This document shows positions 1-64,000 of a DNA stretch of 64,000 bases, one piece after another. A model generated the notes under the pieces. It saw only the letters and a program-made list of their open reading frames with translations, was not told the origin of the DNA and did no database searches. Source of the stretch: Macrostomum lignano (lineage: Eukaryota); the NCBI GenBank assembly GCA_002269645.1, contig NIVC01001917.1, positions 62,001 to 126,000 on the forward strand. The letters run 5' to 3'. Numbering within the stretch: the stretch's first letter is position 1; every line of letters starts with the position of its first letter. Both the position numbers and the translations under genes were made by a program.

Positions 1-441
1 CAGCACAGCATGGCCAATGCAACAAGATTGTGTTGAATCTCGGTTAACTGGCTAGTTGGCGTGTTTGTATATTTTGCTCAAGTTAGCTTATTTGATTACC
101 TGCTGAGGAAATCATGTAAATTTAGGAAAATAACGGAGGCGGATCTTCATACAATAGAAAAATCCTGGCAATAACCATAAAAGTGGGATGGACAACGTTT
201 TTTGACCATCATACGAAAGTATAATTATAACACTAATCCTCTGACAGACATAAGTTCGTCTGATTACAAAGCAAGTATGACAATTGAAGTCAATAATCTA
301 TCAGTTGGTCTATATAGTTTTTTAGTTTAATAAGCGGCCCGCAAAGCCTTCCTATCCGACCTTCATATCAGGTCAAGGTTTGTCATTTGCCATTTGAGCC
401 TCAGTTAATAGAGTGATTATATTAAAAAATACAAATTGCAG

Positions 442-650
442 AAGTTCTGCGAACCCGCCTACGCCAGGAGGGCTCAAAGTACACCGGCCTTGTCCAGACT
501 GTGCGCCTCGTTGTCAAAGAGGAAGGCTTCCGCGCCATGTACAAAGGCCTGCTGACTCATTTTGTTCGCCAGATTCCTAACACCTGTATAGTGCTAACCA
601 CCTATGAGGGTGTACTGCATTTCTTCCGTTCTAATGGCATGCTGCTGTAG
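442..650 (+). CDS. SLC25A36: Last coding exon of mitochondrial carrier, SLC25A33/36 (Rim2-like pyrimidine nucleotide carrier); upstream exons lie outside the window
   Basis: Acceptor ttgcag ends at 441. Reads (E)VLRTRLRQEGSKYTGLVQTVRLVVKEEGFRAMYKGLLTHFVRQIPNTCIVLTTYEGVLHFFRSNGMLL*, matching the third carrier repeat as remembered for SLC25A33/36 (EV.RTRLR.EG, RQIPNT). AATAAA near 850. The two paralogues cannot be distinguished. Confidence 0.85.
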
Positions 651-2860
651 GATCCTTGTGTGCAGTGTATAACCGATATGTCTGGGTGCATTTTGTGTTT
701 AGAGTTTGTTGTATCTTTGAAGTTATAAAATATAGCAATGAACTTGAGTCTTGATGTTGTATGTGCGTTTATAAAGCTATTTATCCCCCACTTGCCCCGG
801 GCGAACGTCTATGGTCTCAGTGTAAATTTCATTTATTTGCATCGGTGCAAATAAACGGTTTATTTCACTCGCCCAAAGACAATATTAAAACGCTGTTTCT
901 AACTGCTCACTTGGCTACATAGAGAGAATTGTCTGAAACATTCACCGCATGTCTGAATCTGCAGAATATGGTATAGAAATTCTGCTATAGACCATAGACA
1001 TCAAATCATTTTTTTAAAATTGTCTTAATGTTCTTAACGCTTTCCCTGTTACGCTGCTTCTACCTTAAGTGGTGGATACATCACATATTCCCCGTTAATA
1101 CCAAGTGTCTAGGGCAAAAATGCTTTATTTGCCCTACACACTGGTATAAATGGGGAATATAAACCATTTATCGCACTGCATGCACCCAGGAATAAATTTT
1201 TCTACTAAACTGTGTACTAGCATTGTCTGGCCTTCAGTCAGAATTTGTTTATTATGTTTAGCATATTTTTTCTTAAATCTTGCCCCAAAACCCATTGCTT
1301 CATGATTCAATAAGTAGTATTTTGTGCTATAATAAGCAGGTTAGTTATTGTACCGACAATAATTTTCGCCCGACCATGTGTTTGCGCCTATGCTGCCTGT
1401 CCGATTCCTTTCGCTGTAGTTAATAAACATTCGTATTTCGGTGCGAACTTCAGCAATTCTTGCTTGAATTGCCTCTTTTTAATTAGAGGTGCTCTTCGGA
1501 TTATTTCGAGTTCGCATGGCCTAGAGGGCCAGTTTAAGGGGTAAATGGTGCAGCTCAGGCTAATAAGCCTCTTTAGTCGGTCTAACCGAACGATTGCAAA
1601 AAATATTTTTTTCGTTCGAGCGCTGCTGCGGATTTAAAGTTTAACAGTTTTCACTTTGTCCGCTCGCCTTGCCGTTTGTTTTCTTTTGATGAATAACGTT
1701 TCTATTTTTCACTTACTTTATTAAAGTACTTGTTCGTGACAGACTGTGACCCACTGATTATTAAAATTGTGTTTCGCCACAGATTATGACATAACGCTGC
1801 TGGTAATTATATTATTAAAATGTTGTTGGTATTCAGCTTTCCTGTCACAAACCTTTGGTAAAGGAGTTTGCGTTTCTTGCTGTTTTCCTTCATTTTATTA
1901 TTAGTTGTGCTAATTACTGCACCGCTCTTTGTTACAGGTGGATGATGGCTGAAAATGAGAGTTTAATTTTTTATAATCCTTTCCTTTCCCTATTGAAACA
2001 TCAAATTGACCATTTTGTATCCCTGCGGGAAAACCTCGCGCGGGCAAACCTCTGCGAGAAATCCTCATAGACCCCTACGTTAAACTGTAATCATTCCCTC
2101 TCACTGTTACGAATCGTTCAAATTCTCGTCTATAATTGTTTTTCCAAAACTTCATAATATCTATTTGCACTTTTTAGTGTCCGGTACCCGTCCTATTTGA
2201 TATTTGTGGTTGTGGCAGTTTGTGCAGCTTTCCTCATCCGTAGTGTGCTGCCGGCACTAGATACAAAATTGGTTCAATTTTTCTCTTGTGCGTGGCTGTT
2301 CCTGCTCTTCAGCTGCCTCTGATTCTACCTTTTCCCCGGCAGACTAGCCCAGAACCTAGCTCGAATATCTTGCCTAGCTGTAGTAAAAGTACATCCAAAG
2401 ATTGACAAAGCTTCCACTGCAGTTAGTCATAATCTGGTTGGTTCTTATGATAAGCCATGGAAATTAAGGGGCAAGGAATTATATAGTACATTTGTGCGTG
2501 CACGAAAAATTCATGGACCATTTATCGCAACCAAACGTTTGAAAAGTGACAAACCATGCTAGCTTGTACGTGTCGCTACTTTAAGTAGGATACGCAATTT
2601 TTGAACTGAATTTACAACTAACAATCGGCAGACGGAACGTGGCGTGTCGCGACAGGGCCCGTACACGGCCAACACAATCGGCGATAAACTGCCGTACTAT
2701 TGCCGATGTATTTCGCTCAAAAAGATTAACCATTACGTTGCAATGCATCTGCATGTACATGTTATAGCGAAGTAAATGTTTATTTTAGCTACGACACGTA
2801 GACGACTTTAGGATAGCCAGAAGTTCTTTCCACAACAAGTTATACAAGATAATGTAGCTA

Positions 2861-3565
2861 CTACTTTTTTTCCAATCCGTACCGGAACATGTGCCTCTTG
2901 CCATACCGGAATATGTGTCTCTTGCCGTACCGGAACATCTGCCTCTTGCCGTACCGGAACATCTGCCTCTTGCCGTACCGGAACATGTGTCTCTTGCCGT
3001 ACCGGAACATGTGTCTCTTGCCGTACCGGAACATCTGCCTCTTGCCGTACCGGAACATCTGCCTCTTGCCGTACCGGAACATGTGTCTCTTGCCGTACCG
3101 GAACATCTGCCTCTTGCCGTACCGGAACATCTGCCTCTTGCCGTACCGGAACATGTGTCTCTTGCCGTACCGGAACATCTGCCTCTTGTCGTACCGGAAC
3201 ATCTGCCTCTTGCCGTACCGGAACATGTGTCTCTTGCCGTACCGGAACATCTGTCTCTTGCCGTACCGGAACATCTGTCTCTTGCCGTACCGGAACATCT
3301 GTCTCTTGCCGTACCGGAACATCTGTCTCTTGCCGTACCGGAACATCTGCCTTTTAGCGAATGCATCAGTCCATCCGTCGTCAGTTCTGTCTAAGTTATC
3401 ACCGTCATTCGATATCGGGCCATTAGCAACCTTCGATAGCTGACAATCCTCAGACGGCAAGATCTCGATTCCGCAGTCGGTTGAAACAAAGTGGCCGCTC
3501 GCGCACAAGCCGAAGCCTGCAGTAGCGACTAGCGATAAAGCCAACAAAATCTTGCAGACAGACAT
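2861..3565 (-). CDS. Neuropeptide precursor, 20 tandem (Q/H)MFRY-G-KR units (FRYamide peptides)
   Basis: 234-aa single-exon ORF: hydrophobic signal peptide (MSVCKILLALSLVATAGFGLCA), acidic spacer, then 24-bp units with a Gly amide donor and KR dibasic sites. 12x QMFRYG, 5x HMFRYG, 1x HIFRYG, 1x QMFRYD, final HMFRYGLE. AATAAA on minus strand at ~2779-2784. Confidence 0.95.
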   Translation of the reverse strand: MSVCKILLALSLVATAGFGLCASGHFVSTDCGIEILPSEDCQLSKVANGPISNDGDNLDRTDDGWTDAFAKRQMFRYGKRQMFRYGKRQMFRYGKRQMFRYGKRQMFRYGKRHMFRYGKRQMFRYDKRQMFRYGKRHMFRYGKRQMFRYGKRQMFRYGKRHMFRYGKRQMFRYGKRQMFRYGKRHMFRYGKRHMFRYGKRQMFRYGKRQMFRYGKRHIFRYGKRHMFRYGLEKK

Positions 3566-3607
3566 TTTGAAAAAAGGCAGACTCTTGAAGCTTCACCATT
3601 TAGCCAG

Positions 3608-3614
3608 TTTTATA
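3608..3614 (-). promoter_or_regulatory. Candidate TATA box of the neuropeptide gene
   Basis: TATAAAA on minus strand 43-49 nt upstream of the ATG, inside a small inverted repeat CCAGT-TTTAT-ACTGG. Confidence 0.5.
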
Positions 3615-4547
3615 CTGGCCCGAAAGCGCCGTTGTCGCTAATGGACTGATCCTTATTTTCCAGTCGATCGAGACGACTCAGACCAAGGAGCGGCAAAGCG
3701 AAGATGATGATAAGAGCAAGCAAGCATAGGAAACAACCAGATACAGATCAATGAGGCCATGGCGAGGAGAGCCAAAGGGTGTGGCCCATTCGACATAAAG
3801 GCAAAGCGGGCCCGCGCCCGCTATTCTGAATGCTGTTTATCAATTTAAACGATAAACTGAAATCTGTAGCCTAGCTAAAAAACCCAGCTCAAAATCAAAT
3901 CAAATAAGTAAAACGCAGGCTACCGAATAGATTTTTTGCGCTATATTTAAAGCCACAAGCCTGTGTGCGCTACGAGCTGTATATTTGTAACACTATTTAT
4001 ATATATATTAACAATGGCCAAACACATGACAGAAGGCTAATATTAATTAGTAGCAAACAATTCTGCAAGCGTGCATAATGGTTTAGCCAGTTATGACACA
4101 ATCACAGTTGATGGCTAACATAGTGGACAACGTTTTCTCCATACAGTAGCACGGCTAATATTATATAAGTTATAGCACAGGCCAAGCTGACAAGTAATCT
4201 GGTTTTGACTGGCTACTGGCAATGTATCATATTTCACTGCGGATGCAACAATAACAATAATAAAATTCAGACTAGCATTGTGCAATTAAAAAGCAGGTAC
4301 GACCTCTGCCAAATTAATAACGGAATTAGCTACATCGCATGCAGGTGCAGAGACAATAATAGCATACACATTTATTTATATGTAGATAAGATTTATGGAG
4401 ATCCCGTATCTAGGTAAAATTTCAAAAAAAATTAATTGGTACAGCTAGGTATCACATTCTTGAAGAAGCTTTAATAACTGAGAATATATACAAACATCCT
4501 TGAAAAACTAAACACGCTTTCATTTTGCTATTGAAACGATCTAGGAG

Positions 4548-4775
4548 GACGGCTGATCCAGTTGAAGTTTCTGGGAGGGCGGCTGATCCAGCTGAAGGAT
4601 CTGGGAGGGCGGCTGATGCAGCTGAAGGATCTGGGAGGGCGGCTGATCCAGCTGAAGGATCTGGGAGGGCGGCTGATCCAGCTGAAGGATCTGGGAGGGC
4701 GGCTGGTCCAGCTGAAGGATCTGGGAGGGCGGCTGATCCAGCTGAAGGATCTGGGAGGGTGGCTGCTCCAGCTGA
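4548..4775. repeat. 30-bp minisatellite (gctgatccagctgaaggatctgggagggcg), ~7.5 copies
   Basis: Direct reading. Confidence 0.9.
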
Positions 4776-5814
4776 ATGATCTATCGTCGATAGATTCGGA
4801 TAGATTTATCGTCGGAGTTCGAAGAAAGATGTTGTCAGGAATCTTCTTTCACCAAAGGAACAATTATTCCTTAAACCCTGTGACCAAATATGTAGTGAAT
4901 GAAATAATTAACGCAATGAGAGGTGAAGATAACAAGTTAATAAACTAATACGAATTCAACCTGCTTGTGCATTCGCAAATAAAATTATTCAGACTAAAAC
5001 ATCGTTTCGCCCGGAACTCTTTGACATATACGAGTAAAATCGGTGCAAAAAAGACAAAAGTTGGAAAAAAGTAATTAGTTAAAAATAGACTTAACGCATT
5101 AGATGCAAACGGTGGGACTCGCGCCCAGTAACCAAGGTAAACAAATAGGTAAAAAGTCCATCGAAAACGCTCCCTAAAAGTACAAAGCTGCGGTCACGCA
5201 AGGCGTGCGGGCATGCAATTGGGCAGGACAAAAATCCAAGCCGTTACAGCTGTGCGAGGCAAGGCTAGGTTGGTGGCGAAGCCGCAGCCAATCAGAACCG
5301 GACCAGCTGATGAACAGACAGACTCGGCTGGGCCAATCACGGGCCCGCTAAAACAGATGCATCGTGTGGGGCGCAGTATCAGGCTTACGTGGGGTACAAA
5401 AAGTGCTAAATTTTATTGCGGCACTACTGTTATTAGTAAGAATGTAAACTAAAAGTGCAATTAACAACAATTCAAAGTAGAACGCAAGCGTCATGCAAAC
5501 CGTCTATTAATAATCCCAGGTGTTTTTTCAGGTGTTCTGAAAACTTAATAATTATAGGTATTAATGCTTTTTGGTTTATGAACAACAATGAAAACACCAA
5601 AATACAAACGGAAGTTTCAGTGGGATAGCAGTAGTATCTATGCAGCAAAGGTAGGCAGGAAGCGAGCAAGCGGTTATAAAAGGCCAGAGTAAAAAAATAG
5701 CGGTTAGAAAGCTGCAGGTTCAGTTAAAGGTATAAAAAGCGAAACAAACACCAAGCTTGATGGTATATGAGGCTGCAAAGGTGGGGTCTGAATGACCTTT
5801 ATCACCAAACCACC

Positions 5815-6095
5815 ACCTCACTAAGCACATAACAACCCACTCACTAAGCACATAGCAACCCTCTCACTAAGCACATAACAACCCACTCACTAAGCACATA
5901 GCAACCCTCTCACTAAGCACATAGCAACCCACTCACTAAGCACATAACAACCCACTCACTAAGCACATAACAACCCACTCACTAAGCACATAACAACCCT
6001 CTCACTAAGCACATAACAACCCTCTCACTAAGCACATAACAACCCTCTCACTAAGCATATAACTGGCCTCTCATTAAGCATATAACAACCCTCTC
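5815..6095. repeat. 23-bp minisatellite (cactcactaagcacataacaacc), ~12 copies
   Basis: Direct reading, period 23. Confidence 0.9.
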
Positions 6096-6243
6096 AAAGC
6101 GTCTCAAATTTGAATAGATAATAATTAGCAAACTAAAAAACGCGGGACTGGACTATTTTTACACCACCAAGCAAGAGGAAATTGCTAAAGAAGAAAGCAT
6201 GCAGAAAAGCACACAAAGAAAGGCCACAAAAGTCACCGCATTA

Positions 6244-9200
6244 TTAAACAACGCCTAGCACGGAGCTCATTATACCTTCGTCCGAGCTGAAACAGGCCGG
6301 ACAGTGCAGTCGGTCCCGTCTAACTCGGACATCAGCTCCGGTGGTGCCGTTGCCAAGCGGGAGGCTGCACACGCAACACTTGAAGCATTTGATGTGATAG
6401 TACAGGCCAAGCGACTCAATGGCCATGGCGCCGCCAGAGCCTGCGGTGATTGACAGCCAGCGGGATGGAGGTGATGGATAACTAAGCAGCCTTCTAAATA
6501 TAGCGATTTTAGGCTTATACTTATATAAATAGGATACCCATTCTTACCGGTTTATTACAGTATTATATTGACTGAATCTTATTAATTTTAAGTTTACTGC
6601 AATATCGAATGCATTCATTACAAGACTGAATTCAATTCATTACAATATCTAACCCATTCATTACAATATCTAACCCATTCATTATAATATCTAACCCATT
6701 CATTACAATATCTAACCCATTCATTACAATATCTAACCCATTCATTACAATATCTAACCCATTCATTACAAGATCTAATCTATTCATTACAAGATCTAAT
6801 CCATTCATTACAAGATCTAATCCATTCATTATAATATCTAATCTATTCATTACAATATCTAATCCATTCATTACAAGATCTAATCCATTCATTACAAGAT
6901 CTAATCCATTCATTATAATATCTAATCTATTCATTACAATATCTAATCTATTCATTACAAGATCTAATCCATTCATTACAAGATCTTATCCATTCATTAC
7001 AAGATCTAATCCATTTATTACAATATCTAATCCATTCATTACAAGATCTAATCCATTCATTACAATATCTAATCCATTCATTACAAGATCTAATCCATTC
7101 ATAACAATATCTAATCCATTCATTACAAGATCTAATCCATTCATTACAAGATCTAATCCATTCATTACAAGATCTAATCCATTCATTACAAGATCTAATC
7201 CATTCATTATAATATCTAATCTATTCATTACAATATCTAATCTATTCATTACAAGATCTAATCCATTCATTACAAGATCTTATCCATTCATTACAAGATC
7301 TAATCCATTTATTACAATATCTAATCCATTCATTACAAGATCTAATCCATTCATTACAATATCTAATCCATTCATTACAAGATCTAATCCATTCATAACA
7401 ATATCTAATCCATTCATTACAAGATCTAATCCATTCATTACAAGATCTAATCCATTCATTACAAGATCTAATCCATTCATTACAAGATCTAATCCATTCA
7501 TTACAAGATCTAATCCATTCATTACAAGATCTAATCCATTCATTACAATATCTAATCCATTCATTACAAGATCTAATCCATTCATTACAAGATCTAATCC
7601 ATTCATTACAATATCTAATCCATTCATAACAATATCTAATCCATTCATTACAAGATCTAATCCATTCATTACAATATCTAATCCATTCATTACAATATCT
7701 AATCCATTCATTACAATATCTAATCCATTCATTACAAGATCTAATCCATTCATTACAAGATCTAATCCATTTATTACAATATCTAATCCATTCATTACAA
7801 GATCTAATCCATTCATTACAATATCTAATCCATTCATTACAAGATCTAATCCATTCATAACAATATCTAATCCATTCATTACAAGATCTAATCCATTCAT
7901 TACAAGATCTAATCCATTCATTACAAGATCTAATCCATTCATTACAAGATCTAATCCATTCATTACAAGATCTAATCCATTCATTACAAGATCTAATCCA
8001 TTCATTACAATATCTAATCCATTCATTACAAGATCTAATCCATTCATTACAAGATCTAATCCATTCATTACAATATCTAATCCATTCATAACAATATCTA
8101 ATCCATTCATTACAAGATCTAATCCATTCATTACAAGATCTAATCCATTCATTACAATATCTAATCCATTCATTACAATATCTAATCCATTCATTACAAG
8201 ATCTAATCCATTCATTACAAGATCTAATCCATTCATTACAATATCTAATCCATTCATAACAATATCTAACCCATTCATTACAATATCTAACCCATTCATT
8301 ACAATATCTAATCCATTCATTACAAGATCTAATCCATTCATTACAATATCTAATCCATTCATTACAATATCTAATCCATTCATTACAATATCTAATCCAT
8401 TCATTACAAGATCTAATCCATTCATTACAAGATCTAATCCATTCATTACAAGATCTAATCCATTCATTACAATATCTAATCCATTCATTACAATATCTAA
8501 TCCATTCATTACAATATCTAATCCATTCATTACAAGACCGAACCCAGTCTTTACAAGGCTGAACCCAGCAGTTCAAAGAACATAACACAGTGGCTCCTAC
8601 CCAGCTCCGTGAAGCAATGCGAGCAGCGCTTCTTGCCGCTAACTGACAGCGGGCGCTCCCGCTGCTGCTTGGCGCCTGTTGACCGAGGCGCCACTAGCGC
8701 GGGCGCTGGCGCCGCTGACTGTAGTAGAAGATTGCCAATGCTGCCACTGCTAATTCTGGGCGGCAGCGGCGGCGGCGGCGGCTGTTGCTGCGGAGGTGAG
8801 ATCGGTGACTCGGTGTCGAAATCTCGCTGGTCAGCAACAACAGCTGACGGAGCTTCATCATCTCCTGGCTCCTGACGGCTGAGTCGGCCGCTGTCGCTTG
8901 ACTGACTTCGGTGCTTCAGCTGCTCGCCTCGGCGTCTGTTGGAGGAATTTGAGCAGAAGTTGAGTAGGGGATTGTAGCCTAGTGGTCAGAGCGTCGGAAT
9001 CACGACTGCGCAATAGCTGCGGCTGAGCTGTCGGTTGCACATCTGGCCCATTAGGGCAGGTGTAATCAATTATTATTATTATTATTATTGAGTAGAAAAC
9101 GGCGACATCATAACCCACACAACTGGCGCTGAGGCCATTCTGCCCATTCCGCTGACTCCTAAGCACATGCAAGCGCGCCAATGCTGTACGCAGGCCCGCA

Positions 9201-12200
9201 CTCATGCACTCGCTCACACAGGGTGTACAGCGGCCCCGACTTTAAAAGAACACCTTAAAATCAATAAAGTTTGACAATCATTCACTCACGCTAATCGTGA
9301 CAATCTCTGATCCTGATGCTGTTCCATTATTGTTTGATTCTGCAGCAATTTCTGCGGCGATTGCTGCAGACTCTGCTTCTGCTGCGACGAGCCGTCGCCG
9401 TTTGTTAGATTCTGAGAAGAAAATAAAAAAGAATTAAATTTGCCCTAATTATACTACTAGTTAAGTAGGACGATGAGAAAAAATTGCGGCAAGCAAACCT
9501 TAAGCGGGTCCTTGCCAGTAATAGCATTGTCTGGCATCGACTGACGCAACAGCTGCGTTGCAGATGACGGATGCTGCACCAGCTGACGACGTGGCGACGG
9601 CTCTCTCTGAATTAATTTGTTATAAAAAATTATCAAAAAATTATAATTGTAATTTTACAACACGGTTGCATTCTCCTATAGCAATTGAAACTCATAAGCA
9701 ACATTCGGCATGCCAATTTTCCTCAGCAGTCTAAGCAGATCACCGATTAGTTGGAGCGTATTGCACACGCATACTACTAGTAGTAGCTCAGGTTTCTATC
9801 TATAAAGTATCTTCACAGCAATCATCAATGCGAGATTTATGTATGCTGCACTATTGAGCTGAACTTTCTAATAGAAAGCAGAAAAAGCGGGGGAAAAATT
9901 TCGCTCAATTTTACAAAACATCCTACTCATACGAGCTATGAGTAGCATGGTTAGAAAAACAAACACATGCAATTTTCAACAAAGCGCGGGAATTCGAAAG
10001 CTACCCTGACGATTCTTGGAAAGCTACGGCAGTCCGGGCTCTCTGGTACTGATTAAGCAGTTACTGTCCAAGACACAGCTGTCTCACCTTCCTGACCAGA
10101 ATGACTGCGCGAAAAATGAGTATGTAATAATAGAAACAGTAAAAACTGAATAAGGCATTGACTGAAAATTTCTGAGAACTGTATAGTACCTCTATGCAAA
10201 GATTTATTGAACAAAGACCCCTATTGCAGTTTCACAAAGACCCCGATTACAGTTTTACAAAGACCCCGATTGCAGTTTCACAAAGACCCCGATTGCAGTT
10301 TCACAACGACCCCTATTGCAGTTTCACAAAGACCCCGATTGCAGTTTCACAAAGACCCCGATTGCAGTTTCACAACGACCCCTATTGCAGTTTCACAAAG
10401 ACCCCGATTGCAGTTTCACAAAGCCCCCGGTTTCAGTTTTCCAAAGACCCCGATTACAGTTTTACAAAGACCCCGATTGCAGTTTCACAAAGACCCCGAT
10501 TGCAGTTTCACAGAGACCCCGATTGCAGTTTCACAACGACCCCGATTACAGTTTCACAAAGACCCCGATTGCAGTTTCACAAAGACCCCGATTGCAGTTT
10601 CACAAAGACCCCGATTACAGTTTCACAAAGACCCCGATTGCAGTTTCACAAAGACCCCGATTGCAGTTTCACAAAGACCCCGATTACAGTTTCACAAAGA
10701 CCCCGATTGCAGTTTCACAAAGACCCAGATTGCAGTTTCATAACGAACCCCGATTGCAGTTTCACAAAGACCCCGATTGCAGTTTCACAAAGACCCCGAT
10801 TGCAGTTTCATAGACCCCGATTGCAGTTTCACAAAGACCCCGATTGCAGTTTCACAAAGACCCCGATTGCAGTTTCACAACGAACCCCGATTGCAGTTTC
10901 ACAAAGACCCCGATTGCAGTTTCACAACGAACCCCGATTGCAGTTTCACAACGAACCCCGATTGCAGTTTCACAAAGACGCCGATTGCAGTTTCACAACG
11001 AACCCCGATTGCAGTTTCACAAAGACCCCGATTGCAGTTTCACAACGAACCCCGATTGCAGTTTCACAAAGACCCCGATTGCAGTTTCACAAAGACCCCG
11101 ATTGCAGTTTCACAAAGACCCCCAGTTGCATAGACATAGAGATTAAGGGACAGCGGCAGTCACAAAAAAGACGAGTAAACTGAAGCACTATAAAAATTGC
11201 ATTGCGTCAGAATAGACTAAACTTGTAAACCTAAAATTAAAAACCTAAGTAAAAACTAATAATAGAATAATTAGATATAAAAGTACAGCAAAATCGACAA
11301 GCCTACCTGGTGGCCTTCAGCAGTCAGCGAATTGGAAGCTGATAAACGGGAGTGCGGCTGAAATAGGAAACGTGATGACAGTCTTTTTGTTAGTTGCAGC
11401 AATTTGAAACTCGGGGATATGAAATTTTGGGATATGAGATTTGGGGATATGAAACTTTGGGATATGAAATTTGGAATATGAAATTTAGGGATATGAAACT
11501 TAAGGATATGAAATTTGGGGGTATGAAATTTGGGGATATGAAATTTGGGGTATGAAATTTGGGGGTATGAAATTTGGGGATATGAAATTTAGGGATATGA
11601 AACTTGGAATATGAAATTTAGGGATATGAAACTTAGGGATATGAAATTTGGGGATATGAAAATTTGGGGATATGAAATTTGGGGATATGAAACTTGGAAT
11701 ATGAAATTTAGGGATATGAAACTTAGGGATATGAAATTTGGGGATATGAAATTTGGGGATATGAAATTTGGGGTATGAAATTTGGGGATAAAAAATTTGG
11801 GAATACGAAATTTAGGAGTCTAAAATCTATGGGATGTGAAGTTTGTGAAGAGATATTCGATTGGAGAATTTGGAATTCGGTGAACATAAAATGCCCCCCA
11901 CCCCCGGCAACGGGCCCGACTCTTTAATCCTTACCACGGAAGCGGACACATCCGCGTAACGACCGCGCGGCGTTGCCGCAGCGATAGCGGCGTTAAACTT
12001 GGAGCTGACTGGCTGAAACTCCTGCCGGCGCTCCCAGGGCAGCGGCACAGACCGAGGCGAGGTTGGCAAGTTGCCAGCCGCGCTGGGGGTGGCGGCGGCG
12101 GCGGCGGAGGTCGAACTCAAATTGAAGCCGATGCCGGTAGCGACTCGGACGCCCGAGAATGAAGAGGAGAGCTGATCGGGCGGAGGCGGCGACTTACTCG

Positions 12201-15200
12201 GAGCCGGCTGCAATACCTGCCGATCAAAGCCTGCTGAAACCCCGACGACGCCTGACTTTGCCGCTTCGGCGACTGGGGCGGAGAATTTTCCGGCTGAGAT
12301 TTTCGATGATCAAAGGAAGCCGCCACAGAACTATGGCGCTTCGGCGACTGGGGCGGCGATTGGCGAATATCAAAGGAAGCCGCCACAGGACTGCGTCGCT
12401 TCGGCGACTGGGGCGGCGATCGGCGAAGATCAAAGGAAGCCGCCACAGGACTGCGTCGCTTCGGCGACTGGGGCGGCGATCGGCGAATATCAAAGGAAGC
12501 CGCCACAGGACTGCGTCGCTTCGGCGACTGGGGCGGCGATCGGCGAATATCAAAGGAAGCCGCCACAGGACTGCGTCGCTTCGGCGACTGGGGCGGCGAT
12601 CGGCGAATATCAAAGGAAGCCGCCACAGGACTGCGTCGCTTCGGCGACTGGGGCGGCGATCGGCGAATATCAAAGGAAGCCGCCACAGGACTGCGTCGCT
12701 TCGGCGACTGGGGCGGCGATCGGCGAAGATCAAAGGAAGCCGCCACAGGACTGCGTCGCTTCGGCGGCGGTGACGGCGTCTTAGACGGGGCCGGCTGCGA
12801 TTGTTGGCGCTCAAAGAACGCCGCCGTAGCCGAACGATGCTGATGCTGATGATGAAGCTCGTCAGACTCGGATTCAGTTGATTGAAGTTGATTTGATAAT
12901 TGCTCATCACTCTTCGATTCCTTCTCGTAGTCTTCGGAGTCCAGATGGCCCAGACTTCTGGCTCTGCAGATCAGCGTTGTGAAGTTTGTAAGTTAATCAG
13001 TTGCAGGAGGCTTCAGTCGACCCGCGGCCAGCGAGGATGCAAGCAGTCACGCTCACACAGGGTGTACAGGGACCTTGACTTTCTTGAGGGTGGGCCTTCA
13101 CGCGCGCGAATCGCACGACCAGGTCCCAGGAAAATGTCTGTACACGAAGCCCTCAAATTAATGTGGCTCACCTCTCCTTGAGCGCTCGCCCGATTGATTT
13201 ATTGCGCGACCTGGCCGCCTCCATTGCCTGCTGGGTTTCCCGACGGTTCTCGGCGGCCTCTTGCTCTTCTAGCAGGCCGAGGCGCTGCAGTGCGCCAGAG
13301 TTTTGCAGCGTCTGGCGGCGCCGCTCCTTCCAGCAGTTTAGCGACTGCGGTTCGAGCGCATGGGAGATGTATCAGGGGCGATTCTCGGTGTGTTTCAGGG
13401 GCGATTCTCGGTGTGTTTCAGGGGCGATTGTCGGTGTGTTTCAGGGCGATTGTCGGTGTGTTTCAGAGGAGATTGTCCGTGTGTTTCAGGGCGATTGTCG
13501 GTGTGTTTCAGGGGAGATTGTCGGTGTGTTTCAGGGGAGATTTTCGGTGTGTTTCAGAGGAGATTGTCGGTGTGTTTCAGGGGAGATTGTCGGTGTGTTT
13601 CAGAGGAGATTGTCGGTGTGTTTCAGGGGAGATTGTCGGTGTGTTTCAGGGGAGATTTTCGGTGTGTTTCAGAGGAGATTGTCGGTGTGTTTCAGGGGAG
13701 ATTGTCGGTGTGTTTCAGAGGAGATTGTCGGTGTGTTTCAGGGCGATTGTCGGTGTGTTTCAGGGCGATTGTCGGTGTGTTTCAGGGCGATTGTCGGTGT
13801 ATTTCAGGGGAGATTGTCGATGTTTCAGGGGAGATTCTCTGTGTGTTTCAGGGCGATTGTCGGTGTATTTCAGGGCAGATTCTCGGTGTGTTTCGGGGGC
13901 GATTCTCGGTGTTTCAGGGGGCGATTCTCGGTGTTTCAGGGGAGATTCTCGGTGTGTTTCGGGGACGATTCTCGGTGTGTTTCAGGGGGCGATTATTGAG
14001 CTTTTTGGCAGAAAAGATTAGTGATTTATACCAGCAATTGATAGCATGTCAACTCTACTAGTATTGCAAGAAAAATCCCAACACTTCTACCGAAATCCAC
14101 GCGTCTCCGTCGGCATCGCTGGAAGCTTCAGCGGCGGCTGCCTTTGCCGCGGCAGTCTCAGCCAACTCCTCTTTATTCCGTTGAATAGCCTGAATCTGAT
14201 GCCTGGCCGTCTGGACCAGCTTGTTGCCTTCCGGCTTGACAAACTGTAACGGATTGGCGTTAGACGCGGCAGCTGACGTTCGGACGGATTGGGTCAGTTG
14301 GACCGCTGGAGGGGCGTCGCTAGTTAAGGATTCTCTTTTCCCGGAACCCGCGCTGGAGGGTCGGCTGCCTCCACCTCCGCCGCCACCGCCAAGCACAGCC
14401 ATGAGGGCGGACAGTTCAAGACGCGGAGTTGATGGCCGCAAGTCTACGAACCGGTGCAGTCGTAGCAGGCAGGTGAGAATCTGTCAAATAAAATGGGGTT
14501 CTGTGTCAGGAATGGGATTCTGTGTCAGGAATGGGATTCTGTGTCAGGAATGGGATTCTGTGTCAGGAATGGGATTCTGTGTCAGGAATGGGATTCTGTG
14601 TCAGGAATGGGATTCTGTGTCAGGAATGGGATTCTGTGTCAGGAATGGGATTCTGTGTCAGGAATGGGATTTTGTGTCAGGAATGGGATTCTGTGTCAGG
14701 AATGGGATTCTGTGTCAGGAATGGGATTCTGTGTCAGGAATGGGATTCTGTGTCAGGAATGGGATTCTGTGTCAGGAATGGGATTCTGTGTCAGGAATGG
14801 GATTCTGTGTCAGGAATGGGATTTTGTGTCAGGAATGGGATTCTGTGTCAGGATGGGATTCTGTATCAGAAATGAGAATTCGAAGGTCAGAAATGGTATT
14901 CTGTGTCAGGAATGGGATTCTGTGTCAGGATGGGAATTTTGTGTCAGGAATGGGATTCTGTGTCAGGAATGGGAATTCGAGGGTCAGAAATGGGATTCTG
15001 TGTCAGGAATGGGATTCTGTGTCAGGAATGGGAATTCTGTGTCAGGAATGGGAATTCTGTGTCAGGAATGGGATTCTGTGTCAGAAATGGGATTGTGTCA
15101 GCAACGGGAATTGGAGTGTCAGAAATGTAATTCTGTGTCAGGAATGGGATTTTGTGTCCGGAATTGTATTCAGGATCCAGGATAGGAAATGGGGATTTAA

Positions 15201-18200
15201 GATAATAGGAATTTCCATTTTCAAAATACAATGCACACCTTTTTGCAGCGCCTTTCATCTTCGTAGACTGCGTCCTCTCTGCAGTGCCAAGAAGTATTAA
15301 CACAAAAATAGGGTACAGATAAAAACGGTTAAAGTACTATAAGTAGTTGCGCAGTTTAACAAGCACGTACGGATTGTATTTTTCTGACAGATCTTCGACA
15401 ACATCAGTCACATCGAACATGGACAATTTTGGCACGTTAAACACCTGATCGCAGGTCTGTATGAACAGGGCCAGGTTGTCCTGAAATCATCATTATTTTT
15501 TGAGTTAAATTTCTATTTTTATCTGCTCTAGGATTTACATGCAATTAAAATGCAACTGATTTAAATGACGTTCCGTTTGTGGCTCCAGAAATCGCTTTAG
15601 AAATCCTAGCCTACCTCACAGCGGTGGATGAACCCTCCGATATGTAGCGTAATTAATTTCATAACAGTAAGAAAGTACAGAGGACTCCGACTCAAAACAG
15701 TAAGTAAATGCTTTTCGCCTAGCAGCTAAATTTTTTTCGCCCACGGATTAATTGCACACCTTACTAATAGTAAGGTTCATTTTTGTATATACTCGTAGAA
15801 GAACTCGTAGAAGGGGTTGTAGCCTAGTAGGGGTTGTAGCCTAGTAGGGGTTGTAGCCTAATATGGGTTGTAGCCTAATAGGGGTTGTAGCCTAGTAGGG
15901 GTTGTAGCCTAGTAGGGGTTGTAGCCTAGTATGGGTTGTAGCCTAATATGGGTTGTAGCCTAATATGGGTTGTAGCCTAATATGGGTTGTAGCCTAGTAG
16001 GGGTTGTAGCCTAATATGGGTTGTAGCCTAGTAGGGGTTGTAGCCTAGTAGGGGTTGTAGCCTAGTATGGGTTGTAGCCTAGTAGGGGTTGTAGCCTAAT
16101 ATGGGTTGTAGCCTAATATGGGTTGTAGCCTAGTAGGGGTTGTAGCCTAGTAGGGGTTCTAGCCTAGTGGTTAAAGCGTCGGCTTCACGAATTGAAGGTC
16201 AGGGGTTCGATTCCCGACCCAATCGAAATAATCTTTGTCCTTGAGCAAGACACTTAACTCTGCATTGCTTCAGTTCACCCAGCTGTAAAATGGGTGCCAG
16301 CATTAGCTGGGGTAATTGAGGCTGTATGGAGACCCCTTGGATTATACAGCCGTACGCAGCCTTCAGATGCGCCGCACATTTGCTGCGGCTGAGCTTTCGG
16401 TTGCACATCTGCTTACATGGGCAGGTGTTATCAATTATTATTATTATCCTAGAAGAAAATGTTAAGTATCAGATTAAACATGCCTTTTGAGGGAGTTATT
16501 TGTATAAATCACGAGGGCCTGAGGCCCGAGGGATTTATGAAAATAACTCCCGAAAAAGGCATGAGTAATCTCATATAAACCATAGACATAAGACTTTACG
16601 GGATATTATTGAATATTACCAAATAAAATCCCGGAGAACGCAAATATTGTCACGGAAAGTCTTTATTTCTATGGATTATAGATGTTATAAGTAATAGTTT
16701 ATCTTAAAATAGTCAACTCTATATTTATAGTAAGTGAATCCAAGTTTCCTTTCTAGAATTTTCTATAACAGACTTTTAATTATATATCTATGGTCTCCGA
16801 ATCCTAACCTGTAGTACAGCTAAGTTTTGTTTGAGCTGCGCCAGAGCTAAATTCCATGTTAACCTTCTTTTGCTATCTTTCTCAAGACTCTAAATAAACG
16901 CCTACTTATCACAATTAAATAAAGACTTTCTTAATAGAAAATTCATAACTCTGAAATTACATTTGACACGCTAGGCATCCCTGTCAGTTTTTTTCTAATT
17001 TGGCGAAAATGATGGGACCACCATGGAATACTGAATACCCTAAGATGGTTTACTCAGCACTATCTTTGGGCTAATTTGACTTGCTACTTCTGTTTCCAAT
17101 GGTATAAGCGCATACGTATTTGCATTATTTTTTGTCTTGAAATGAAAATATTTGGAGAAAATAATTGTTAGCAGGTTGTGTCAACTTTGACGAATTAAAA
17201 ATTCATTTTATCTATGGCCAAACTTTGCAGTGGCTCAAAATTCACTAGTGAAGCTAGTTGAATAAATAAATATTGCTTTTTACGCTCATGCTACTGAACA
17301 GAGTAGTTTTGCTAAATATAGTTTAGTATCTGTGGGGACCACTACCTGTCATTGAGACTAATTTACTTAAGAGCCAAGATTCAAGCGCGTTGGAGATTCA
17401 ATTTCGTGGAACAAGCGGAGGGGGGGGGCGGAGAGCGGAAGAAGATCCAATCCGACCAGAGTTCTGGTCGCCAATGGATACCAACAATTCATCTAAAATT
17501 GTACCGCATATAATTAAATGCATGCCTTGGCTCAACTATTCTGTAATAAAAAAGCAAAGCATTTTCTCATTATAAAATCGTAGAAATTAACAAAAAGAAA
17601 AGTTAGATTGGTTGTTATATAAGTCCAGTTAAGAACTGTAAAGAGTTATAATGTAACAACTGATTGCACTCTTCCAAAACGGTGAAAACGGTACTTATAT
17701 TAAGTACTAATAAAGTACACTAAGTTAGCAGTAGTACTAGCACTGATCCTATTTGCTAAAAAGTTATTGTTTTAAAACTTTTGTATTGAGCCACAGCAAT
17801 AATAAAAATCAATCATTATTGACAAAGAAAGCAGTTCTGAGACTTTTGTCAATAACAGAGAACTTCTTACCCTGATGCCGCGCACTGCTGCAGAACATTA
17901 TTAAATATAAATTAATGAATTTGTCAACTTGCCAAAATACATAAGAGATAAAGGCTCAGGAGTGAAAAAGGGTCAGGAGAGAAAAGGCTCAGGGGTCAGA
18001 GGGAAAAGGGGTCAGTCAGGGGGTCAGGAGAGAAAAGGCTCAGGGGTCAGAGGGAAAAGGGGTCAGTCAGGGGGTCAGGAGAGAAAAGGCTCGGGGGTCA
18101 GAGGGAAAAGGGGTCAGTCAGGGGGTCAGGAGAGAAAAGGGTCAGGGGGTCAGGAGAGAAAAGGGTCAGGGGTCAGAGGCAAAGGGGTCAGGAGAGAAAG

Positions 18201-20104
18201 TCTCAGGGGTCAGAGGGAAAAGGGGTCAGTCAGGAGGTCAGGAGAGAAAAGGCTCAGGGGTCAGAGGGAAAAGGGGTCAGTCAGGGGGTCAGGAGAGAAA
18301 AGGGTCAGGGGGTCAGGAGAGAAAAGGGTCAGGGGTCAGAGGCAAAGGGGTCAGGAGAGAAAGTCTCAGGGGTCAGAGGGAAAAGGGGTCAGTCAGGAGG
18401 TCAGGAGAGAAAAGGCTCAGGGGTCAGAGGGAAAAGGGGTCAGTCAGGGGGTCAGGAGAGAAAAGGGTCAGGGGGTCAGGAGAGAAAAGGGTCAGGGGTC
18501 AGAGGCAAAGGGGTCAGGAGAGAAAGTCTCAGGGGTCAGAGGGAAAAGGGGTCAGTCAGGAGGTCAGGAGAGAAAAGGCTCAGGGGTCAGAGGGAAAAGG
18601 GGTCAGTCAGGAGGTCAGGAGAGAAAAGTCTCAGGGGTCAGAGGGAAAAGGGGTCAGTCAGGGGGTCAGGAGAGAAAAGGCTCAGGGGTCAGAGGGAAAA
18701 GGGGTCAGTCAGGGGGTCAGGAGAGAAAAGGGTCAGGGGGTCAGGAGAGAAAAGGGTCAGGGGTCAGAGGCAAAGGGGTCAGGAGAGAAAGTCTCAGGGG
18801 TCAGAGGGAAAAGGGGTCAGTCAGGAGGTCAGGAGAGAAAAGGGTCAGGGGTCAGAGGGAAAAGGGGTCAGTCAGGAGGTCAGGAGAGAAAAGGCTCAGG
18901 GGTCAGAGGGAAAAGGGGTCAGTCAGGGGGTCAGGAGAGAAAAGGGTCAGGGGGTCAGGAGAGAAAAGGGTCAGGGGTCAGAGGCAAAGGGGTCAGGAGA
19001 GAAAGTCTCAGGGGTCAGAGGGAAAAGGGGTCAGGGGGTCAGGAGAGAAAAGGGTCAGGGTTCAGGAGAGAAAAGGGTCAGGGGTCAGGAAAGAAAAGGG
19101 TCAGGGGTCAGAGGCAAAGGGGTCAGGAGAGAAAAGGCTCAGGGGTCAGAGGGAAAAGGGGTCAGGGGGTCAGGAAAGAAAAGGGTCAGGGGTCAGAGGC
19201 AAAGGGGTCAGGAGAGAAAGTCTCAGGGGTCAGAGGGAAAAGGGGTCAGGGGGTCAGGAGAGAAAAGGGTCAGGGTTCAGGAGAGAAAAGGGTCAGGGGT
19301 CAGGAAAGAAAAGGGTCAGGGGTCAGAGGCAAAGGGGTCAGGAGAGAAAAGGCTCAGGGGTCAGAGGGAAAAGGGGTCAGGGGGTCAGGAGAAAAAAGGG
19401 TCAGAGGGTCAGAAGGGAAGTGTTAGAAACAAGAGAGGGGTCAGGATGCCAGACGGCAGAAGGTCAGAAAAGAATGTGTTGAAAAAGAGGGGGGGGGGGT
19501 GGCAAAAATGAAAATCGAATTTAAATCTGAGGAACCTGAGGAGTTGGATAATCAAAGTGGGGGGTGACAGGTGCCAGAGGTGAAGAGGGCCGAGAGGATT
19601 AGTATGGAAAAATGGATTTAATCCACATGCTGAAACATTAATAATTCTGTAGACAACAGCTCTAATTCTTATGCTACCATTTGCAGATTACGAAGTTAAA
19701 AAAGTTAACTCACCAAGCCGGCAATACGATTTTTCGATCGATTAATCTTCTTCACGCAGCCTGGGCGTAGAGCGTTCAATAGCCTGGATAAAATAAGGCA
19801 ATGCCTAATAGTTGTGAGGTTTGCGTGCGATGTTGCGCTTGACCGTGCTTGTGTTTGTTATCTTATATTCCTCCTATTTGGTCACGTGCTGTTTGTACAT
19901 GTGACACTGTACATTTTAACATTTTAACCTCAGATGCGTTCGCGATAGTAGGCCCGCAGGCAGCCAGGAGACAAGCAGTGATGCTCATTCCGCTGATCCC
20001 TGAGCACTCACTACTACTAATACTACTATTACTACTTCTAATACTACTATTACTACTTCTAATACTACTATTACTACTTCTAATACTACTATTACTACTT
20101 CGAA

Positions 20105-20137
<33 letters not shown>

Positions 20138-20415
20138 CCCTGATAATAACTAGGCGAATATTTCTATTCGAATCGAACTCACTCGCACAGCTGCACGCCG
20201 TCGCTAAGCAACCGGCGGAACAGACCAGGCGGGTAGGCCGCGTCTGGTTGCTGCGGCCTGCCATTGAGGCGCGTCCCAGTTGAGCGCTCAATCCAAGTTA
20301 GCGCGTCGGCCAGTGCGCGCCTATAGGCGCTCTCGTATTGGCGCTCGCGGGTGCTCTTCGGCGGAGCCCAGCTGCCGCTAATCAATTCCGCTTCCTCATC
20401 GATAGTCGTAGTCAT
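6244..20415 (-). CDS. LIMCH1: LIMCH1/LMO7-like protein (N-terminal CH domain, low-complexity middle, C-terminal LIM), 12 exons
   Basis: Exons (minus): 20415-20183, 19783-19714, 15480-15371, 15278-15239, 14480-14091, 13344-13172, 12963-11935, 11357-11307, 9606-9499, 9411-9290, 8935-8601, 6440-6244. All GT-AG and phase-compatible except one 1-nt frameshift near 12230. CH: ALTWIERST...LLSDGVQLCELLNALRPGCVKKINR...DNLALFIQTC...ERRCKKILTCLLRL. AWISSLNCWKERRR motif. LIM: [40 protein letters not shown]...GADVRVRRDRLHCPAC. No PDZ exon found. Confidence 0.88.
6630..8535. repeat. 21-bp intronic minisatellite (atccattcattacaa(g/t)atcta), ~90 copies
   Basis: Fills most of the last LIMCH1 intron; source of the spurious NGLDLVM and CNEWIRS ORFs. 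Confidence 0.95.
8966..9089 (+). mobile_element. Internally deleted copy of the CORE-type SINE seen at 16140
   Basis: Head (ggggattgtagcctagtggtcagagcgtcgg) and tail (gctgcggctgagct.tcggttgcacatctg...gggcaggtgt.atcaattattatt) match 16140-16447; the middle is absent. Confidence 0.8.
9095..9240 (-). mobile_element. Fragment of second SINE family (same as 60307 and 61857)
   Basis: Reverse complement ggccgctgtacaccctgtgtgagcgagtgc...gcgcgcttg...ggagtcagcggaatgggcag aligns with 62035-62150. Shorter pieces at ~13045-13075 (-) and ~51695-51790 (+). Confidence 0.7.
10210..11120. repeat. 23-bp intronic minisatellite (accccgattgcagtttcacaaag)
   Basis: Direct reading, ~39 copies. Confidence 0.95.
11415..11815. 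repeat. ~15-bp intronic minisatellite (gggatatgaaatttg)
   Basis: Direct reading. Confidence 0.9.
12255..12775 (-). repeat. Coding 60-bp tandem repeat (20-aa RRSPPQSPKRRSPVAASFD[I/L]), ~8 copies, inside LIMCH1 exon 7
   Basis: In frame with the exon start at 12963; period divisible by 3; no stops. Confidence 0.8.
13375..13990. repeat. 22-23-bp intronic minisatellite (ggagattgtcggtgtgtttcagg)
   Basis: Direct reading; lies between LIMCH1 exons 5 and 6. Confidence 0.9.
14500..15165. repeat. 19-bp intronic minisatellite (gaatgggattctgtgtcag)
   Basis: Direct reading; lies between LIMCH1 exons 4 and 5. Confidence 0.95.
15813..16160. repeat. 17-bp minisatellite (ggggttgtagcctagta) derived from the 5' head of the adjacent SINE
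   Basis: The array runs directly into ggggttctagcctagtggttaaagcgtcgg. Confidence 0.9.
16140..16447 (+). mobile_element. tRNA-derived SINE with CORE-like central domain and (TTA)n tail
   Basis: A box TAGCCTAGTGG and B box GGTTCGATTCC. Middle ccttgagcaagacacttaactc...cttcagttcacccagctgtaaaatggg resembles the MIR CORE consensus as remembered (CCTTGGGCAAGTCACTTAACCTC...CTCAGTTTCCTCATCTGTAAAATGGG). Tail attattattattat. Confidence 0.85.
16471..16680. other. Double imperfect hairpin, MITE-like
   Basis: Arms 16471-16510 / 16532-16571 around gggcctgaggccc. Second pair tataaaccatagacataagactttacg (16574) / ggaaagtctttatttctatggattata (to 16680). Confidence 0.6.
17965..19435. repeat. Complex G/A-rich minisatellite (ggggtcaggagagaaaa-type subunits) in LIMCH1 intron 2
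   Basis: Direct reading; source of the 517-aa ORF. Confidence 0.9.
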
Positions 20416-20644
20416 CGAGTTTATTTTATTACCCTAATTTCTTTGCCTTGCTTCGGAAGGATGCTTGTATTTTCTACTTAGATCGGTTGGATTCGAAAGC
20501 CAACCCTGGGCAGTTCGGAAAATGGATTTTAGAACTGAAAAACAAAAGCGAAAAACTTAATGTAAGCTTAATTTGCATTACTTATTGACCCTCTATTATA
20601 TATATACATATCTATCTATACCTTCTTAAGATACCTATTTTATA

Positions 20645-21260
20645 TTGAGGGGAATCTGAGGAGATGGAAAATCTAAAAAGCTGGGGAATGAGAGGCGCTG
20701 AGGAATCTAAGGAGCTGGGGAATTTGAAGAGCTGGGGAATCTGAGGAGCTGGGGAATATGAGGAGATGGAGAATCTGAGGAGCTGGGGAAGCTGAGGAGC
20801 TGGGGAATATGAGGAGATGGAGAATCTGAGGAGCTGGGGAAGCTGAGGAGCTGGGGAAGCTGAGGAGCTGGAGAAGCTGAGGTGCTTGGGAATCTGAGAA
20901 GCTGGGCAATCTGTGGAGTTTGGGAACCTGAGGAACTGGGGAATCTGATGGGGAACCTGAGGAACTGGGGAATCTGATGGGGAACCTGAGGAACTGGGGA
21001 ATCTGATGGGGAACCTGAAGAACTGGGGAATCTGAGAGGGAACCTGAGGAACTGGGGAATCTGAGAGGGAACCTGAGGAACTGGGGAATCTGATGGGAAA
21101 CCTGAGGAACTGGGGAATCTGATGGGAAACCTGAGGAACTGGGGAATCTGATGGAGAACCTGAGGAACTGGGGAATCTGATAGGGAACCTGAGGATTGAG
21201 GAACTGGGGAATCTGATAGGGAACCTGAGGATTGAGGAACTGGGGAATCTGAGAATCTAA
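20645..21260. repeat. G-rich minisatellites between LIMCH1 and SENP8 (degenerate ~20-bp array, then 28-bp gggaacctgaggaactggggaatctgat)
   Basis: Direct reading. Confidence 0.85.
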
Positions 21261-21529
21261 GAAAATGAGAACAAGAATTATGAGAATGTAGGGAGGTAGC
21301 TCACTTTAAATGATAACGTTATGTCAGCCAAAAATGCCATGTGTTGAAGGCAATGCAATTTTAAAAAACAATAGCAAGCATTAAGAAAGATCCTTTTGAC
21401 ACAAAATCAGAAAATGCATTTCAAGTTAAATTTCCGGCTAGCATTTTAAATAAAAACTAGATATTAATAGTTCTACAATGAAGGACAGATTGATTATTCT
21501 CGTAAGCTTATCTGTATCTGTACTGATGA

Positions 21530-21830
21530 ATCGCCGATCTGTACGGATAAATCGCGTATCTGTACTCATGAATCGCCGATCTGTACTCATGAATCGCCTA
21601 TCTGTACTCATGAATCGCCGATCTGTACTCATGAGTCGCCGATCTGTACTCATGAATCGCCTATTTGTACTCATGAATCGCCTATTTGTACTCATGAGTC
21701 GCCGATCTGTACTCATGAATCGCCTATTTGTACATATAAATCGCCTATTTGTACTCATGAATCGCCTATTTGTACTCATGAATCGCCTATTTGTACTCAT
21801 GAGTCGCCGATCTGTACACATAAACAATCG
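21530..21830. repeat. 21-bp minisatellite (atgaatcgcc(g/t)atctgtactc) just 3' of the SENP8 stop
   Basis: Direct reading. Confidence 0.9.
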
Positions 21831-21898
21831 ATCTACTCCGATAACAATATCGCCAATGACCCCAACCATAAGCCAGACAGGTTCTCAATCTCAACCAG

Positions 21899-23313
21899 CT
21901 AATCCTTATACACCGGCCTATCAGCAGCCAACTGCTCGATCAATCGCCGATATCTCGCCCGCAGCTCACGGACAGCCTCGCTGGCTCGACCGTCGCCGCC
22001 GGCCGACATCAACGGCCAATCGTCCGGGCTGGAGGCGTCGACCAGCTGTTCAGCGTACAGCAGAACGAATGCGCCGCAGTCGGAGCTGTTGGCCTGCCTA
22101 GCGCAGCCGGCCGCCTCTCGGACAGTCGGCAATGCGATTGGACAGTCGCACAGGGCCGGGTGCAGAGCGGCGGCCAGGTCAGCAGCCGAGTGCCGATTGT
22201 TGCCGGACAGGCTGTCGAAATGCAGAGCGTCAACAATTCTACAGGCTCCGTTGGTGGCGTTGCAATTGGCAACGTAGCGGATGGCCAGCAGAGACCAGTG
22301 AGTGCCGCCTGGCTGGTCGGGCGAATCGCTGTCGCTAACCACGCCTAGGAGGCCTCTAGTGTTGGACGAGCCTGCGGCTGTTTTAAATAATAGCGCGTGT
22401 ACTTTACAGTGACTAGGCTGGGTACTCCGAAATTCACAACTTCTCAAACTTCACAACCCCCAAATTCACAACCCCCAAAACTTCACAAACCCGTAAATTC
22501 ACAAAGGCCTTAATTCACAAACCCGTAAATTCACAAAGGCCTTAATTCACAAACCCGTAAATTCACAAAGGCCTTAATTCACAAACCGGTAAATTCACAA
22601 AGGCCTTAATTCACAAACCCGTAAATTCACAAAGGCCTTAATTCACAAACCCGTAAATTCACAAAGGCCTTAATTCACAAACCGGTAAATTCACAAAGGC
22701 CTTAATTCACAAACCCGTAAATTCATAAACCCGTAAATTCACAAAGGCCTTAATTCACAAACCCGTAAATTCATAAACCCGTAAATTCACAAAGGCCTTA
22801 ATTCACAACCCCGTAAATTCATAAAGCCGTAAATTCACAAACCCGTAAATTCACAACCCCCTAAATTTCAAACCTATAAATTCACAAACCTCTAAGTTCA
22901 CAACCCCCAAAATTCACAAACCACAAAATTCACAACCTCCAAAACTCTCCAACCCCTAAAACTCACAATATGTGAAGTGAATTAACTAGATGTCAAGACA
23001 AAAATACAGATGAATCGATACAAAACGATAGCATTGAATTCAGGCTTGTATTAGCAAGCAACTCACAAGCTCTAAGATCTCGCTGAGCCAGCAGTTCAAC
23101 CGCCTGTCCAGTAAGTTTAACAGCCTGGCACACAGTGGGATCTAACAGAGTGATCCGTTGAGTTCCATTACTGGATCCGCGACATTTGGTGCGATCAATA
23201 TATTCTAATGCAAAACTGATGATGTTGTCATTTAGCCACATGCCATCGTGCAATGTGTCATAATCAGATTGGGTGACAAGTGTGTCATAGTAGCTTACTA
23301 GCTGTCTTGGCAT
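21899..23313 (-). CDS. SENP8: SENP8/NEDP1 NEDD8-specific protease (Ulp1/C48 family), 2 exons
   Basis: Exon 1 23313-23067 (MPRQLVSYYDTLVTQSDYDTLHDGMWLNDNIISFALEY..., donor GTGAGT, phase 1). Exon 2 22377-21899. Catalytic motifs GGTHWSLL, HFDS and QANSSDCG are intact. Confidence 0.92.
22440..22965. repeat. 16/32-bp minisatellite (aattcacaaacccgta / aattcacaaaggcctt) in the SENP8 intron
   Basis: Direct reading. Confidence 0.9.
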
Positions 23314-25194
23314 ACTCTGAAGTTGACAAGGTTTGACAACTGAATGATATTGCAATATGTAGTTAATTGCACTATACAAGTACACAGTCAAGGTTTCTGC
23401 TGGAGTTATAAGTACAGCCTATAGGATGCTTATGCCAAGCAACAAAATTTAACACAGGAAAAACATTACTTATTATTCATTTCAAGGCTCAACCATTGCT
23501 GTTAATGAAAGGCCAAAAAAGCATATGGTCACTGTGCTATGCATCAGTGGCATTACAAAGGTTCAAGGATTAAAGGAAGTTTTGGCTGAAGGCACTATTT
23601 CTGACTGTGATACTGATGGTGCCACGTGCCATCAATTTAGCTAACAAGTATGACCAAAGATGCAGTCCAAATGCAGAATCCAATGGTAAAGCTATTGATG
23701 GTGGATCTAAACAAGGGTTTATTGTAGATTTAAAAGGTTGATTTATTACAAGAAAAAATGGTTAAATCGATTAAATTAAGTTTGAACAAAATCGGTTAAG
23801 CCATTTTTGCTAAAATCAATCACATACCTACCTACCTACCTAGATACCAACAGACCATTTTAAGTACATTGGAAGTTTTGCTAACACCTACACAAGCAAT
23901 GTCATGCTGGTATCTGCAACCTGCCTATGCCTTTTGTTAAACATTGTGAATTTTCTACTATGTTTATTATTGTGCATTTCCCACAAATGTTGTGCAGTCA
24001 TTGTTACTTATATTCTTTACACTATGCTAGTTACATTTTGAATAAATTTGTTGCCTATTATGAATAAAACTAATTTGTTTTATACTATTAGTTGCATTGT
24101 TTTTTCTTTAGCACTGTCCTTCTAGAATAGGCAACAAGTAATTAACAGTATTATTTAGCAATATCTTTATTGACTGCAATGTTTTACACAGCTTTCTTTG
24201 TGTTTCAGTTTTGGTCTAACTCTATTTTTATATTAAAATACTCATTAAAATCAAGCTTATCTGTCATGTAGTAATTTTTAAATACAAATTATGTAGCAAT
24301 CTAAATTATACAAATGACTTCAAATAATATTTCTTCATTCTTTTAACTTCACAGACTTTTCTATAGGCAAGTTTAGTTTCTGCTATTATATTTTAACTTG
24401 TATCTAATAAGAGCAGCCATTCAGTTGTACAAAACAATATACTTGTGGCATGCAGGGAACAACCTGTGCAGTCATCTGCAGACCAAAGGAAGACTAAAAG
24501 GTTGCCATAAATCAAACAACAACTTGAAATATCTTGCACAAAATCTTACAAGATCTTAAGAAATTCTTATGATATCTTACAAAATTACAAGAAAAATTAA
24601 AATTTAATTAAATTATAAAATAAAATTAAAATTACTTAGAAAAAAATAGATAACTTTCTTCAATTTTTCTTGCAAAATCCTGTCAGATCATATTAGATCT
24701 GCAGAAAAAATTTCAAGTTAGGCAAAAAGTATAATAATATTAAAGTAAGATTTGCTGAGTTTGCTCAAGTCATTATTAATCTTGATATAATAGGTGGAGC
24801 TTGGCATCACCCCTATTTCTAATAGGACATACACTAGTTGATAGCTGTTACAATTGTTGATACAACACCACCTTTTCCATTTGTTTCTCTCTGATGCAAC
24901 TTTCTTAGTCATTTCTTTAGTTTATCTGCACTTATCTTTGTTTACTTTGTTTTCTCCCTATTGGTCTAGTTCAGTCTTGTTATTTTTATTTCTCTCCCTC
25001 ATTGCCTTCTGATTGGCTCTTCAACCTTGCCTCTTTTAGTTGTATATTCTACCCCTTCTTTTATTTTCACTCCCCTGTCTTATAATTATACTTGTTTTGG
25101 GCCCAGTGCTACACTTACTGTTCTCTTTCAATTCCAATAAAGTAGTCTCTTATTTTCTCCACACTTATACTATAATTATATATTTACTGTCTCA

Positions 25195-26900
25195 ATGGCT
25201 ACTGCACTTTCTTGCAATGTTGCTTTTTCCATGGAATTTGAGAATGAATACCAGAAAATTTTGCTTAATGACACTTACTTAAATTGTTATGGAATTGAGA
25301 AAGACAAGTTGATAAAAGAAGGCAAAGAAGAAAAAGCCATAGAAACAAAAGAAGTTGGTAATGTACCAGAGTGGCAGTTGGTTCAGGCTAGAATAGATGC
25401 TATGCCAAATAAAGCTGAATTTTTGGGAATACTAGGGGTTTGCCAAGATTGGATGCCTCCAACTTTAGCTAATGGAAACAAAGAGGAATTTCTGAGTCTA
25501 TATCTCACTAATGGAATTATTGCAAGTATGAAGACCTGGACAAATTGTAGGGCATAGAAGATTTTTGAGGAGTGCATTAATGCACTAGTTGTCAAAGCTA
25601 GCAAAGAACTGGAAAGATTGCACAAATGATAAGGTGAGGAAGCTATTCAGGATTGTTCTGTTGATAGGCATAGACAAAAAGCCAAATATCAGAAGTTACT
25701 AGAGCCAAGACCCTCTATTACTCCTTTCTGTCCATGCCCAATGCCTTCTTAAGAGATAGATTCAAGCAGCTGCTTTATTGCCTTTGTTTCTATGACTGCA
25801 TAGATGTCTAGGAAAGGCCATTGGCCAAAATCTAGCCATTTTTATACTAGCTGCAACAAGTATGCAGCAACAACTATATGCCATGCTAGCATTTTTCTAT
25901 TAACAAAATTCTAGTCTTGTACAAAGGGTGCCTCATATTCAAGCAGTATATCCCAACTAAGAAGAGCAGGTATGGGGTCAAACTTTACTACCTATGTGAG
26001 TTAAAGACTGGCTACTTATAGAATTTAGCAATTCACTCCACAGAACATGCAAATGTATATTTTGGACTAGGACTCAACTGTAGCAGCCTTTCTGTTGATA
26101 AGCAAAATTTGGCCAAGCTATACTGTGAACTCTAACATTAACTACAATGTATTTATAGATAGCTGGTTAATGTTGCATTGGCTGCTAGCAAATAGAACTT
26201 GGCTCATAGACCAAGCAATCAATGAATCCCACTATTGCTGCAGCAACTACAATTGCAACCAACTGCGGCAGCTTTTGTGAGGAATGGCAAGGTGTTTGCT
26301 TGTAAGTTTGTGGACAAGAAGAGCAGTAAGACAAAGTCTATATATCTCCTAGACACTGCTAGGCAGGCTGCCTATGTGAACTTACCATGTGTCTATTGGA
26401 AAGGCAAGCAGTAGGTGGTTTTAAAGCCATTGACAATGGTCATATACTCAAAGAGCATAGATGGCATAGACTATATGGATTAAGCAACAAACCCTTACCT
26501 GGCCAGTTGCTTGTTTTAGAAACTTGGATTTTGCTTATTACTGCTTCTGGTCTAGAATTTTTAGATTGTCTACCATTAGCATGGAGGTACCAAGACTTGT
26601 GGCATTTCTAGGAAAAGCAATCAGTATCCTGGAGGAGGAGGAGACTAGCAGAGGCAAGTGCCATTTCACTATCAGGGTAGGCCATCCCATAGCAATTAGA
26701 CCTATAGGTGATGGCCTTATAGTATAACATTTGCTAACCAAAGCTCTATTGAAATGCTACATATGTTTGGCTACACAATCAATGCCATATATCAAACAAG
26801 AACCAAATTGAAAACAGTACCCTGATTGTCTAGGAATGCTAGCACTTTGAATAAGCCAGTATTTTAGGAATAGGCATGGCCAACCACATTGGCTATTATA
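25195..26900 (+). pseudogene. Decayed piggyBac (PGBD4-like) transposase
   Basis: Manual translation across stops and shifts: LLIGIDKKPNIRSY*SQDPL; RDRFKQLLYCL; SINKILVLYKGCLIFKQYIPTKKSRYGVKLYYLCELKTGYL*N (cf. IDESLLLFKGRL.FKQYIP.KR.RFG.KLY.LCES.TGY); NVFIDSW; KP...YSKSIDGIDYMD*; Cys-rich tail YPDCLGMLAL*...YFRNRH. Possible right end is a triplicated caaaaggttaa at ~27820-27870. Left end not found. Confidence 0.88.
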
Positions 26901-28249
26901 AACATTCTTATCATTATATATTTTCTCTTACATCCCTGTATGGCTTTGCCTTATTTATTTCTAACCTTTTCTTTGATCTCGCAGTCGTCCTTTAGCTTCT
27001 ATCCCCTTATAAAAAATTCAAATAATTTTTAGGGAATACCCAAACAAAGTGGGTTTCTATTTTTATGGTGTCTTTCTATCCATATTTCAATATTTTCTTC
27101 TCCTATTCCTATTTTATTTTTACTTTCACTTGTTTCAAGTTAATATAAAGTTAGTGCCTTCTATTTTAGAGACAAAAGTGATTGGAAATGACAGTGCAAC
27201 ACAGTTGTAGTTTTAACCAAAATATAGTTTTAAGTTTTTTTGTGGCAGTAAAAGTTGGCCTTTATAACTTTGCAAGGTCTAGTTTCTAATAGTAGGTTGT
27301 AGTGCTTATTTTAGCTTGCCCCATATAAATTTTTTCTAGATCTGCCCTTGCTAACCACTAGGCTATAATATCTACCTATAACTTATATATTATTTCTATA
27401 AAATATATCTGCCAAATATTTTTGGCAGATAATTTGGTTGCTTTTTCATCTTCCTTGCTAATACTATCTTTACTAGAAAAGTAATATGGATAAACATTAG
27501 TTTAAATACTATATTACAAGCTTAAAACTAGAAACTTCAGAAAAAGCTTAAAATTTATACTTAAAATAAACTTTTTGAAATGAATTTGAAATGGCTATAG
27601 TTATACCACTTTGCAAAATTTTCTATTAAGATAATATAATTATAATAGAGTCTGGACTAGACAAAGCATAGCATACTGGCACTATGCACTAGGCCTAAGA
27701 TTTATTGTTTAGTAGTAGTAGTAGTAGTAGTAAGTTGGCTCAGGCAAGAAGCCTGTTTGGCCAGTATATTTCTGTGTATTTAAGATATTTTAGCATTAGT
27801 TGTTTAATTATGATTAAGTTCAAAAGGTTAAATTTGTTCAAAAGGTTAAATTTGTTCAAAAGGTTAAATTTTTACATGAGTTACAATGTGAGTTACAATA
27901 TTTGTAAAATTATTAAGGTATTTGAAAGAGCGTTTTTTTTGTAAAAAGATGTAGTATTTTGCAAGCGCGCAATATTTCAAAGCGTGAAAAACGAACATGA
28001 ACATACTTTGAAAGAACTTTACGTTTAACAAATAACAACGATTTAAATAGGTATTAGATAGGAAACTAATTAAATACTAATTAAATGCTGATAAATAATG
28101 AATAAAGACGATTTAAATAGGTATTAGATGGGAAACTAATTAAATACTAATTAAATGCTAATTAAATACAATAGGAAATTAAAAAGACAGTAAATGAATA
28201 AACAAATGAAAAGCAGATTTATTACACTGCTGATATATTTGTTTCAGTT

Positions 28250-28730
28250 TGCATAACTGTTTTAGCTATTCATGACTTCATATATTTTAGCTACACCAGT
28301 GAGCTCTTTTCTGACTCTTTTCATTTGTAGCATATCCTAACTTGTGTACTTGCTTGTCATTTAAGAGGTACTGATAGAAGTATTTTTTCTGATCTTTTCA
28401 GTTTGTGGACATTCGGTCAAGTAGTGTAGGATATCGGAACCATTTCTCGCTCCACACAGTCTACATGCTTCATGAGATAAAATGTTGGGTGTAATTTCGC
28501 ATTTCAGTTTTAGGAAGGTTGTTAGGAATTTTTTGTTTCTAAAAGTGCATGGAAAGTAATCTGAAAGGTCGGGCCTGCAGATTTTTTTGTAGAGATAGGC
28601 GTTTTTGTAGAGTTTAATATGTTGCTGATTCTCTAGCTTTTGGCTAAGTTCTCTTTCTCTGTGTATCTTGAGGTGCTTTTTCACTATTTCTCGTTATTAA
28701 AGCTTTGGGAAAGTTTTCTACGAATCCAAA
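28250..28730 (-). mobile_element. 3' fragment of a non-LTR (LINE) retrotransposon ORF2
   Basis: ORF 28361-28684 carries the C-terminal CCHC-type motif CRLCG...DILHYLTECP typical of LINE ORF2 ends, followed by AT-rich 3' sequence. Confidence 0.7.
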
Positions 28731-29679
28731 ATTTAGGGCGTTTTTTGTATAAAATACTTTAATTAATTTATTGTAGTTTTAATATATTTTTGTTTTTTAG
28801 TAAAATTATTGTAGTTATGCAGCAATTAAGTGCTAATTTAAAAAAATTGTTTTTAGATTTGTTTTAGCTAAGATATTATTAAAACCGCGTTATTTCAATT
28901 TTTGACGCGCTTTTGAATCGACTTCTAGATTAGCGTGCTTTTCAATCATTATCCCTGATAAAGACCTGGTAAAAATTAAACATCATTAAACAACCTATAA
29001 TATAACGCAATCACAGTCGTTTGATCTGTCAGCCTTATAAAAACATGTGAGTTTTCTCTCAAAAAACATCATGAGTTGTATGATGAACTCTAATTTATCT
29101 AAATATACTAAATCTCTCATATTAGTTTGTTTGTATGTCCATGACGCTCTACAGATTGCAATTCTTGACCAATTTTAATTGCGTTTTCGCCAAAATTTAG
29201 ATACTATAGTTGTTGAAATCCGCAGACTTTGAAACTGCTGAATTCGAATCAATGGAGCTATTTTTGCATCTGTCTAACTCTAAAGCATGCGTTGGCAAAC
29301 GCTGGCTTCTGGCTTCTGCCAGCTCTCTCTACGTCCCTCAAGTCCTTTGAAACTTCTCTCCTCTTTGCTCTCTTCTCTCTTCTCTTTCCTCTCTCCTTTC
29401 TTTTCCCATCTTATCTATCATATCATCTCGTCTTCTCTCCTCTCTCTCTTCTCTTTGCTCACTGCTCTCTTTTCTCTTCTCTTTTCTCACTCCTCTACCA
29501 AGGTTTAGTTTACAGCTACAGCTATTTCATATCAGAAATTGGATATGTCGAAAAGGATGTTAAATACATGTAAAAACTGTCATATGCCTCTCACTAAATT
29601 TATTTTCAGAGAAATGACGGGTGAAACTTTATAATATCTACTTCTGGTGACTGATATATTTCTAGATTGTTTCGTAATC

Positions 29680-32600
29680 ATGTCGAGTCCAGTGCATGAG
29701 AAGAGTGAAAGTCTAAACAATAATGACGAGGATTTGAGTGAAAGTTTATTGAATACGGAAGAAGAAGCAATTACTGAAGCGTCAAAGGATAGTGTGCCTA
29801 AGCCAATATTCCAGGGCGATCGGCTTTCAGCGGAAGGCACCATTGTTGGACACCGCAAGAAAGAAGTGTCCTTCTTAGCAACATCGAATGAACCAAAAAT
29901 TAAGGTCGTCGATGGTAAGTATCGGTTGGTATAGTGCAGTGTAGTCAATAAGCATAATTTATTCATTTTATTAGTGTTTTAGGCACTGCAACAATAGAAA
30001 TCTTTTATATCTACGCGCTATCTAACAAATTATACTTAAAAATATTTTCTGCATTTTTTCATAGTTTCGCGTCTCAAATCAGCCTTAAATTGAGTTCAAG
30101 TCCGATGCAGCGGTAGCCTTGCTTTGTGCACAAACCATTTGAATCACACGTACGGACTACACACAGATCAAAACTAAAAACAACTATCGTCAAAATAATA
30201 ACTTCATCATAAAGGTATAACCCCTCATAATCATAAAGGTATAACCCCTCATAATCATAAAGGTATAACCCCTCATAATCATAAAGGTATAACCCCTCAT
30301 AATCATGGATCATCCTGTTCCAATCTAAGGCTTCATTCCCCTAAATATTTGCAGCACTCGACTGTCTCAACTATATACAAGAGGGCACAGAGATGTTCAA
30401 AATTAGGTCGAACGGCCGGCACTACAAGCGCCACTTCTACCTTGACCTGGAGGCCATGGAAATTCGTTGGTGGCCATCGTCTAAGAAGCCGCACAAAGCT
30501 GCAGGTGAACTTGTCAACCGCACGAAGACCCCCCTTCCCCTCATTTAGCGGTTTTGTTGTTTTTCTTTCTAAAAATACCGCTTTTTATTTTCCTGACGGA
30601 GCCAGCAGCAACAGCTATATGGAAAACAGTTTAGCGTGCATGAGGCCGCGTGGCGGTGTCAACAGGATGCTATAAGATATATGGGAATCGATATTGCAGG
30701 GCCAGCCACGCCCCAGCAGCCAACGCCCGGTGCGTCTCCTGTAGGCGCCACCGATCTTGGCCAGTCTGAGTACCTCCTTCCCGCATCATCATGGACAAAC
30801 TCTGCTCGGCTGCGCTGACACACACACACACACCAGACACACACACACCACACTGTAGATACTCGCGGGTGGCGGGTTTGGGTAACTCAGAATACCTATT
30901 CCCCAATCCCCTATTTTGTGTGTGTGTGTGTGTGTGTGTGTTTGTGCATTAGGCATTTCTTGGGACAAGCGTGTATAAACTGACCCGTGCTATTAGGACC
31001 AAAAATGTGTTGGGCCAGGCCCAATATGTGCGTCCCGACACTTCTAAAAATCAAGGCTACTAAATTAAAAAAATATTCGTTCGAACCGTCGTTCGATTCC
31101 CTTTTCAGAAACCAAACAACAGAAACCATATTTCTTACGATACATGAGTAATTTAGCGATTAACAATGTCCCAACAGGTTAGGAAAATCATGCAAAACCA
31201 TTTTTGGTTCAATAGAACAATTGGGACTTTAATCATACTTTCATGTCTCGTCTTTTTATCATGTAATATTCTAAAAGGTCTACTTAAAGTAAAGCTGAAT
31301 GCTTAATAAGGAGCCTGTCTAAAGCTGAAGAGATCAGATATCATTTGGCAGCGTGGTCGTGGCTACATAAGTTTTCCAGGATGTTTTGCTGTAAGAACTG
31401 TTAGTTTATCTCATATACACTCTAATCTATAAAATTCTACATTCTAATTGTAAAATTTTCAACTCTGAAGTATACTAAAATTGGGACAATGTTCAACACT
31501 ACTAACACTTAGTAACTTTATCGCTCCACTACAGGTGTATTGTTTCTATTGTTCCAACGTACTCTTCTCCCTATTTCACCTATCAGCGATTCGCGAGCAT
31601 ATTAATATAGAGCTTAAAATTTTAACAACCACAATTAAAATTCTTGCATTCTTTTTCTTACGGAGAGATTACAGAGCAAAATAAGCCCCTAGGCCTCAAT
31701 CCCTCTCTCACAAAACGTTTTGGCCAGGCTAAACAGCTTGGTAAAGAACTTTGTCCCAGCTTCGATCGATAATCGAGCTAACGCGCGTGTGTACATTCTG
31801 AAGTGTGGGGACACGCACAAATAAAACCCAATCAACCTTCTCTCCAGGCCAATTGAGTGTACATTCAGAAGTGTTAGGACAGCCAAGCCACCCCTATTTA
31901 GAGCCCCCACAAACCTCTTTCAAAGGCCAATCGGAAGAACCAAACTAAATCTAGATTGAGACAATTTTGTACAATACATTGACTTCCCGATACTATTCTA
32001 TTTACTATAAGCCATTCTGAATTTGATCTAGTCAAAATACTCGTAGCTACATACTTAAAACAATGCGGCAGAAGGCCGCTAAGAAGCTGAAGGCCCAAAG
32101 AAAAGTAAGAAAGAGGCCACTAGAGGTTAATGGCCATGCCAACCGAAGAGTGGAAGTGAAATTTGATAAAAGGCATCCCGCCTACGGCCAGACCAACGTT
32201 GTATATCTAAGCGACCTAAAGTTTAAAGGTCAACTATGCCATGGAACACGAGTCGTGATGCAGTGGAAGGGAAAGGAGTGGAGCGGCACGGTGACTAACA
32301 TGTAAGTGACATTAAAAAAACTATATCTTCCTATACTAGTCTTATTGATTTCTAAATAACACAATTACGTGCACACTGTACTTTGCGTAAATTAACACAA
32401 ATATGTAATTTACTGCAGATACATTGATGCAGACCCACTACCGTTTGAAGCCGTTACTAAAGGGCTACCAACTCTAACAGGTATGTATGCCTATGTTAAA
32501 CATTCAATTACTTATCCACGAAGAGTATACTCATAAAGACTATCAATCTTACTTCTTACTTATCAATGCCCGAAAAAATAGCAATGATGTTTAGGTGAAA

Positions 32601-35600
32601 AGAGATCCCTTAAATCAATTTTCAATTTTATAGAGGAACAATTAGCAAATCGAAACGTCTCATATAGTGGCCGTGCGTTTGAAAAATACTACATTGGTAA
32701 GAAAAAACATAATACTCTAAATCTTAAATGTACCTCCGTAAAAGCCTTGAAATTCCCTTGAAAGCGAAAACTAAAACTTTGTAGAGATGGAAGAAAAGCA
32801 ATTTCGCAGCATCTTCAAGCTTAAAAAACATCGATCCAATGCAGGTACTTTGACTGCAGAAACTGTATTTCACATAGAAAAGCACATATTAACTATATTA
32901 TTTACACATCAAACGTAGAAAAGAAAAGCACAAAAAAAACATTTTTAGTGGCAACGGTCGGACAGAAAAACAAACACATTGCACTGGTATATACAAGCAA
33001 AGCTCAAATGTGGAGCAATCATTGGGACAACATTGTGCGGATGTGATGTTTGAGGCATTTATTGGGACGCACTTAATGGGACATGGAGTCTGTTATTTTT
33101 AACGCGGCTCTGGCTGTGACTAGAAAATGGTTCTTGTAGTTGAGCCAGCAAAGCATAGCTCTCTCTAAATAAACAAAACAGAATAGTAGCTTTCTAAGTA
33201 GCTCGAGTTTGAGTTTGGGAATCTGTGAAACTTTGCTCAGCCAATGATTACGTTCATGAAGTGTGTCTACACTACACAACTCCTTTCACACAGCTTCTGA
33301 AGTCGAGAGTTCCGCTGACGCGTCGCGGATTGAGCCCAACTTGAATGCGGTCTCCGCAAGCACAGACGCCACTGGTTCAAGCCTTGTCGCTGAACTAGCT
33401 AGTGCCATTCAGCCTGCTCAACAGCAGCCTCCAGCCGGCTTCAGCCAGACAGTTAGTCAGCTCCCAAGTGGTGCTACAGAAAGTCATTCAAGCGAAAGTG
33501 CAAATGCTAAGAGGAAACGGCGATCTGCTCAAGGTGAGCACTGCATGAGCATTGCTTTGTCTGCATGAAGGTACATGTACTTTAAGCGGGAGTGTTTGGG
33601 AGCCTTGGCAAATAAGGCAATGGATATTTTGGGCGGGCATCGGCAGGACAGAAAAACACATACACTTGGGCACTTATTGGGACAACATTGTGCGGATGTG
33701 ATGTTTGAGGCATTTATTGGGACGCACTTAATGGGACATGGAGTCTGTTATTTTTAACGCGGCTCTGGCTGTGACTAGAAAATGGTTCTTGTAGTTGAGC
33801 CAGCAAAGCATAGCTCTCTCTAAATAAACAAAACAGAATAGTAGCTTTCTAAGTAGCTCGAGTTTGAGTTTGGGAATCTGTGAAACTTTGCTCAGCCAAT
33901 GATTACGTTCATGAAGTGTGTCTACACTACACAACTCCTTTGACACAGCTTCTGAAGTCGAGAGTTCCGCTGACGCGTCGCGGATTGAGCCCAACTTGAA
34001 TGCGGTCTCCGCAAGCACAGACGCCACTGGTTCAAGCCTTGTCGCTGAACTAGCTAGTGCCATTCCGCCTGCTCAACAGCAGCCTCCAGCCGGCTTCAGC
34101 CAGACAGTTAGTCAGCTCCCAAGTGGTGCTACAGAAAGTCATTCAAGCGAAAGTGCAAATGCTAAGAGGAAACGGCGATCTGCTCAAGGTGAGCACTGCA
34201 TGAGCATTGCTTTGTCTGCATGAAGGTACATGTACTTTAAGCGGGAGTGTTTGGGAGCCTTGGCAAATAAGGCAATGGATATTTTGGGCGGGCATCGGCA
34301 GGACAGAAAAACACATACACTTGGGCACTTATTGGGACAACATTGTGCGGATGTGATGTTTGAGGCATTTATTGGGACGCACTTAATGGGACATGGAGTC
34401 TGTTATTTTTAACGCGGCTCTGGCTGTGACTAGAAAATGGTTCTTGTAGTTGAGCCAGCAAAGCATAGCTCTCTCTAAATAAACAAAACAGAATAGTAGC
34501 TTTCTAAGTAGCTCGAGTTTGAGTTTGGGAATCTGTGAAACTTTGCTCAGCCAATGATTACGTTCATGAAGTGTGTCTACACTACACAACTCCTTTGACA
34601 CAGCTTCTGAAGTCGAGAGTTCCGCTGACGCGTCGCGGATTGAGCCCAACTTGAATGCGGTCTCCGCAAGCACAGACGCCACTGGTTCAAGCCTTGTCGC
34701 TGAACTAGCTAGTGCCATTCCGCCTGCTCAACAGCAGCCTCCAGCCGGCTTCAGCCAGACAGTTAGTCAGCTCCCAAGTGGTGCTACAGAAAGTCATTCA
34801 AGCGAAAGTGCAAATGCTAAGAGGAAACGGCGATCTGCTCAAGGTGAGCACTGCATGAGCATTGCTTTGTCTGCATGAAGGTACATGTACTTTAAGCGGG
34901 AGTGTTTGGGAGCCTTGGCAAATAAGGCAATGGATATTTTGGGCGGGCATCGGCAGGACAGAAAAACACATACACTTGGGCACTTATTGGGACAACATTG
35001 TGCGGATGTGATGTTTGAGGCATTTATTGGGACGCACTTAATGGGACATGGAGTCTGTTATTTTTAACGCGGCTCTGGCTGTGACTAGAAAATGGTTCTT
35101 GTAGTTGAGCCAGCAAAGCATAGCTCTCTCTAAATAAACAAAACAGAATAGTAGCTTTCTAAGTAGCTCGAGTTTGAGTTTGGGAATCTGTGAAACTTTG
35201 CTCAGCCAATGATTACGTTCATGAAGTGTGTCTACACTACACAACTCCTTTGACACAGCTTCTGAAGTCGAGAGTTCCGCTGACGCGTCGCGGATTGAGC
35301 CCAACTTGAATGCGGTCTCCGCAAGCACAGACGCCACTGGTTCAAGCCTTGTCGCTGAACTAGCTAGTGCCATTCCGCCTGCTCAACAGCAGCCTCCAGC
35401 CGGCTTCAGCCAGACAGTTAGTCAGCTCCCAAGTGGTGCTACAGAAAGTCATTCAAGCGAAAGTGCAAATGCTAAGAGGAAACGGCGATCTGCTCAAGGT
35501 GAGCACTGCATGAGCATTGCTTTGTCTGCATGAAGGTACATGTACTTTAAGCGGGAGTGTTTGGGAGCCTTGGCAAATAAGGCAATGGATATTTTGGGCG

Positions 35601-38600
35601 GGCATCGGCAGGACAGAAAAACACATACACTTGGGCACTTATTGGGACAACATTGTGCGGATGTGATGTTTGAGGCATTTATTGGGACGCACTTAATGGG
35701 ACATGGAGTCTGTTATTTTTAACGCGGCTCTGGCTGTGACTAGAAAATGGTTCTTGTAGTTGAGCCAGCAAAGCATAGCTCTCTCTAAATAAACAAAACA
35801 GAATAGTAGCTTTCTAAGTAGCTCGAGTTTGAGTTTGGGAATCTGTGAAACTTTGCTCAGCCAATGATTACGTTCATGAAGTGTGTCTACACTACACAAC
35901 TCCTTTGACACAGCTTCTGAAGTCGAGAGTTCCGCTGACGCGTCGCGGATTGAGCCCAACTTGAATGCGGTCTCCGCAAGCACAGACGCCACTGGTTCAA
36001 GCCTTGTCGCTGAACTAGCTAGTGCCATTCCGCCTGCTCAACAGCAGCCTCCAGCCGGCTTCAGCCAGACAGTTAGTCAGCTCCCAAGTGGTGCTACAGA
36101 AAGTCATTCAAGCGAAAGTGCAAATGCTAAGAGGAAACGGCGATCTGCTCAAGGTGAGCACTGCATGAGCATTGCTTTGTCTGCATGAAGGTACATGTAC
36201 TTTAAGCGGGAGTGTTTGGGAGCCTTGGCAAATAAGGCAATGGATATTTTGGGCGGGCATCGGCAGGACAGAAAAACACATACACTTGGGCACTTATTGG
36301 GACAACATTGTGCGGATGTGATGTTTGAGGCATTTATTGGGACGCACTTAATGGGACATGGAGTCTGTTATTTTTAACGCGGCTCTGGCTGTGACTAGAA
36401 AATGGTTCTTGTAGTTGAGCCAGCAAAGCATAGCTCTCTCTAAATAAACAAAACAGAATAGTAGCTTTCTAAGTAGCTCGAGTTTGAGTTTGGGAATCTG
36501 TGAAACTTTGCTCAGCCAATGATTACGTTCATGAAGTGTGTCTACACTACACAACTCCTTTCACACAGCTTCTGAAGTCGAGAGTTCCGCTGACGCGTCG
36601 CGGATTGAGCCCAACTTGAATGCGGTCTCCGCAAGCACAGACGCCACTGGTTCAAGCCTTGTCGCTGAACTAGCTAGTGCCATTCCGCCTGCTCAACAGC
36701 AGCCTCCAGCCGGCTTCAGCCAGACAGTTAGTCAGCTCCCAAGTGGTGCTACAGAAAGTCATTCAAGCGAAAGTGCAAATGCTAAGAGGAAACGGCGATC
36801 TGCTCAAGGTGAGCACTGCATGAGCATTGCTTTGTCTGCATGAAGGTACATGTACTTTAAGCGGGAGTGTTTGGGAGCCTTGGCAAATAAGGCAATGGAT
36901 ATTTTGGGCGGGCATCGGCAGGACAGAAAAACACATACACTTGGGCACTTATTGGGACAACATTGTGCGGATGTGATGTTTGAGGCATTTATTGGGACGC
37001 ACTTAATGGGACATGGAGTCTGTTATTTTTAACGCGGCTCTGGCTGTGACTAGAAAATGGTTCTTGTAGTTGAGCCAGCAAAGCATAGCTCTCTCTAAAT
37101 AAACAAAACAGAATAGTAGCTTTCTAAGTAGCTCGAGTTTGAGTTTGGGAATCTGTGAAACTTTGCTCAGCCAATGATTACGTTCATGAAGTGTGTCTAC
37201 ACTACACAACTCCTTTCACACAGCTTCTGAAGTCGAGAGTTCCGCTGACGCGTCGCGGATTGAGCCCAACTTGAATGCGGTCTCCGCAAGCACAGACGCC
37301 ACTGGTTCAAGCCTTGTCGCTGAACTAGCTAGTGCCATTCCGCCTGCTCAACAGCAGCCTCCAGCCGGCTTCAGCCAGACAGTTAGTCAGCTCCCAAGTG
37401 GTGCTACAGAAAGTCATTCAAGCGAAAGTGCAAATGCTAAGAGGAAACGGCGATCTGCTCAAGGTGAGCACTGCATGAGCATTGCTTTGTCTGCATGAAG
37501 GTACATGTACTTTAAGCGGGAGTGTTTGGGAGCCTTGGCAAATAAGGCAATGGATATTTTGGGCGGGCATCGGCAGGACAGAAAAACACATACACTTGGG
37601 CACTTATTGGGACAACATTGTGCGGATGTGATGTTTGAGGCATTTATTGGGACGCACTTAATGGGACATGGAGTCTGTTATTTTTAACGCGGCTCTGGCT
37701 GTGACTAGAAAATGGTTCTTGTAGTTGAGCCAGCAAAGCATAGCTCTCTCTAAATAAACAAAACAGAATAGTAGCTTTCTAAGTAGCTCGAGTTTGAGTT
37801 TGGGAATCTGTGAAACTTTGCTCAGCCAATGATTACGTTCATGAAGTGTGTCTACACTACACAACTCCTTTCACACAGCTTCTGAAGTCGAGAGTTCCGC
37901 TGACGCGTCGCGATTGAGCCCAACTTGAATGCGGTCTCCGCAAGCACAGACGCCACTGGTTCAAGCCTTGTCGCTGAACTAGCTAGTGCCATTCCGCCTG
38001 CTCAACAGCAGCCTCCAGCCGGCTTCAGCCAGACAGTTAGTCAGCTCCCAAGTGGTGCTACAGAAAGTCATTCAAGCGAAAGTGCAAATGCTAAGAGGAA
38101 ACGGCGATCTGCTCAAGGTGAGCACTGCATGAGCATTGCTTTGTCTGCATGAAGGTACATGTACTTTAAGCGGGAGTGTTTGGGAGCCTTGGCAAATAAG
38201 GCAATGGATATTTTGGGCGGGCATCGGCAGGACAGAAAAACACATACACTTGGGCACTTATTGGGACAACATTGTGCGGATGTGATGTTTGAGGCATTTA
38301 TTGGGACGCACTTAATGGGACATGGAGTCTGTTATTTTTAACGCGGCTCTGGCTGTGACTAGAAAATGGTTCTTGTAGTTGAGCCAGCAAAGCATAGCTC
38401 TCTCTAAATAAACAAAACAGAATAGTAGCTTTCTAAGTAGCTCGAGTTTGAGTTTGGGAATCTGTGAAACTTTGCTCAGCCAATGATTACGTTCATGAAG
38501 TGTGTCTACACTACACAACTCCTTTCACACAGCTTCTGAAGTCGAGAGTTCCGCTGACGCGTCGCGGATTGAGCCCAACTTGAATGCGGTCTCCGCAAGC

Positions 38601-41600
38601 ACAGACGCCACTGGTTCAAGCCTTGTCGCTGAACTAGCTAGTGCCATTCCGCCTGCTCAACAGCAGCCTCCAGCCGGCTTCAGCCAGACAGTTAGTCAGC
38701 TCCCAAGTGGTGCTACAGAAAGTCATTCAAGCGAAAGTGCAAATGCTAAGAGGAAACGGCGATCTGCTCAAGGTGAGCACTGCATGAGCATTGCTTTGTC
38801 TGCATGAAGGTACATGTACTTTAAGCGGGAGTGTTTGGGAGCCTTGGCAAATAAGGCAATGGATATTTTGGGCGGGCATCGGCAGGACAGAAAAACACAT
38901 ACACTTGGGCACTTATTGGGACAACATTGTGCGGATGTGATGTTTGAGGCATTTATTGGGACGCACTTAATGGGACATGGAGTCTGTTATTTTTAACGCG
39001 GCTCTGGCTGTGACTAGAAAATGGTTCTTGTAGTTGAGCCAGCAAAGCATAGCTCTCTCTAAATAAACAAAACAGAATAGTAGCTTTCTAAGTAGCTCGA
39101 GTTTGAGTTTGGGAATCTGTGAAACTTTGCTCAGCCAATGATTACGTTCATGAAGTGTGTCTACACTACACAACTCCTTTGACACAGCTTCTGAAGTCGA
39201 GAGTTCCGCTGACGCGTCGCGGATTGAGCCCAACTTGAATGCGGTCTCCGCAAGCACAGACGCCACTGGTTCAAGCCTTGTCGCTGAACTAGCTAGTGCC
39301 ATTCAGCCTGCTCAACAGCAGCCTCCAGCCGGCTTCAGCCAGACAGTTAATCAGCCCCAAGGTTGTCGCGAAATCGATCAGTTCCTTTGTGCACCTGTGG
39401 CGTATTGTTCTGAAGATGCAAACTTTGCGATTTTAAAACCGGTCTCGAATCCGAAGTCGTGCTGTGAGCCACATTTTGGGGCTCTGGCTTTTGCTGCTGA
39501 TGATAGTGATCCATATCATCTGGAAAGCAATACTGGAACCGATTGTTCAGCTGGAGCTGTAGTGGGTTGCTCAAATTACGAGAATTTGGCCGCCGACAAT
39601 TCGAATTTTTATCCTCAGATGAATGCCTTGTCTGTGGTTCAAGATTTTTCTGCGCATTCGATGCCGTCCCAACTCGTTGATTTTGTAACTGCGAAAGCTG
39701 AAGATGGTGATCAAGTGACCTTTTCGGCTAATGTCAATGTTAGTTCCGCGCGGATTGAAGAAGAAAGTGTCTCAGTTACTCTACCTGTTTCCTTGAAGCC
39801 TGAGGATGACGCAGGATGCAGTGTTGTTTTGCAGAAGCTTGTCAGTTCGACGACAAAGCTTCATTACTGCAAATATTGTGGCAAAATGTTGACGAAAATC
39901 TCTCGGCACTACAAAACCGCTCATAAAGCAGAGTCTGACGTTAAGCGCTTGCAGCAGATCCGCCGTAAGTCCATTCGTAGAAAGGCATTTAAGGCCCTTG
40001 AAAGCGAAGGCGATTATATTCACAATAAAATGGTTTTGGCAAAACGAGAAGGTGAATTAATAATTGCAAGGAGACAAAAGGACGATGAAAATTCTCCTGG
40101 GAGTTTTCTTCCCTGTCATCGATGCTTTCAATTCATAAAGAAGGATCTTCTCTACCGCCACAGAAATGCATGCTCCGGTAGCCTATCTGAAATTATTAAG
40201 GAAGACGAGAATGACTCCGATGAAGACACTGAGAACTCTTCGCCCTCCGAGTCAGAGAGTGCAGAAGCGCGCCTAAAAAATCCTACGAACAATCACTACG
40301 TGCAGCTGTCTCGAATTCTGCTAAAAAATCCAGAGCCTGCTTCAAAACTTCTGGAACCAGATTCGGAACTCTTTAAGACAGTTCTCTCAAGACTCATTTG
40401 TGATGATCTGTTTGATACAATCTGCAAAGATGAGCTCTTACTTCGTTTAGGTGATCGTTATTTGTCTAAGCAAAAAAAGGTGAACCGGCAGCACGTGTCT
40501 AGTAAAATCAGGGATGCAGCTCGTGTTTTTATTCAGCTACAGCAGTTGCATGGTGATTATAGCTTAAGACACTTTCTGCAACCACAGTATTTTGATGATT
40601 GGATCGAAGTTATCCGAAAGTTATCGAATGAGGCCCCAACATTCGCACTACGCATGGGTCATTCAATACCGCATCTGTGCAATATCCTAATCGGTGAAGC
40701 GATTAGGACTTCTAATGATGGCCTTAAAAAGTCCGCATCTGACTTTCTTGAGCTGAAAAATACTGAGTACCACCATCTCGTTACTGCGAAGAGCCTCAAG
40801 ACAATAAGTGAAAGAGCAGCACTTGTGCAGGACTGTGTACCGCTGACGGACGACATAGTAAAACTTTCCACTTTTATGAAGTCGGCGATTGTCGATAAAA
40901 TCGAAGAGCTCAAGACAGGAACATTGGATTCAAATGTTCCTTTGTTGTACCGTGAACTAGTCTACCTAATCATGACAAAACTAACTTTTTTCAACCGGCG
41001 CCGATCCAGTGAGATTTCTCAAATGGTAATGGCGATGTTAGATGCAGCTTCGGCATCTCACACGCAGGATGACCTGCATCAGTATTTGACGCCACTCGAG
41101 AAGGAACTCGCCAGCAGGTTAAAGGTCATAAATATATCAGGCAAAAGAGGACGATCTGTGCCTATCGTTATCGATCGAATTTGTTGGGATGGACTGATGT
41201 GCCTAAAAGACTGTCGCGAGGCTGCCGGTGTAAGCCGAAAGAACGTATTTGTGTTTGCGATTCCTGGCTATGAACAATCCGTCTACAGATGTCCTGTGGC
41301 AATCGACAAAGTAGTGAAAATGAGCTCACTCCAACTGCAACGAGCGGATCTCCTTCGCTCAAGATTTTTAAGGAAGCATTGTGCGACTGTTTCGCAACTT
41401 CTTGACTTAAAAGACAATGAGCTAGATTGGCTAGCTCGCCATCTCGGCCATGATATTACTGTCCACAGACAGTTCTACAGATTACATCAAAATACTCTCG
41501 AGCTAGCAAAGGTTTCGAAGATTTTGGAGTTGATGGAGAGTGGGAACCTGAAGAAATTTAAAGGAAAGGGTCTGGAAGAAATAACATTAGAAGATTTATC

Positions 41601-44600
41601 AGAGCCGCCGTTGGATGACCATGATGAGACAGCAGAGTTATCGGCGGTGCCGGACACTTCGGCCACAACAGCTGCTTCGACTTCGGCCACAACAGCTGCT
41701 TCGACTTCGGCCACAACAGTTGTTTCGACTTCGCCAACTTTCGCTTTGGGAACTGGTTCAGCCGCTACAACTAAAACAAGCGCAAAGAGACGCACAAAAT
41801 CTGGTGAGTCAGTATATAGCTTAATTTGATTCATGCAGATACAAATATTTTTTACTGCTCAAATAGATTGTTTATAAGAGGTTAGATATATTTTTCTGAT
41901 CGCATTTTATCATATGTTAACGGTATATAATCGCATAGTGTCTAGCGAATCGTATGCGATTAACTCAGTCAAAGTACATGCATTTACTGGAGTTGAAGAA
42001 AAAAGAAATCGCGTGAACATCGCATAGATACTCGTATAAGTTCATTTTGCCTGGGGCTTTTACTGTCCAAAAAAAACTTATGCAAATGCAAACATTTCTA
42101 AGCAGAGTGCACAATGCACATCTTAAAATTTCCAAATCATTTGGCCCTTTTAATTGTATGCTAAGTTAATTATAAGAATTAAAACTTTTTGTGGACATGT
42201 TTTGCATACTTTCTGTGAACGTAAGCAGCAACCTCTTAGTCTATAAAATATGTGCTACCATTACAGCAAAGAAGCTGACCGACAGCCAAAAAAGCGACTT
42301 GCGCAAGGCATTTGCCAGCTTTCTAGCCAGCGGGGATCTTCCTGGCAAGCAAGTCATTTTAGAGCTTCGACCCGAATCTGTTGCTGCTGTTGACTGGCGC
42401 CAAATTAAAGACAATTTGCGCGTTGCGCTTTCAAAAAAGAAATAGCTAGTCGAAATTTCTATTTTAAGAAAAGCAAATATTTAACTTTAGCTAATTTTAG
42501 CTAATTGGCTTACTTTAGCTCACAGATTCTAGAACAGCTAGATGAGCCACTGAAGCACAGCTATATACAACAGCTGAAATAAATGACTTTGATAACTTTA
42601 GAAGCCCAAGCTTGCAGGCGTAAACAACTTGCTGATTGGTCCAGCCATAATGTACATTAGCCACTGAAATGTACATGGCAGATTTACCCTGGAACTACCG
42701 AGAAAGGCAATAAAAATTGGGTGGCGGGGCGGGGGTAGAGGTTCTGTGTGGAATTTGAGGGTTTAAGCTTGGGGGGTAAAAGCCAATAAATAAACCTTGC
42801 CTTAGTTTGTCTTCAAAACTTCATTAAAATGCCTCGGTTAACTTAAACTACTAAACTGAAAGTACCTTGCAGGCAAATGTGCTGAGTGAATCATCTAGTT
42901 TGTTCTAGTATCTGTGGTTTAATTACTAATTAAAGCTTAATGGAAGACAGGCAAAATTTGTAAAAATCCTTGGATCAAAAACTTTTTGCGGCTGAAATAA
43001 CTAGTTACTAGATACTAGTTGCATAGCTCGAAGCTACTATTAGGTCGTTGATTCCGCGTGTCGAGCACAATTCTCTAATTTGTTTTTTTTAATAGCCACC
43101 TGGCTTAAAAACTGTGTTGTCATTCATTCAAAAATTTTATCACCACCTGCTCTAAACATTGTGTTTCTACTTATTCAACGATTTTATTCGCCATCTGCTC
43201 TAAACATTGTGTTTCTACTTATTCAACGATTTTATTCGCCATCTGCTCTAAACATTGTGTTTCTACTTATTCAACCATTTTATTCGCCACCTGCTCTAAA
43301 CATTGTGTTTCTACTTATTCAACCATTTTATTCGCCACCTGCTCTAAACATTGTGTTTCTACTTATTCAACCATTTTATTCGCCACCTGCTCTAAACATT
43401 GTGTTTCTACTTATTCAACCATTTTATTCGCCACCTGCTCTAAACATTGTGTTTCTACTTATTCAACCATTTTATTCGCCACCTGCTCTAAACATTGTGT
43501 TTCTACTTATTCAACCATTTTATTCGCCACCTGCTCTAAACATTGTGTTTCTACTTATTCAACCATTTTATTCGCCACCTGCTCTAAACATTGTGTTTCT
43601 ACTTATTCAACCATTTTATTCGCCACCTGCTCTAAACATTGTGTTTCTACTTATTCAACCATTTTATTCGCCACCTGCTCTAAACATTGTGTTTCTACTT
43701 ATTCAACCATTTTATTCGCCACCTGCTCTAAACATTGTGTTTCTACTTATTCAACCATTTTATTCGCCACCTGCTCTAAACATTGTGTTTCTATTATTCA
43801 ACCATTTTATTCGCCACCTGCTCTAAACATTGTGTTTCTACTTATTCAACCATTTTATTCGCCACCTGCTCTAAACATTGTGTTTCTATTTATTCAACCA
43901 TTTTATTCGCCACCTGCTCTAAACATTGTTTTTATTTATTCAAAACTTTTTTATTACAAACATTCAAACATAAGTTGCAACTTTTTAAAAAAAATAAATT
44001 TGTTTCCCTTCAGTTTTGTTCCGTTTTCCAAAAGCCTCTTTATTTGTGGTGCCTCTTTATTTTACTTTATGAATTAAACATTCGCATATAAAATGATGGA
44101 AGCGTTCAGAAATTCTTCTATCTGGTTGATACATCCACTGGTTATTTATAGGCCTAGATATACTTCTATGGTAAAATTGTTAGGGCAGCCCTTCCACACT
44201 AGCTATGGTGGGATTGTTGGGACAGCCCTATGCACACTGGCTATGGTGGGATTGTTGGGACAGCCCTATGCACACTGGCTATGGTGGGATTGTTGGGACA
44301 GCCCTATGCACACTGGCTATGGTGGGATTGTTGGGACAGCCCTATGCACACTGGCTATGGTGGGATTGTTGGGACAGCTCTATCCACACTAGCTTTGGTG
44401 GAATTGTTGGGACAGCCCTATGCACACTGGCTATGGTGGAATTGTTGGGACAGCCCTATGTACACTGGCTATGCTGGAATTGTTGGGACAGCCCTATGTA
44501 CACTGGCTATGGTGGAATTGTTGGGACAGCCCTATGTACACTGGCTATGCTGGAATTGTTGGGACAGCCCTATGTACACTGGCTATGCTGGAATTGTTGG

Positions 44601-45231
44601 GACAGCCCTATACTATAGTGTGTGCTGGCTTCTGCTTCTGCTATAGTGTGGTTCATTTCCGCATCCTTTTACGTAGCATTCTGTGGGTCCGAATAGCTGA
44701 CATGTACCTTTTGAGTAATTCTAGTGATTGTGTCATAATCAATAAAGTACATTTTTATGAACAGTGGAGTTTCGCTACAGAATTGTTTTTTCCCAGTGGC
44801 ACTAAATGTAGCAAATTTTGTTTATTCAGATCGTAAAATTTTTTTGATATGTGTCAATGTCGTTTGTTTTCGATAACCTTAAAGTCCCTTGCCATTTACC
44901 ATCCTGTCTTCTATAATCTATGATCGCTGAAATTATCTGGTGAAATTTGACGCGCTGATATTATTGCCTTAAGTGGAATTCAGCAAGACACCAGGGTTTT
45001 TTAATTCTGTTTTAGACAAGTATACATGTACAATCTGTTGTGAGTTCAATGCACCTCGAAAAATGCTTTCCAACTGTTTTCAGTAAGCCAAAAGCATGTT
45101 GTCAATAAAAATCGATTTGGTGGGTTGAAAATTGCCTGTGTGGGGACGTGTGTGTGTGTGATTTTTCGTGTGTCGAAGCAGTCCCAATATGTGCAAGCTT
45201 TTGCACACTTGGCCAATAAGTGCCTCGTGCA

Positions 45232-45278
<47 letters not shown>

Positions 45279-48200
45279 AGGAAACCCCGCCCAAAAAGAC
45301 GATAAGAAACCCGAGCAGCCCGGAGGACTGATTCGGCTCCCTCTTTTTGATGCTTACAGTTGAATAGTCAGTATAATATTTTCCTCAACCTGATGGGGGC
45401 AGCCGTTCGATACGGGAGGGTCGAGACAGCCTGGCAAAAAGCAAATAATTTTCTCTGGAGCGACCATTAGTAGGCTAGCGAATAGTCCTCTGAGTTAATC
45501 TTCTTAGTCGAAACTTTTGCCTTAACCTGTCACTCACTGACTTTGTTATAAATATTCTCCCTTCAGGTGAAAGTTAATTAATCCTTGGGGCTCAGGTAAG
45601 CCGGATTTCGGCTAAAAGAATTACCTCTAGCTTGTTAAGCTGTCTTTAGGGCTGGCTGGGTGGATTTTTTGGGCTTAAATTGATCCTCTTTCATCCCAAT
45701 GTCAACTACTCGGACAGAGGATCTGAGAAAGCGAGTGGCTAAGCTATATGAGCTGTCGATCAGAAAAAAGATTCCCGAGTGTTTGAGCTGCATTTGACTT
45801 CTTTATACTCTTCCTATTTTTATTTCGTCTTTCAATTCTGTACCTTTATGGAATCTTCCAGACCAATATTAATGAAGCTTTAATTTCTATTGAGTTGTCA
45901 TCTATCTCTTGGCAGTCTCCATTTGTACTTTGCTTAAAACCAAAATCGATCAATTCTTTAGGTCTGCGACTTTTGACTGACACAATTCGACTGCCGACCC
46001 TAACCTAAACCCTAACCCACCTAAACCCTAACCCACCTAAACCCTAACCTAAACCCTAACCCACCTAAACCCTAACCCACCTAAACCCTAACCCACCTAA
46101 ACCCTAACCTAAACCCTAACCCACCTAAACCCTAACCCACCTAAACCCTAACCCACCTAAACCCTAACCTAAACCCTAACCCATCTAAACCCTAACCCAC
46201 CTAAACCCTAACCCACCTAAACCCTAACCCACCTAAACCCTAACCCACCTAAACCCTAACCCACCTAAACCCTAACCCACCTAAACCCTAACCCACCTAA
46301 ACCCTAACCCACCTAAACCCTAACTTAAACCCTAACCCACCTAAACCCTAACCCACCTAAACCCTAACCCACCTAAACCCTAACCCACCTAAACCCTAAC
46401 CCACCTAAACCCTAACCTAAACCCTAACCCACCTAAACCCTAACCCACCTAAACCCTAACCCACCTAAACCCTAACCTAAACCCTAACCCACCTAAACCC
46501 TAACCCACCTAAACCCTAATCCACCTAAACCCTAACCCACCTAAACCCTAACCCACCTAAACCCTAACCCACCTAAACCCTAACCCACCTAAACCCTAAC
46601 CCACCTAAACCCTAACCCACCTAAACCCTAACCCACCTAAACCCTAACCCACCTAAACCCTAACCCACCTAAACCCTAACCCACATAAACCCTAACCTTA
46701 AATCGTCGGCAGTCCGCAACTGGCAATCAAAAGTCACTGCCAGTCAAAAGACACTGCCAGTCAAAAGACATTGCCAGTCAAAAGACACCGGGAGTCAAAA
46801 GACACTGCCAGTCAAAAGATACTGCCAGTCAAAAGACACTGCCAGTCAAAAGACACTGCCAGTCAAAAGACACTGCCAGTCAAAAGACACTGCCAGTCAA
46901 AAGACACTGCCAGTAAAAAGACACTGGGAGTCAAAAGTCTAAAACCCTAACTTTTGAAAGGCTACTTTTTTACCAAATACATTTTAGATTCAAATAACCT
47001 GAGGAATTCCAGAATTGAGAAGAATTTGATAACCAGTGCGAAGAAGGTTTAAAAAGTTGGCATCACGCTCAAGTGCATTTCCAATTCCCATAGAGCTGAA
47101 GGTTTTCGCATCGCTGGGGTCACGCGATAATCAAAGTTTAAGCTCGTTAGTCCCAGACCCCTTCTGTCCACCCCCAACCCCACCCTCACTAAATCACTCA
47201 GTGTCAGTCGCCGATCTCAAAGAAGTCCGCCGTGGTCGGACTACGGCGGCACTTCGCGGGAGCAGCGTCGCCGCCACGCAGTCGCCTGACTGCGCCTTCA
47301 CCATCGTGATTGAGACTTCGGGCAGAATCGGCGGCGGCACGTCGAAACCCAAGCAGCGCTGCATCGACCTGGTGACGGCATTGGTGGACGCTGCCAGCGT
47401 GTGGGTCACCGGCCTGGGCTGCCTCATCAATGGCCAGAAAGGTGCGATCTGATCGGGAAGGGCGTCAGAGGCGTTGGTTGGAGGGAGTAATCTGAGGGGT
47501 GATAACTTGAGTATTCTAAGGGATGATAACTTGAGTATACTAGGGGTGATAACTTGAGTATTTTAAGGGGTGATAACTTGAGTAATCTGAGGGGTGATAA
47601 CTTGAGTAATCTGAGGGGTTATAACTTGAGTAATCTGAGGGGTGATAACTTGATTAATCTGAGGGGTGATAACTTAAATGTGCTTAGAGTGCTCTGTGCA
47701 CAATCAATGATTACCTATCTTTAATATTGCACCCAGATGCTACTGGCGAAGCGGGACACGACAGGCCGCAGCTCATGCGGGACCGGTAAGAGCTCTTCAA
47801 CTTTCTACAATGTTTCAAGGGGTCTTCCAGATTCCGCTGACTTTTGATGTAGCTGTAGACATCATAGGAGTCAGTTGAGGCAGTTGTACCTCCCTACTAT
47901 CGCCAGATACTACGGTGTAACTTTCATAGAAATCTAGAAATCAGGGGGTCAGTTGACCTTCTTTGTTTTCTTTATTGCTAAAATAGACTTTTACATGTAT
48001 TCATAATGGTTCAATTGACCTCTCTTTAGTATTCTCAGATACCAATGCAGACATTTGATACATGCATAATAGGATAGTACAAAATACAGACCCTTCCACA
48101 GTATCCAGAGGTCAATTGACCCCCAATTTATCACCCCAGCCTTTAAGGCAGACTTTTATAGAAGTCAGGGGTCGGTTGACCCCCCCGTAGTATCCTCAGA

Positions 48201-51200
48201 CCTTCATAAAATTTGGGGTCACTTGACTCCCCGTAGTATCCTCAACCCTTCATAGAAGTCAGGGGTCAGTTGACTCCCCCGTAGTATCCTCAACCCTTCA
48301 TAGAAGTCAGGGGTCAATTGACCCCCACTTATCACCCAGCCTTGAAGGCAGACTTTTATAGAAGTCAGGGGTTAGTTGACCCCCCTAGTATCCTCAGACC
48401 TTCATAGAAGTCGGGGGTCAGTTGACCCTTTCCTAGTATTCTCAGACCTTCATTAAAGTCGGGGGTCAGTTGACCCTTTCCTTGTATTCTCAGACCTTCA
48501 TAAAAGTCAGGGGTCAGTTGGACCCCCTATTATCGTCAGACTTTCATAGTAGTCAGAGGTCAGTTGACCTTATTTACATCTCAGACTCTATGGCAGATTT
48601 TGGTAAGAAGGCCGGAGTCAGTTGACTCTTAATCGCATTAGACACAAAATCATGAGTTCTAAGAGAAGATAGGGGTCTGTTCATAAAACTACCTGTACAT
48701 CCCCCGCAGCTGGCTGGAGGAGCTGTTCTCAGCGGCCTCCCCAGACAGCGAAGGCCTCCTGGACGAGCGGGAGGCAATCCAGCTGGTGAAGAAATTCAAC
48801 TCCGGCGTGAACTCCATTCGAATTCGGACAAAACTGAAGGTTCGCAATTGCGTTAAGGATGCTTTAAAATAATCTTGTCCTCAAATTGTAAATACGGTGC
48901 GAGCCCTTCTCTTGCAAACTGCAGGAGGCGGACCTGCTGAATCCCGTGGCATCGCCCGGCCGGCTGAACAGCGCCGAGTTCGCGAGCCTCTTCAAGGAGA
49001 TTTCCACCAGGCCCGAGATCTACTTCCTGCTAGTCAGGTTGGGCTGCAGTCCGATGCCAATATCTGCAATCAGCTGCCCAATATCTGCAATCAGCTGTCT
49101 AATATCTGCAATCAGCTGCCCAATATCTGCAATCAGCTGCCCAATATCTGCAATCAGCTGCCCAATATCTGCAATCAGCTGCCCAATATCTGCAATCCAC
49201 TCCCCCATATCTGCAATCAGCTGCCCAATATCTGCAATCCGCTCCCCCATATCTGCAAAACACTTCCCTAGCTACAAGCACTTTCCTATTAGCTCTTGAA
49301 GTTATTCATACTGTATTGAATTATGTATATTTATATTTTATACCACAGAACTGTGGTTTATACAATAAAAATATTGGCAACATAGCATAGCACACAAAAG
49401 CTCAGTTTAAAGGCCGAAATTGAGTTCATAATGGCAAAATTTGAGCAGAACTTTTACTGATAAAAATTCACATCCCTGTCGGCAGAGAGAATTGTCAAAG
49501 AGAATTTCTTAAATCGCAGTCGGCCAGCAGGTATCACCTGTGTTGACTGAGCATCGCGTGAGCGCCCTGATCAACAGGTGGGCTGTGCACCGGCCTTGAG
49601 CACATCCCAGCTGCGCAAACCACCCCCAAATCTCTCGATCCGGATCTGTATTGTGGGACTCCCGCGGGATAATTCCAGCCTCACCGATCTCATCTTGCGA
49701 TAAGCTTCATCATCTAGCTCCCGTCAGCTGCACCGGCACCCTTACAAAGTTCTCAAATAATAGTGATGAAAAATCAAATATTCTCGAGGCTTCAAAAAAA
49801 TTTTCTATATAATTACTGAATATTTCTATGAATTGTATTTTTTTCAAATTTCTAAATAAATTCATTATGAAAAAATGACCCACGTGAAGTCAGAGCTCTG
49901 TTTCTAATCCAGATTTCTAGCTTTTCTAGGCGTCCCTGACTGACAGAATCCATCGACTGCCTGCCCGCAGATACTCATCAGATGGCGATTGCCTGTCAGT
50001 GGGCGATCTGCACAGCTTCATCGAGGCAGAGCAGGGGGTGAGATGATACGGCGATGATGGGGATTAAGGAGTTTATTGTAACCCAAAATTGAATCCAATA
50101 GGGCCGAACCATTTTGAGAACAGGAAAGTTTAGATGTTATAATATGCACCACGTTAATTTCTGACTTCGTGTTCACTTAAAGTAAAAAATATAAGAAAGG
50201 TCAGAAAATGACCACGGGCCACATGCGGTCCGTAAAGTCTCTGTCCGGCCCTCGGGTCCTTCGAAACTTCGCAATAGCAGTCCGGCCTGCTCAAGGTTTG
50301 TCTCTTCCCAGCTCTGTTCTCTCTAATATTATCTCTCTCTTTTTCTCTTCTCTCTCCTCTCTTCTCTTCTCCTCTCCTCTCCTCTCCTCTCGTCCTCTCT
50401 TCTCTTCTCTCCTCTCCTCTACTCTCCTCTCCTTTCCTCTCCTCTCCTCTCCTCTACTCTCCTCTCTTCTCCTCTCCTCTCCTCTCCTCTCCTCTCCTCT
50501 CCTCTCCTCTCCTCTCCTCTCCTCTCCTCTCCTCTCCTCTCCTCTCCTCTCCTCTCCTCTCCTCTCCTCTCCTCTCCTCTCCTCTCCTCTCTTCTCTTCT
50601 CTTCTCCTCTTCGCTCCTCTCCTCTCCTCTCCTCTCCTCTCCTCTCCTCTCCTCTCCTCTCCTCTCCTCTCTCTCCTCTCCTCTCCTCTCCTCTCCTCTC
50701 CTCTCTTCTCTTCTCCTCTTCGCTCCTCTCCTCTCCTCTCCTCTCCTCTCCTCTCCTCTCCTCTCCTCTCCTCTCCTCTCCTCTCCTCTAATCTCCTCTC
50801 CTCTTCTCTTCTCTCCTCTCCTCTCCTCTCCTCTCCTCTCTTCTCCTCTCCTCTCCTCTCCTCACCTCTACTCGCCTCTCCTCTCCTCTCCTCTCGTCCT
50901 CTCTTCTCTCCTCTCCATTCTCTTATCCCTTCTCTCCCCTCTCTTCCCCTGTTTCATATCTCCTCTCCTCTCTTTTCGCCTCACCTCTCGCCCCTCGCCT
51001 CTCCTTTCTCCTATCTCTCATCTCTCTCATCTCTCCCCTCCCCATTCTCGCAGTAATGGGCTAGGTTCTCTATCCGGCTCTTGAAGTAAAACAATTTGCC
51101 GACCCCTTCGCTAGATGGTGTATTTTGTACTTGTTGTTCTTGCATCGCAAATAGTCACCTGACTTGCCGCCAATTGCCTTGACCCAGAATCCGAAAATCA

Positions 51201-54200
51201 CCAAGGAGCAGTGCGCTGAGCTGATCAACCAGTTTGAGCCGTCTGCCGAGGGCAGGCGCTGCGGTCAGCTGGGACTCGACGGTGAGTGAGAACAGTGCTC
51301 AATGAGGACTGGGATTCTATGGGATTTTATTGGTGTGGTAAAGGGATTTTGATTGGATTGGATTTGTAATTATTGGATTTCAACGGGACTAGATCTGCGA
51401 TCGTGGGATTTCGATAGAATTAATTGGTAAAAAATAAATAGAGAAGCTGTTAAAGCATGTCTTAGTTCATAATTAGCTAATTAAAAAGTAATAAAAACCT
51501 TACCAGGTTTCACTGCCTACCTGCAGTCTGACCACTGCGACATCATGGACCCCGAGCATCGCAGAGTCTGCCAGGACATGGATCAGCCTCTAGCGCACTA
51601 CTTCATCAGCGCTTCTCACAAAACGTGAGCAACCCAGATAGAATTCTCATCGACTCCCGGCACAGAGAGTGTACGCATCTGACGATTAGACAGTCAGGGC
51701 TGCTGTACACCCTGTGTGAGCGTGTGTATGAATGCGTGCCTGTGTACAGTATTGGCGAGCTTGTGTGCTCAGGAGCCAGCGCTGGTTGTGCATTGGAAGG
51801 CGTTGCACCAGGGGGCCTACAGCCCTCCAGTGAATATCGATCTAACTACTTTTATCGATATGGTATTCTTTTGGAATTGGCAAACATGTAAATTGATATG
51901 ACAAGTTTTGCATCTGGGAATTTGGGAATGTCAGAAATAGCTGAAGCTAAAAATAGAAAACATTTGCCTGTTGCGGTGCACATCTAAACGTTTATTTCTA
52001 GACACCATCTAAAAACCAGAATCTGGACAGGTGGGGACAAAAATTAGTCAGTTTCAATATTTCCAGATTTCTGACCGGCGATCAGCTGAGAAGCGAATCC
52101 AGCTGCGAGTGCTACGAGCGAGCTCTGAAAGACCGAATTCGATATATTGAGTGTGAGTGAGAGCAGATGTATGTACACTTTCCAGCACTTATTGTCTTGT
52201 GCTGTGCTTAGATCCTTGAGGGCACTGGGATTAGCTAAAAGTACATTGTTTTAAGCCTCTAGCTGTATCCTTCAATTCCAGCTACCCCTATCCAATTTCA
52301 AAAGGAGCTGCGTGGCCTTTTTAACTCTGTCTCGCCTCTCACTCTGACTTCAATAAAACGACTCGTGTGGAATATCAGACACGGAGGATTATGGATCATC
52401 CGCTGTAGTATGCTCTAGAGAACGCATAGCACTGAATGGGGTCTTGCCATAGACAAATTCGGTCGATAGAGTATTAAAAGCGCTAGCGATTTCTAAGAAA
52501 ATTGGGTGTGACGTCAGTTGTCCATAAAATATTCTTTTGACGCTCTAGGGGACTGCTCCAATAACCTTGATGTGTTCGCCAGTGCTTATCACCCTTCTGC
52601 CTAAAGTCCAACATTAGTTTAGTTCACTTCCTTTTCAACACTATATAGCTAACCCATCACCAAGCAACCAACCCCTCACCCATGTGTGCGCCTTCAGTGG
52701 AAATCTGGGACGGACCGGACGGCCAGCCAGTGGTGTATCACGGCCGCACGCTCACTAGCAAGATTCTGGCTGTGGATGCTCTGAGCACTATTCGACAGTA
52801 CGCTTTCCACGGTACAGAGTGAGTAATGATTTCTTATCTCTGGGATTAATTCAGATTCTTTGGGATTGTTATATTGCTCATAAATCTTTTAAATATTATA
52901 ATACTATGATGTAAAAACATTATACTTATTATACCGTTCTATTTCAATGCATTATATTAGGTTACACCAAATTATTCAGGGCTATTAAGTTATAAACAAA
53001 TAGAAATACACTATCTAAGACGTAAGTATACCGGTTTTTCGTTTAAAAATAGGGAAAATTCACTTTATCGAAAATACTTAGCTAGTGTATGCTTATGCGA
53101 TTTATTTTCGTCAATTAGAAAAAAACAAAGTCCATATCCAGTCCTTTCTATTTAAGTTCGTGAGTGAAAAAAGCTGCTTTAAATTTAAACAAAAGAGTTT
53201 AAATATAAGTATAGACTTTCCATTTTACCATGGGTGCAATGCACTTGTAACAATGTTGAACTAAAAAGAAGAAAAGAGAGCAATAGATGGACCAGCTGTA
53301 TTCATCATTCAAATTTATTTATTCTTCACTGCAATTGAAAGAGACTTCGTTTGCTGAGCCTCATCTGAATCTGTACATTCTATTGAATGATTGTCTTCAA
53401 TTTCTGTAGCTTTTCAATTTGCTTTTTTAAAACAATATCTGCAATCTAGGGTTTAGATGTTTAGAATCTGGGTGAGTTGCTTCAATATTCGTTTAAAGTA
53501 GTACGAGCGTATATAGATTGTCCTTCGGCATGAATAACGAATTGCGTTTATGGGCTTTTTCATTTACGAGTAAATCCTATTTACTGTCTTACTCATATAG
53601 TCTTTATTAGAACAAATAGAAAAGCTTACTACGCTTGTAGTAATCAAAAACTAACTAAAGTAATAAAAGTACCAAATGACATACGGATTTTAACAAATTA
53701 TGACTCGAGAAAGCATGAGTCACAAATATCAATCCATATATCTAGAAACGCACTCTAATTTCATAGAAGTGAACTCCATATAGATTCGTGTCGGATTTCC
53801 ATCCTCCAAATATTTGTACTTTCTGTTTTGCAATACAGCCTCGTACTTTGAGTTAGCCGACTCCCTTCGTCTACCACGCTTTTCCCGCAGACTATCACAA
53901 CCGTTAATTTGCCACAGACATTTCAGCTACCCTGTTTGCTATTTAGTATAAAATACAGGTTCAACTCGCGGCCCTTCACCCCTGCTTCTCTTCTTCTGAT
54001 TCCTTCCCCACTAACCGCTCGTTCTTCTATTAGTTATTGTCTGGGTCTGGGTGCAGCTACAGAATTCGGCACACTTTTGATGATGACAGGGAAGTGCGGT
54101 TGGACGTGAAGGATCTGCCCGCTGTCTCGTCTGAGGTTGACTCGCTATAAAACTTCGACTTTCACTTTTCGAACTCTACGTAGTAGGCTTCTCGCTCCGG

Positions 54201-57200
54201 GAGACTTAGGCAGGTCGACCGAGATTCGACCGTCAGTATCGCGCGTAATGGAGTCGAGCAGGCGCTCAGTAAGTCTGTCATTCTTGGGGTCAGGCTTTCC
54301 AGCTATGCCAAGAGCTTCGAGGTTGAACATGCGGTACAGGAGTCGGTCGAGGTGAAGCCCATTCTTGTTAAGGAAATTGTTCGTAGTGACCACTTGCGAG
54401 GAGCCGAGGAAGCCGTTGAGATGAGAGGCTGTAGTGTCGAGGCAGCCGTTGAGGATGGCGCCGAAGAGCGTCAGGTTGGCCGTTAGAGTCGGTCAAAGCG
54501 CTAGTGCGGGTACGTTAGGGCCGATAAGAAGCTGACTGACGTCACTATAGGGACAAGAACTTCTGGGCTCTTGGCTGGCAGTGGAACTAAACTACGGCGC
54601 CCGACGATAGGCGATTGCCGGTGCTGCGGGCTTGTGGCGGTTCCAGAGTGCGTAGACGTGGCTGTCGAGGGTGCAGGCAAGCTCACCTAGGGGGAGTAGC
54701 TGGCCGGTGGTGAGAAGGAGGGCGTCGGTGAAATTCTCGAGCTCGTCCGGGTCGGAGGCGGAGCTGCAGTGGAGAGCGAAAAGGCGCCGGAAGGAGAAGT
54801 TTTTCTGCTCCTGGGCATCGGCGTAGTTGGCCAGGAGGATGCGGCAGGCTTCGGCGTAGGCGTTGGGCTGGCAAGCGTCGAGGGCGCCAAGCTTCCGGAG
54901 TGCCGAGCCAGAGAGAAGACCGCGGAGCGCCACTGAGCTTGGATGATTTGGAGGATGGAAATCCGACAAATCGAATTTACTTTCAAATAAAATTTACGAG
55001 TACATTAGACTCTTGAATGTGTACCGGAATGACGCGTACATTCTCTGGAATGTAGCTCGTATGATACATTGCAGTAAACTGTACATAGATGTGGATTGGA
55101 ATGTACACTTATAAAATATTGAAATGAGGAAGCGTGCTTCACAAATTAAAAGGTAGACTGGACGACATTACATTTGAATAAAACGTACATAACTGTTCCG
55201 CGGCAATAAAACCTACATTAGACTTAGATCTACAGTTGGAACGCACATACACAAAGATTCTCAAACAACTTAAACTCTCAAGCATGCCGCTAATCATCGG
55301 CTTGGAGACTCACTGCGGTCTGGCCCAACAATCCGCGCTCGCTCAGCACCTTCGCGATCAGCTGGGCGACTGCCTGCTGCCGGCTCGGGCAAGTGGCGCC
55401 TTTGCCAGCCCTAGCGGCCTGCGCGGCCGAGTCCTCATCAAGGGCCGCGCGTTGCCTATGGCAACGGGTGAAAACGGGGGCGGCAACAGCGGAGAGGAAA
55501 GTAATGGCTATGGCTACATCAGCGAGGACGATGAGAGAATTGACGTACGGAGGGACCAGACAAAGAAGCGGGTGAGTTCCCGGTGAGCAGTGCCCATGCT
55601 TTGGCGCCCAACACCCACACCTTGGCGCCCCAACAACTATACTTGGGCAATTTGAACTATAATTTTCGGGATCTCAACTAAATTGATGCAAATCAATTAT
55701 GCTAGGTCGGTCACGGTCGGAAAATCAGGCTCAGCAGGGAGCTATCCGATCTGATCACCTTGCCAGAAGTTAGCCGTCTGGAGTTCGATGCTCACCTGCC
55801 AACTAGCGGTGAGCGATTGTGCTGTTCAATGTAACAAATAGCTTCAGGGTTTAGATTCGGTAGGGTTTAGATTCGGTAGGGTTTAGATTCGGTAGGGTTT
55901 AGATCCAGCAGGGGGTTTAGATTCGGTAGGGTTTAGATTCTGCAGGGGGTTTAGATTCATTTGAGGGGTTTAGATTCGGTACGGATTCGATTCAGTAAGG
56001 GGTTTAGATTCGGTAGGGTTTAGATTCGGTAGGGTTTAGATTCGGTAGGGTTAAGATTCGGTAGGGTTTAGATTCAGCAGGGGGTTTAGATTCGTTTGAG
56101 GGGTTTAGATTCGGTAGCGTTTAGATTCGTTAGGGTTTAGACTCGGTAGGGTTTAGATTCAGTAGAGTTAAGATTCGGTAGGGTTTAGATTCAGTAGGTT
56201 TGAGATTCGGTAGGGTTTAGATTCGGTAAGGTTAGATTCGTTTCGCACAGACTCCCTGTCGATCGGACCGCAGCCTCTGGGCCGACCCATCCGTTTGTCT
56301 GGCCAATCAGCGAGTCGCAGAGCCAGCGCATGGCCCAGGCTGATGTGGACGAGTTGGCAACCATCAGCCGGCAACGAATTGTACAGGTTAGTAAAATAAT
56401 TTGAAACAGTATCCTTAATAAGTCTGGGTCAGAACAAGGTTAAGGAGAAGTTATGGGCGCTGAACATTTGTGCCTGTGTGTGCTCAGGGTGTGTACCTGT
56501 GTGTGCTCAGGTTGTGTGCCTGTGTGTGCCTTAATTTGCACCAGTGCCTAAAGCTAAACTAACTAACAAAGGCAATTAGTTACGGACAGCTCTGCACTGC
56601 TGCTTCTAGCGCTATACTGTAAGGCATCATAAATGGCATCAGCAAGCCAATCATTCCAGGTGCGACCCAGCGTCGCCAGGGTGGATTCGAGCAACCCGAA
56701 CCCGCGCGACGCCTGGTGCTGCGGCTGCCAGCTGGTGTGCCTGAACCGGCAGACCACTGGCCGCATCCTGGACCTGGACCGGGGCCATTTCTCGCGCAAC
56801 GGCGCCTGCGGATTTGTGCTGAAGCCGCCATCGATGCGCCAGGGCCTGCCGCTGCTGGCACTGCCGGTCGGGCGGCTGCTACGAGTGCGCGTCATCAGCG
56901 GAGCCCAGCTGCCCAAGCCTAGAGGCTCTGTTTCTAAGGGTGACGTCACCGATCCCTTTGTACAGGTGCGGCAGGGCGCTCCAGACTCGTGTGTCATCAA
57001 TGCATAACAGGAAAATGGTGGAAGCTGGTTTGGTAGCTTGTAGAAATAATCTGTAGGAGATTTTATCTAATGATGGAGTGAAGGGTGTGTGTGAGTGACA
57101 GAAGAGCCTACAGGTAGGCAGCTGCCATCTAATGATGGAGAGAAAGGTGTGAGTGACAGAAGAGCCTACAGGTAGGCAGCTGCCATCTAATGATGGAGAG

Positions 57201-59184
57201 AAAGGTGTGAGTGACAGAAGAGCCTACAGGTAGGCAGCTGCCATCTAATGATGGAGAGAAAGGTGTGAGTGACAGAAGAGCCTACAGGTAGGCAGCTGCC
57301 ATCTAATGATGGACTGAAAGGTGTGAGTAACAGAAGAGCCTACAGGTAGGCAGCTGCCATCTAATGATGGAGTGAAAGGTGTGAGTGACAGAAGAGCCTG
57401 CAGATAGGCAGCTGCCATCAAATGATGGAGTGAAAGGTGTGAGTGACAGAAGAGCCTACAGGTAGGCAGACGCCATCAAACGATGGAGTGAAAGGTGTGA
57501 GTGACAGAAGAGCCTACAGGTAGGCAGACGCCATCTAATGATGGAGTGAAAGGTGTGAGTGACAGAAGAGCCTACAGGTAGGCAGCTGCCATCTAATGAT
57601 GGAGTGAAAGGTGTGAGTGACAGAAGAGCCTACAGGTAGGCAGACGCCATCAAACGATGGAGTGAAAGGTGTGAGTGACAGAAGAGCCTACAGGTAGGCA
57701 GACGCCATCAAACGATGGAGTGAAAGGTGTGAGTGACAGAAGAGCCTACAGGTAGGCAGACGCCATCTAATGATGGAGTGAAAGGTGTGAGTGACAGAAG
57801 AGCCTACAGGTAGGCAGCTGCCATCTAATGATGGAGTGAAAGGTGTGAGTGACAGAAGAGCCTACAGGTAGGCAGACGCCATCAAATGATGGAGTGAAAG
57901 GTGTGAGTGACAGAAGAGCCTACAGGTAGGCAGACGCCATCTAATGATGGAGTGAAAGGTGTGAGTGACAGAAGAGCCTACAGGTAGGCAGACGCCATCA
58001 AATGATGGAGTGAAAGGTGTAACAGACAGTAACTGTGGGAAGGGGATCATGACTAGAGGATCATGATGATGCAGCTAATTAATTAGACACACCTGGCAGT
58101 AAATGAGCAGAAGCCGCACTGCTCACTCATGCCTCAATCGCAGGTCGAGCTGTTCGGTCTGGCCAGCGACTGCGCCACCGAGCGAACCCGGACAGTGCGC
58201 GGCAACGGCTTCGACCCGGTGTTCGACGAGGCCTTCGAGTTCCGCGTCCGCCTGCCGGAGCTCGCCCTGCTGCGCTTCCTGGTGCTGGACGACGACGCGA
58301 TTGGCGACGAGTTCATCGGTCAGCTGACTGTGCCGGTGGACTGCCTGCAGACAGGTGAGGCAGATGCCACGGGGGCAGTAGTGCATTCAGCATGCTCTCG
58401 AGCACAGATTCTACATTACCTAGCTGTGTCGCTCCGCGAGTGCACGTTAGCGCATGAGTGTCTATGGCATTATTGCACGCGCAAGATGTGCTTCTATCAC
58501 ATTGTTTACTGGGCGCGAATTGACAACAGTCTATGGCCAAAACCCCAGGGTTTTCACGCTGCGACCAGGCGGCTGGAGCTGCCCATCTAATAGAATCCGT
58601 GTTCTCGAGAAATCGGGTTCTTCTCGACCGATTTTGTCTATGGCATTACTCCATTCAGCCGCTATGCGTTCTCTAGAAAATCAAATCAAAAAATTTTTTC
58701 TAAGATTTCTAAGAAAATCCTATGTAGGCCTCCTTCTACTTCAGTTGTACATGGTCCGCCAAAACACTTCAATACACTTGTAACCTTCAGTACGATGCAA
58801 ATATAATTAAGCTTAACTTATCTAGAAGCAGTTCTGAGATGGTTTATTCGATAAAGTACGCTTAGTTTTTCTTGAACTAAATGAATTGCAAATTTTGATA
58901 TTGATTTTTAGGCTACCGGCAGGTGCGCCTGCTCAGCCAGACTGGCAAGCCGCTGCCGAGCGGCTGTCTGCTCGTGCACATAAGCAGCACCAGTCGGCCT
59001 CTGACTGGCAAGGCGGCCAAGCAGCAGCGTCGAGGTGGCGACGAATGTCCTCGCCTGAGGCCGACTGGCCTACCAGAAGCTGACGAGGCGTTCAAAGCGG
59101 CCGCGGCCGACCTGCTGGCTGCTGCCCAACTGCGAGACACCTTCGACCAGGCGTTGAACCGGCTGCGCGAGGTCTGCGGCCTCT

Positions 59185-59237
<53 letters not shown>

Positions 59238-60993
59238 CCCGCAGTCAAGCGCTGCGTTCGCGGCCTCGCTGGCTGCGCCGGCCTTCGCATGGAGACGGCG
59301 GCCGGCGGCTGGCCGAGGCTGGAGCCGCTGGAGGCGGCGGGCCCGCGTCTGCCTGACTCGGTCAGCAAAGGGCTGGCGGCCTTTGAGCAGGTGACGAGCG
59401 CTGTCTATTTTTTATATGAGCTCAGATTGCTATTTAAAAATTATTTGGCACCTGTTGTTATTGAAGATAGAGTACTGACGAAAAGATCGCTTGCTAACAA
59501 TGTTGTTAATGTGTGCAAACATTTCACTTTATAAAATTAGCTGAAAGTTCCGGGCAATCACCAAATTAATATACCTTTTTGCGATCTAGTTTGCCAAAAC
59601 TGCCACCCAGTTTGCCCATAGCAAGCCAAGAAGGATTTTTATTGAGAATCAATTCGGAAGTGTGTCGAAATAAACTGTAACAGTGAACAATAAACAGCGA
59701 GTTTTTAATGGTAGACGTAGGCACAAATGCTCTCAATCATAGCATTGTTAAGGAATCTCCGCTTGGCACCTCCGCGAGGCAGAGGCTCTATACGACCGGT
59801 TGCGTTGAATTGTCCAACTATGTAAGTCACGGTTCTTCGTGAGATGCCCAACAGCCTACCGAAATCTTGCCAGTCCTCTCCATCCTGATATGCTTGAATC
59901 AATCGCTGCCGGTCCTTCGCTGAAATCCTGTTATAAGGTCCACGCTGGGCCATTCTTTGATCTTGCTATGTATGTCTGTGGTGTTTTCTTTGCTATGGGC
60001 AAACTAGGTCGCAGTTTTGGCAAAATTGATTGCAGTTTTCAAAGAGTTGTCTGTGGCTGAAACTCTGGTCATGGCTGAGCAGACTTGGCATAGATAGAAA
60101 AATTATAAGTGATATTTTTCCGCCGGCAAAATTGATTGCAGTTTTGGCAAACTAGATCGCAAAAAGAATACATTTGTAGTATCTTACTATTTATACGATG
60201 TAACATGTACATTTTCTCATTTATTTGGATTGTAGTTTAATATAGTTCCCTATTAGCACAGGATATTCATAGGTCACATACTATTATTAGAGGCAGTAAT
60301 TCTATTAAGCGACATTGTCACACAACCGGCGAGAGGCATTACTGCCGTTCCGACGACTCCCCTGAGCAGGCACACAAGCGCGCGATACGTACGCAGTCAT
60401 ACGCACAGGCACACACTCACACAGGAGTGCACAGCGGCCCTAACTTTATTTATCGTTAGGCATGTACACTCCACTGTGCCTTGGGGGTTGGCCCTCAAGC
60501 TGGTCGTTAATTGCACGAGCAGAGCCAGGTCGAGATTCCAATTTAGCCACAACTTAATGTGACTGCACTTGGAATCGAGCCTGTGATGCTGGCACGTGAA
60601 AGCGCCCTCGGTTATCCATGGCTACTAGGTATTCCTAGGTACAGCCACATTAAAGAGCCCAAACTCCCGCCCGCCCCGCAGATGATATCGGAGGCCAGAC
60701 GCCTGTCTGAGGAAGGCCCCGGCCTGCTGTCCCGTCTCGGCGTCCACGAGGCGGCCTGCATGAGCCGCTACAACGGATTGGAGTGCGGCGGCCGCGGCGG
60801 CTGCGGTGGCGTTGGTGGCGGCTGCCGGCCTTGCCTCAGTCCGGGCAAGGCGGCCGCTAATTTTGCTTGGAACATCCGGATCATCCGGGGCCAGACCGAT
60901 CAGCTGGCCAGAGCCGGACAGGCGGCCGAGAGCGCCGTTGAACAGGCCAGACAGGCCGGACAGGCGGCCGGACTGCTGCAGTCGTCGTTGTAG
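29680..60993 (+). CDS. PLCL1: Phospholipase C-like protein (PLCL/PRIP): PP1-motif N-terminus, PH, EF-hand, X, Y, C2, C-terminal helical domain; 18 exons
   Basis: Exons: 29680-29914, 30355-30504, 47202-47441, 47737-47785, 48710-48839, 48925-49037, 49971-50037, 51188-51281, 51507-51624, 52067-52152, 52698-52818, 55283-55571, 55706-55808, 56274-56386, 56660-56965, 58144-58354, 58912-59390, 60682-60993. All GT-AG and phase-consistent. Motifs: [84 protein letters not shown]. Symbol denotes a co-orthologue of PLCL1/2. Confidence 0.92.
30205..30305. repeat. 24-bp repeat (atcataaaggtataacccctcata) x4 in PLCL intron 1
   Basis: Direct reading. Confidence 0.85.
32063..42445 (+). CDS. Spliced tyrosine recombinase gene: basic/beta-rich N-terminus, repeated 80-aa spacer exons, C2H2 and CCHC-like Zn motifs, YR catalytic domain, C-terminal Myb/SANT-like helix bundle
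   Basis: Exons 32063-32301, 32419-32480, 32595-32696, 32785-32844, nine 240-nt copies (33294-33533 and every ~655 nt), 39188-41803, 42267-42445; phases compatible. YR motifs: FNRRRSSE (Arg), SGKRGRSVP (Lys), SRFLRKH (H-x-x-R position), LARHLGH (His), HRQFY (Tyr). Zn motifs: [19 protein letters not shown] and CHRC...HRNAC. Confidence 0.85.
33021..39349 (+). repeat. 655-bp tandem array, ~9.7 copies, nearly identical; each unit is one intron plus one symmetric exon
   Basis: ORF starts recur at 33263, 33918 ... 39157. Differences seen: ctttc/ctttg, attcag/attccg, and a 1-nt deletion in copy 8 (~37911). Confidence 0.97.
43135..43930. repeat. 48-bp minisatellite inside the YR element, ~16 copies
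   Basis: Unit ttcgccacctgctctaaacattgtgtttctacttattcaaccatttta. Confidence 0.95.
44195..44615. repeat. 38-bp minisatellite inside the YR element, ~11 copies, each carrying TTGGGAC
   Basis: Unit ggtgggattgttgggacagccctatgcacactggctat. Confidence 0.95.
45968..46941. mobile_element. Inverted-repeat-bounded element with a telomere-like core (ctaaaccctaacccac)n and a 17-bp terminal minisatellite
   Basis: gactgccgac (~45990) / gtcggcagtc (~46706) flank the 46000-46698 array. gacttttgact (45968) pairs with atcaaaagtc (~46728) and gtcaaaagtc (~46931). (gtcaaaagacactgcca)n at 46735-46940. Confidence 0.65.
47485..47680. repeat. 24-bp minisatellite (ggggtgataacttgagtaatctga)
   Basis: Direct reading; PLCL intron 3. 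Confidence 0.85.
48100..48630. repeat. Degenerate ~45-50-bp repeat, each unit containing the near-palindrome ggggtca(g/a)ttgacccc
   Basis: About a dozen copies including one at ~47941; PLCL intron 4. Confidence 0.8.
49065..49260. repeat. 21-bp minisatellite (ccaatatctgcaatcagctgc)
   Basis: Direct reading; PLCL intron 6. Confidence 0.9.
50330..51040. repeat. (CCTCT)n polypyrimidine tract, ~700 bp
   Basis: Direct reading; PLCL intron 7. Confidence 0.95.
54130..54990 (-). mobile_element. Internally deleted Bel/Pao LTR-retrotransposon fragment in PLCL intron 11
   Basis: Gag-like [14 protein letters not shown]...[13 protein letters not shown]...ELENFTD (DUF1759-type), then LIGP...LFGAILNG and MFNLEALGI...[15 protein letters not shown], resembling the Pao pre-RT region as remembered. 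No paired LTRs seen. Confidence 0.7.
55848..56240. repeat. 16-bp minisatellite (gggtttagattcggta)
   Basis: Direct reading; PLCL intron 13. Confidence 0.9.
57065..58020. repeat. 58-bp minisatellite, ~16 copies
   Basis: Unit gatggagtgaaaggtgtgagtgacagaagagcctacaggtaggcagctgccatctaat; PLCL intron 15. Confidence 0.95.
59575..60166 (-). mobile_element. Internally deleted Tc1/mariner-like DNA transposon
   Basis: 29-bp perfect TIR CTTTTTGCGATCTAGTTTGCCAAAACTGC at 59575 and inverted ending 60166. ORF 59953-59705 ([37 protein letters not shown]...[11 protein letters not shown]) is a paired-like HTH transposase N-terminus. TA target duplication is not clean on the right. Confidence 0.85.
60307..60617 (-). 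mobile_element. tRNA-derived SINE family 2, copy A
   Basis: Reverse complement of 61857-62165 with high similarity over ~300 bp. Confidence 0.8.
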
Positions 60994-61856
60994 GCGTTGG
61001 AGGCCACTTTTATAGTATTTTTCAAGCCAATGAGTCTTGAAGCAAGCTGTTCAATCCGTATAGTGGGGGAGTCAAGCTATTAGCTATTACTATTGTCTAT
61101 GGCCCAACAACGGTGTCTATTGAGCAGCGTTATTTAAGAATTTGAGGTGCGCAATTTATTCTTTCCACAGTTTGTTGAGCAAGCCTTGGACCATACACAA
61201 TAACATATTGCAGTTCAAGATGCGCCGGATGGAGCAGAATCCGATTGCAGCATAATCAAGGGAAAGTACGACCTGATTCTCTGAACTAAAATCCGTCCAG
61301 CACTGCTTTTGAGACACACTACACGATTGTTTCATCTGTGTGTCATCTGTTTGCAGACATTGCTTCAGCAAATAAAAGAAGGATTAATTTCAGACTTCAA
61401 TTCTCAAATTGGCTGCTCCCCAAGCCCCCTTTTTGAGCCATAGACAATGAAAAGCAAGTCTTCAATAGCTTGGACAATGCTATATTTGCTTCCAATTCAA
61501 GGAATCGTTGTCCAATTCTTAAGGATTATACAATACAAACTCGAAACAGTGAGGCTGATAAGGTTTAGGCCATAGACAAATACATAAAAATATCTACCCA
61601 CTCGAAGGAATTAAGAGCGTAGAGTAGAGACCGCGGTTCTTGAATTGGACGCCAAAAAATACTATATATTGGTTCCTACACGCTAAGTGAGTCTTTCTCA
61701 GCCAATGAGATGACACTCTCCGTTGTCTATGGTAAACTCTGGTTTACCAAATTAGGCCAATTAATTATATGAGGCCAGGGACTACTGTAGTCCCTGTATG
61801 AGGCCTGTTGGCTGAAAAAATACTCTGCAGAGATAGGGAACCGAATACTCTTTTAA

Positions 61857-62165
61857 GTAGCCGAACGCGGCGCTCTGAAGTGCCAGCGGCCCAGGCTCGA
61901 TTCCAAGTGCAGTCACATTAATTTGGGGCTAAATTGGAATCTCGACCTGGCTCTGCTCGTGCAATTAACGCTCTTGAGGGCCAACCCCCAAGGCACAGTG
62001 AAGTGTACATGCCTAACGATAAATACAGTTAGGGCCGCTGTACACTCCTGTGTGTGTGTGCCTGTGCGTATGACTGCGTACGTATCTGCGCGCTTGTGTG
62101 CCTGCTCAGGGGAGTCGGCGGAACGGCAGTAATGCCTCTCGCCGGTTGTGTGACAATGTTGCTTA
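61857..62165 (+). mobile_element. tRNA-derived SINE family 2, copy B
   Basis: A-box-like tagccgaacgcgg and B-box-like ggctcgattcc at the 5' end; related fragments elsewhere in the window. Confidence 0.75.
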
Positions 62166-63044
62166 AAGTGCGCCAGGGTGCACACAGCCCCCTGCCCCAA
62201 ATAAAAAATAGGTCGTACACCCTTAACCTTACTTTCTCATTAGCTTCAGAAGCGCGGCTCCATTATTTAGTAAACAAAACCAGTCAAAGTTTAGTCGTAG
62301 TTAGAAAAAAATTGACTACTCAACAGTGCAATATATTATTAGTATAGATAGCTCTTGTAGATATGCGATGCAGAAATATCCACCTATCCACTTAATTGAT
62401 GCTGCTTTATTGTATCCATATGAATTGCATAATTTTTGCACCTGTGTTAGGCAGCTGTGCAGACAGACTAGCTATTGATGCAGTTTTAGTCACGTCACAT
62501 AACAGAATCTCGTTGAACTTTCTGAGACAAATTGCACTTGTACCCTCCCCCTTAAATTATTTTATTAATTACCTGTTATTTTAAATGAATGAAATTATAT
62601 TCAAACAAGCAGTTTCTATGCGGAAGACTCGACATTTTCCATATCGCATGCTGGCAGTATTAATTATTTATTCGACCTAATAAAAATTGAAAAGAATTAA
62701 TCCAAGTACTAGAAATCAATAAAACGCTGGTTAAAAAGAAATTTCTTAGCCAGAAAAGATTTTGCAAAATCAAGACCCTAAGAAAACTAATTGGTACAGT
62801 AAAATTCTGAATAAAACATTGTCTCGCACTACTAAAAGTAGAATGGGCGAGTGGAATGTGCAACACGCCTGTTTTAAATCAGAAAATCAAATTAAGTCAG
62901 GTATGTTATTGATTGTAAAGCAATAAAAATATTGAAAATCAATGTCAAGGCAATCAAGGCGATTCGAATCAGAATCTGAATTTTAAGCAAAAATCAATTA
63001 AGTTATCAGTATTCATATTTGCTGTGTTTCTCAAATTTCTCATA

Positions 63045-63600
63045 GAAATCTAGAGGGCAATTCCTCATAGAAATCTAGAGGGCGATATCTCATAGAAATC
63101 TAGAGGGCGATATCTCATACGCTCGTAGAAATCTAGAGGGCAATTCCTCATAGAAATCTAGAGGGCGATATCTCATAGAAATCTAGAGGGCGATATCTTA
63201 TAGAAATCTAGAGGGCGATATCTCATAGAAATCTAGAGGGCGATATCTCATTGAAATCTAGAGGGCGATATCTCATAGAAATCTAGAGGGCAATTCCTCA
63301 TAGAAATCTAGAGGGCGATTTCTCATAGAAATCTAGAGGGCAATTCCTCATAGAAATCTAGAGGGCGATATCTCATTGAAATCTAGAGGGCAATTCCTCA
63401 TAGAAATCTAGAGGGCAATTCCTCATAGAAATCTAGAGGGCAATTCCTCATAGAAATCTAGAGGGCGATATCTCATTGAAATCTAGAAGGCGATATCTTA
63501 TAGAAATCTAAAGGGCGATTTCTCATAGAAATCTAGAGGGCAATTCCTCATAGAAATCTAGAGGGCGATTCCTCATTGAAATCTAGAAGGCGATATTTAG
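63045..63600. repeat. 25-bp minisatellite (ctcatagaaatctagagggcgatat)
   Basis: Direct reading. Confidence 0.95.
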
Positions 63601-63739
63601 CGATCTAGAGAAAAATTTCTTGAATGATTTTAAAAGGCAAATCTTATTATGATTTGAAATAAATTCTTGCAATTTTCAACAGAGTACCAAATAGACACTT
63701 CAGTTTTTAGACACCACAAAAATGTTCTGCTATTAAAAA

Positions 63740-64000
63740 TCAATCGTCTCCCCGATCGCTTGACGGCGGCGTCGGCGGCACCGGCATGTCGACGTGGACG
63801 CCCTGCTCATCGGCGTTTGGCCGCCAATTCGGCTGGACAGGAGTTGAATAGCGCATCTGCCTGGCCTGCAGCCGCTGGTGCTGCTGATAGTAGTGATTGA
63901 CGCTGTGCAGCAGGCGCTGACCGCTCTGCCCAGTCAGAGACTGAGTGGCCGGAGCTAAAGAGCTGTCCTGGATAATAGCGCCAGCGCCGATTCGAGAGTC
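63740..64000 (-). CDS. Probable terminal coding exon of an unidentified gene convergent with PLCL
   Basis: Open GC-rich frame from the window edge: DSRIGAGAIIQDSSLAPATQ...HYYQQHQRLQARQMRYSTPVQPNWRPNADEQGVHVDMPVPPTPPSSDRGDD*, followed by AT-rich sequence. Confidence 0.6.
   Translation of the reverse strand, partial: DSRIGAGAIIQDSSLAPATQSLTGQSGQRLLHSVNHYYQQHQRLQARQMRYSTPVQPNWRPNADEQGVHVDMPVPPTPPSSDRGDD

What the first reader, a model, noticed from the sequence alone, without database searches (positions are those of the whole stretch)
25195..26900. RIP-like CpA/TpG->TpA hypermutation of a piggyBac transposase in an animal
Against remembered PGBD consensus motifs, the lesions are mostly C->T on either strand and often not at CpG. 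Examples: W TGG->TAG (SY*S, YL*N); Q CAA/CAG->TAA/TAG (MD*, V*N); IDE->INK (GAC GAA->AAC AAA); MGG->IDG; Cys TGC/TGT->TAC/TAT and Pro CCA->CTA in the Cys tail; apparent double hits CGG->TAG (KI*P). Established: CpA->TpA transitions in repeats are the hallmark of fungal RIP. Inference: a repeat-directed mutagenic defence, or heavy non-CpG methylation, in a flatworm-like genome. Other TEs here (YR element, Tc1, Pao) are untouched, so it would be family- or age-specific. Ancestral codons are inferred, not observed.
Basis: partly seen in the sequence, partly recalled or inferred. Interest (0 to 1): 0.8.

Follow-up and report, generated by a model that had tools for sequence, protein, structure and literature searches.

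The report
C-to-T hypermutated piggyBac relic, flatworm
A dead piggyBac transposon in the flatworm Macrostomum lignano lies in a sharply bounded 4.7-kb block that has lost nearly all its CpGs and about a quarter of its other cytosines to C-to-T changes. This looks like a methylation-type mutational mark on a silenced domain rather than fungal-style RIP.

Summary
Window 24,780-27,296 is a decayed piggyBac, with the CDS relic at 25,231-26,892. The window is Macrostomum lignano contig NIVC01001917.1.

Compared with an intact copy from the same genome (L001):
- There are 363 C>T/G>A changes, 46 reverse transitions and 143 transversions.
- 135 of 137 CpGs are lost, yet 60% of the C>T changes are at non-CpG sites.
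- The per-site C>T rate depends on the 3' neighbour: CpG .53, CpA .31, CpT .24, CpC .13. CAG is hot and CAA is cold.
- Outgroups place about 85% of the polarisable changes on the window lineage.
- Satellite arrays and young TEs in the same genome are transversion-rich (170:63:264).

So this is not CpG decay plus ordinary drift.

The "RIP-like, family-specific" reading is only partly right:
- The mutated zone is a sharp block, 23,248-27,930, and it includes 2.1 kb of non-piggyBac DNA.
- A sister locus carries the same block. Its duplicated flanks and the young, near-identical TEs are untouched.
- Non-CpG C>T continued in both sister copies after they split (46 C>T against 6 T>C).
- A second block with no piggyBac lies in another contig.

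Best reading: a DNMT-type (methylated) domain that loses cytosines at CpG and CpH. This is inferred; I have no methylation data.

The parts
23248..27930 (.). CpG-free, AT-rich hypermutated block with sharp edges. It holds 6 CpGs where about 130 are expected; GC is 0.21-0.42.
   Evidence: CpG positions and 250-bp profile. The sequence is complex, not satellite. The same block is present in sister locus L084.
24780..27296 (+). Whole decayed piggyBac element, homologous end to end with the intact element at L001:2578-5108.
   Evidence: blastn and MAFFT give 72% identity, with nearly all differences being C>T/G>A. The left end was extended by a transition-tolerant alignment.
24776..24779 (+). TTAA abutting the left end of the element, presumed to be the piggyBac target site. 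No TTAA is preserved at the right end.
   Evidence: Read directly from the sequence.
25231..26892 (+). Transposase CDS relic (DDE_Tnp_1_7 plus Cys-rich tail). It has 17 stop codons at aligned codons and 13 indels, 9 of them frameshifting.
   Evidence: Pfam hit, homologues, and the codon-by-codon comparison with L001:3001-4731.
23248..24779 (.). Left part of the block. It has no piggyBac homology, no Pfam-recognisable coding relic seen by eye, 3 CpGs where about 35 are expected, and elevated divergence between the sister copies.
27297..27930 (.). Right part of the block. It has no piggyBac homology and no CpGs. TAG/CTA o/e is 1.71, TpA/ApT is 1.31, and the substrate index is 1.05.
21899..23391 (-). 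Flanking Ulp1/C48-peptidase gene with normal CpG. Its 5' exon abuts the left edge of the block. It was used as the handle to fetch the sister locus.
   Evidence: ORFs. P0016/P0017 are M. lignano BOX15_Mlig008367g1 and Mlig000642g3, with Peptidase_C48.
28361..28684 (-). ORF just right of the block, in AT-rich DNA with normal CpG. I read it as the 3' end of a non-LTR retrotransposon ORF2 because of its C-terminal Cys/His motif. It marks the right-hand boundary.
   Evidence: ORF translation. The LINE assignment is by eye from the motif and was not tested. CpG profile.

Best explanation
The piggyBac copy and about 2 kb of adjoining DNA form one discrete chromatin domain. That domain is, or long was, a target of cytosine-5 methylation by the DNMT1/DNMT3 machinery that M. 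lignano retains.

Within the domain, cytosines are lost as C>T on both strands. CpG sites went first and went completely. CpA and CpT sites followed more slowly, with CAG, CAC and CAT hot, CAA cold and CpC nearly spared.

The process is chronic rather than a single burst. It was under way before the locus was duplicated, and it continued independently in both sister copies after all the CpGs had gone.

The domain stops at an active gene's 5' end on one side. On the other side it stops at what looks like a younger insertion.

Shown here: the spectrum, the sequence context, the direction of change, the block boundaries, persistence after duplication, and the sparing of young repeats.

Inferred: that the cause is 5mC (CpG plus CpH) followed by deamination, and that the domain is epigenetically defined.
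For: 1. The spectrum is C>T 363: T>C 46: tv 143. It is strand-symmetric (170/193) and uniform along coding and non-coding parts.
2. The context is set by the 3' side: +1 is G .54 > A .31 > T .24 > C .13, and +2 is G > C~T >> A (CAA 6/70 against other CAN 101/277, p=2e-6). The 5' neighbour has only a weak effect. That pattern is DNMT-like, not AID/APOBEC-like.
3. CpG fates are TG 45, CA 44 and TA 25. This fits CpG loss followed by CpA>TpA.
4. Outgroups polarise the changes 87:15 onto the relic lineage.
5. The block edges are sharp, and 2.1 kb of non-piggyBac DNA lies inside.
6. Private changes since the sister loci split: C>T 46 (CpA 25, CpT 19, CpC 1, CpG 1), T>C 6 and tv 13. CpA+CpT against CpC gives p=5e-4.
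7. Background controls from the same genome are transversion-rich. Satellite arrays give 170:63:264. Young TE copies give 5:2:13 (tests).
8. Non-CpG transitions between the sister copies are 5.5 times more frequent per G/C site in the relic than in the right flank.
9. A second independent block, L095:14,804-17,018, shows a more advanced form of the same composition: CpG o/e .06, CA/TG .79, TAG/CTA 2.14, CC/GG 1.61.
10. Literature: M. lignano keeps DNMT1 and DNMT3 and has low global 5mC. The genomic pattern of methylation is unknown in free-living flatworms (PMC11292947, PMC9246332). Non-CpG methylation is reported as the dominant context in the tapeworm Taenia solium (PMC10658182).
Against: - I have no methylation data for this locus, so the link to 5mC is inferred.
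- A non-CpG rate about 12 times the CpC rate would need unusually heavy CpH methylation in the germline or stem cells of an animal.
- Between the sister copies, transversions are also about 4-6 times higher inside the block than outside it. The ts/tv ratio is about the same inside (1.9) and outside (2.2). Pure 5mC deamination does not predict this.
- Divergence inside the block is patchy.
- Only two independent blocks were seen in about 180 kb.
- The match to the flank preference of mammalian DNMT3 enzymes is from memory and was not tested.
Confidence: 0.5

Rival explanations
1. Ordinary ageing. The block is simply the oldest neutral DNA in the neighbourhood, and M. lignano has a genome-wide mutation bias of C>T at CpG, CpA and CpT. 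The sharp edges then arise because everything around the block is younger (satellites, TE insertions) or under selection (genes).
For: - A presumed LINE 3' end abuts the right edge and a gene abuts the left edge.
- The ts/tv ratio between the sister loci is similar inside (1.9) and outside (2.2) the block, and transversions are also elevated inside.
- Indels and transversions of about 3-6% show that the copy really is old.
Against: - Polarised background spectra from the same genome are transversion-rich, and their per-site C>T:T>C ratio is only 3.4, against 13-15 in the block.
- The rates measured in the block imply an equilibrium GC of about 7%. No complex sequence in the 180 kb sampled falls below about 21%.
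- The AT-rich right flank (GC .22-.37) keeps CpG at o/e .85.
- Sister-copy divergence is 4-5 times higher in the block even though it has fewer G/C targets.
Confidence: 0.2
2. A true RIP analogue. A programmed, DNMT-family (RID-like) or deaminase-dependent mutagenic defence recognises the element and actively converts C to T, leaking into the flanks, in the germline or stem cells.
For: - The changes are G:C>A:T dominated, with CpA>TpA the leading non-CpG class, and 13 of the 17 stop codons arise that way.
- The context dependence is on the 3' side, as expected for a DNMT-family enzyme.
- Block-right and the second block reach or come close to RIP-type index values: TpA/ApT 1.31-1.33 and substrate index 1.05-1.07.
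- In fungi RIP is known to leak into adjacent unique DNA (my own knowledge).
- A published review notes that RIP-like use of methylation could exist outside fungi (PMC9246332).
Against: - Homology is not the trigger. The duplicated flanks (about 99% identical over more than 8 kb) and the young multi-copy TEs (99.5-99.9% identical) show no C>T excess or CpG loss.
- CpG, not CpA, is the preferred target. CpA dominance is 0.40, computed from the counts.
- There are no strand-coordinated tracts (runs test z=-0.6).
- Mutation continued slowly in both copies rather than as a burst.
- No RID-like gene was looked for, because the tools could not do it.
Confidence: 0.12
3. Methylation-independent hypermutability of a heterochromatic or late-replicating domain. 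Examples would be poor uracil or mismatch repair access, or error-prone repair. These would raise all substitution classes, with deamination products dominating.
For: - Both transitions and transversions are about 4-6 times higher in the block between the sister loci.
- At 11 sites that were formerly CpG, CAG or CTN, one sister has T and the other has A. This is what alternative processing of the same lesion would give.
Against: - It does not by itself explain the total loss of CpG.
- It does not explain the strong +1/+2 context, with CpC and CAA spared.
- An AID/APOBEC-type ssDNA deaminase is unlikely, because the 5' neighbour has only a weak effect and there are no strand runs.
Confidence: 0.1

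Closest known systems
Methylation-driven CpG decay of silenced transposons in animals (5mC deamination, CpG>TpG/CpA)
   Same: CpG is lost almost completely, with TpG/CpA products (TG 45, CA 44). The change is strand-symmetric and domain-like over a dead TE. The host retains DNMT1 and DNMT3.
   Different: 60% of the C>T changes are at non-CpG sites. C>T at CpA and CpT runs at about 12 times the CpC rate and continues after all CpGs have gone. The rest of the genome sampled, young TEs included, has near-normal CpG.
Repeat-induced point mutation (RIP) of ascomycete fungi (RID/Masc1, DIM-2)
   Same: G:C>A:T transitions inactivate a transposon. CpA>TpA is prominent and creates TAG/TAA stops. The context dependence is on the 3' side. 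The mutation spills into adjoining DNA. The result is AT-rich blocks with sharp borders.
   Different: The trigger is not sequence duplication. CpG is preferred over CpA. The rate is slow and chronic rather than a premeiotic burst. There are no single-strand tracts. The host is an animal and no RID-like gene is known.
Non-CpG (CpH) methylation by DNMT3-type enzymes (vertebrate neurons, oocytes and ES cells) and plant CHG/CHH methylation
   Same: The order of preference is CpG > CpA > CpT > CpC, the +2 base has an influence, and CAA is the poorest CAN site. The match to DNMT3 flank preferences is from my memory.
   Different: In those systems the mark is mostly somatic or reprogrammed, and no comparable germline non-CpG mutational footprint on TEs is known to me. 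Methylation itself was not observed here.
AID/APOBEC editing of retroelements
   Same: C>T/G>A hypermutation of a mobile element, producing stop codons.
   Different: That editing acts on single-stranded cDNA, so it is strand-asymmetric, clustered and governed by the 5' neighbour. Here the target is a DNA transposon plus its flanks, the changes are symmetric and unclustered, and the context is on the 3' side.

Membership tests
piggyBac (PB) DNA transposon | DDE_Tnp_1_7 transposase domain | tested here: met
   Pfam PF13843 at E=4.8e-18 on the stop-masked translation. The relic is 62% identical at the amino-acid level and 72% at the nucleotide level to an intact M. lignano piggyBac that carries PF13843 and PF13842.
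piggyBac (PB) DNA transposon | TTAA target-site duplication and terminal inverted repeats | tested here: inconclusive
   TTAA is present at the left end (24,776-24,779) but is not recognisable at the right end. The intact relative has TTAA on the right and imperfect inverted ends of about 14 nt (9 of 14 bases match). In the window the ends are too mutated to judge.
RIP (fungal repeat-induced point mutation) | Mutations are almost exclusively G:C>A:T transitions | tested here: inconclusive
   66% of all substitutions are C>T/G>A (363 of 552), rising to 78% at codon positions 1+2. There are also 143 transversions and 46 reverse transitions, as expected from added age.
RIP (fungal repeat-induced point mutation) | Triggered by, and confined to, duplicated sequence | tested here: not met
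   The duplicated flanks (about 99% identical) and the young multi-copy TEs (99.5-99.9% identical) are unmutated. The block contains 2.1 kb with no detectable repeat homology.
RIP (fungal repeat-induced point mutation) | CpA dominance, and RIP indices of TpA/ApT >0.89 with (CpA+TpG)/(ApC+GpT) <1.03 | tested here: not met
   In the relic CpG (.53) exceeds CpA (.31), and CpA dominance is 0.40. TpA/ApT is 0.98-1.05 (met), but the substrate index is 1.47-1.69 (not met). Block-right and the L095 block come close, at 1.05-1.07.
RIP (fungal repeat-induced point mutation) | Long single-strand tracts of C>T or G>A from individual rounds | tested here: not met
   Runs test: 183 runs observed against 188.9 expected, z=-0.6. 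The long runs coincide with purine-rich or C-rich stretches.
RIP (fungal repeat-induced point mutation) | RID/Masc1 or DIM-2 dependence, with premeiotic timing | not testable with these tools
   No proteome search of M. lignano for DNMT4/RID-like genes was possible. The literature reports only DNMT1, DNMT3 and DNMT2 (PMC9246332, PMC11292947).
5mC-deamination decay of a methylated domain | CpG depletion with a reciprocal TpG/CpA excess, symmetric on both strands | tested here: met
   CpG o/e is 0.02-0.04 and CA/TG o/e is 1.19-1.30. CpG fates are TG 45, CA 44 and TA 25. C>T 170 against G>A 193.
5mC-deamination decay of a methylated domain | The host has maintenance and de novo cytosine-5 DNA methyltransferases | not tested
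   Taken from the literature only: M. lignano retains DNMT1 and DNMT3 and has low 5mC (PMC11292947 and PMC9246332, citing Wasik et al. 2015, which I could not read).
5mC-deamination decay of a methylated domain | The locus is actually methylated (CpG and CpH) in the germline or stem cells | not testable with these tools
   No methylome data were available.
AID/APOBEC-type editing | 5'-neighbour motif (TC, CC or WRC) and strand-coordinated clusters | tested here: not met
   For non-CpG sites the -1 position gives p=0.34, while +1 gives p=2e-6 and +2 gives p=6e-5. There is no strand clustering.

The most novel reading that the evidence does not exclude
Macrostomum lignano has a programmed, DNMT-family-dependent mutagenic silencing system. 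It would be an animal counterpart of fungal RIP, but targeted by chromatin or small-RNA marks rather than by homology. It would progressively destroy selected TE-containing domains through C>T at CpG and CpH.
Probability: 0.12. Interest if true: 0.9.

Novelty: new variant of a known kind. Interest (0 to 1): 0.6.

Why it matters
How DNA methylation is distributed in free-living flatworms is unknown, even though M. lignano keeps DNMT1 and DNMT3. RIP remains the only known case of a cell exploiting cytosine methylation as a mutagen (PMC9246332).

The data point to discrete, sharply bounded blocks that lose every CpG and then keep losing CpA and CpT cytosines at about 12 times the CpC rate. If that is right, this animal confines methylation, or a related activity, to a few per cent of its genome, including non-CpG sites, and that activity permanently erodes silenced transposons.

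This gives concrete loci and a sequence signature (CpG-free, TAG/CTA-rich, CC/GG-retaining) for reading the methylome and for DNMT knock-downs in a tractable, transgenic flatworm model. It also warns annotators that old TEs in this genome may be invisible to similarity searches.

Tried and rejected
1. A second copy inside the window. None was found by blastn or by a transition-tolerant Smith-Waterman search.
2. Clear TIRs by inverted-repeat search. None was convincing.
3. A JGI metagenome scan with a piggyBac family profile. It returned only distant piggyBacs (25-40% identity) from unrelated samples, which were of no use for a consensus.
4. An exact look-up of the relic's first 120-aa ORF. It is not on record.
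5. The P0005-family piggyBac copies as an 'old but unmutated' control. They turned out to be 99.5% identical, so they gave only 11 polarised changes. A first count of 79 was an alignment artefact and was discarded (corrected).
6. The six YR copies as a control. They are 99.9% identical and gave only 9 changes.
7. Pfam on six-frame translations of the second block. No hits. The window's own block flanks were inspected only by eye.
8. Strand-clustering. A context-based simulation suggested fewer runs than expected, but that null over-counts alternation at CpG dyads. The plain runs test shows nothing, so I rejected it as evidence.
9. The Wasik et al. 2015 genome paper could not be read.
10. APOBEC-like editing, ADAR-type editing (only 19 A>G), GC enrichment on the intact lineage, and horizontal or organellar origin were each considered and rejected on the spectrum, the polarisation and the homology.
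Full report
**What is there.** Translating window 25,195-26,900 gives a piggyBac transposase broken across three frames. The stop-masked translation matches Pfam DDE_Tnp_1_7 at E=4.8e-18.

- Its best relative is an intact 576-aa protein of Macrostomum lignano, BOX15_Mlig002331g1 (P0001), at 62% identity. The gene for P0001 is L001:3001-4731 in GCA_002269645.1.
- The window is itself M. lignano. Its 890-aa ORF is 100% identical to BOX15_Mlig014457g5. Window 11,899-33,286 is identical to NIVC01001917.1:73,899-95,286, so contig coordinate = window coordinate + 62,000.
- DNA homology with the intact element covers the whole transposon: window about 24,780-27,296 against L001 2,578-5,108 at 72% identity. 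TTAA lies at 24,776-24,779.
- The CDS relic is 25,231-26,892. It has 17 stops at aligned codons: CAG>TAG x8, TGG>TAG x4, and one each of CAG>TAA, CGG>TAG, TCG>TAA, GGC>TGA and TGC>TGA. It also has 13 indels, 9 of them frameshifting.

**The spectrum.** The intact CDS is 56% GC with 121 CpGs (o/e 0.91). The relic is about 37-38% GC with 1-3 CpGs.

- Over 2,327 aligned columns there are 363 C>T/G>A changes (170/193), 46 T>C/A>G and 143 transversions.
- The per-site C>T rate, classed by the 3' neighbour in the intact copy, is CpG .53, CpA .31, CpT .24 and CpC .13. The three non-CpG classes differ with p=2e-6.
- Of 137 aligned CpGs, 45 became TG, 44 CA, 25 TA and 21 something else; 2 survive.
- So 40% of the C>T changes are CpG decay and 60% are non-CpG.
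- Direction was checked against two outgroup piggyBac CDSs (L002 and L003, GC .51, CpG o/e about 1). Where both outgroups agree, 87 C/T-type differences side with the intact copy and 15 with the relic.
- At codon positions 1+2 the intact lineage is constrained. There the relic shows non-CpG C>T at 22.9% per site, T>C at 1.5% and transversions at 2-3.5%.

**Context and anatomy of the process.**
- The determinants lie 3' of the cytosine. At +1 the order is G>A>T>C. At +2 it is G>C~T>>A (CAG .40, CAC .32, CAT .31, CAA .09; CAA against the other CAN sites p=2e-6).
- The 5' neighbour barely matters outside the CpG dyad.
- The changes are strand-symmetric. They are uniform from the 5' end to the 3' end, non-coding ends included. 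They show no strand-coordinated runs (z=-0.6).
- A 3' context, symmetry and lack of clustering argue against an AID/APOBEC-type ssDNA deaminase. They fit a DNMT-type recognition of CpG and CpH.

**The mutated zone is a block, not an element.**
- CpGs vanish abruptly between 23,248 and 27,930: 6 are observed where about 130 are expected. CpG density is normal immediately outside, including in the AT-rich right flank (Poisson P~1e-47).
- The block therefore includes about 1.5 kb to the left and 0.6 kb to the right with no homology to the intact element's flanks or to anything else I hold.
- The left edge abuts the 5' exon of a Ulp1/C48-peptidase gene on the minus strand.
- The right edge abuts an ORF that I read, by its Cys/His motif only, as a LINE ORF2 3' end.
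- All other long CpG-free stretches in the window are satellite arrays whose repeat units lack CpG.

**A sister locus dates the process.** Using the C48 gene as a handle, I fetched L084 (NIVC01003393.1). It is a paralogous, homeologous or haplotypic copy of window 20.7-30.9 kb, and it carries the same relic and the same block.

| Comparison with the intact copy as outgroup | C>T | T>C | tv |
|---|---|---|---|
| Shared by both sister copies | 353 | 45 | 152 |
| Private to one sister copy | 46 | 6 | 13 |

- A further 13 sites differ in all three sequences.
- The private C>T changes fall at CpA 25, CpT 19, CpC 1 and CpG 1. Few CpGs were left by then. CpA+CpT against CpC gives p=5e-4.
- Most of the damage therefore predates the split. 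Non-CpG C>T then continued independently in both copies.
- Per site and per lineage, the post-split rates are about 3% at CpA/CpT, about 0.26% at CpC, 0.19% for T>C and about 0.3-0.5% for transversions.
- Between the sister copies, non-CpG transitions per G/C site are 5.5 times higher in the relic than in the right flank (p=3e-9).

**Controls from the same genome.**
- Variants within 22 satellite arrays of the window, polarised by the array consensus, give C>T:T>C:tv = 170:63:264 (76:28:109 counted as unique events). The per-site C>T/T>C ratio is 3.4, and CpG is only about 1.3-2 times hotter than other contexts.
- Private changes in young TE copies (six YR copies and three P0005-family piggyBacs) give 5:2:13.
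- The block's spectrum differs from these with p of about 1e-23 to 1e-25 for the changes shared by both copies, and p of about 6e-8 to 5e-4 for the private changes.
- The rates seen in the block imply an equilibrium GC near 7%. Nothing complex in the 180 kb sampled falls below about 21% GC.
- A genome-wide neutral bias is therefore an unlikely full explanation. It is not excluded, because I had no old, CpG-normal TE family to compare.

**Why this is not RIP in the strict sense.**
- CpG is the first target, not CpA. CpA dominance is 0.40.
- The relic's substrate index, (CpA+TpG)/(ApC+GpT), is 1.47-1.69, whereas RIPed DNA would be at or below 1.03.
- Sequence duplication does not trigger it. The duplicated flanks are about 99% identical with normal CpG. 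A YR element of at least 12 kb is present in six copies at 99.9% identity, and a second piggyBac family at 99.5%; both are unmutated.
- The process is chronic.
- The resemblance is still real. 13 of the 17 stops arise by CpA>TpA. The two most eroded stretches approach RIP-type indices:

| Stretch | CpG o/e | CA/TG o/e | TAG/CTA o/e | CC/GG o/e | TpA/ApT | Substrate index |
|---|---|---|---|---|---|---|
| Block-right, 27,297-27,930 | 0.00 | 0.94 | 1.71 | 1.20 | 1.31 | 1.05 |
| Second block, L095:14,804-17,018 | 0.06 | 0.79 | 2.14 | 1.61 | 1.33 | 1.07 |

**A second block.** L095:14,804-17,018 (NIVC01001014.1:257,086-259,300) lies beside, just outside, the annotated span of a grainyhead-like gene. 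It is 2.2 kb of complex, sharply bounded sequence. It has no Pfam hit and no piggyBac homology. The phenomenon is therefore not family-specific. It takes up roughly 4% of the sequence I sampled.

**Mechanism.** The best-supported reading (about 0.5) is a discrete methylated domain. M. lignano retains DNMT1 and DNMT3 and has low global 5mC, and the pattern of methylation is unknown in free-living flatworms (PMC11292947, PMC9246332).

- Low global 5mC would fit methylation being confined to a few per cent of the genome.
- Full CpG loss, a CpA>CpT>>CpC order with a +2 effect, strand symmetry, domain edges at an active gene's 5' end, and slow persistence all fit 5mC deamination at CpG and CpH.
- The similarity to DNMT3 flank preferences is from my memory and was not tested.
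- None of this shows methylation directly.

Rivals are ordinary ageing under a genome-wide bias (0.2), a true RIP-like active system (0.12), and methylation-independent hypermutability of a heterochromatic domain (0.1).

**Unexplained.**
- Between the sister copies, transversions are also about 4-6 times higher in the block than outside. Divergence within the block is patchy: 0.4% at 24,000-24,250 and about 1% at 26,500-27,750, against 4-7% elsewhere. Gene-conversion mosaicism or error-prone processing of deaminated bases could explain this.
- At 11 sites that were formerly CpG, CAG or CTN, one sister has T and the other has A. This suggests independent hits on very hot cytosines, in which case part of the 'shared' C>T could be parallel change.
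- I cannot explain why CAA is cold.

**Verdict.** The RIP interpretation is partly supported: it works somewhat like RIP but is not a member of that family. The non-CpG methylation alternative is favoured but unproven. Novelty: a new variant of a known kind. Interest 0.6.

Noticed in passing
window 20,751-30,946 against L084 (NIVC01003393.1:9,576-30,964, reverse strand): A second copy of this whole neighbourhood exists in the assembly. It is about 99% identical in the flanks and 93-96% identical in the CpG-free block, and divergence inside the block is patchy. Whether it is a homeologue, a segmental duplicate or an uncollapsed haplotype is undetermined.
   Followed up: partly
window 30,947-45,232: A 14,286-bp insertion sits inside a (GT)n microsatellite and is absent from the sister locus, which shows the empty site. 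Five other copies elsewhere in the genome are 99.9% identical over at least 12 kb, so this is a very young, large mobile element.
   Followed up: partly
L095:14,804-17,018 (NIVC01001014.1:257,086-259,300): A second sharply bounded, complex CpG-free block lies beside, just outside, the annotated span of a grainyhead-like (CP2/GRHL) gene. GC is .30, TAG/CTA o/e is 2.14, CC/GG o/e is 1.61 and TpA/ApT is 1.33. It has no Pfam hit and no relative among the loci I hold.
   Followed up: partly
window 24,791-26,512 (11 sites, e.g. 25,445, 25,693, 26,027, 26,213, 26,512): At cytosines that are CpG, CAG or CTN in the intact element, the window copy and its sister differ by T against A. In 9 of the 11 cases it is the window copy that carries the transversion.
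   Followed up: partly
whole window, e.g. 2,877-3,352, 6,600-8,557, 10,211-11,130, 13,368-15,164, 17,966-19,419, 43,087-43,943, 46,003-46,697, 57,065-58,020, 63,035-63,594: More than 20 unrelated tandem satellite arrays (units of 5-214 bp) occupy a large share of the 64 kb. Many of the long 'ORFs' in the window are just these arrays.
   Followed up: partly
window 21,899-23,391 (minus strand): A Ulp1/C48-peptidase-like gene has two coding blocks separated by a 32/48/96-bp satellite at 22,430-22,968, apparently an intron. The C-terminal exon is 65% GC. Its 5' end coincides with the left edge of the block.
   Followed up: partly
L084 reverse-strand coordinates 17,485-18,594, opposite window ~29,423: The sister locus carries a 1.1-kb insertion (GC .44, 33 CpGs) that the window lacks.
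   Followed up: no
window 58,129-58,590 (+): An ORF whose translation looks like the C2 domain of a phospholipase C-type protein (judged by eye), presumably a host gene exon.
   Followed up: no
L002 and L003 (JGI metagenome 3300040801): Two complete piggyBac elements of about 2.4 kb, the closest non-M. lignano relatives (54-59% aa identity to P0001), sit in an environmental metagenome. This implies DNA from a related flatworm or other animal in that sample.
   Followed up: no

What the first reader, a model, noticed from the sequence alone, without database searches (positions are those of the whole stretch)
30917..45276. Microsatellite-targeted tyrosine-recombinase transposon with an att-like junction
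Seen: (GT)n on both sides in direct orientation, GTTTGTG at both junctions, and ~35-bp imperfect inverted ends. Joining the ends gives ccaataagtgcctcgtgcac-GTTT-gtgcattaggcatttcttgg, a loxP-like dyad (TGCAC-GTTT-GTGCA) expected of a circular excision intermediate. The empty site would be (GT)nTT(TG)n. Established: YR elements such as Cryptons recombine via short direct overlaps without a classical TSD. I recall some Crypton groups preferring microsatellites but cannot confirm the group. The Arg, Lys, His and Tyr motif residues look intact, so the element may be active.
Basis: partly seen in the sequence, partly recalled or inferred. Interest (0 to 1): 0.88.

Follow-up and report, generated by a model that had tools for sequence, protein, structure and literature searches.

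The report
Microsatellite-targeting tyrosine-recombinase transposon in a flatworm
This is a 14.3-kb jumping gene of the flatworm Macrostomum lignano that encodes a tyrosine recombinase and inserts, always in the same orientation, into (GT)n microsatellites; it looks very recently active, but microsatellite-specific elements of this general kind (CryptonV) are already on record.

Summary
The window is Macrostomum lignano DNA. The element spans about 30940-45239. It has 36-bp imperfect inverted ends, a 7-bp direct repeat GTTTGTG at both junctions, and (GT)n on both sides.

Five further copies were fetched from the same genome. They lie at four other sites, and every junction seen (3 left, 6 right) is identical and embedded in (GT)n in the same orientation. 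The 2,673-nt main ORF is 100% identical in all six copies.

The ORF product folds as a tyrosine recombinase: XerH is the best structural match, and the residues R616, K663, R739, H765 and Y774 are conserved. The HxxR histidine is a threonine. Two zinc fingers precede the recombinase domains.

The protein belongs to a very large, unannotated animal family (5,396 cluster representatives). By profile comparison this family lies outside Crypton A/I/F/S and DIRS. Relatives on metagenome contigs also end at "...ACGT[A/T](TG)n".

The most likely mechanism is excision to a circle whose joined ends form a dyad core site, followed by conservative recombination with a GTTT-containing (GT)n site. Neither the empty site nor the circle could be retrieved.

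Microsatellite-specific YR transposons (CryptonV, Repbase 2012) are already on record, so I rate this a new member of a known kind, of moderate interest.

The parts
30918..30939 (+). Left flanking (GT)11 microsatellite (target DNA)
   Evidence: In the other copies the left tract is 11-21 units long.
30940..30946 (+). Left copy of the 7-bp direct repeat GTTTGTG. GTTT is the proposed crossover core. The following GTG overlaps the first 3 bases of the inverted end.
   Evidence: It is identical in 3 of 3 loci that reach the left end.
30944..30979 (+). Left terminal inverted repeat (GTGCATTAGGCATTTCTTGGGACAAGCGTGTATAAA)
   Evidence: It matches the reverse complement of the right end at 26 of 36 positions, and 2 of 20,000 random pairs reach that score. 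A homologous left end sits next to (TG)7 in metagenome locus L080.
31021..31031 (+). Subterminal copy of the terminal motif CCAATATGTGC
33011..39361 (+). Tandem array of about 10 units of 655 bp. Each unit carries a 237-nt phase 1-1 N-terminal exon cassette of the YR gene. Each also carries, on the minus strand (the orientation of the left end), three copies of the terminal motif GTCCCAATAAGTGCC or variants of it.
   Evidence: Repeated ORFs, self-BLAST, and the motif at 40 hits against 3.6 expected. P0001 shows the cassettes spliced. The unit number varies among copies: 9, 10, 10, at least 11, at least 13 and at least 17.
39157..41803 (+). Main exon of the tyrosine-recombinase gene. It is the ORF 39157-41829 up to the splice donor after 41803. 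The true start codon lies upstream and is unresolved.
   Evidence: identical to the main body of NCBI protein BOX15_Mlig014457g5, apart from its spliced C-terminus. The donor tctg|gtgagt is shown. The 2,673-nt ORF is 100% identical in all six copies.
39868..40173 (+). Two zinc-finger motifs: C238, C241, H251, H256 and C320, C323, H335, C339
   Evidence: These columns are invariant or nearly invariant in a 40-sequence alignment. There are weak profile matches to Zn-finger PDB chains.
40354..41592 (+). Core-binding plus catalytic YR domains (about aa 400-812). Active-site residues are R616, E619, K663, T736 (in place of His II), R739, H765 and Y774.
   Evidence: This is the region conserved in 5,396 relatives. 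The AF2 model has mean pLDDT 83.5. Foldseek gives XerH-difH at probability 1.0 over about 400 columns. hhalign places these residues on the R, HxxR, LGH and Y of XerD.
41804..42266 (+). Intron of the YR gene
   Evidence: gt...ag boundaries are read. Splicing reproduces the P0001 C-terminus ...KRRTKS|AKKLTDSQ.
42267..42445 (+). Last exon, encoding [16 protein letters not shown]...LSKKK*. It resembles the C-terminal tail of relative P0004.
   Evidence: It has no Pfam hit.
43087..43943 (+). 48-bp tandem array (17.9 units)
44166..44611 (+). 38-bp tandem array (11.8 units) containing GCCCTATGCAC, which resembles the right-end core GCCTCGTGCAC in the same orientation
45184..45194 (+). Subterminal copy of the terminal motif (CCAATATGTGC), 18 bp upstream of the terminal copy
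45197..45232 (+). Right terminal inverted repeat, ending ...CCAATAAGTGCCTCGTGCAC
   Evidence: It is identical in 6 of 6 loci.
45233..45239 (+). Right copy of the direct repeat GTTTGTG
45240..45277 (+). Right flanking (TG)19 microsatellite (target DNA)
   Evidence: The right tract is 4-19 units long in the copies.

Best explanation
This is an autonomous DNA transposon of Macrostomum lignano, about 14.3 kb long. Its only recognisable gene encodes a divergent tyrosine recombinase, built of two zinc fingers, a core-binding domain and a catalytic domain with R-K-(T)-R-H-Y.

Shown here:
- The element is multi-copy, and the 2,673-nt main ORF is identical in all six copies.
- Its ends are fixed to the base.
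- Every insertion lies inside a (GT)n microsatellite, in one orientation, with GTTTGTG at both junctions.

Inferred mechanism:
- The recombinase binds the inverted ends (arm core TGCCTnnTGCAC).
- It recombines the two junctions (attL x attR) within the shared GTTT(GTG) core. This releases a circle whose joined ends form the dyad CCTCGTGCAC-GTTT-GTGCATTAGG (attP-like) and leaves (GT)n-GTTTGTG-(TG)m behind.
- The circle then re-integrates by the reverse conservative reaction at another (GT)n tract that carries the same GTTT interruption.
- The asymmetric core explains the fixed orientation.
- The roughly 30 internal and 2 subterminal copies of the terminal motif are probably accessory binding sites or autoregulatory sites for the same protein.

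The element is an orientation- and site-specific Crypton-type (sensu lato) transposon. It is most probably of the microsatellite-specific CryptonV kind.
For: **Multi-copy element with fixed ends**
- Six loci carry the same annotated protein.
- The flanks differ at five sites, yet all 3 left and 6 right junctions are identical and lie in (GT)n.
- The copies are 99.7-99.9% identical overall and 100% identical over the 2,673-nt ORF.

**YR identity**
- The AF2 model has pLDDT 83.5.
- Foldseek's top hits are XerH-difH complexes at probability 1.0, followed by type IB topoisomerases, and viral integrases.
- 3 of 40 relatives hit Pfam Phage_integrase, at best 5e-6.
- R616, E619, K663, R739, H765 and Y774 are invariant and align to the XerD catalytic motifs.

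**No other transposition gene**
- No RT, DDE or other domain was found in the remaining ORFs, and no Rfam family matched.

**Core-site geometry**
- The inverted ends match at 26 of 36 positions, p about 1e-4, and the direct repeat abuts them.

**Accessory motif**
- The terminal motif gives 40 hits against 3.6 expected, oriented like the nearer end.

**Family-wide support from 80 metagenome loci encoding relatives**
- (TG) tracts of at least 4 units number 69 on the gene strand against 27 on the other strand.
- Ten tracts, in 8 independent element groups, are preceded by GT[A/T]. All ten lie downstream of the YR gene; none is on the opposite strand.
- Three of these read ...ACGTA(TG)n, like M. 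lignano's ...CACGTT(TG)n.
- Three copies of one relative (L033, L035, L040) diverge from each other exactly at a (TG)n tract.
- L080 has host collagen-like DNA, then (TG)7, then a left end homologous to the M. lignano inverted end.

**Precedents**
- Cryptons recombine at short direct repeats, and active CryptonF-1_cRei inserts and excises at CAYCG.
- CryptonV inserts in microsatellites.
- Nimaviral Zn-finger YRs insert in (TAACC)n.
Against: - No empty site, circle junction or excision footprint was seen, so the crossover position and the requirement for a GTTT interruption in the target are inferred.
- The four unoccupied (GT)n tracts in the M. lignano DNA to hand have no GTTTGTG. The sample is too small to mean much.
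- In one relative the interruption next to the right end is present in two copies (TGTATGTG) and absent in a third (TGTGTGTG). This could mean that pure tracts are also used.
- A 4-bp spacer between perfectly symmetric arms is shorter than the usual 6-8 bp, so the real cleavage positions are uncertain.
- The HxxR histidine is replaced by Thr, and catalysis is untested.
- The 5' end and start codon of the gene are unresolved.
- Identity among copies could partly reflect assembly redundancy or gene conversion. L004 and L005 share a flank.
Confidence: 0.8

Rival explanations
1. Same element and same enzyme, but a different attachment site. The excised circle carries a short (GT)k tract between two fixed GTTT motifs: ...GTGCAC-GTTT-(GT)k-GTTT-GTGCAT.... 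It recombines anywhere within a perfect host (GT)n by repeat homology. On this reading both GTTT motifs belong to the element and the empty site is a pure (GT)n.
For: - GTTTGTG is invariant at all 9 junctions. That is automatic if both copies are element-borne.
- Episomal nimaviruses with related-architecture YRs carry a (TAACC)n tract joining their two ends.
- Pure (GT)n tracts are the only unoccupied type seen in the DNA to hand.
- Flanking tract lengths vary freely, from 4 to 21 units.
Against: - It separates the two symmetric arms by at least 12 bp, which is unlike any characterised YR core site.
- It ignores the near-perfect dyad created by direct joining of the ends.
- The GTTT motifs would lie in direct, not inverted, orientation relative to the arms.
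Confidence: 0.15
2. A cut-and-paste (DDE-type) transposon defined by its inverted ends and a 7-bp target-site duplication. It would be mobilised in trans by a transposase encoded elsewhere, with the YR gene as cargo or a domesticated host gene.
For: - Inverted ends plus a 7-bp flanking direct repeat is the classical DDE signature.
- Ginger2-type DDE elements do target (AT)n.
Against: - A true TSD copied from (GT)n would be GTGTGTG, not GTTTGTG, and would vary between sites. Here it is identical at 9 junctions.
- The repeat overlaps the left inverted end by 3 bases.
- Insertion is strictly orientation-specific, which DDE insertion into a symmetric staggered cut would not be.
- No DDE ORF was found.
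- Distant relatives of the YR in other animals carry the same right-end/(TG)n signature, so the specificity travels with the YR.
Confidence: 0.03
3. Not a currently mobile element. On this reading it is a recently amplified segmental duplication or assembly redundancy of a host locus that happens to be flanked by microsatellites, or an integrated episome or virus.
For: - The M. lignano assembly is known to be redundant, and L004 and L005 share a flank.
- The ORF identity of 100% is unusually high.
Against: - Five different flanks have breakpoints exact to the base at both ends.
- No viral genes were found, and no relatives occur in IMG/VR.
- The family behaves as multi-copy in many animals.
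Confidence: 0.02

Closest known systems
CryptonV (Repbase; Kapitonov & Jurka 2012, Repbase Reports 12:2034, as cited in PMC8869645)
   Same: It is a YR-encoding DNA transposon lineage, some families of which insert specifically in microsatellites. It is kept as a group separate from Crypton A/F/I/S. That fits my finding that this YR is not related to those four groups at profile level.
   Different: CryptonV was described from cnidarians, and this element is from a flatworm. I had no CryptonV sequence or description of its termini. Sequence membership, the identity of the target repeat, and the presence of inverted ends or a GTWT core therefore could not be compared.
Classical Cryptons (CryptonF/S/A/I; Goodwin 2003, Kojima & Jurka 2011; active CryptonF-1_cRei in Chlamydomonas)
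   Same: - A single YR gene and no RT.
- Short (4-7 bp) direct repeats at both termini, interpreted as the crossover sequence.
- The proposed circle intermediate.
- No true TSD.
   Different: - Those elements generally lack inverted ends, and their targets are short unique motifs (TATGG, CAYCG), not microsatellites.
- hhalign of the catalytic domain gives P of 0.014-0.056 to CryptonA, I and F/S. Most pairs among CryptonA, CryptonI, CryptonF/S, DIRS and prokaryotic YRs match at 1e-6 to 5e-12; two pairs (CryptonI with F/S, and F/S with prokaryotes) give only about 5e-4.
- There was no DUF3504 hit in 40 members.
Telomere-repeat-specific tyrosine recombinases of endogenous nimaviruses (Kawato et al. 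2023, PMC10871703)
   Same: - The YR has a C2H2 zinc-binding domain plus an N-terminal SAM-like/core-binding domain.
- Integration is specific for a host simple repeat, (TAACC)n.
- Those authors also report it as unrelated to DIRS, Enterprise and Cryptons.
   Different: - Those YRs sit in 200-580-kb viral genomes, whereas here the YR is the only gene of a 14-kb element.
- The repeats differ.
- No sequence comparison was possible, and nothing related was found in IMG/VR.
Xer/dif, Cre/loxP and lambda Int/att site-specific recombination
   Same: - The best structural match is XerH bound to difH.
- The joined ends give two inverted arms around a short asymmetric spacer, as in dif, loxP and the attP core.
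- An asymmetric core gives directional integration.
   Different: - The sequence relationship is marginal (hhalign P 0.001).
- Extra zinc fingers are present.
- Thr replaces His II.
- The target arms are a microsatellite rather than a cognate inverted pair.

Membership tests
Tyrosine recombinase superfamily | Two-domain fold (core-binding plus catalytic) of Xer/Cre/Int type | tested here: met
   The AF2 model has pLDDT 83.5. Foldseek gives XerH-difH (5jk0/5jjv) at probability 1.0 over about 400 aligned columns, followed by topoisomerase IB. Viral integrases also match.
Tyrosine recombinase superfamily | Catalytic residues Arg I, Lys (beta-hairpin), His II, Arg II, His/Trp III and the Tyr nucleophile | tested here: inconclusive
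   R616, K663, R739, H765 and Y774 are invariant in 40 sequences and align to the XerD motifs. His II is a nearly invariant Thr (T736). Five of six residues are present, and activity is untested.
Tyrosine recombinase superfamily | Match to Pfam Phage_integrase (PF00589) | tested here: inconclusive
   The query has no hit. 3 of 40 family members hit, at best 5.4e-6.
Crypton DNA transposons (operational definition) | Encodes a YR but no reverse transcriptase | tested here: met
   The only recognisable ORF product is the YR. No RT or other TE domain was found in the remaining ORFs.
Crypton DNA transposons (operational definition) | [quoted passage not shown] | tested here: met
   GTTTGTG occurs at both ends and is identical at 9 junctions.
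Crypton DNA transposons (operational definition) | Absence of terminal inverted repeats | tested here: not met
   The ends are 36-bp imperfect inverted repeats, 26 of 36 matching, p about 1e-4. A few Cryptons listed by Kojima & Jurka do have TIRs.
Crypton groups A, I, F, S (sequence clades) | YR catalytic domain clusters with the group at profile level; CryptonA relatives match DUF3504 | tested here: not met
   hhalign gives P of 0.014 (A), 0.056 (I) and 0.053 (F/S). Most pairs of the known groups match at 1e-6 to 5e-12, and the weakest two pairs at about 5e-4. The HMM scores about 0 bits against all of them. No DUF3504 hit was found. The reference sequences came from an OCR-read supplement.
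CryptonV | Target-site specificity for microsatellites | tested here: met
   Five independent insertions all lie in (GT)n. Relatives end at (TG)n. The defining statement is taken from PMC8869645.
CryptonV | Sequence relationship of the YR to Repbase CryptonV consensus proteins | not testable with these tools
DIRS/Ngaro/VIPER YR retrotransposons | RT and RNase H genes; split direct repeats or inverted LTR-like ends | tested here: not met
   No RT or RNase H was found. hhalign to DIRS YRs gives P of 0.5.
Nimavirus telomere-specific YRs | Zn-finger plus SAM-like plus YR architecture, with simple-repeat-specific integration | tested here: met
   The architecture comes, and the specificity.
Nimavirus telomere-specific YRs | Sequence relationship; residence in a nimaviral genome | not tested
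   No nimaviral YR sequence was available. The element carries no viral genes, and IMG/VR held no relatives.

The most novel reading that the evidence does not exclude
The element may be the first apparently active representative of a large, so far undescribed metazoan superfamily of tyrosine-recombinase transposons. The family has thousands of members, from priapulids, molluscs, echinoderms, nemerteans and insects to cyprinid fish, and no Pfam model. On this reading it is distinct not only from Crypton A/I/F/S and DIRS but also from CryptonV. Its members would share a conserved ...ACGTWT core that directs orientation-specific integration into (TG)n microsatellites. That would amount to a natural, sequence-specific 'safe-harbour' integrase for animal genomes, sitting in a transgenesis-ready model flatworm.
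Probability: 0.25. Interest if true: 0.75.

Novelty: new member of a known kind. Interest (0 to 1): 0.5.

Why it matters
Eukaryotic YR DNA transposons are the least understood class of transposons. Activity has been seen directly only for a Chlamydomonas Crypton, and no att site has been dissected.

This element offers a clean test case:
- six copies with identical coding sequence
- exact ends
- a predicted attP-like dyad and a predicted attB, (GT)n-GTTTGTG-(TG)m
- a host, M. lignano, that can be cultured and made transgenic

The work also shows that the recombinase belongs to a very large animal protein family with no domain annotation. One family member is even deposited as a bacterial MAG protein. 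That matters for genome annotation and for interpreting 'uncharacterized' genes.

A recombinase that integrates directionally into an abundant, mostly neutral repeat is also of practical interest as a genome-engineering tool.

Tried and rejected
**Empty site**
I tried three routes to fetch the homeologous or allelic locus, and all failed.
- A search with the downstream PH-domain exon found no protein.
- A nearby single-exon ORF is not on record.

**Profile search of the word-indexed protein database**
It returned only two hits. The Tegillarca locus it led to (L007) has the YR split by introns and a (TC)113 tract, and it was uninformative for ends. The P0004 contig is too short.

**Viral origin**
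No relatives were found in IMG/VR.

**Family-wide left-junction signature, (GT)n followed by W-Y-G**
It is not enriched: 3 upstream, 4 downstream and 3 on the other strand. Only L080 and possibly L013 are usable.

**Family-wide conservation of the GTCCCAAYAA motif**
It is not enriched: 4 hits against 2.2 expected. It is shared only by M. lignano and L080.

**GCCTNNTGCAC as a repeated core motif**
It is not significant in the window: 21 hits against 13 expected.

**L018 as a complete element flanked by (GT)n on both sides**
This is ambiguous. The better right end is ...GACGTA(TG)6 at 5821, and the contig has a 33-bp inverted duplication at its start.

**Similarity break-points between metagenome copies**
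Most fall in repeated N-terminal coding sequence or at contig ends and do not define termini.

**Literature**
No open paper links Cryptons with GT/CA repeats. Kojima & Jurka 2011 does not mention microsatellites.

Full report
**Observation**

The window is Macrostomum lignano DNA. The 890-codon ORF at 39157-41829 is identical to the main body of NCBI protein BOX15_Mlig014457g5.

All the described features are present:
- Left: (GT)11 at 30918-30939, GTTTGTG at 30940-30946, and an inverted end starting at 30944.
- Right: an inverted end finishing at 45232, GTTTGTG at 45233-45239, and (TG)19 at 45240-45277.

The ends match at 26 of 36 positions with one gap, and 2 of 20,000 random 36-mer pairs reach that score. 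Each terminal 20-mer is unique in the window even with 3 mismatches allowed.

**Is it a mobile element with these exact ends?**

The annotated protein is encoded on six contigs of assembly GCA_002269645.1. One of them (L001) is the window's own locus. The other five have unrelated flanks, except that L004 and L005 share theirs.

In every locus the element stops at the same base:
- 3 of 3 left junctions read (GT)n-GTTTGTG-CATTAGGC.
- 6 of 6 right junctions read CCTCGTGCAC-GTTTGTG-(TG)n.

Flanking tracts range from 4 to 21 units. That makes five independent insertions, all in (GT)n and all with the element's gene strand on the GT strand.

The copies are 99.7-99.9% identical overall and 100% identical across the 2,673-nt main ORF. 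They differ mainly in the number of internal tandem units.

**The protein**

Pfam and PDB sequence searches of the ORF found nothing. An exhaustive phmmer search found 5,396 cluster representatives at E of 1e-3 or better, and 734 at 1e-30 or better, sharing residues of about 400-812.

Named members come from Priapulus, Holothuria, Lytechinus, Argopecten, Tegillarca, Lineus, Zophobas, a seadragon and cyprinid fish. All are 'uncharacterized' or 'hypothetical', apart from two names that look unreliable ('mitogen-activated protein kinase 15-like' on one carp cluster member, and a UniRef 'Myb-like domain-containing' name on the Tegillarca protein). One is filed as a bacterial MAG protein.

A 40-sequence alignment shows two zinc fingers (C238/C241/H251/H256 and C320/C323/H335/C339). 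It also shows invariant R616, E619, K663, R739, H765, H770 and Y774.

An AlphaFold model of residues 225-835 has mean pLDDT 83.5. It matches XerH-difH complexes best (probability 1.0, about 400 columns), then type IB topoisomerases, and viral integrases in BFVD.

hhalign places the conserved residues on Arg I, HxxR, LGH and the Tyr of XerD. A nearly invariant Thr (T736) stands in place of His II. Three of the 40 members reach Pfam Phage_integrase, and none reaches DUF3504. The protein is therefore a tyrosine recombinase with one non-canonical active-site position.

**Gene structure**

P0001 and the sequence show three things:
- A 237-nt phase 1-1 exon cassette is present in each 655-bp unit.
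- The last cassette runs into the main exon.
- A 463-bp intron (41804-42266) precedes a final exon (42267-42445).

The start codon is not resolved. No other ORF of the element has a recognisable domain, and no Rfam family matches.

**Internal architecture**

The right-terminal 11-mer CCAATAAGTGC, allowing one mismatch, occurs 40 times in the window against 3.6 expected.
- There are three copies per 655-bp unit, all on the minus strand, which is the orientation of the left end.
- Single subterminal copies lie at 31021 and 45184.

The 38-bp array near the right end carries a variant of the right-end core. I read these as accessory or autoregulatory binding sites. That reading is inference. The motif is not conserved across the family.

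**Relation to known YR elements**

I used the catalytic-domain alignments in the supplement of Kojima & Jurka 2011.
- An HMM of this family scores about 0 bits on every Crypton, DIRS and prokaryotic sequence.
- hhalign gives P of 0.014 for CryptonA, 0.056 for CryptonI, 0.053 for CryptonF/S, 0.5 for DIRS and 0.001 for prokaryotic YRs.
- Most pairs of those reference groups match at 1e-6 to 5e-12. Two pairs (CryptonI with F/S, and F/S with prokaryotic YRs) give only about 5e-4.

The family is thus a separate, more divergent lineage.

Operationally the element is Crypton-like, with a YR, no RT and short terminal direct repeats. It does have inverted ends, which classical Cryptons lack.

The literature search turned up the key precedent. 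[quoted passage not shown] I could not obtain CryptonV sequences, so membership is likely but untested.

A second parallel is the nimaviral YRs. These have C2H2 and SAM-like domains, integrate into (TAACC)n, and are reported as unrelated to Cryptons and DIRS.

**Is the microsatellite specificity a family trait?**

A scan of JGI metagenome contigs found 418 contigs encoding relatives, and 80 were kept. Oriented by the YR gene:
- (TG) tracts of at least 4 units number 69 on the gene strand against 27 on the opposite strand.
- There are 52 tracts downstream against 23 upstream, in similar amounts of sequence.
- Ten tracts, in 8 independent element groups, are immediately preceded by GT[A/T]. All ten are downstream of the gene; none is on the other strand.
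- Three of these read ...ACGTA(TG)n (L018, L058, L086), against M. lignano's ...CACGTT(TG)n.
- Three copies of one relative (L033, L035, L040) are 96-99% identical up to ...GGGAGAGT and then enter a (TG)n tract, beyond which all three differ.
- L080 shows host collagen-like sequence, then (TG)7, then TACGC-GCATTGCCGCATTTGTTGGGAC. That is clearly homologous to the M. lignano left end GTGCATTAGGCATTTCTTGGGAC.

A comparable left-junction signature was not statistically supported.

**Mechanism**

Joining the ends gives TGCCTcgTGCAC-GTTT-GTGCAttAGGCA. This is two inverted arms around an asymmetric spacer, the geometry of dif, loxP or an attP core.

In conservative YR recombination the overlap is heteroduplex in both products. 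If the target were pure (GT)n, each daughter chromatid would keep the element's GTTT at only one junction. Finding GTTT at all 9 junctions argues one of two things:
- The target already contains GTTTGTG, a single G-to-T interruption of (GT)n.
- Both GTTT motifs are fixed parts of the element, and crossing-over occurs in a (GT)k tract carried by the circle. This is the rival, with a nimavirus precedent.

The one relative lacking the interruption in one of three copies leaves room for the second, or for mismatch tolerance.

A DDE cut-and-paste reading is unlikely for four reasons:
- The 'TSD' is invariant and is not the microsatellite sequence.
- It overlaps the inverted end.
- Insertion is directional.
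- The specificity travels with the YR across phyla.

**Context**

PH, PI-PLC-X, PI-PLC-Y and C2 exons of a PLC-like gene lie downstream on the same strand. An upstream ORF (29647-29934) carries an 'HRKKEVSF' motif that I recall from PRIP/PLCL N-termini. An intronic location is therefore plausible, but I did not verify the intron number.

**Verdict**

This is a very recently active, orientation- and (GT)n-specific tyrosine-recombinase transposon.

The concept of microsatellite-specific YR transposons exists already (CryptonV). I therefore rate it a new member of a known kind, with moderate interest (0.5). That interest rests on the well-defined att-like sites, the identical copies in a tractable model animal, and the size of the unannotated protein family.

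The empty site, the circle junction and the CryptonV comparison are the decisive missing pieces.

Noticed in passing
window 2861-3565 (-): A 234-aa ORF has a signal-peptide-like N-terminus followed by about 20 tandem QMFRYGKR units. It looks like an RYamide-type neuropeptide precursor with dibasic cleavage sites and a Gly amidation donor. It has no Pfam hit.
   Followed up: partly
window 46003-46500: An interstitial telomere-like array (ACCTAAACCCTAACCC, a TTAGGG-type repeat with variants; 33 units of 16 bp) lies about 700 bp downstream of the element.
   Followed up: no
window 47036-58590 (+), and 29647-29934 (+): Exons of a PLC-like gene lie here: PH_12, PI-PLC-X, PI-PLC-Y and C2. An upstream ORF has a PRIP/PLCL-like 'RKKxVSF' motif, which I recognise from memory. 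The element probably sits in an intron of this gene.
   Followed up: partly
window 21899-23313 (-): A two-exon SENP8/NEDP1-like cysteine protease gene. Its single intron is almost entirely a 21-23-bp minisatellite. The window as a whole is unusually rich in coding-frame-open minisatellites (for example 7280-8530, 10194-11183, 12159-12907, 13360-15300 and 50208-51056).
   Followed up: no
window 33011-39361; loci L001-L006: The 655-bp unit holds a complete in-phase (1-1) exon cassette encoding about 79 aa with a KRKRR motif. Transcripts can therefore carry a variable number of N-terminal modules. The unit number differs between copies that are otherwise identical: 9, 10, 10, at least 11, at least 13 and at least 17. 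Several metagenome relatives also have tandem repeats in the N-terminal coding region.
   Followed up: partly
protein P0015: A member of this animal YR family is deposited as 'MAG: hypothetical protein [Sphingomonadales bacterium]' (MBM3937987.1). This is probably eukaryotic contamination of a metagenome-assembled genome.
   Followed up: no
L058 7801-8180: The 380 bp immediately inside the right end of this relative form a 79%-identical palindrome, just before ...GCACGTA(TG)25.
   Followed up: no
L007 64787-65013: The Tegillarca granosa relative has its YR coding sequence split over several exons, with a (TC)113 tract between them, inside a 62-kb gene model named 'Myb-like domain-containing'. 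It may be a decayed or domesticated copy.
   Followed up: no
window 30818-30853: An (AC)n tract, in the opposite orientation, lies 65 bp upstream of the occupied (GT)n and is not used by the element. This fits strand-specific targeting.
   Followed up: no
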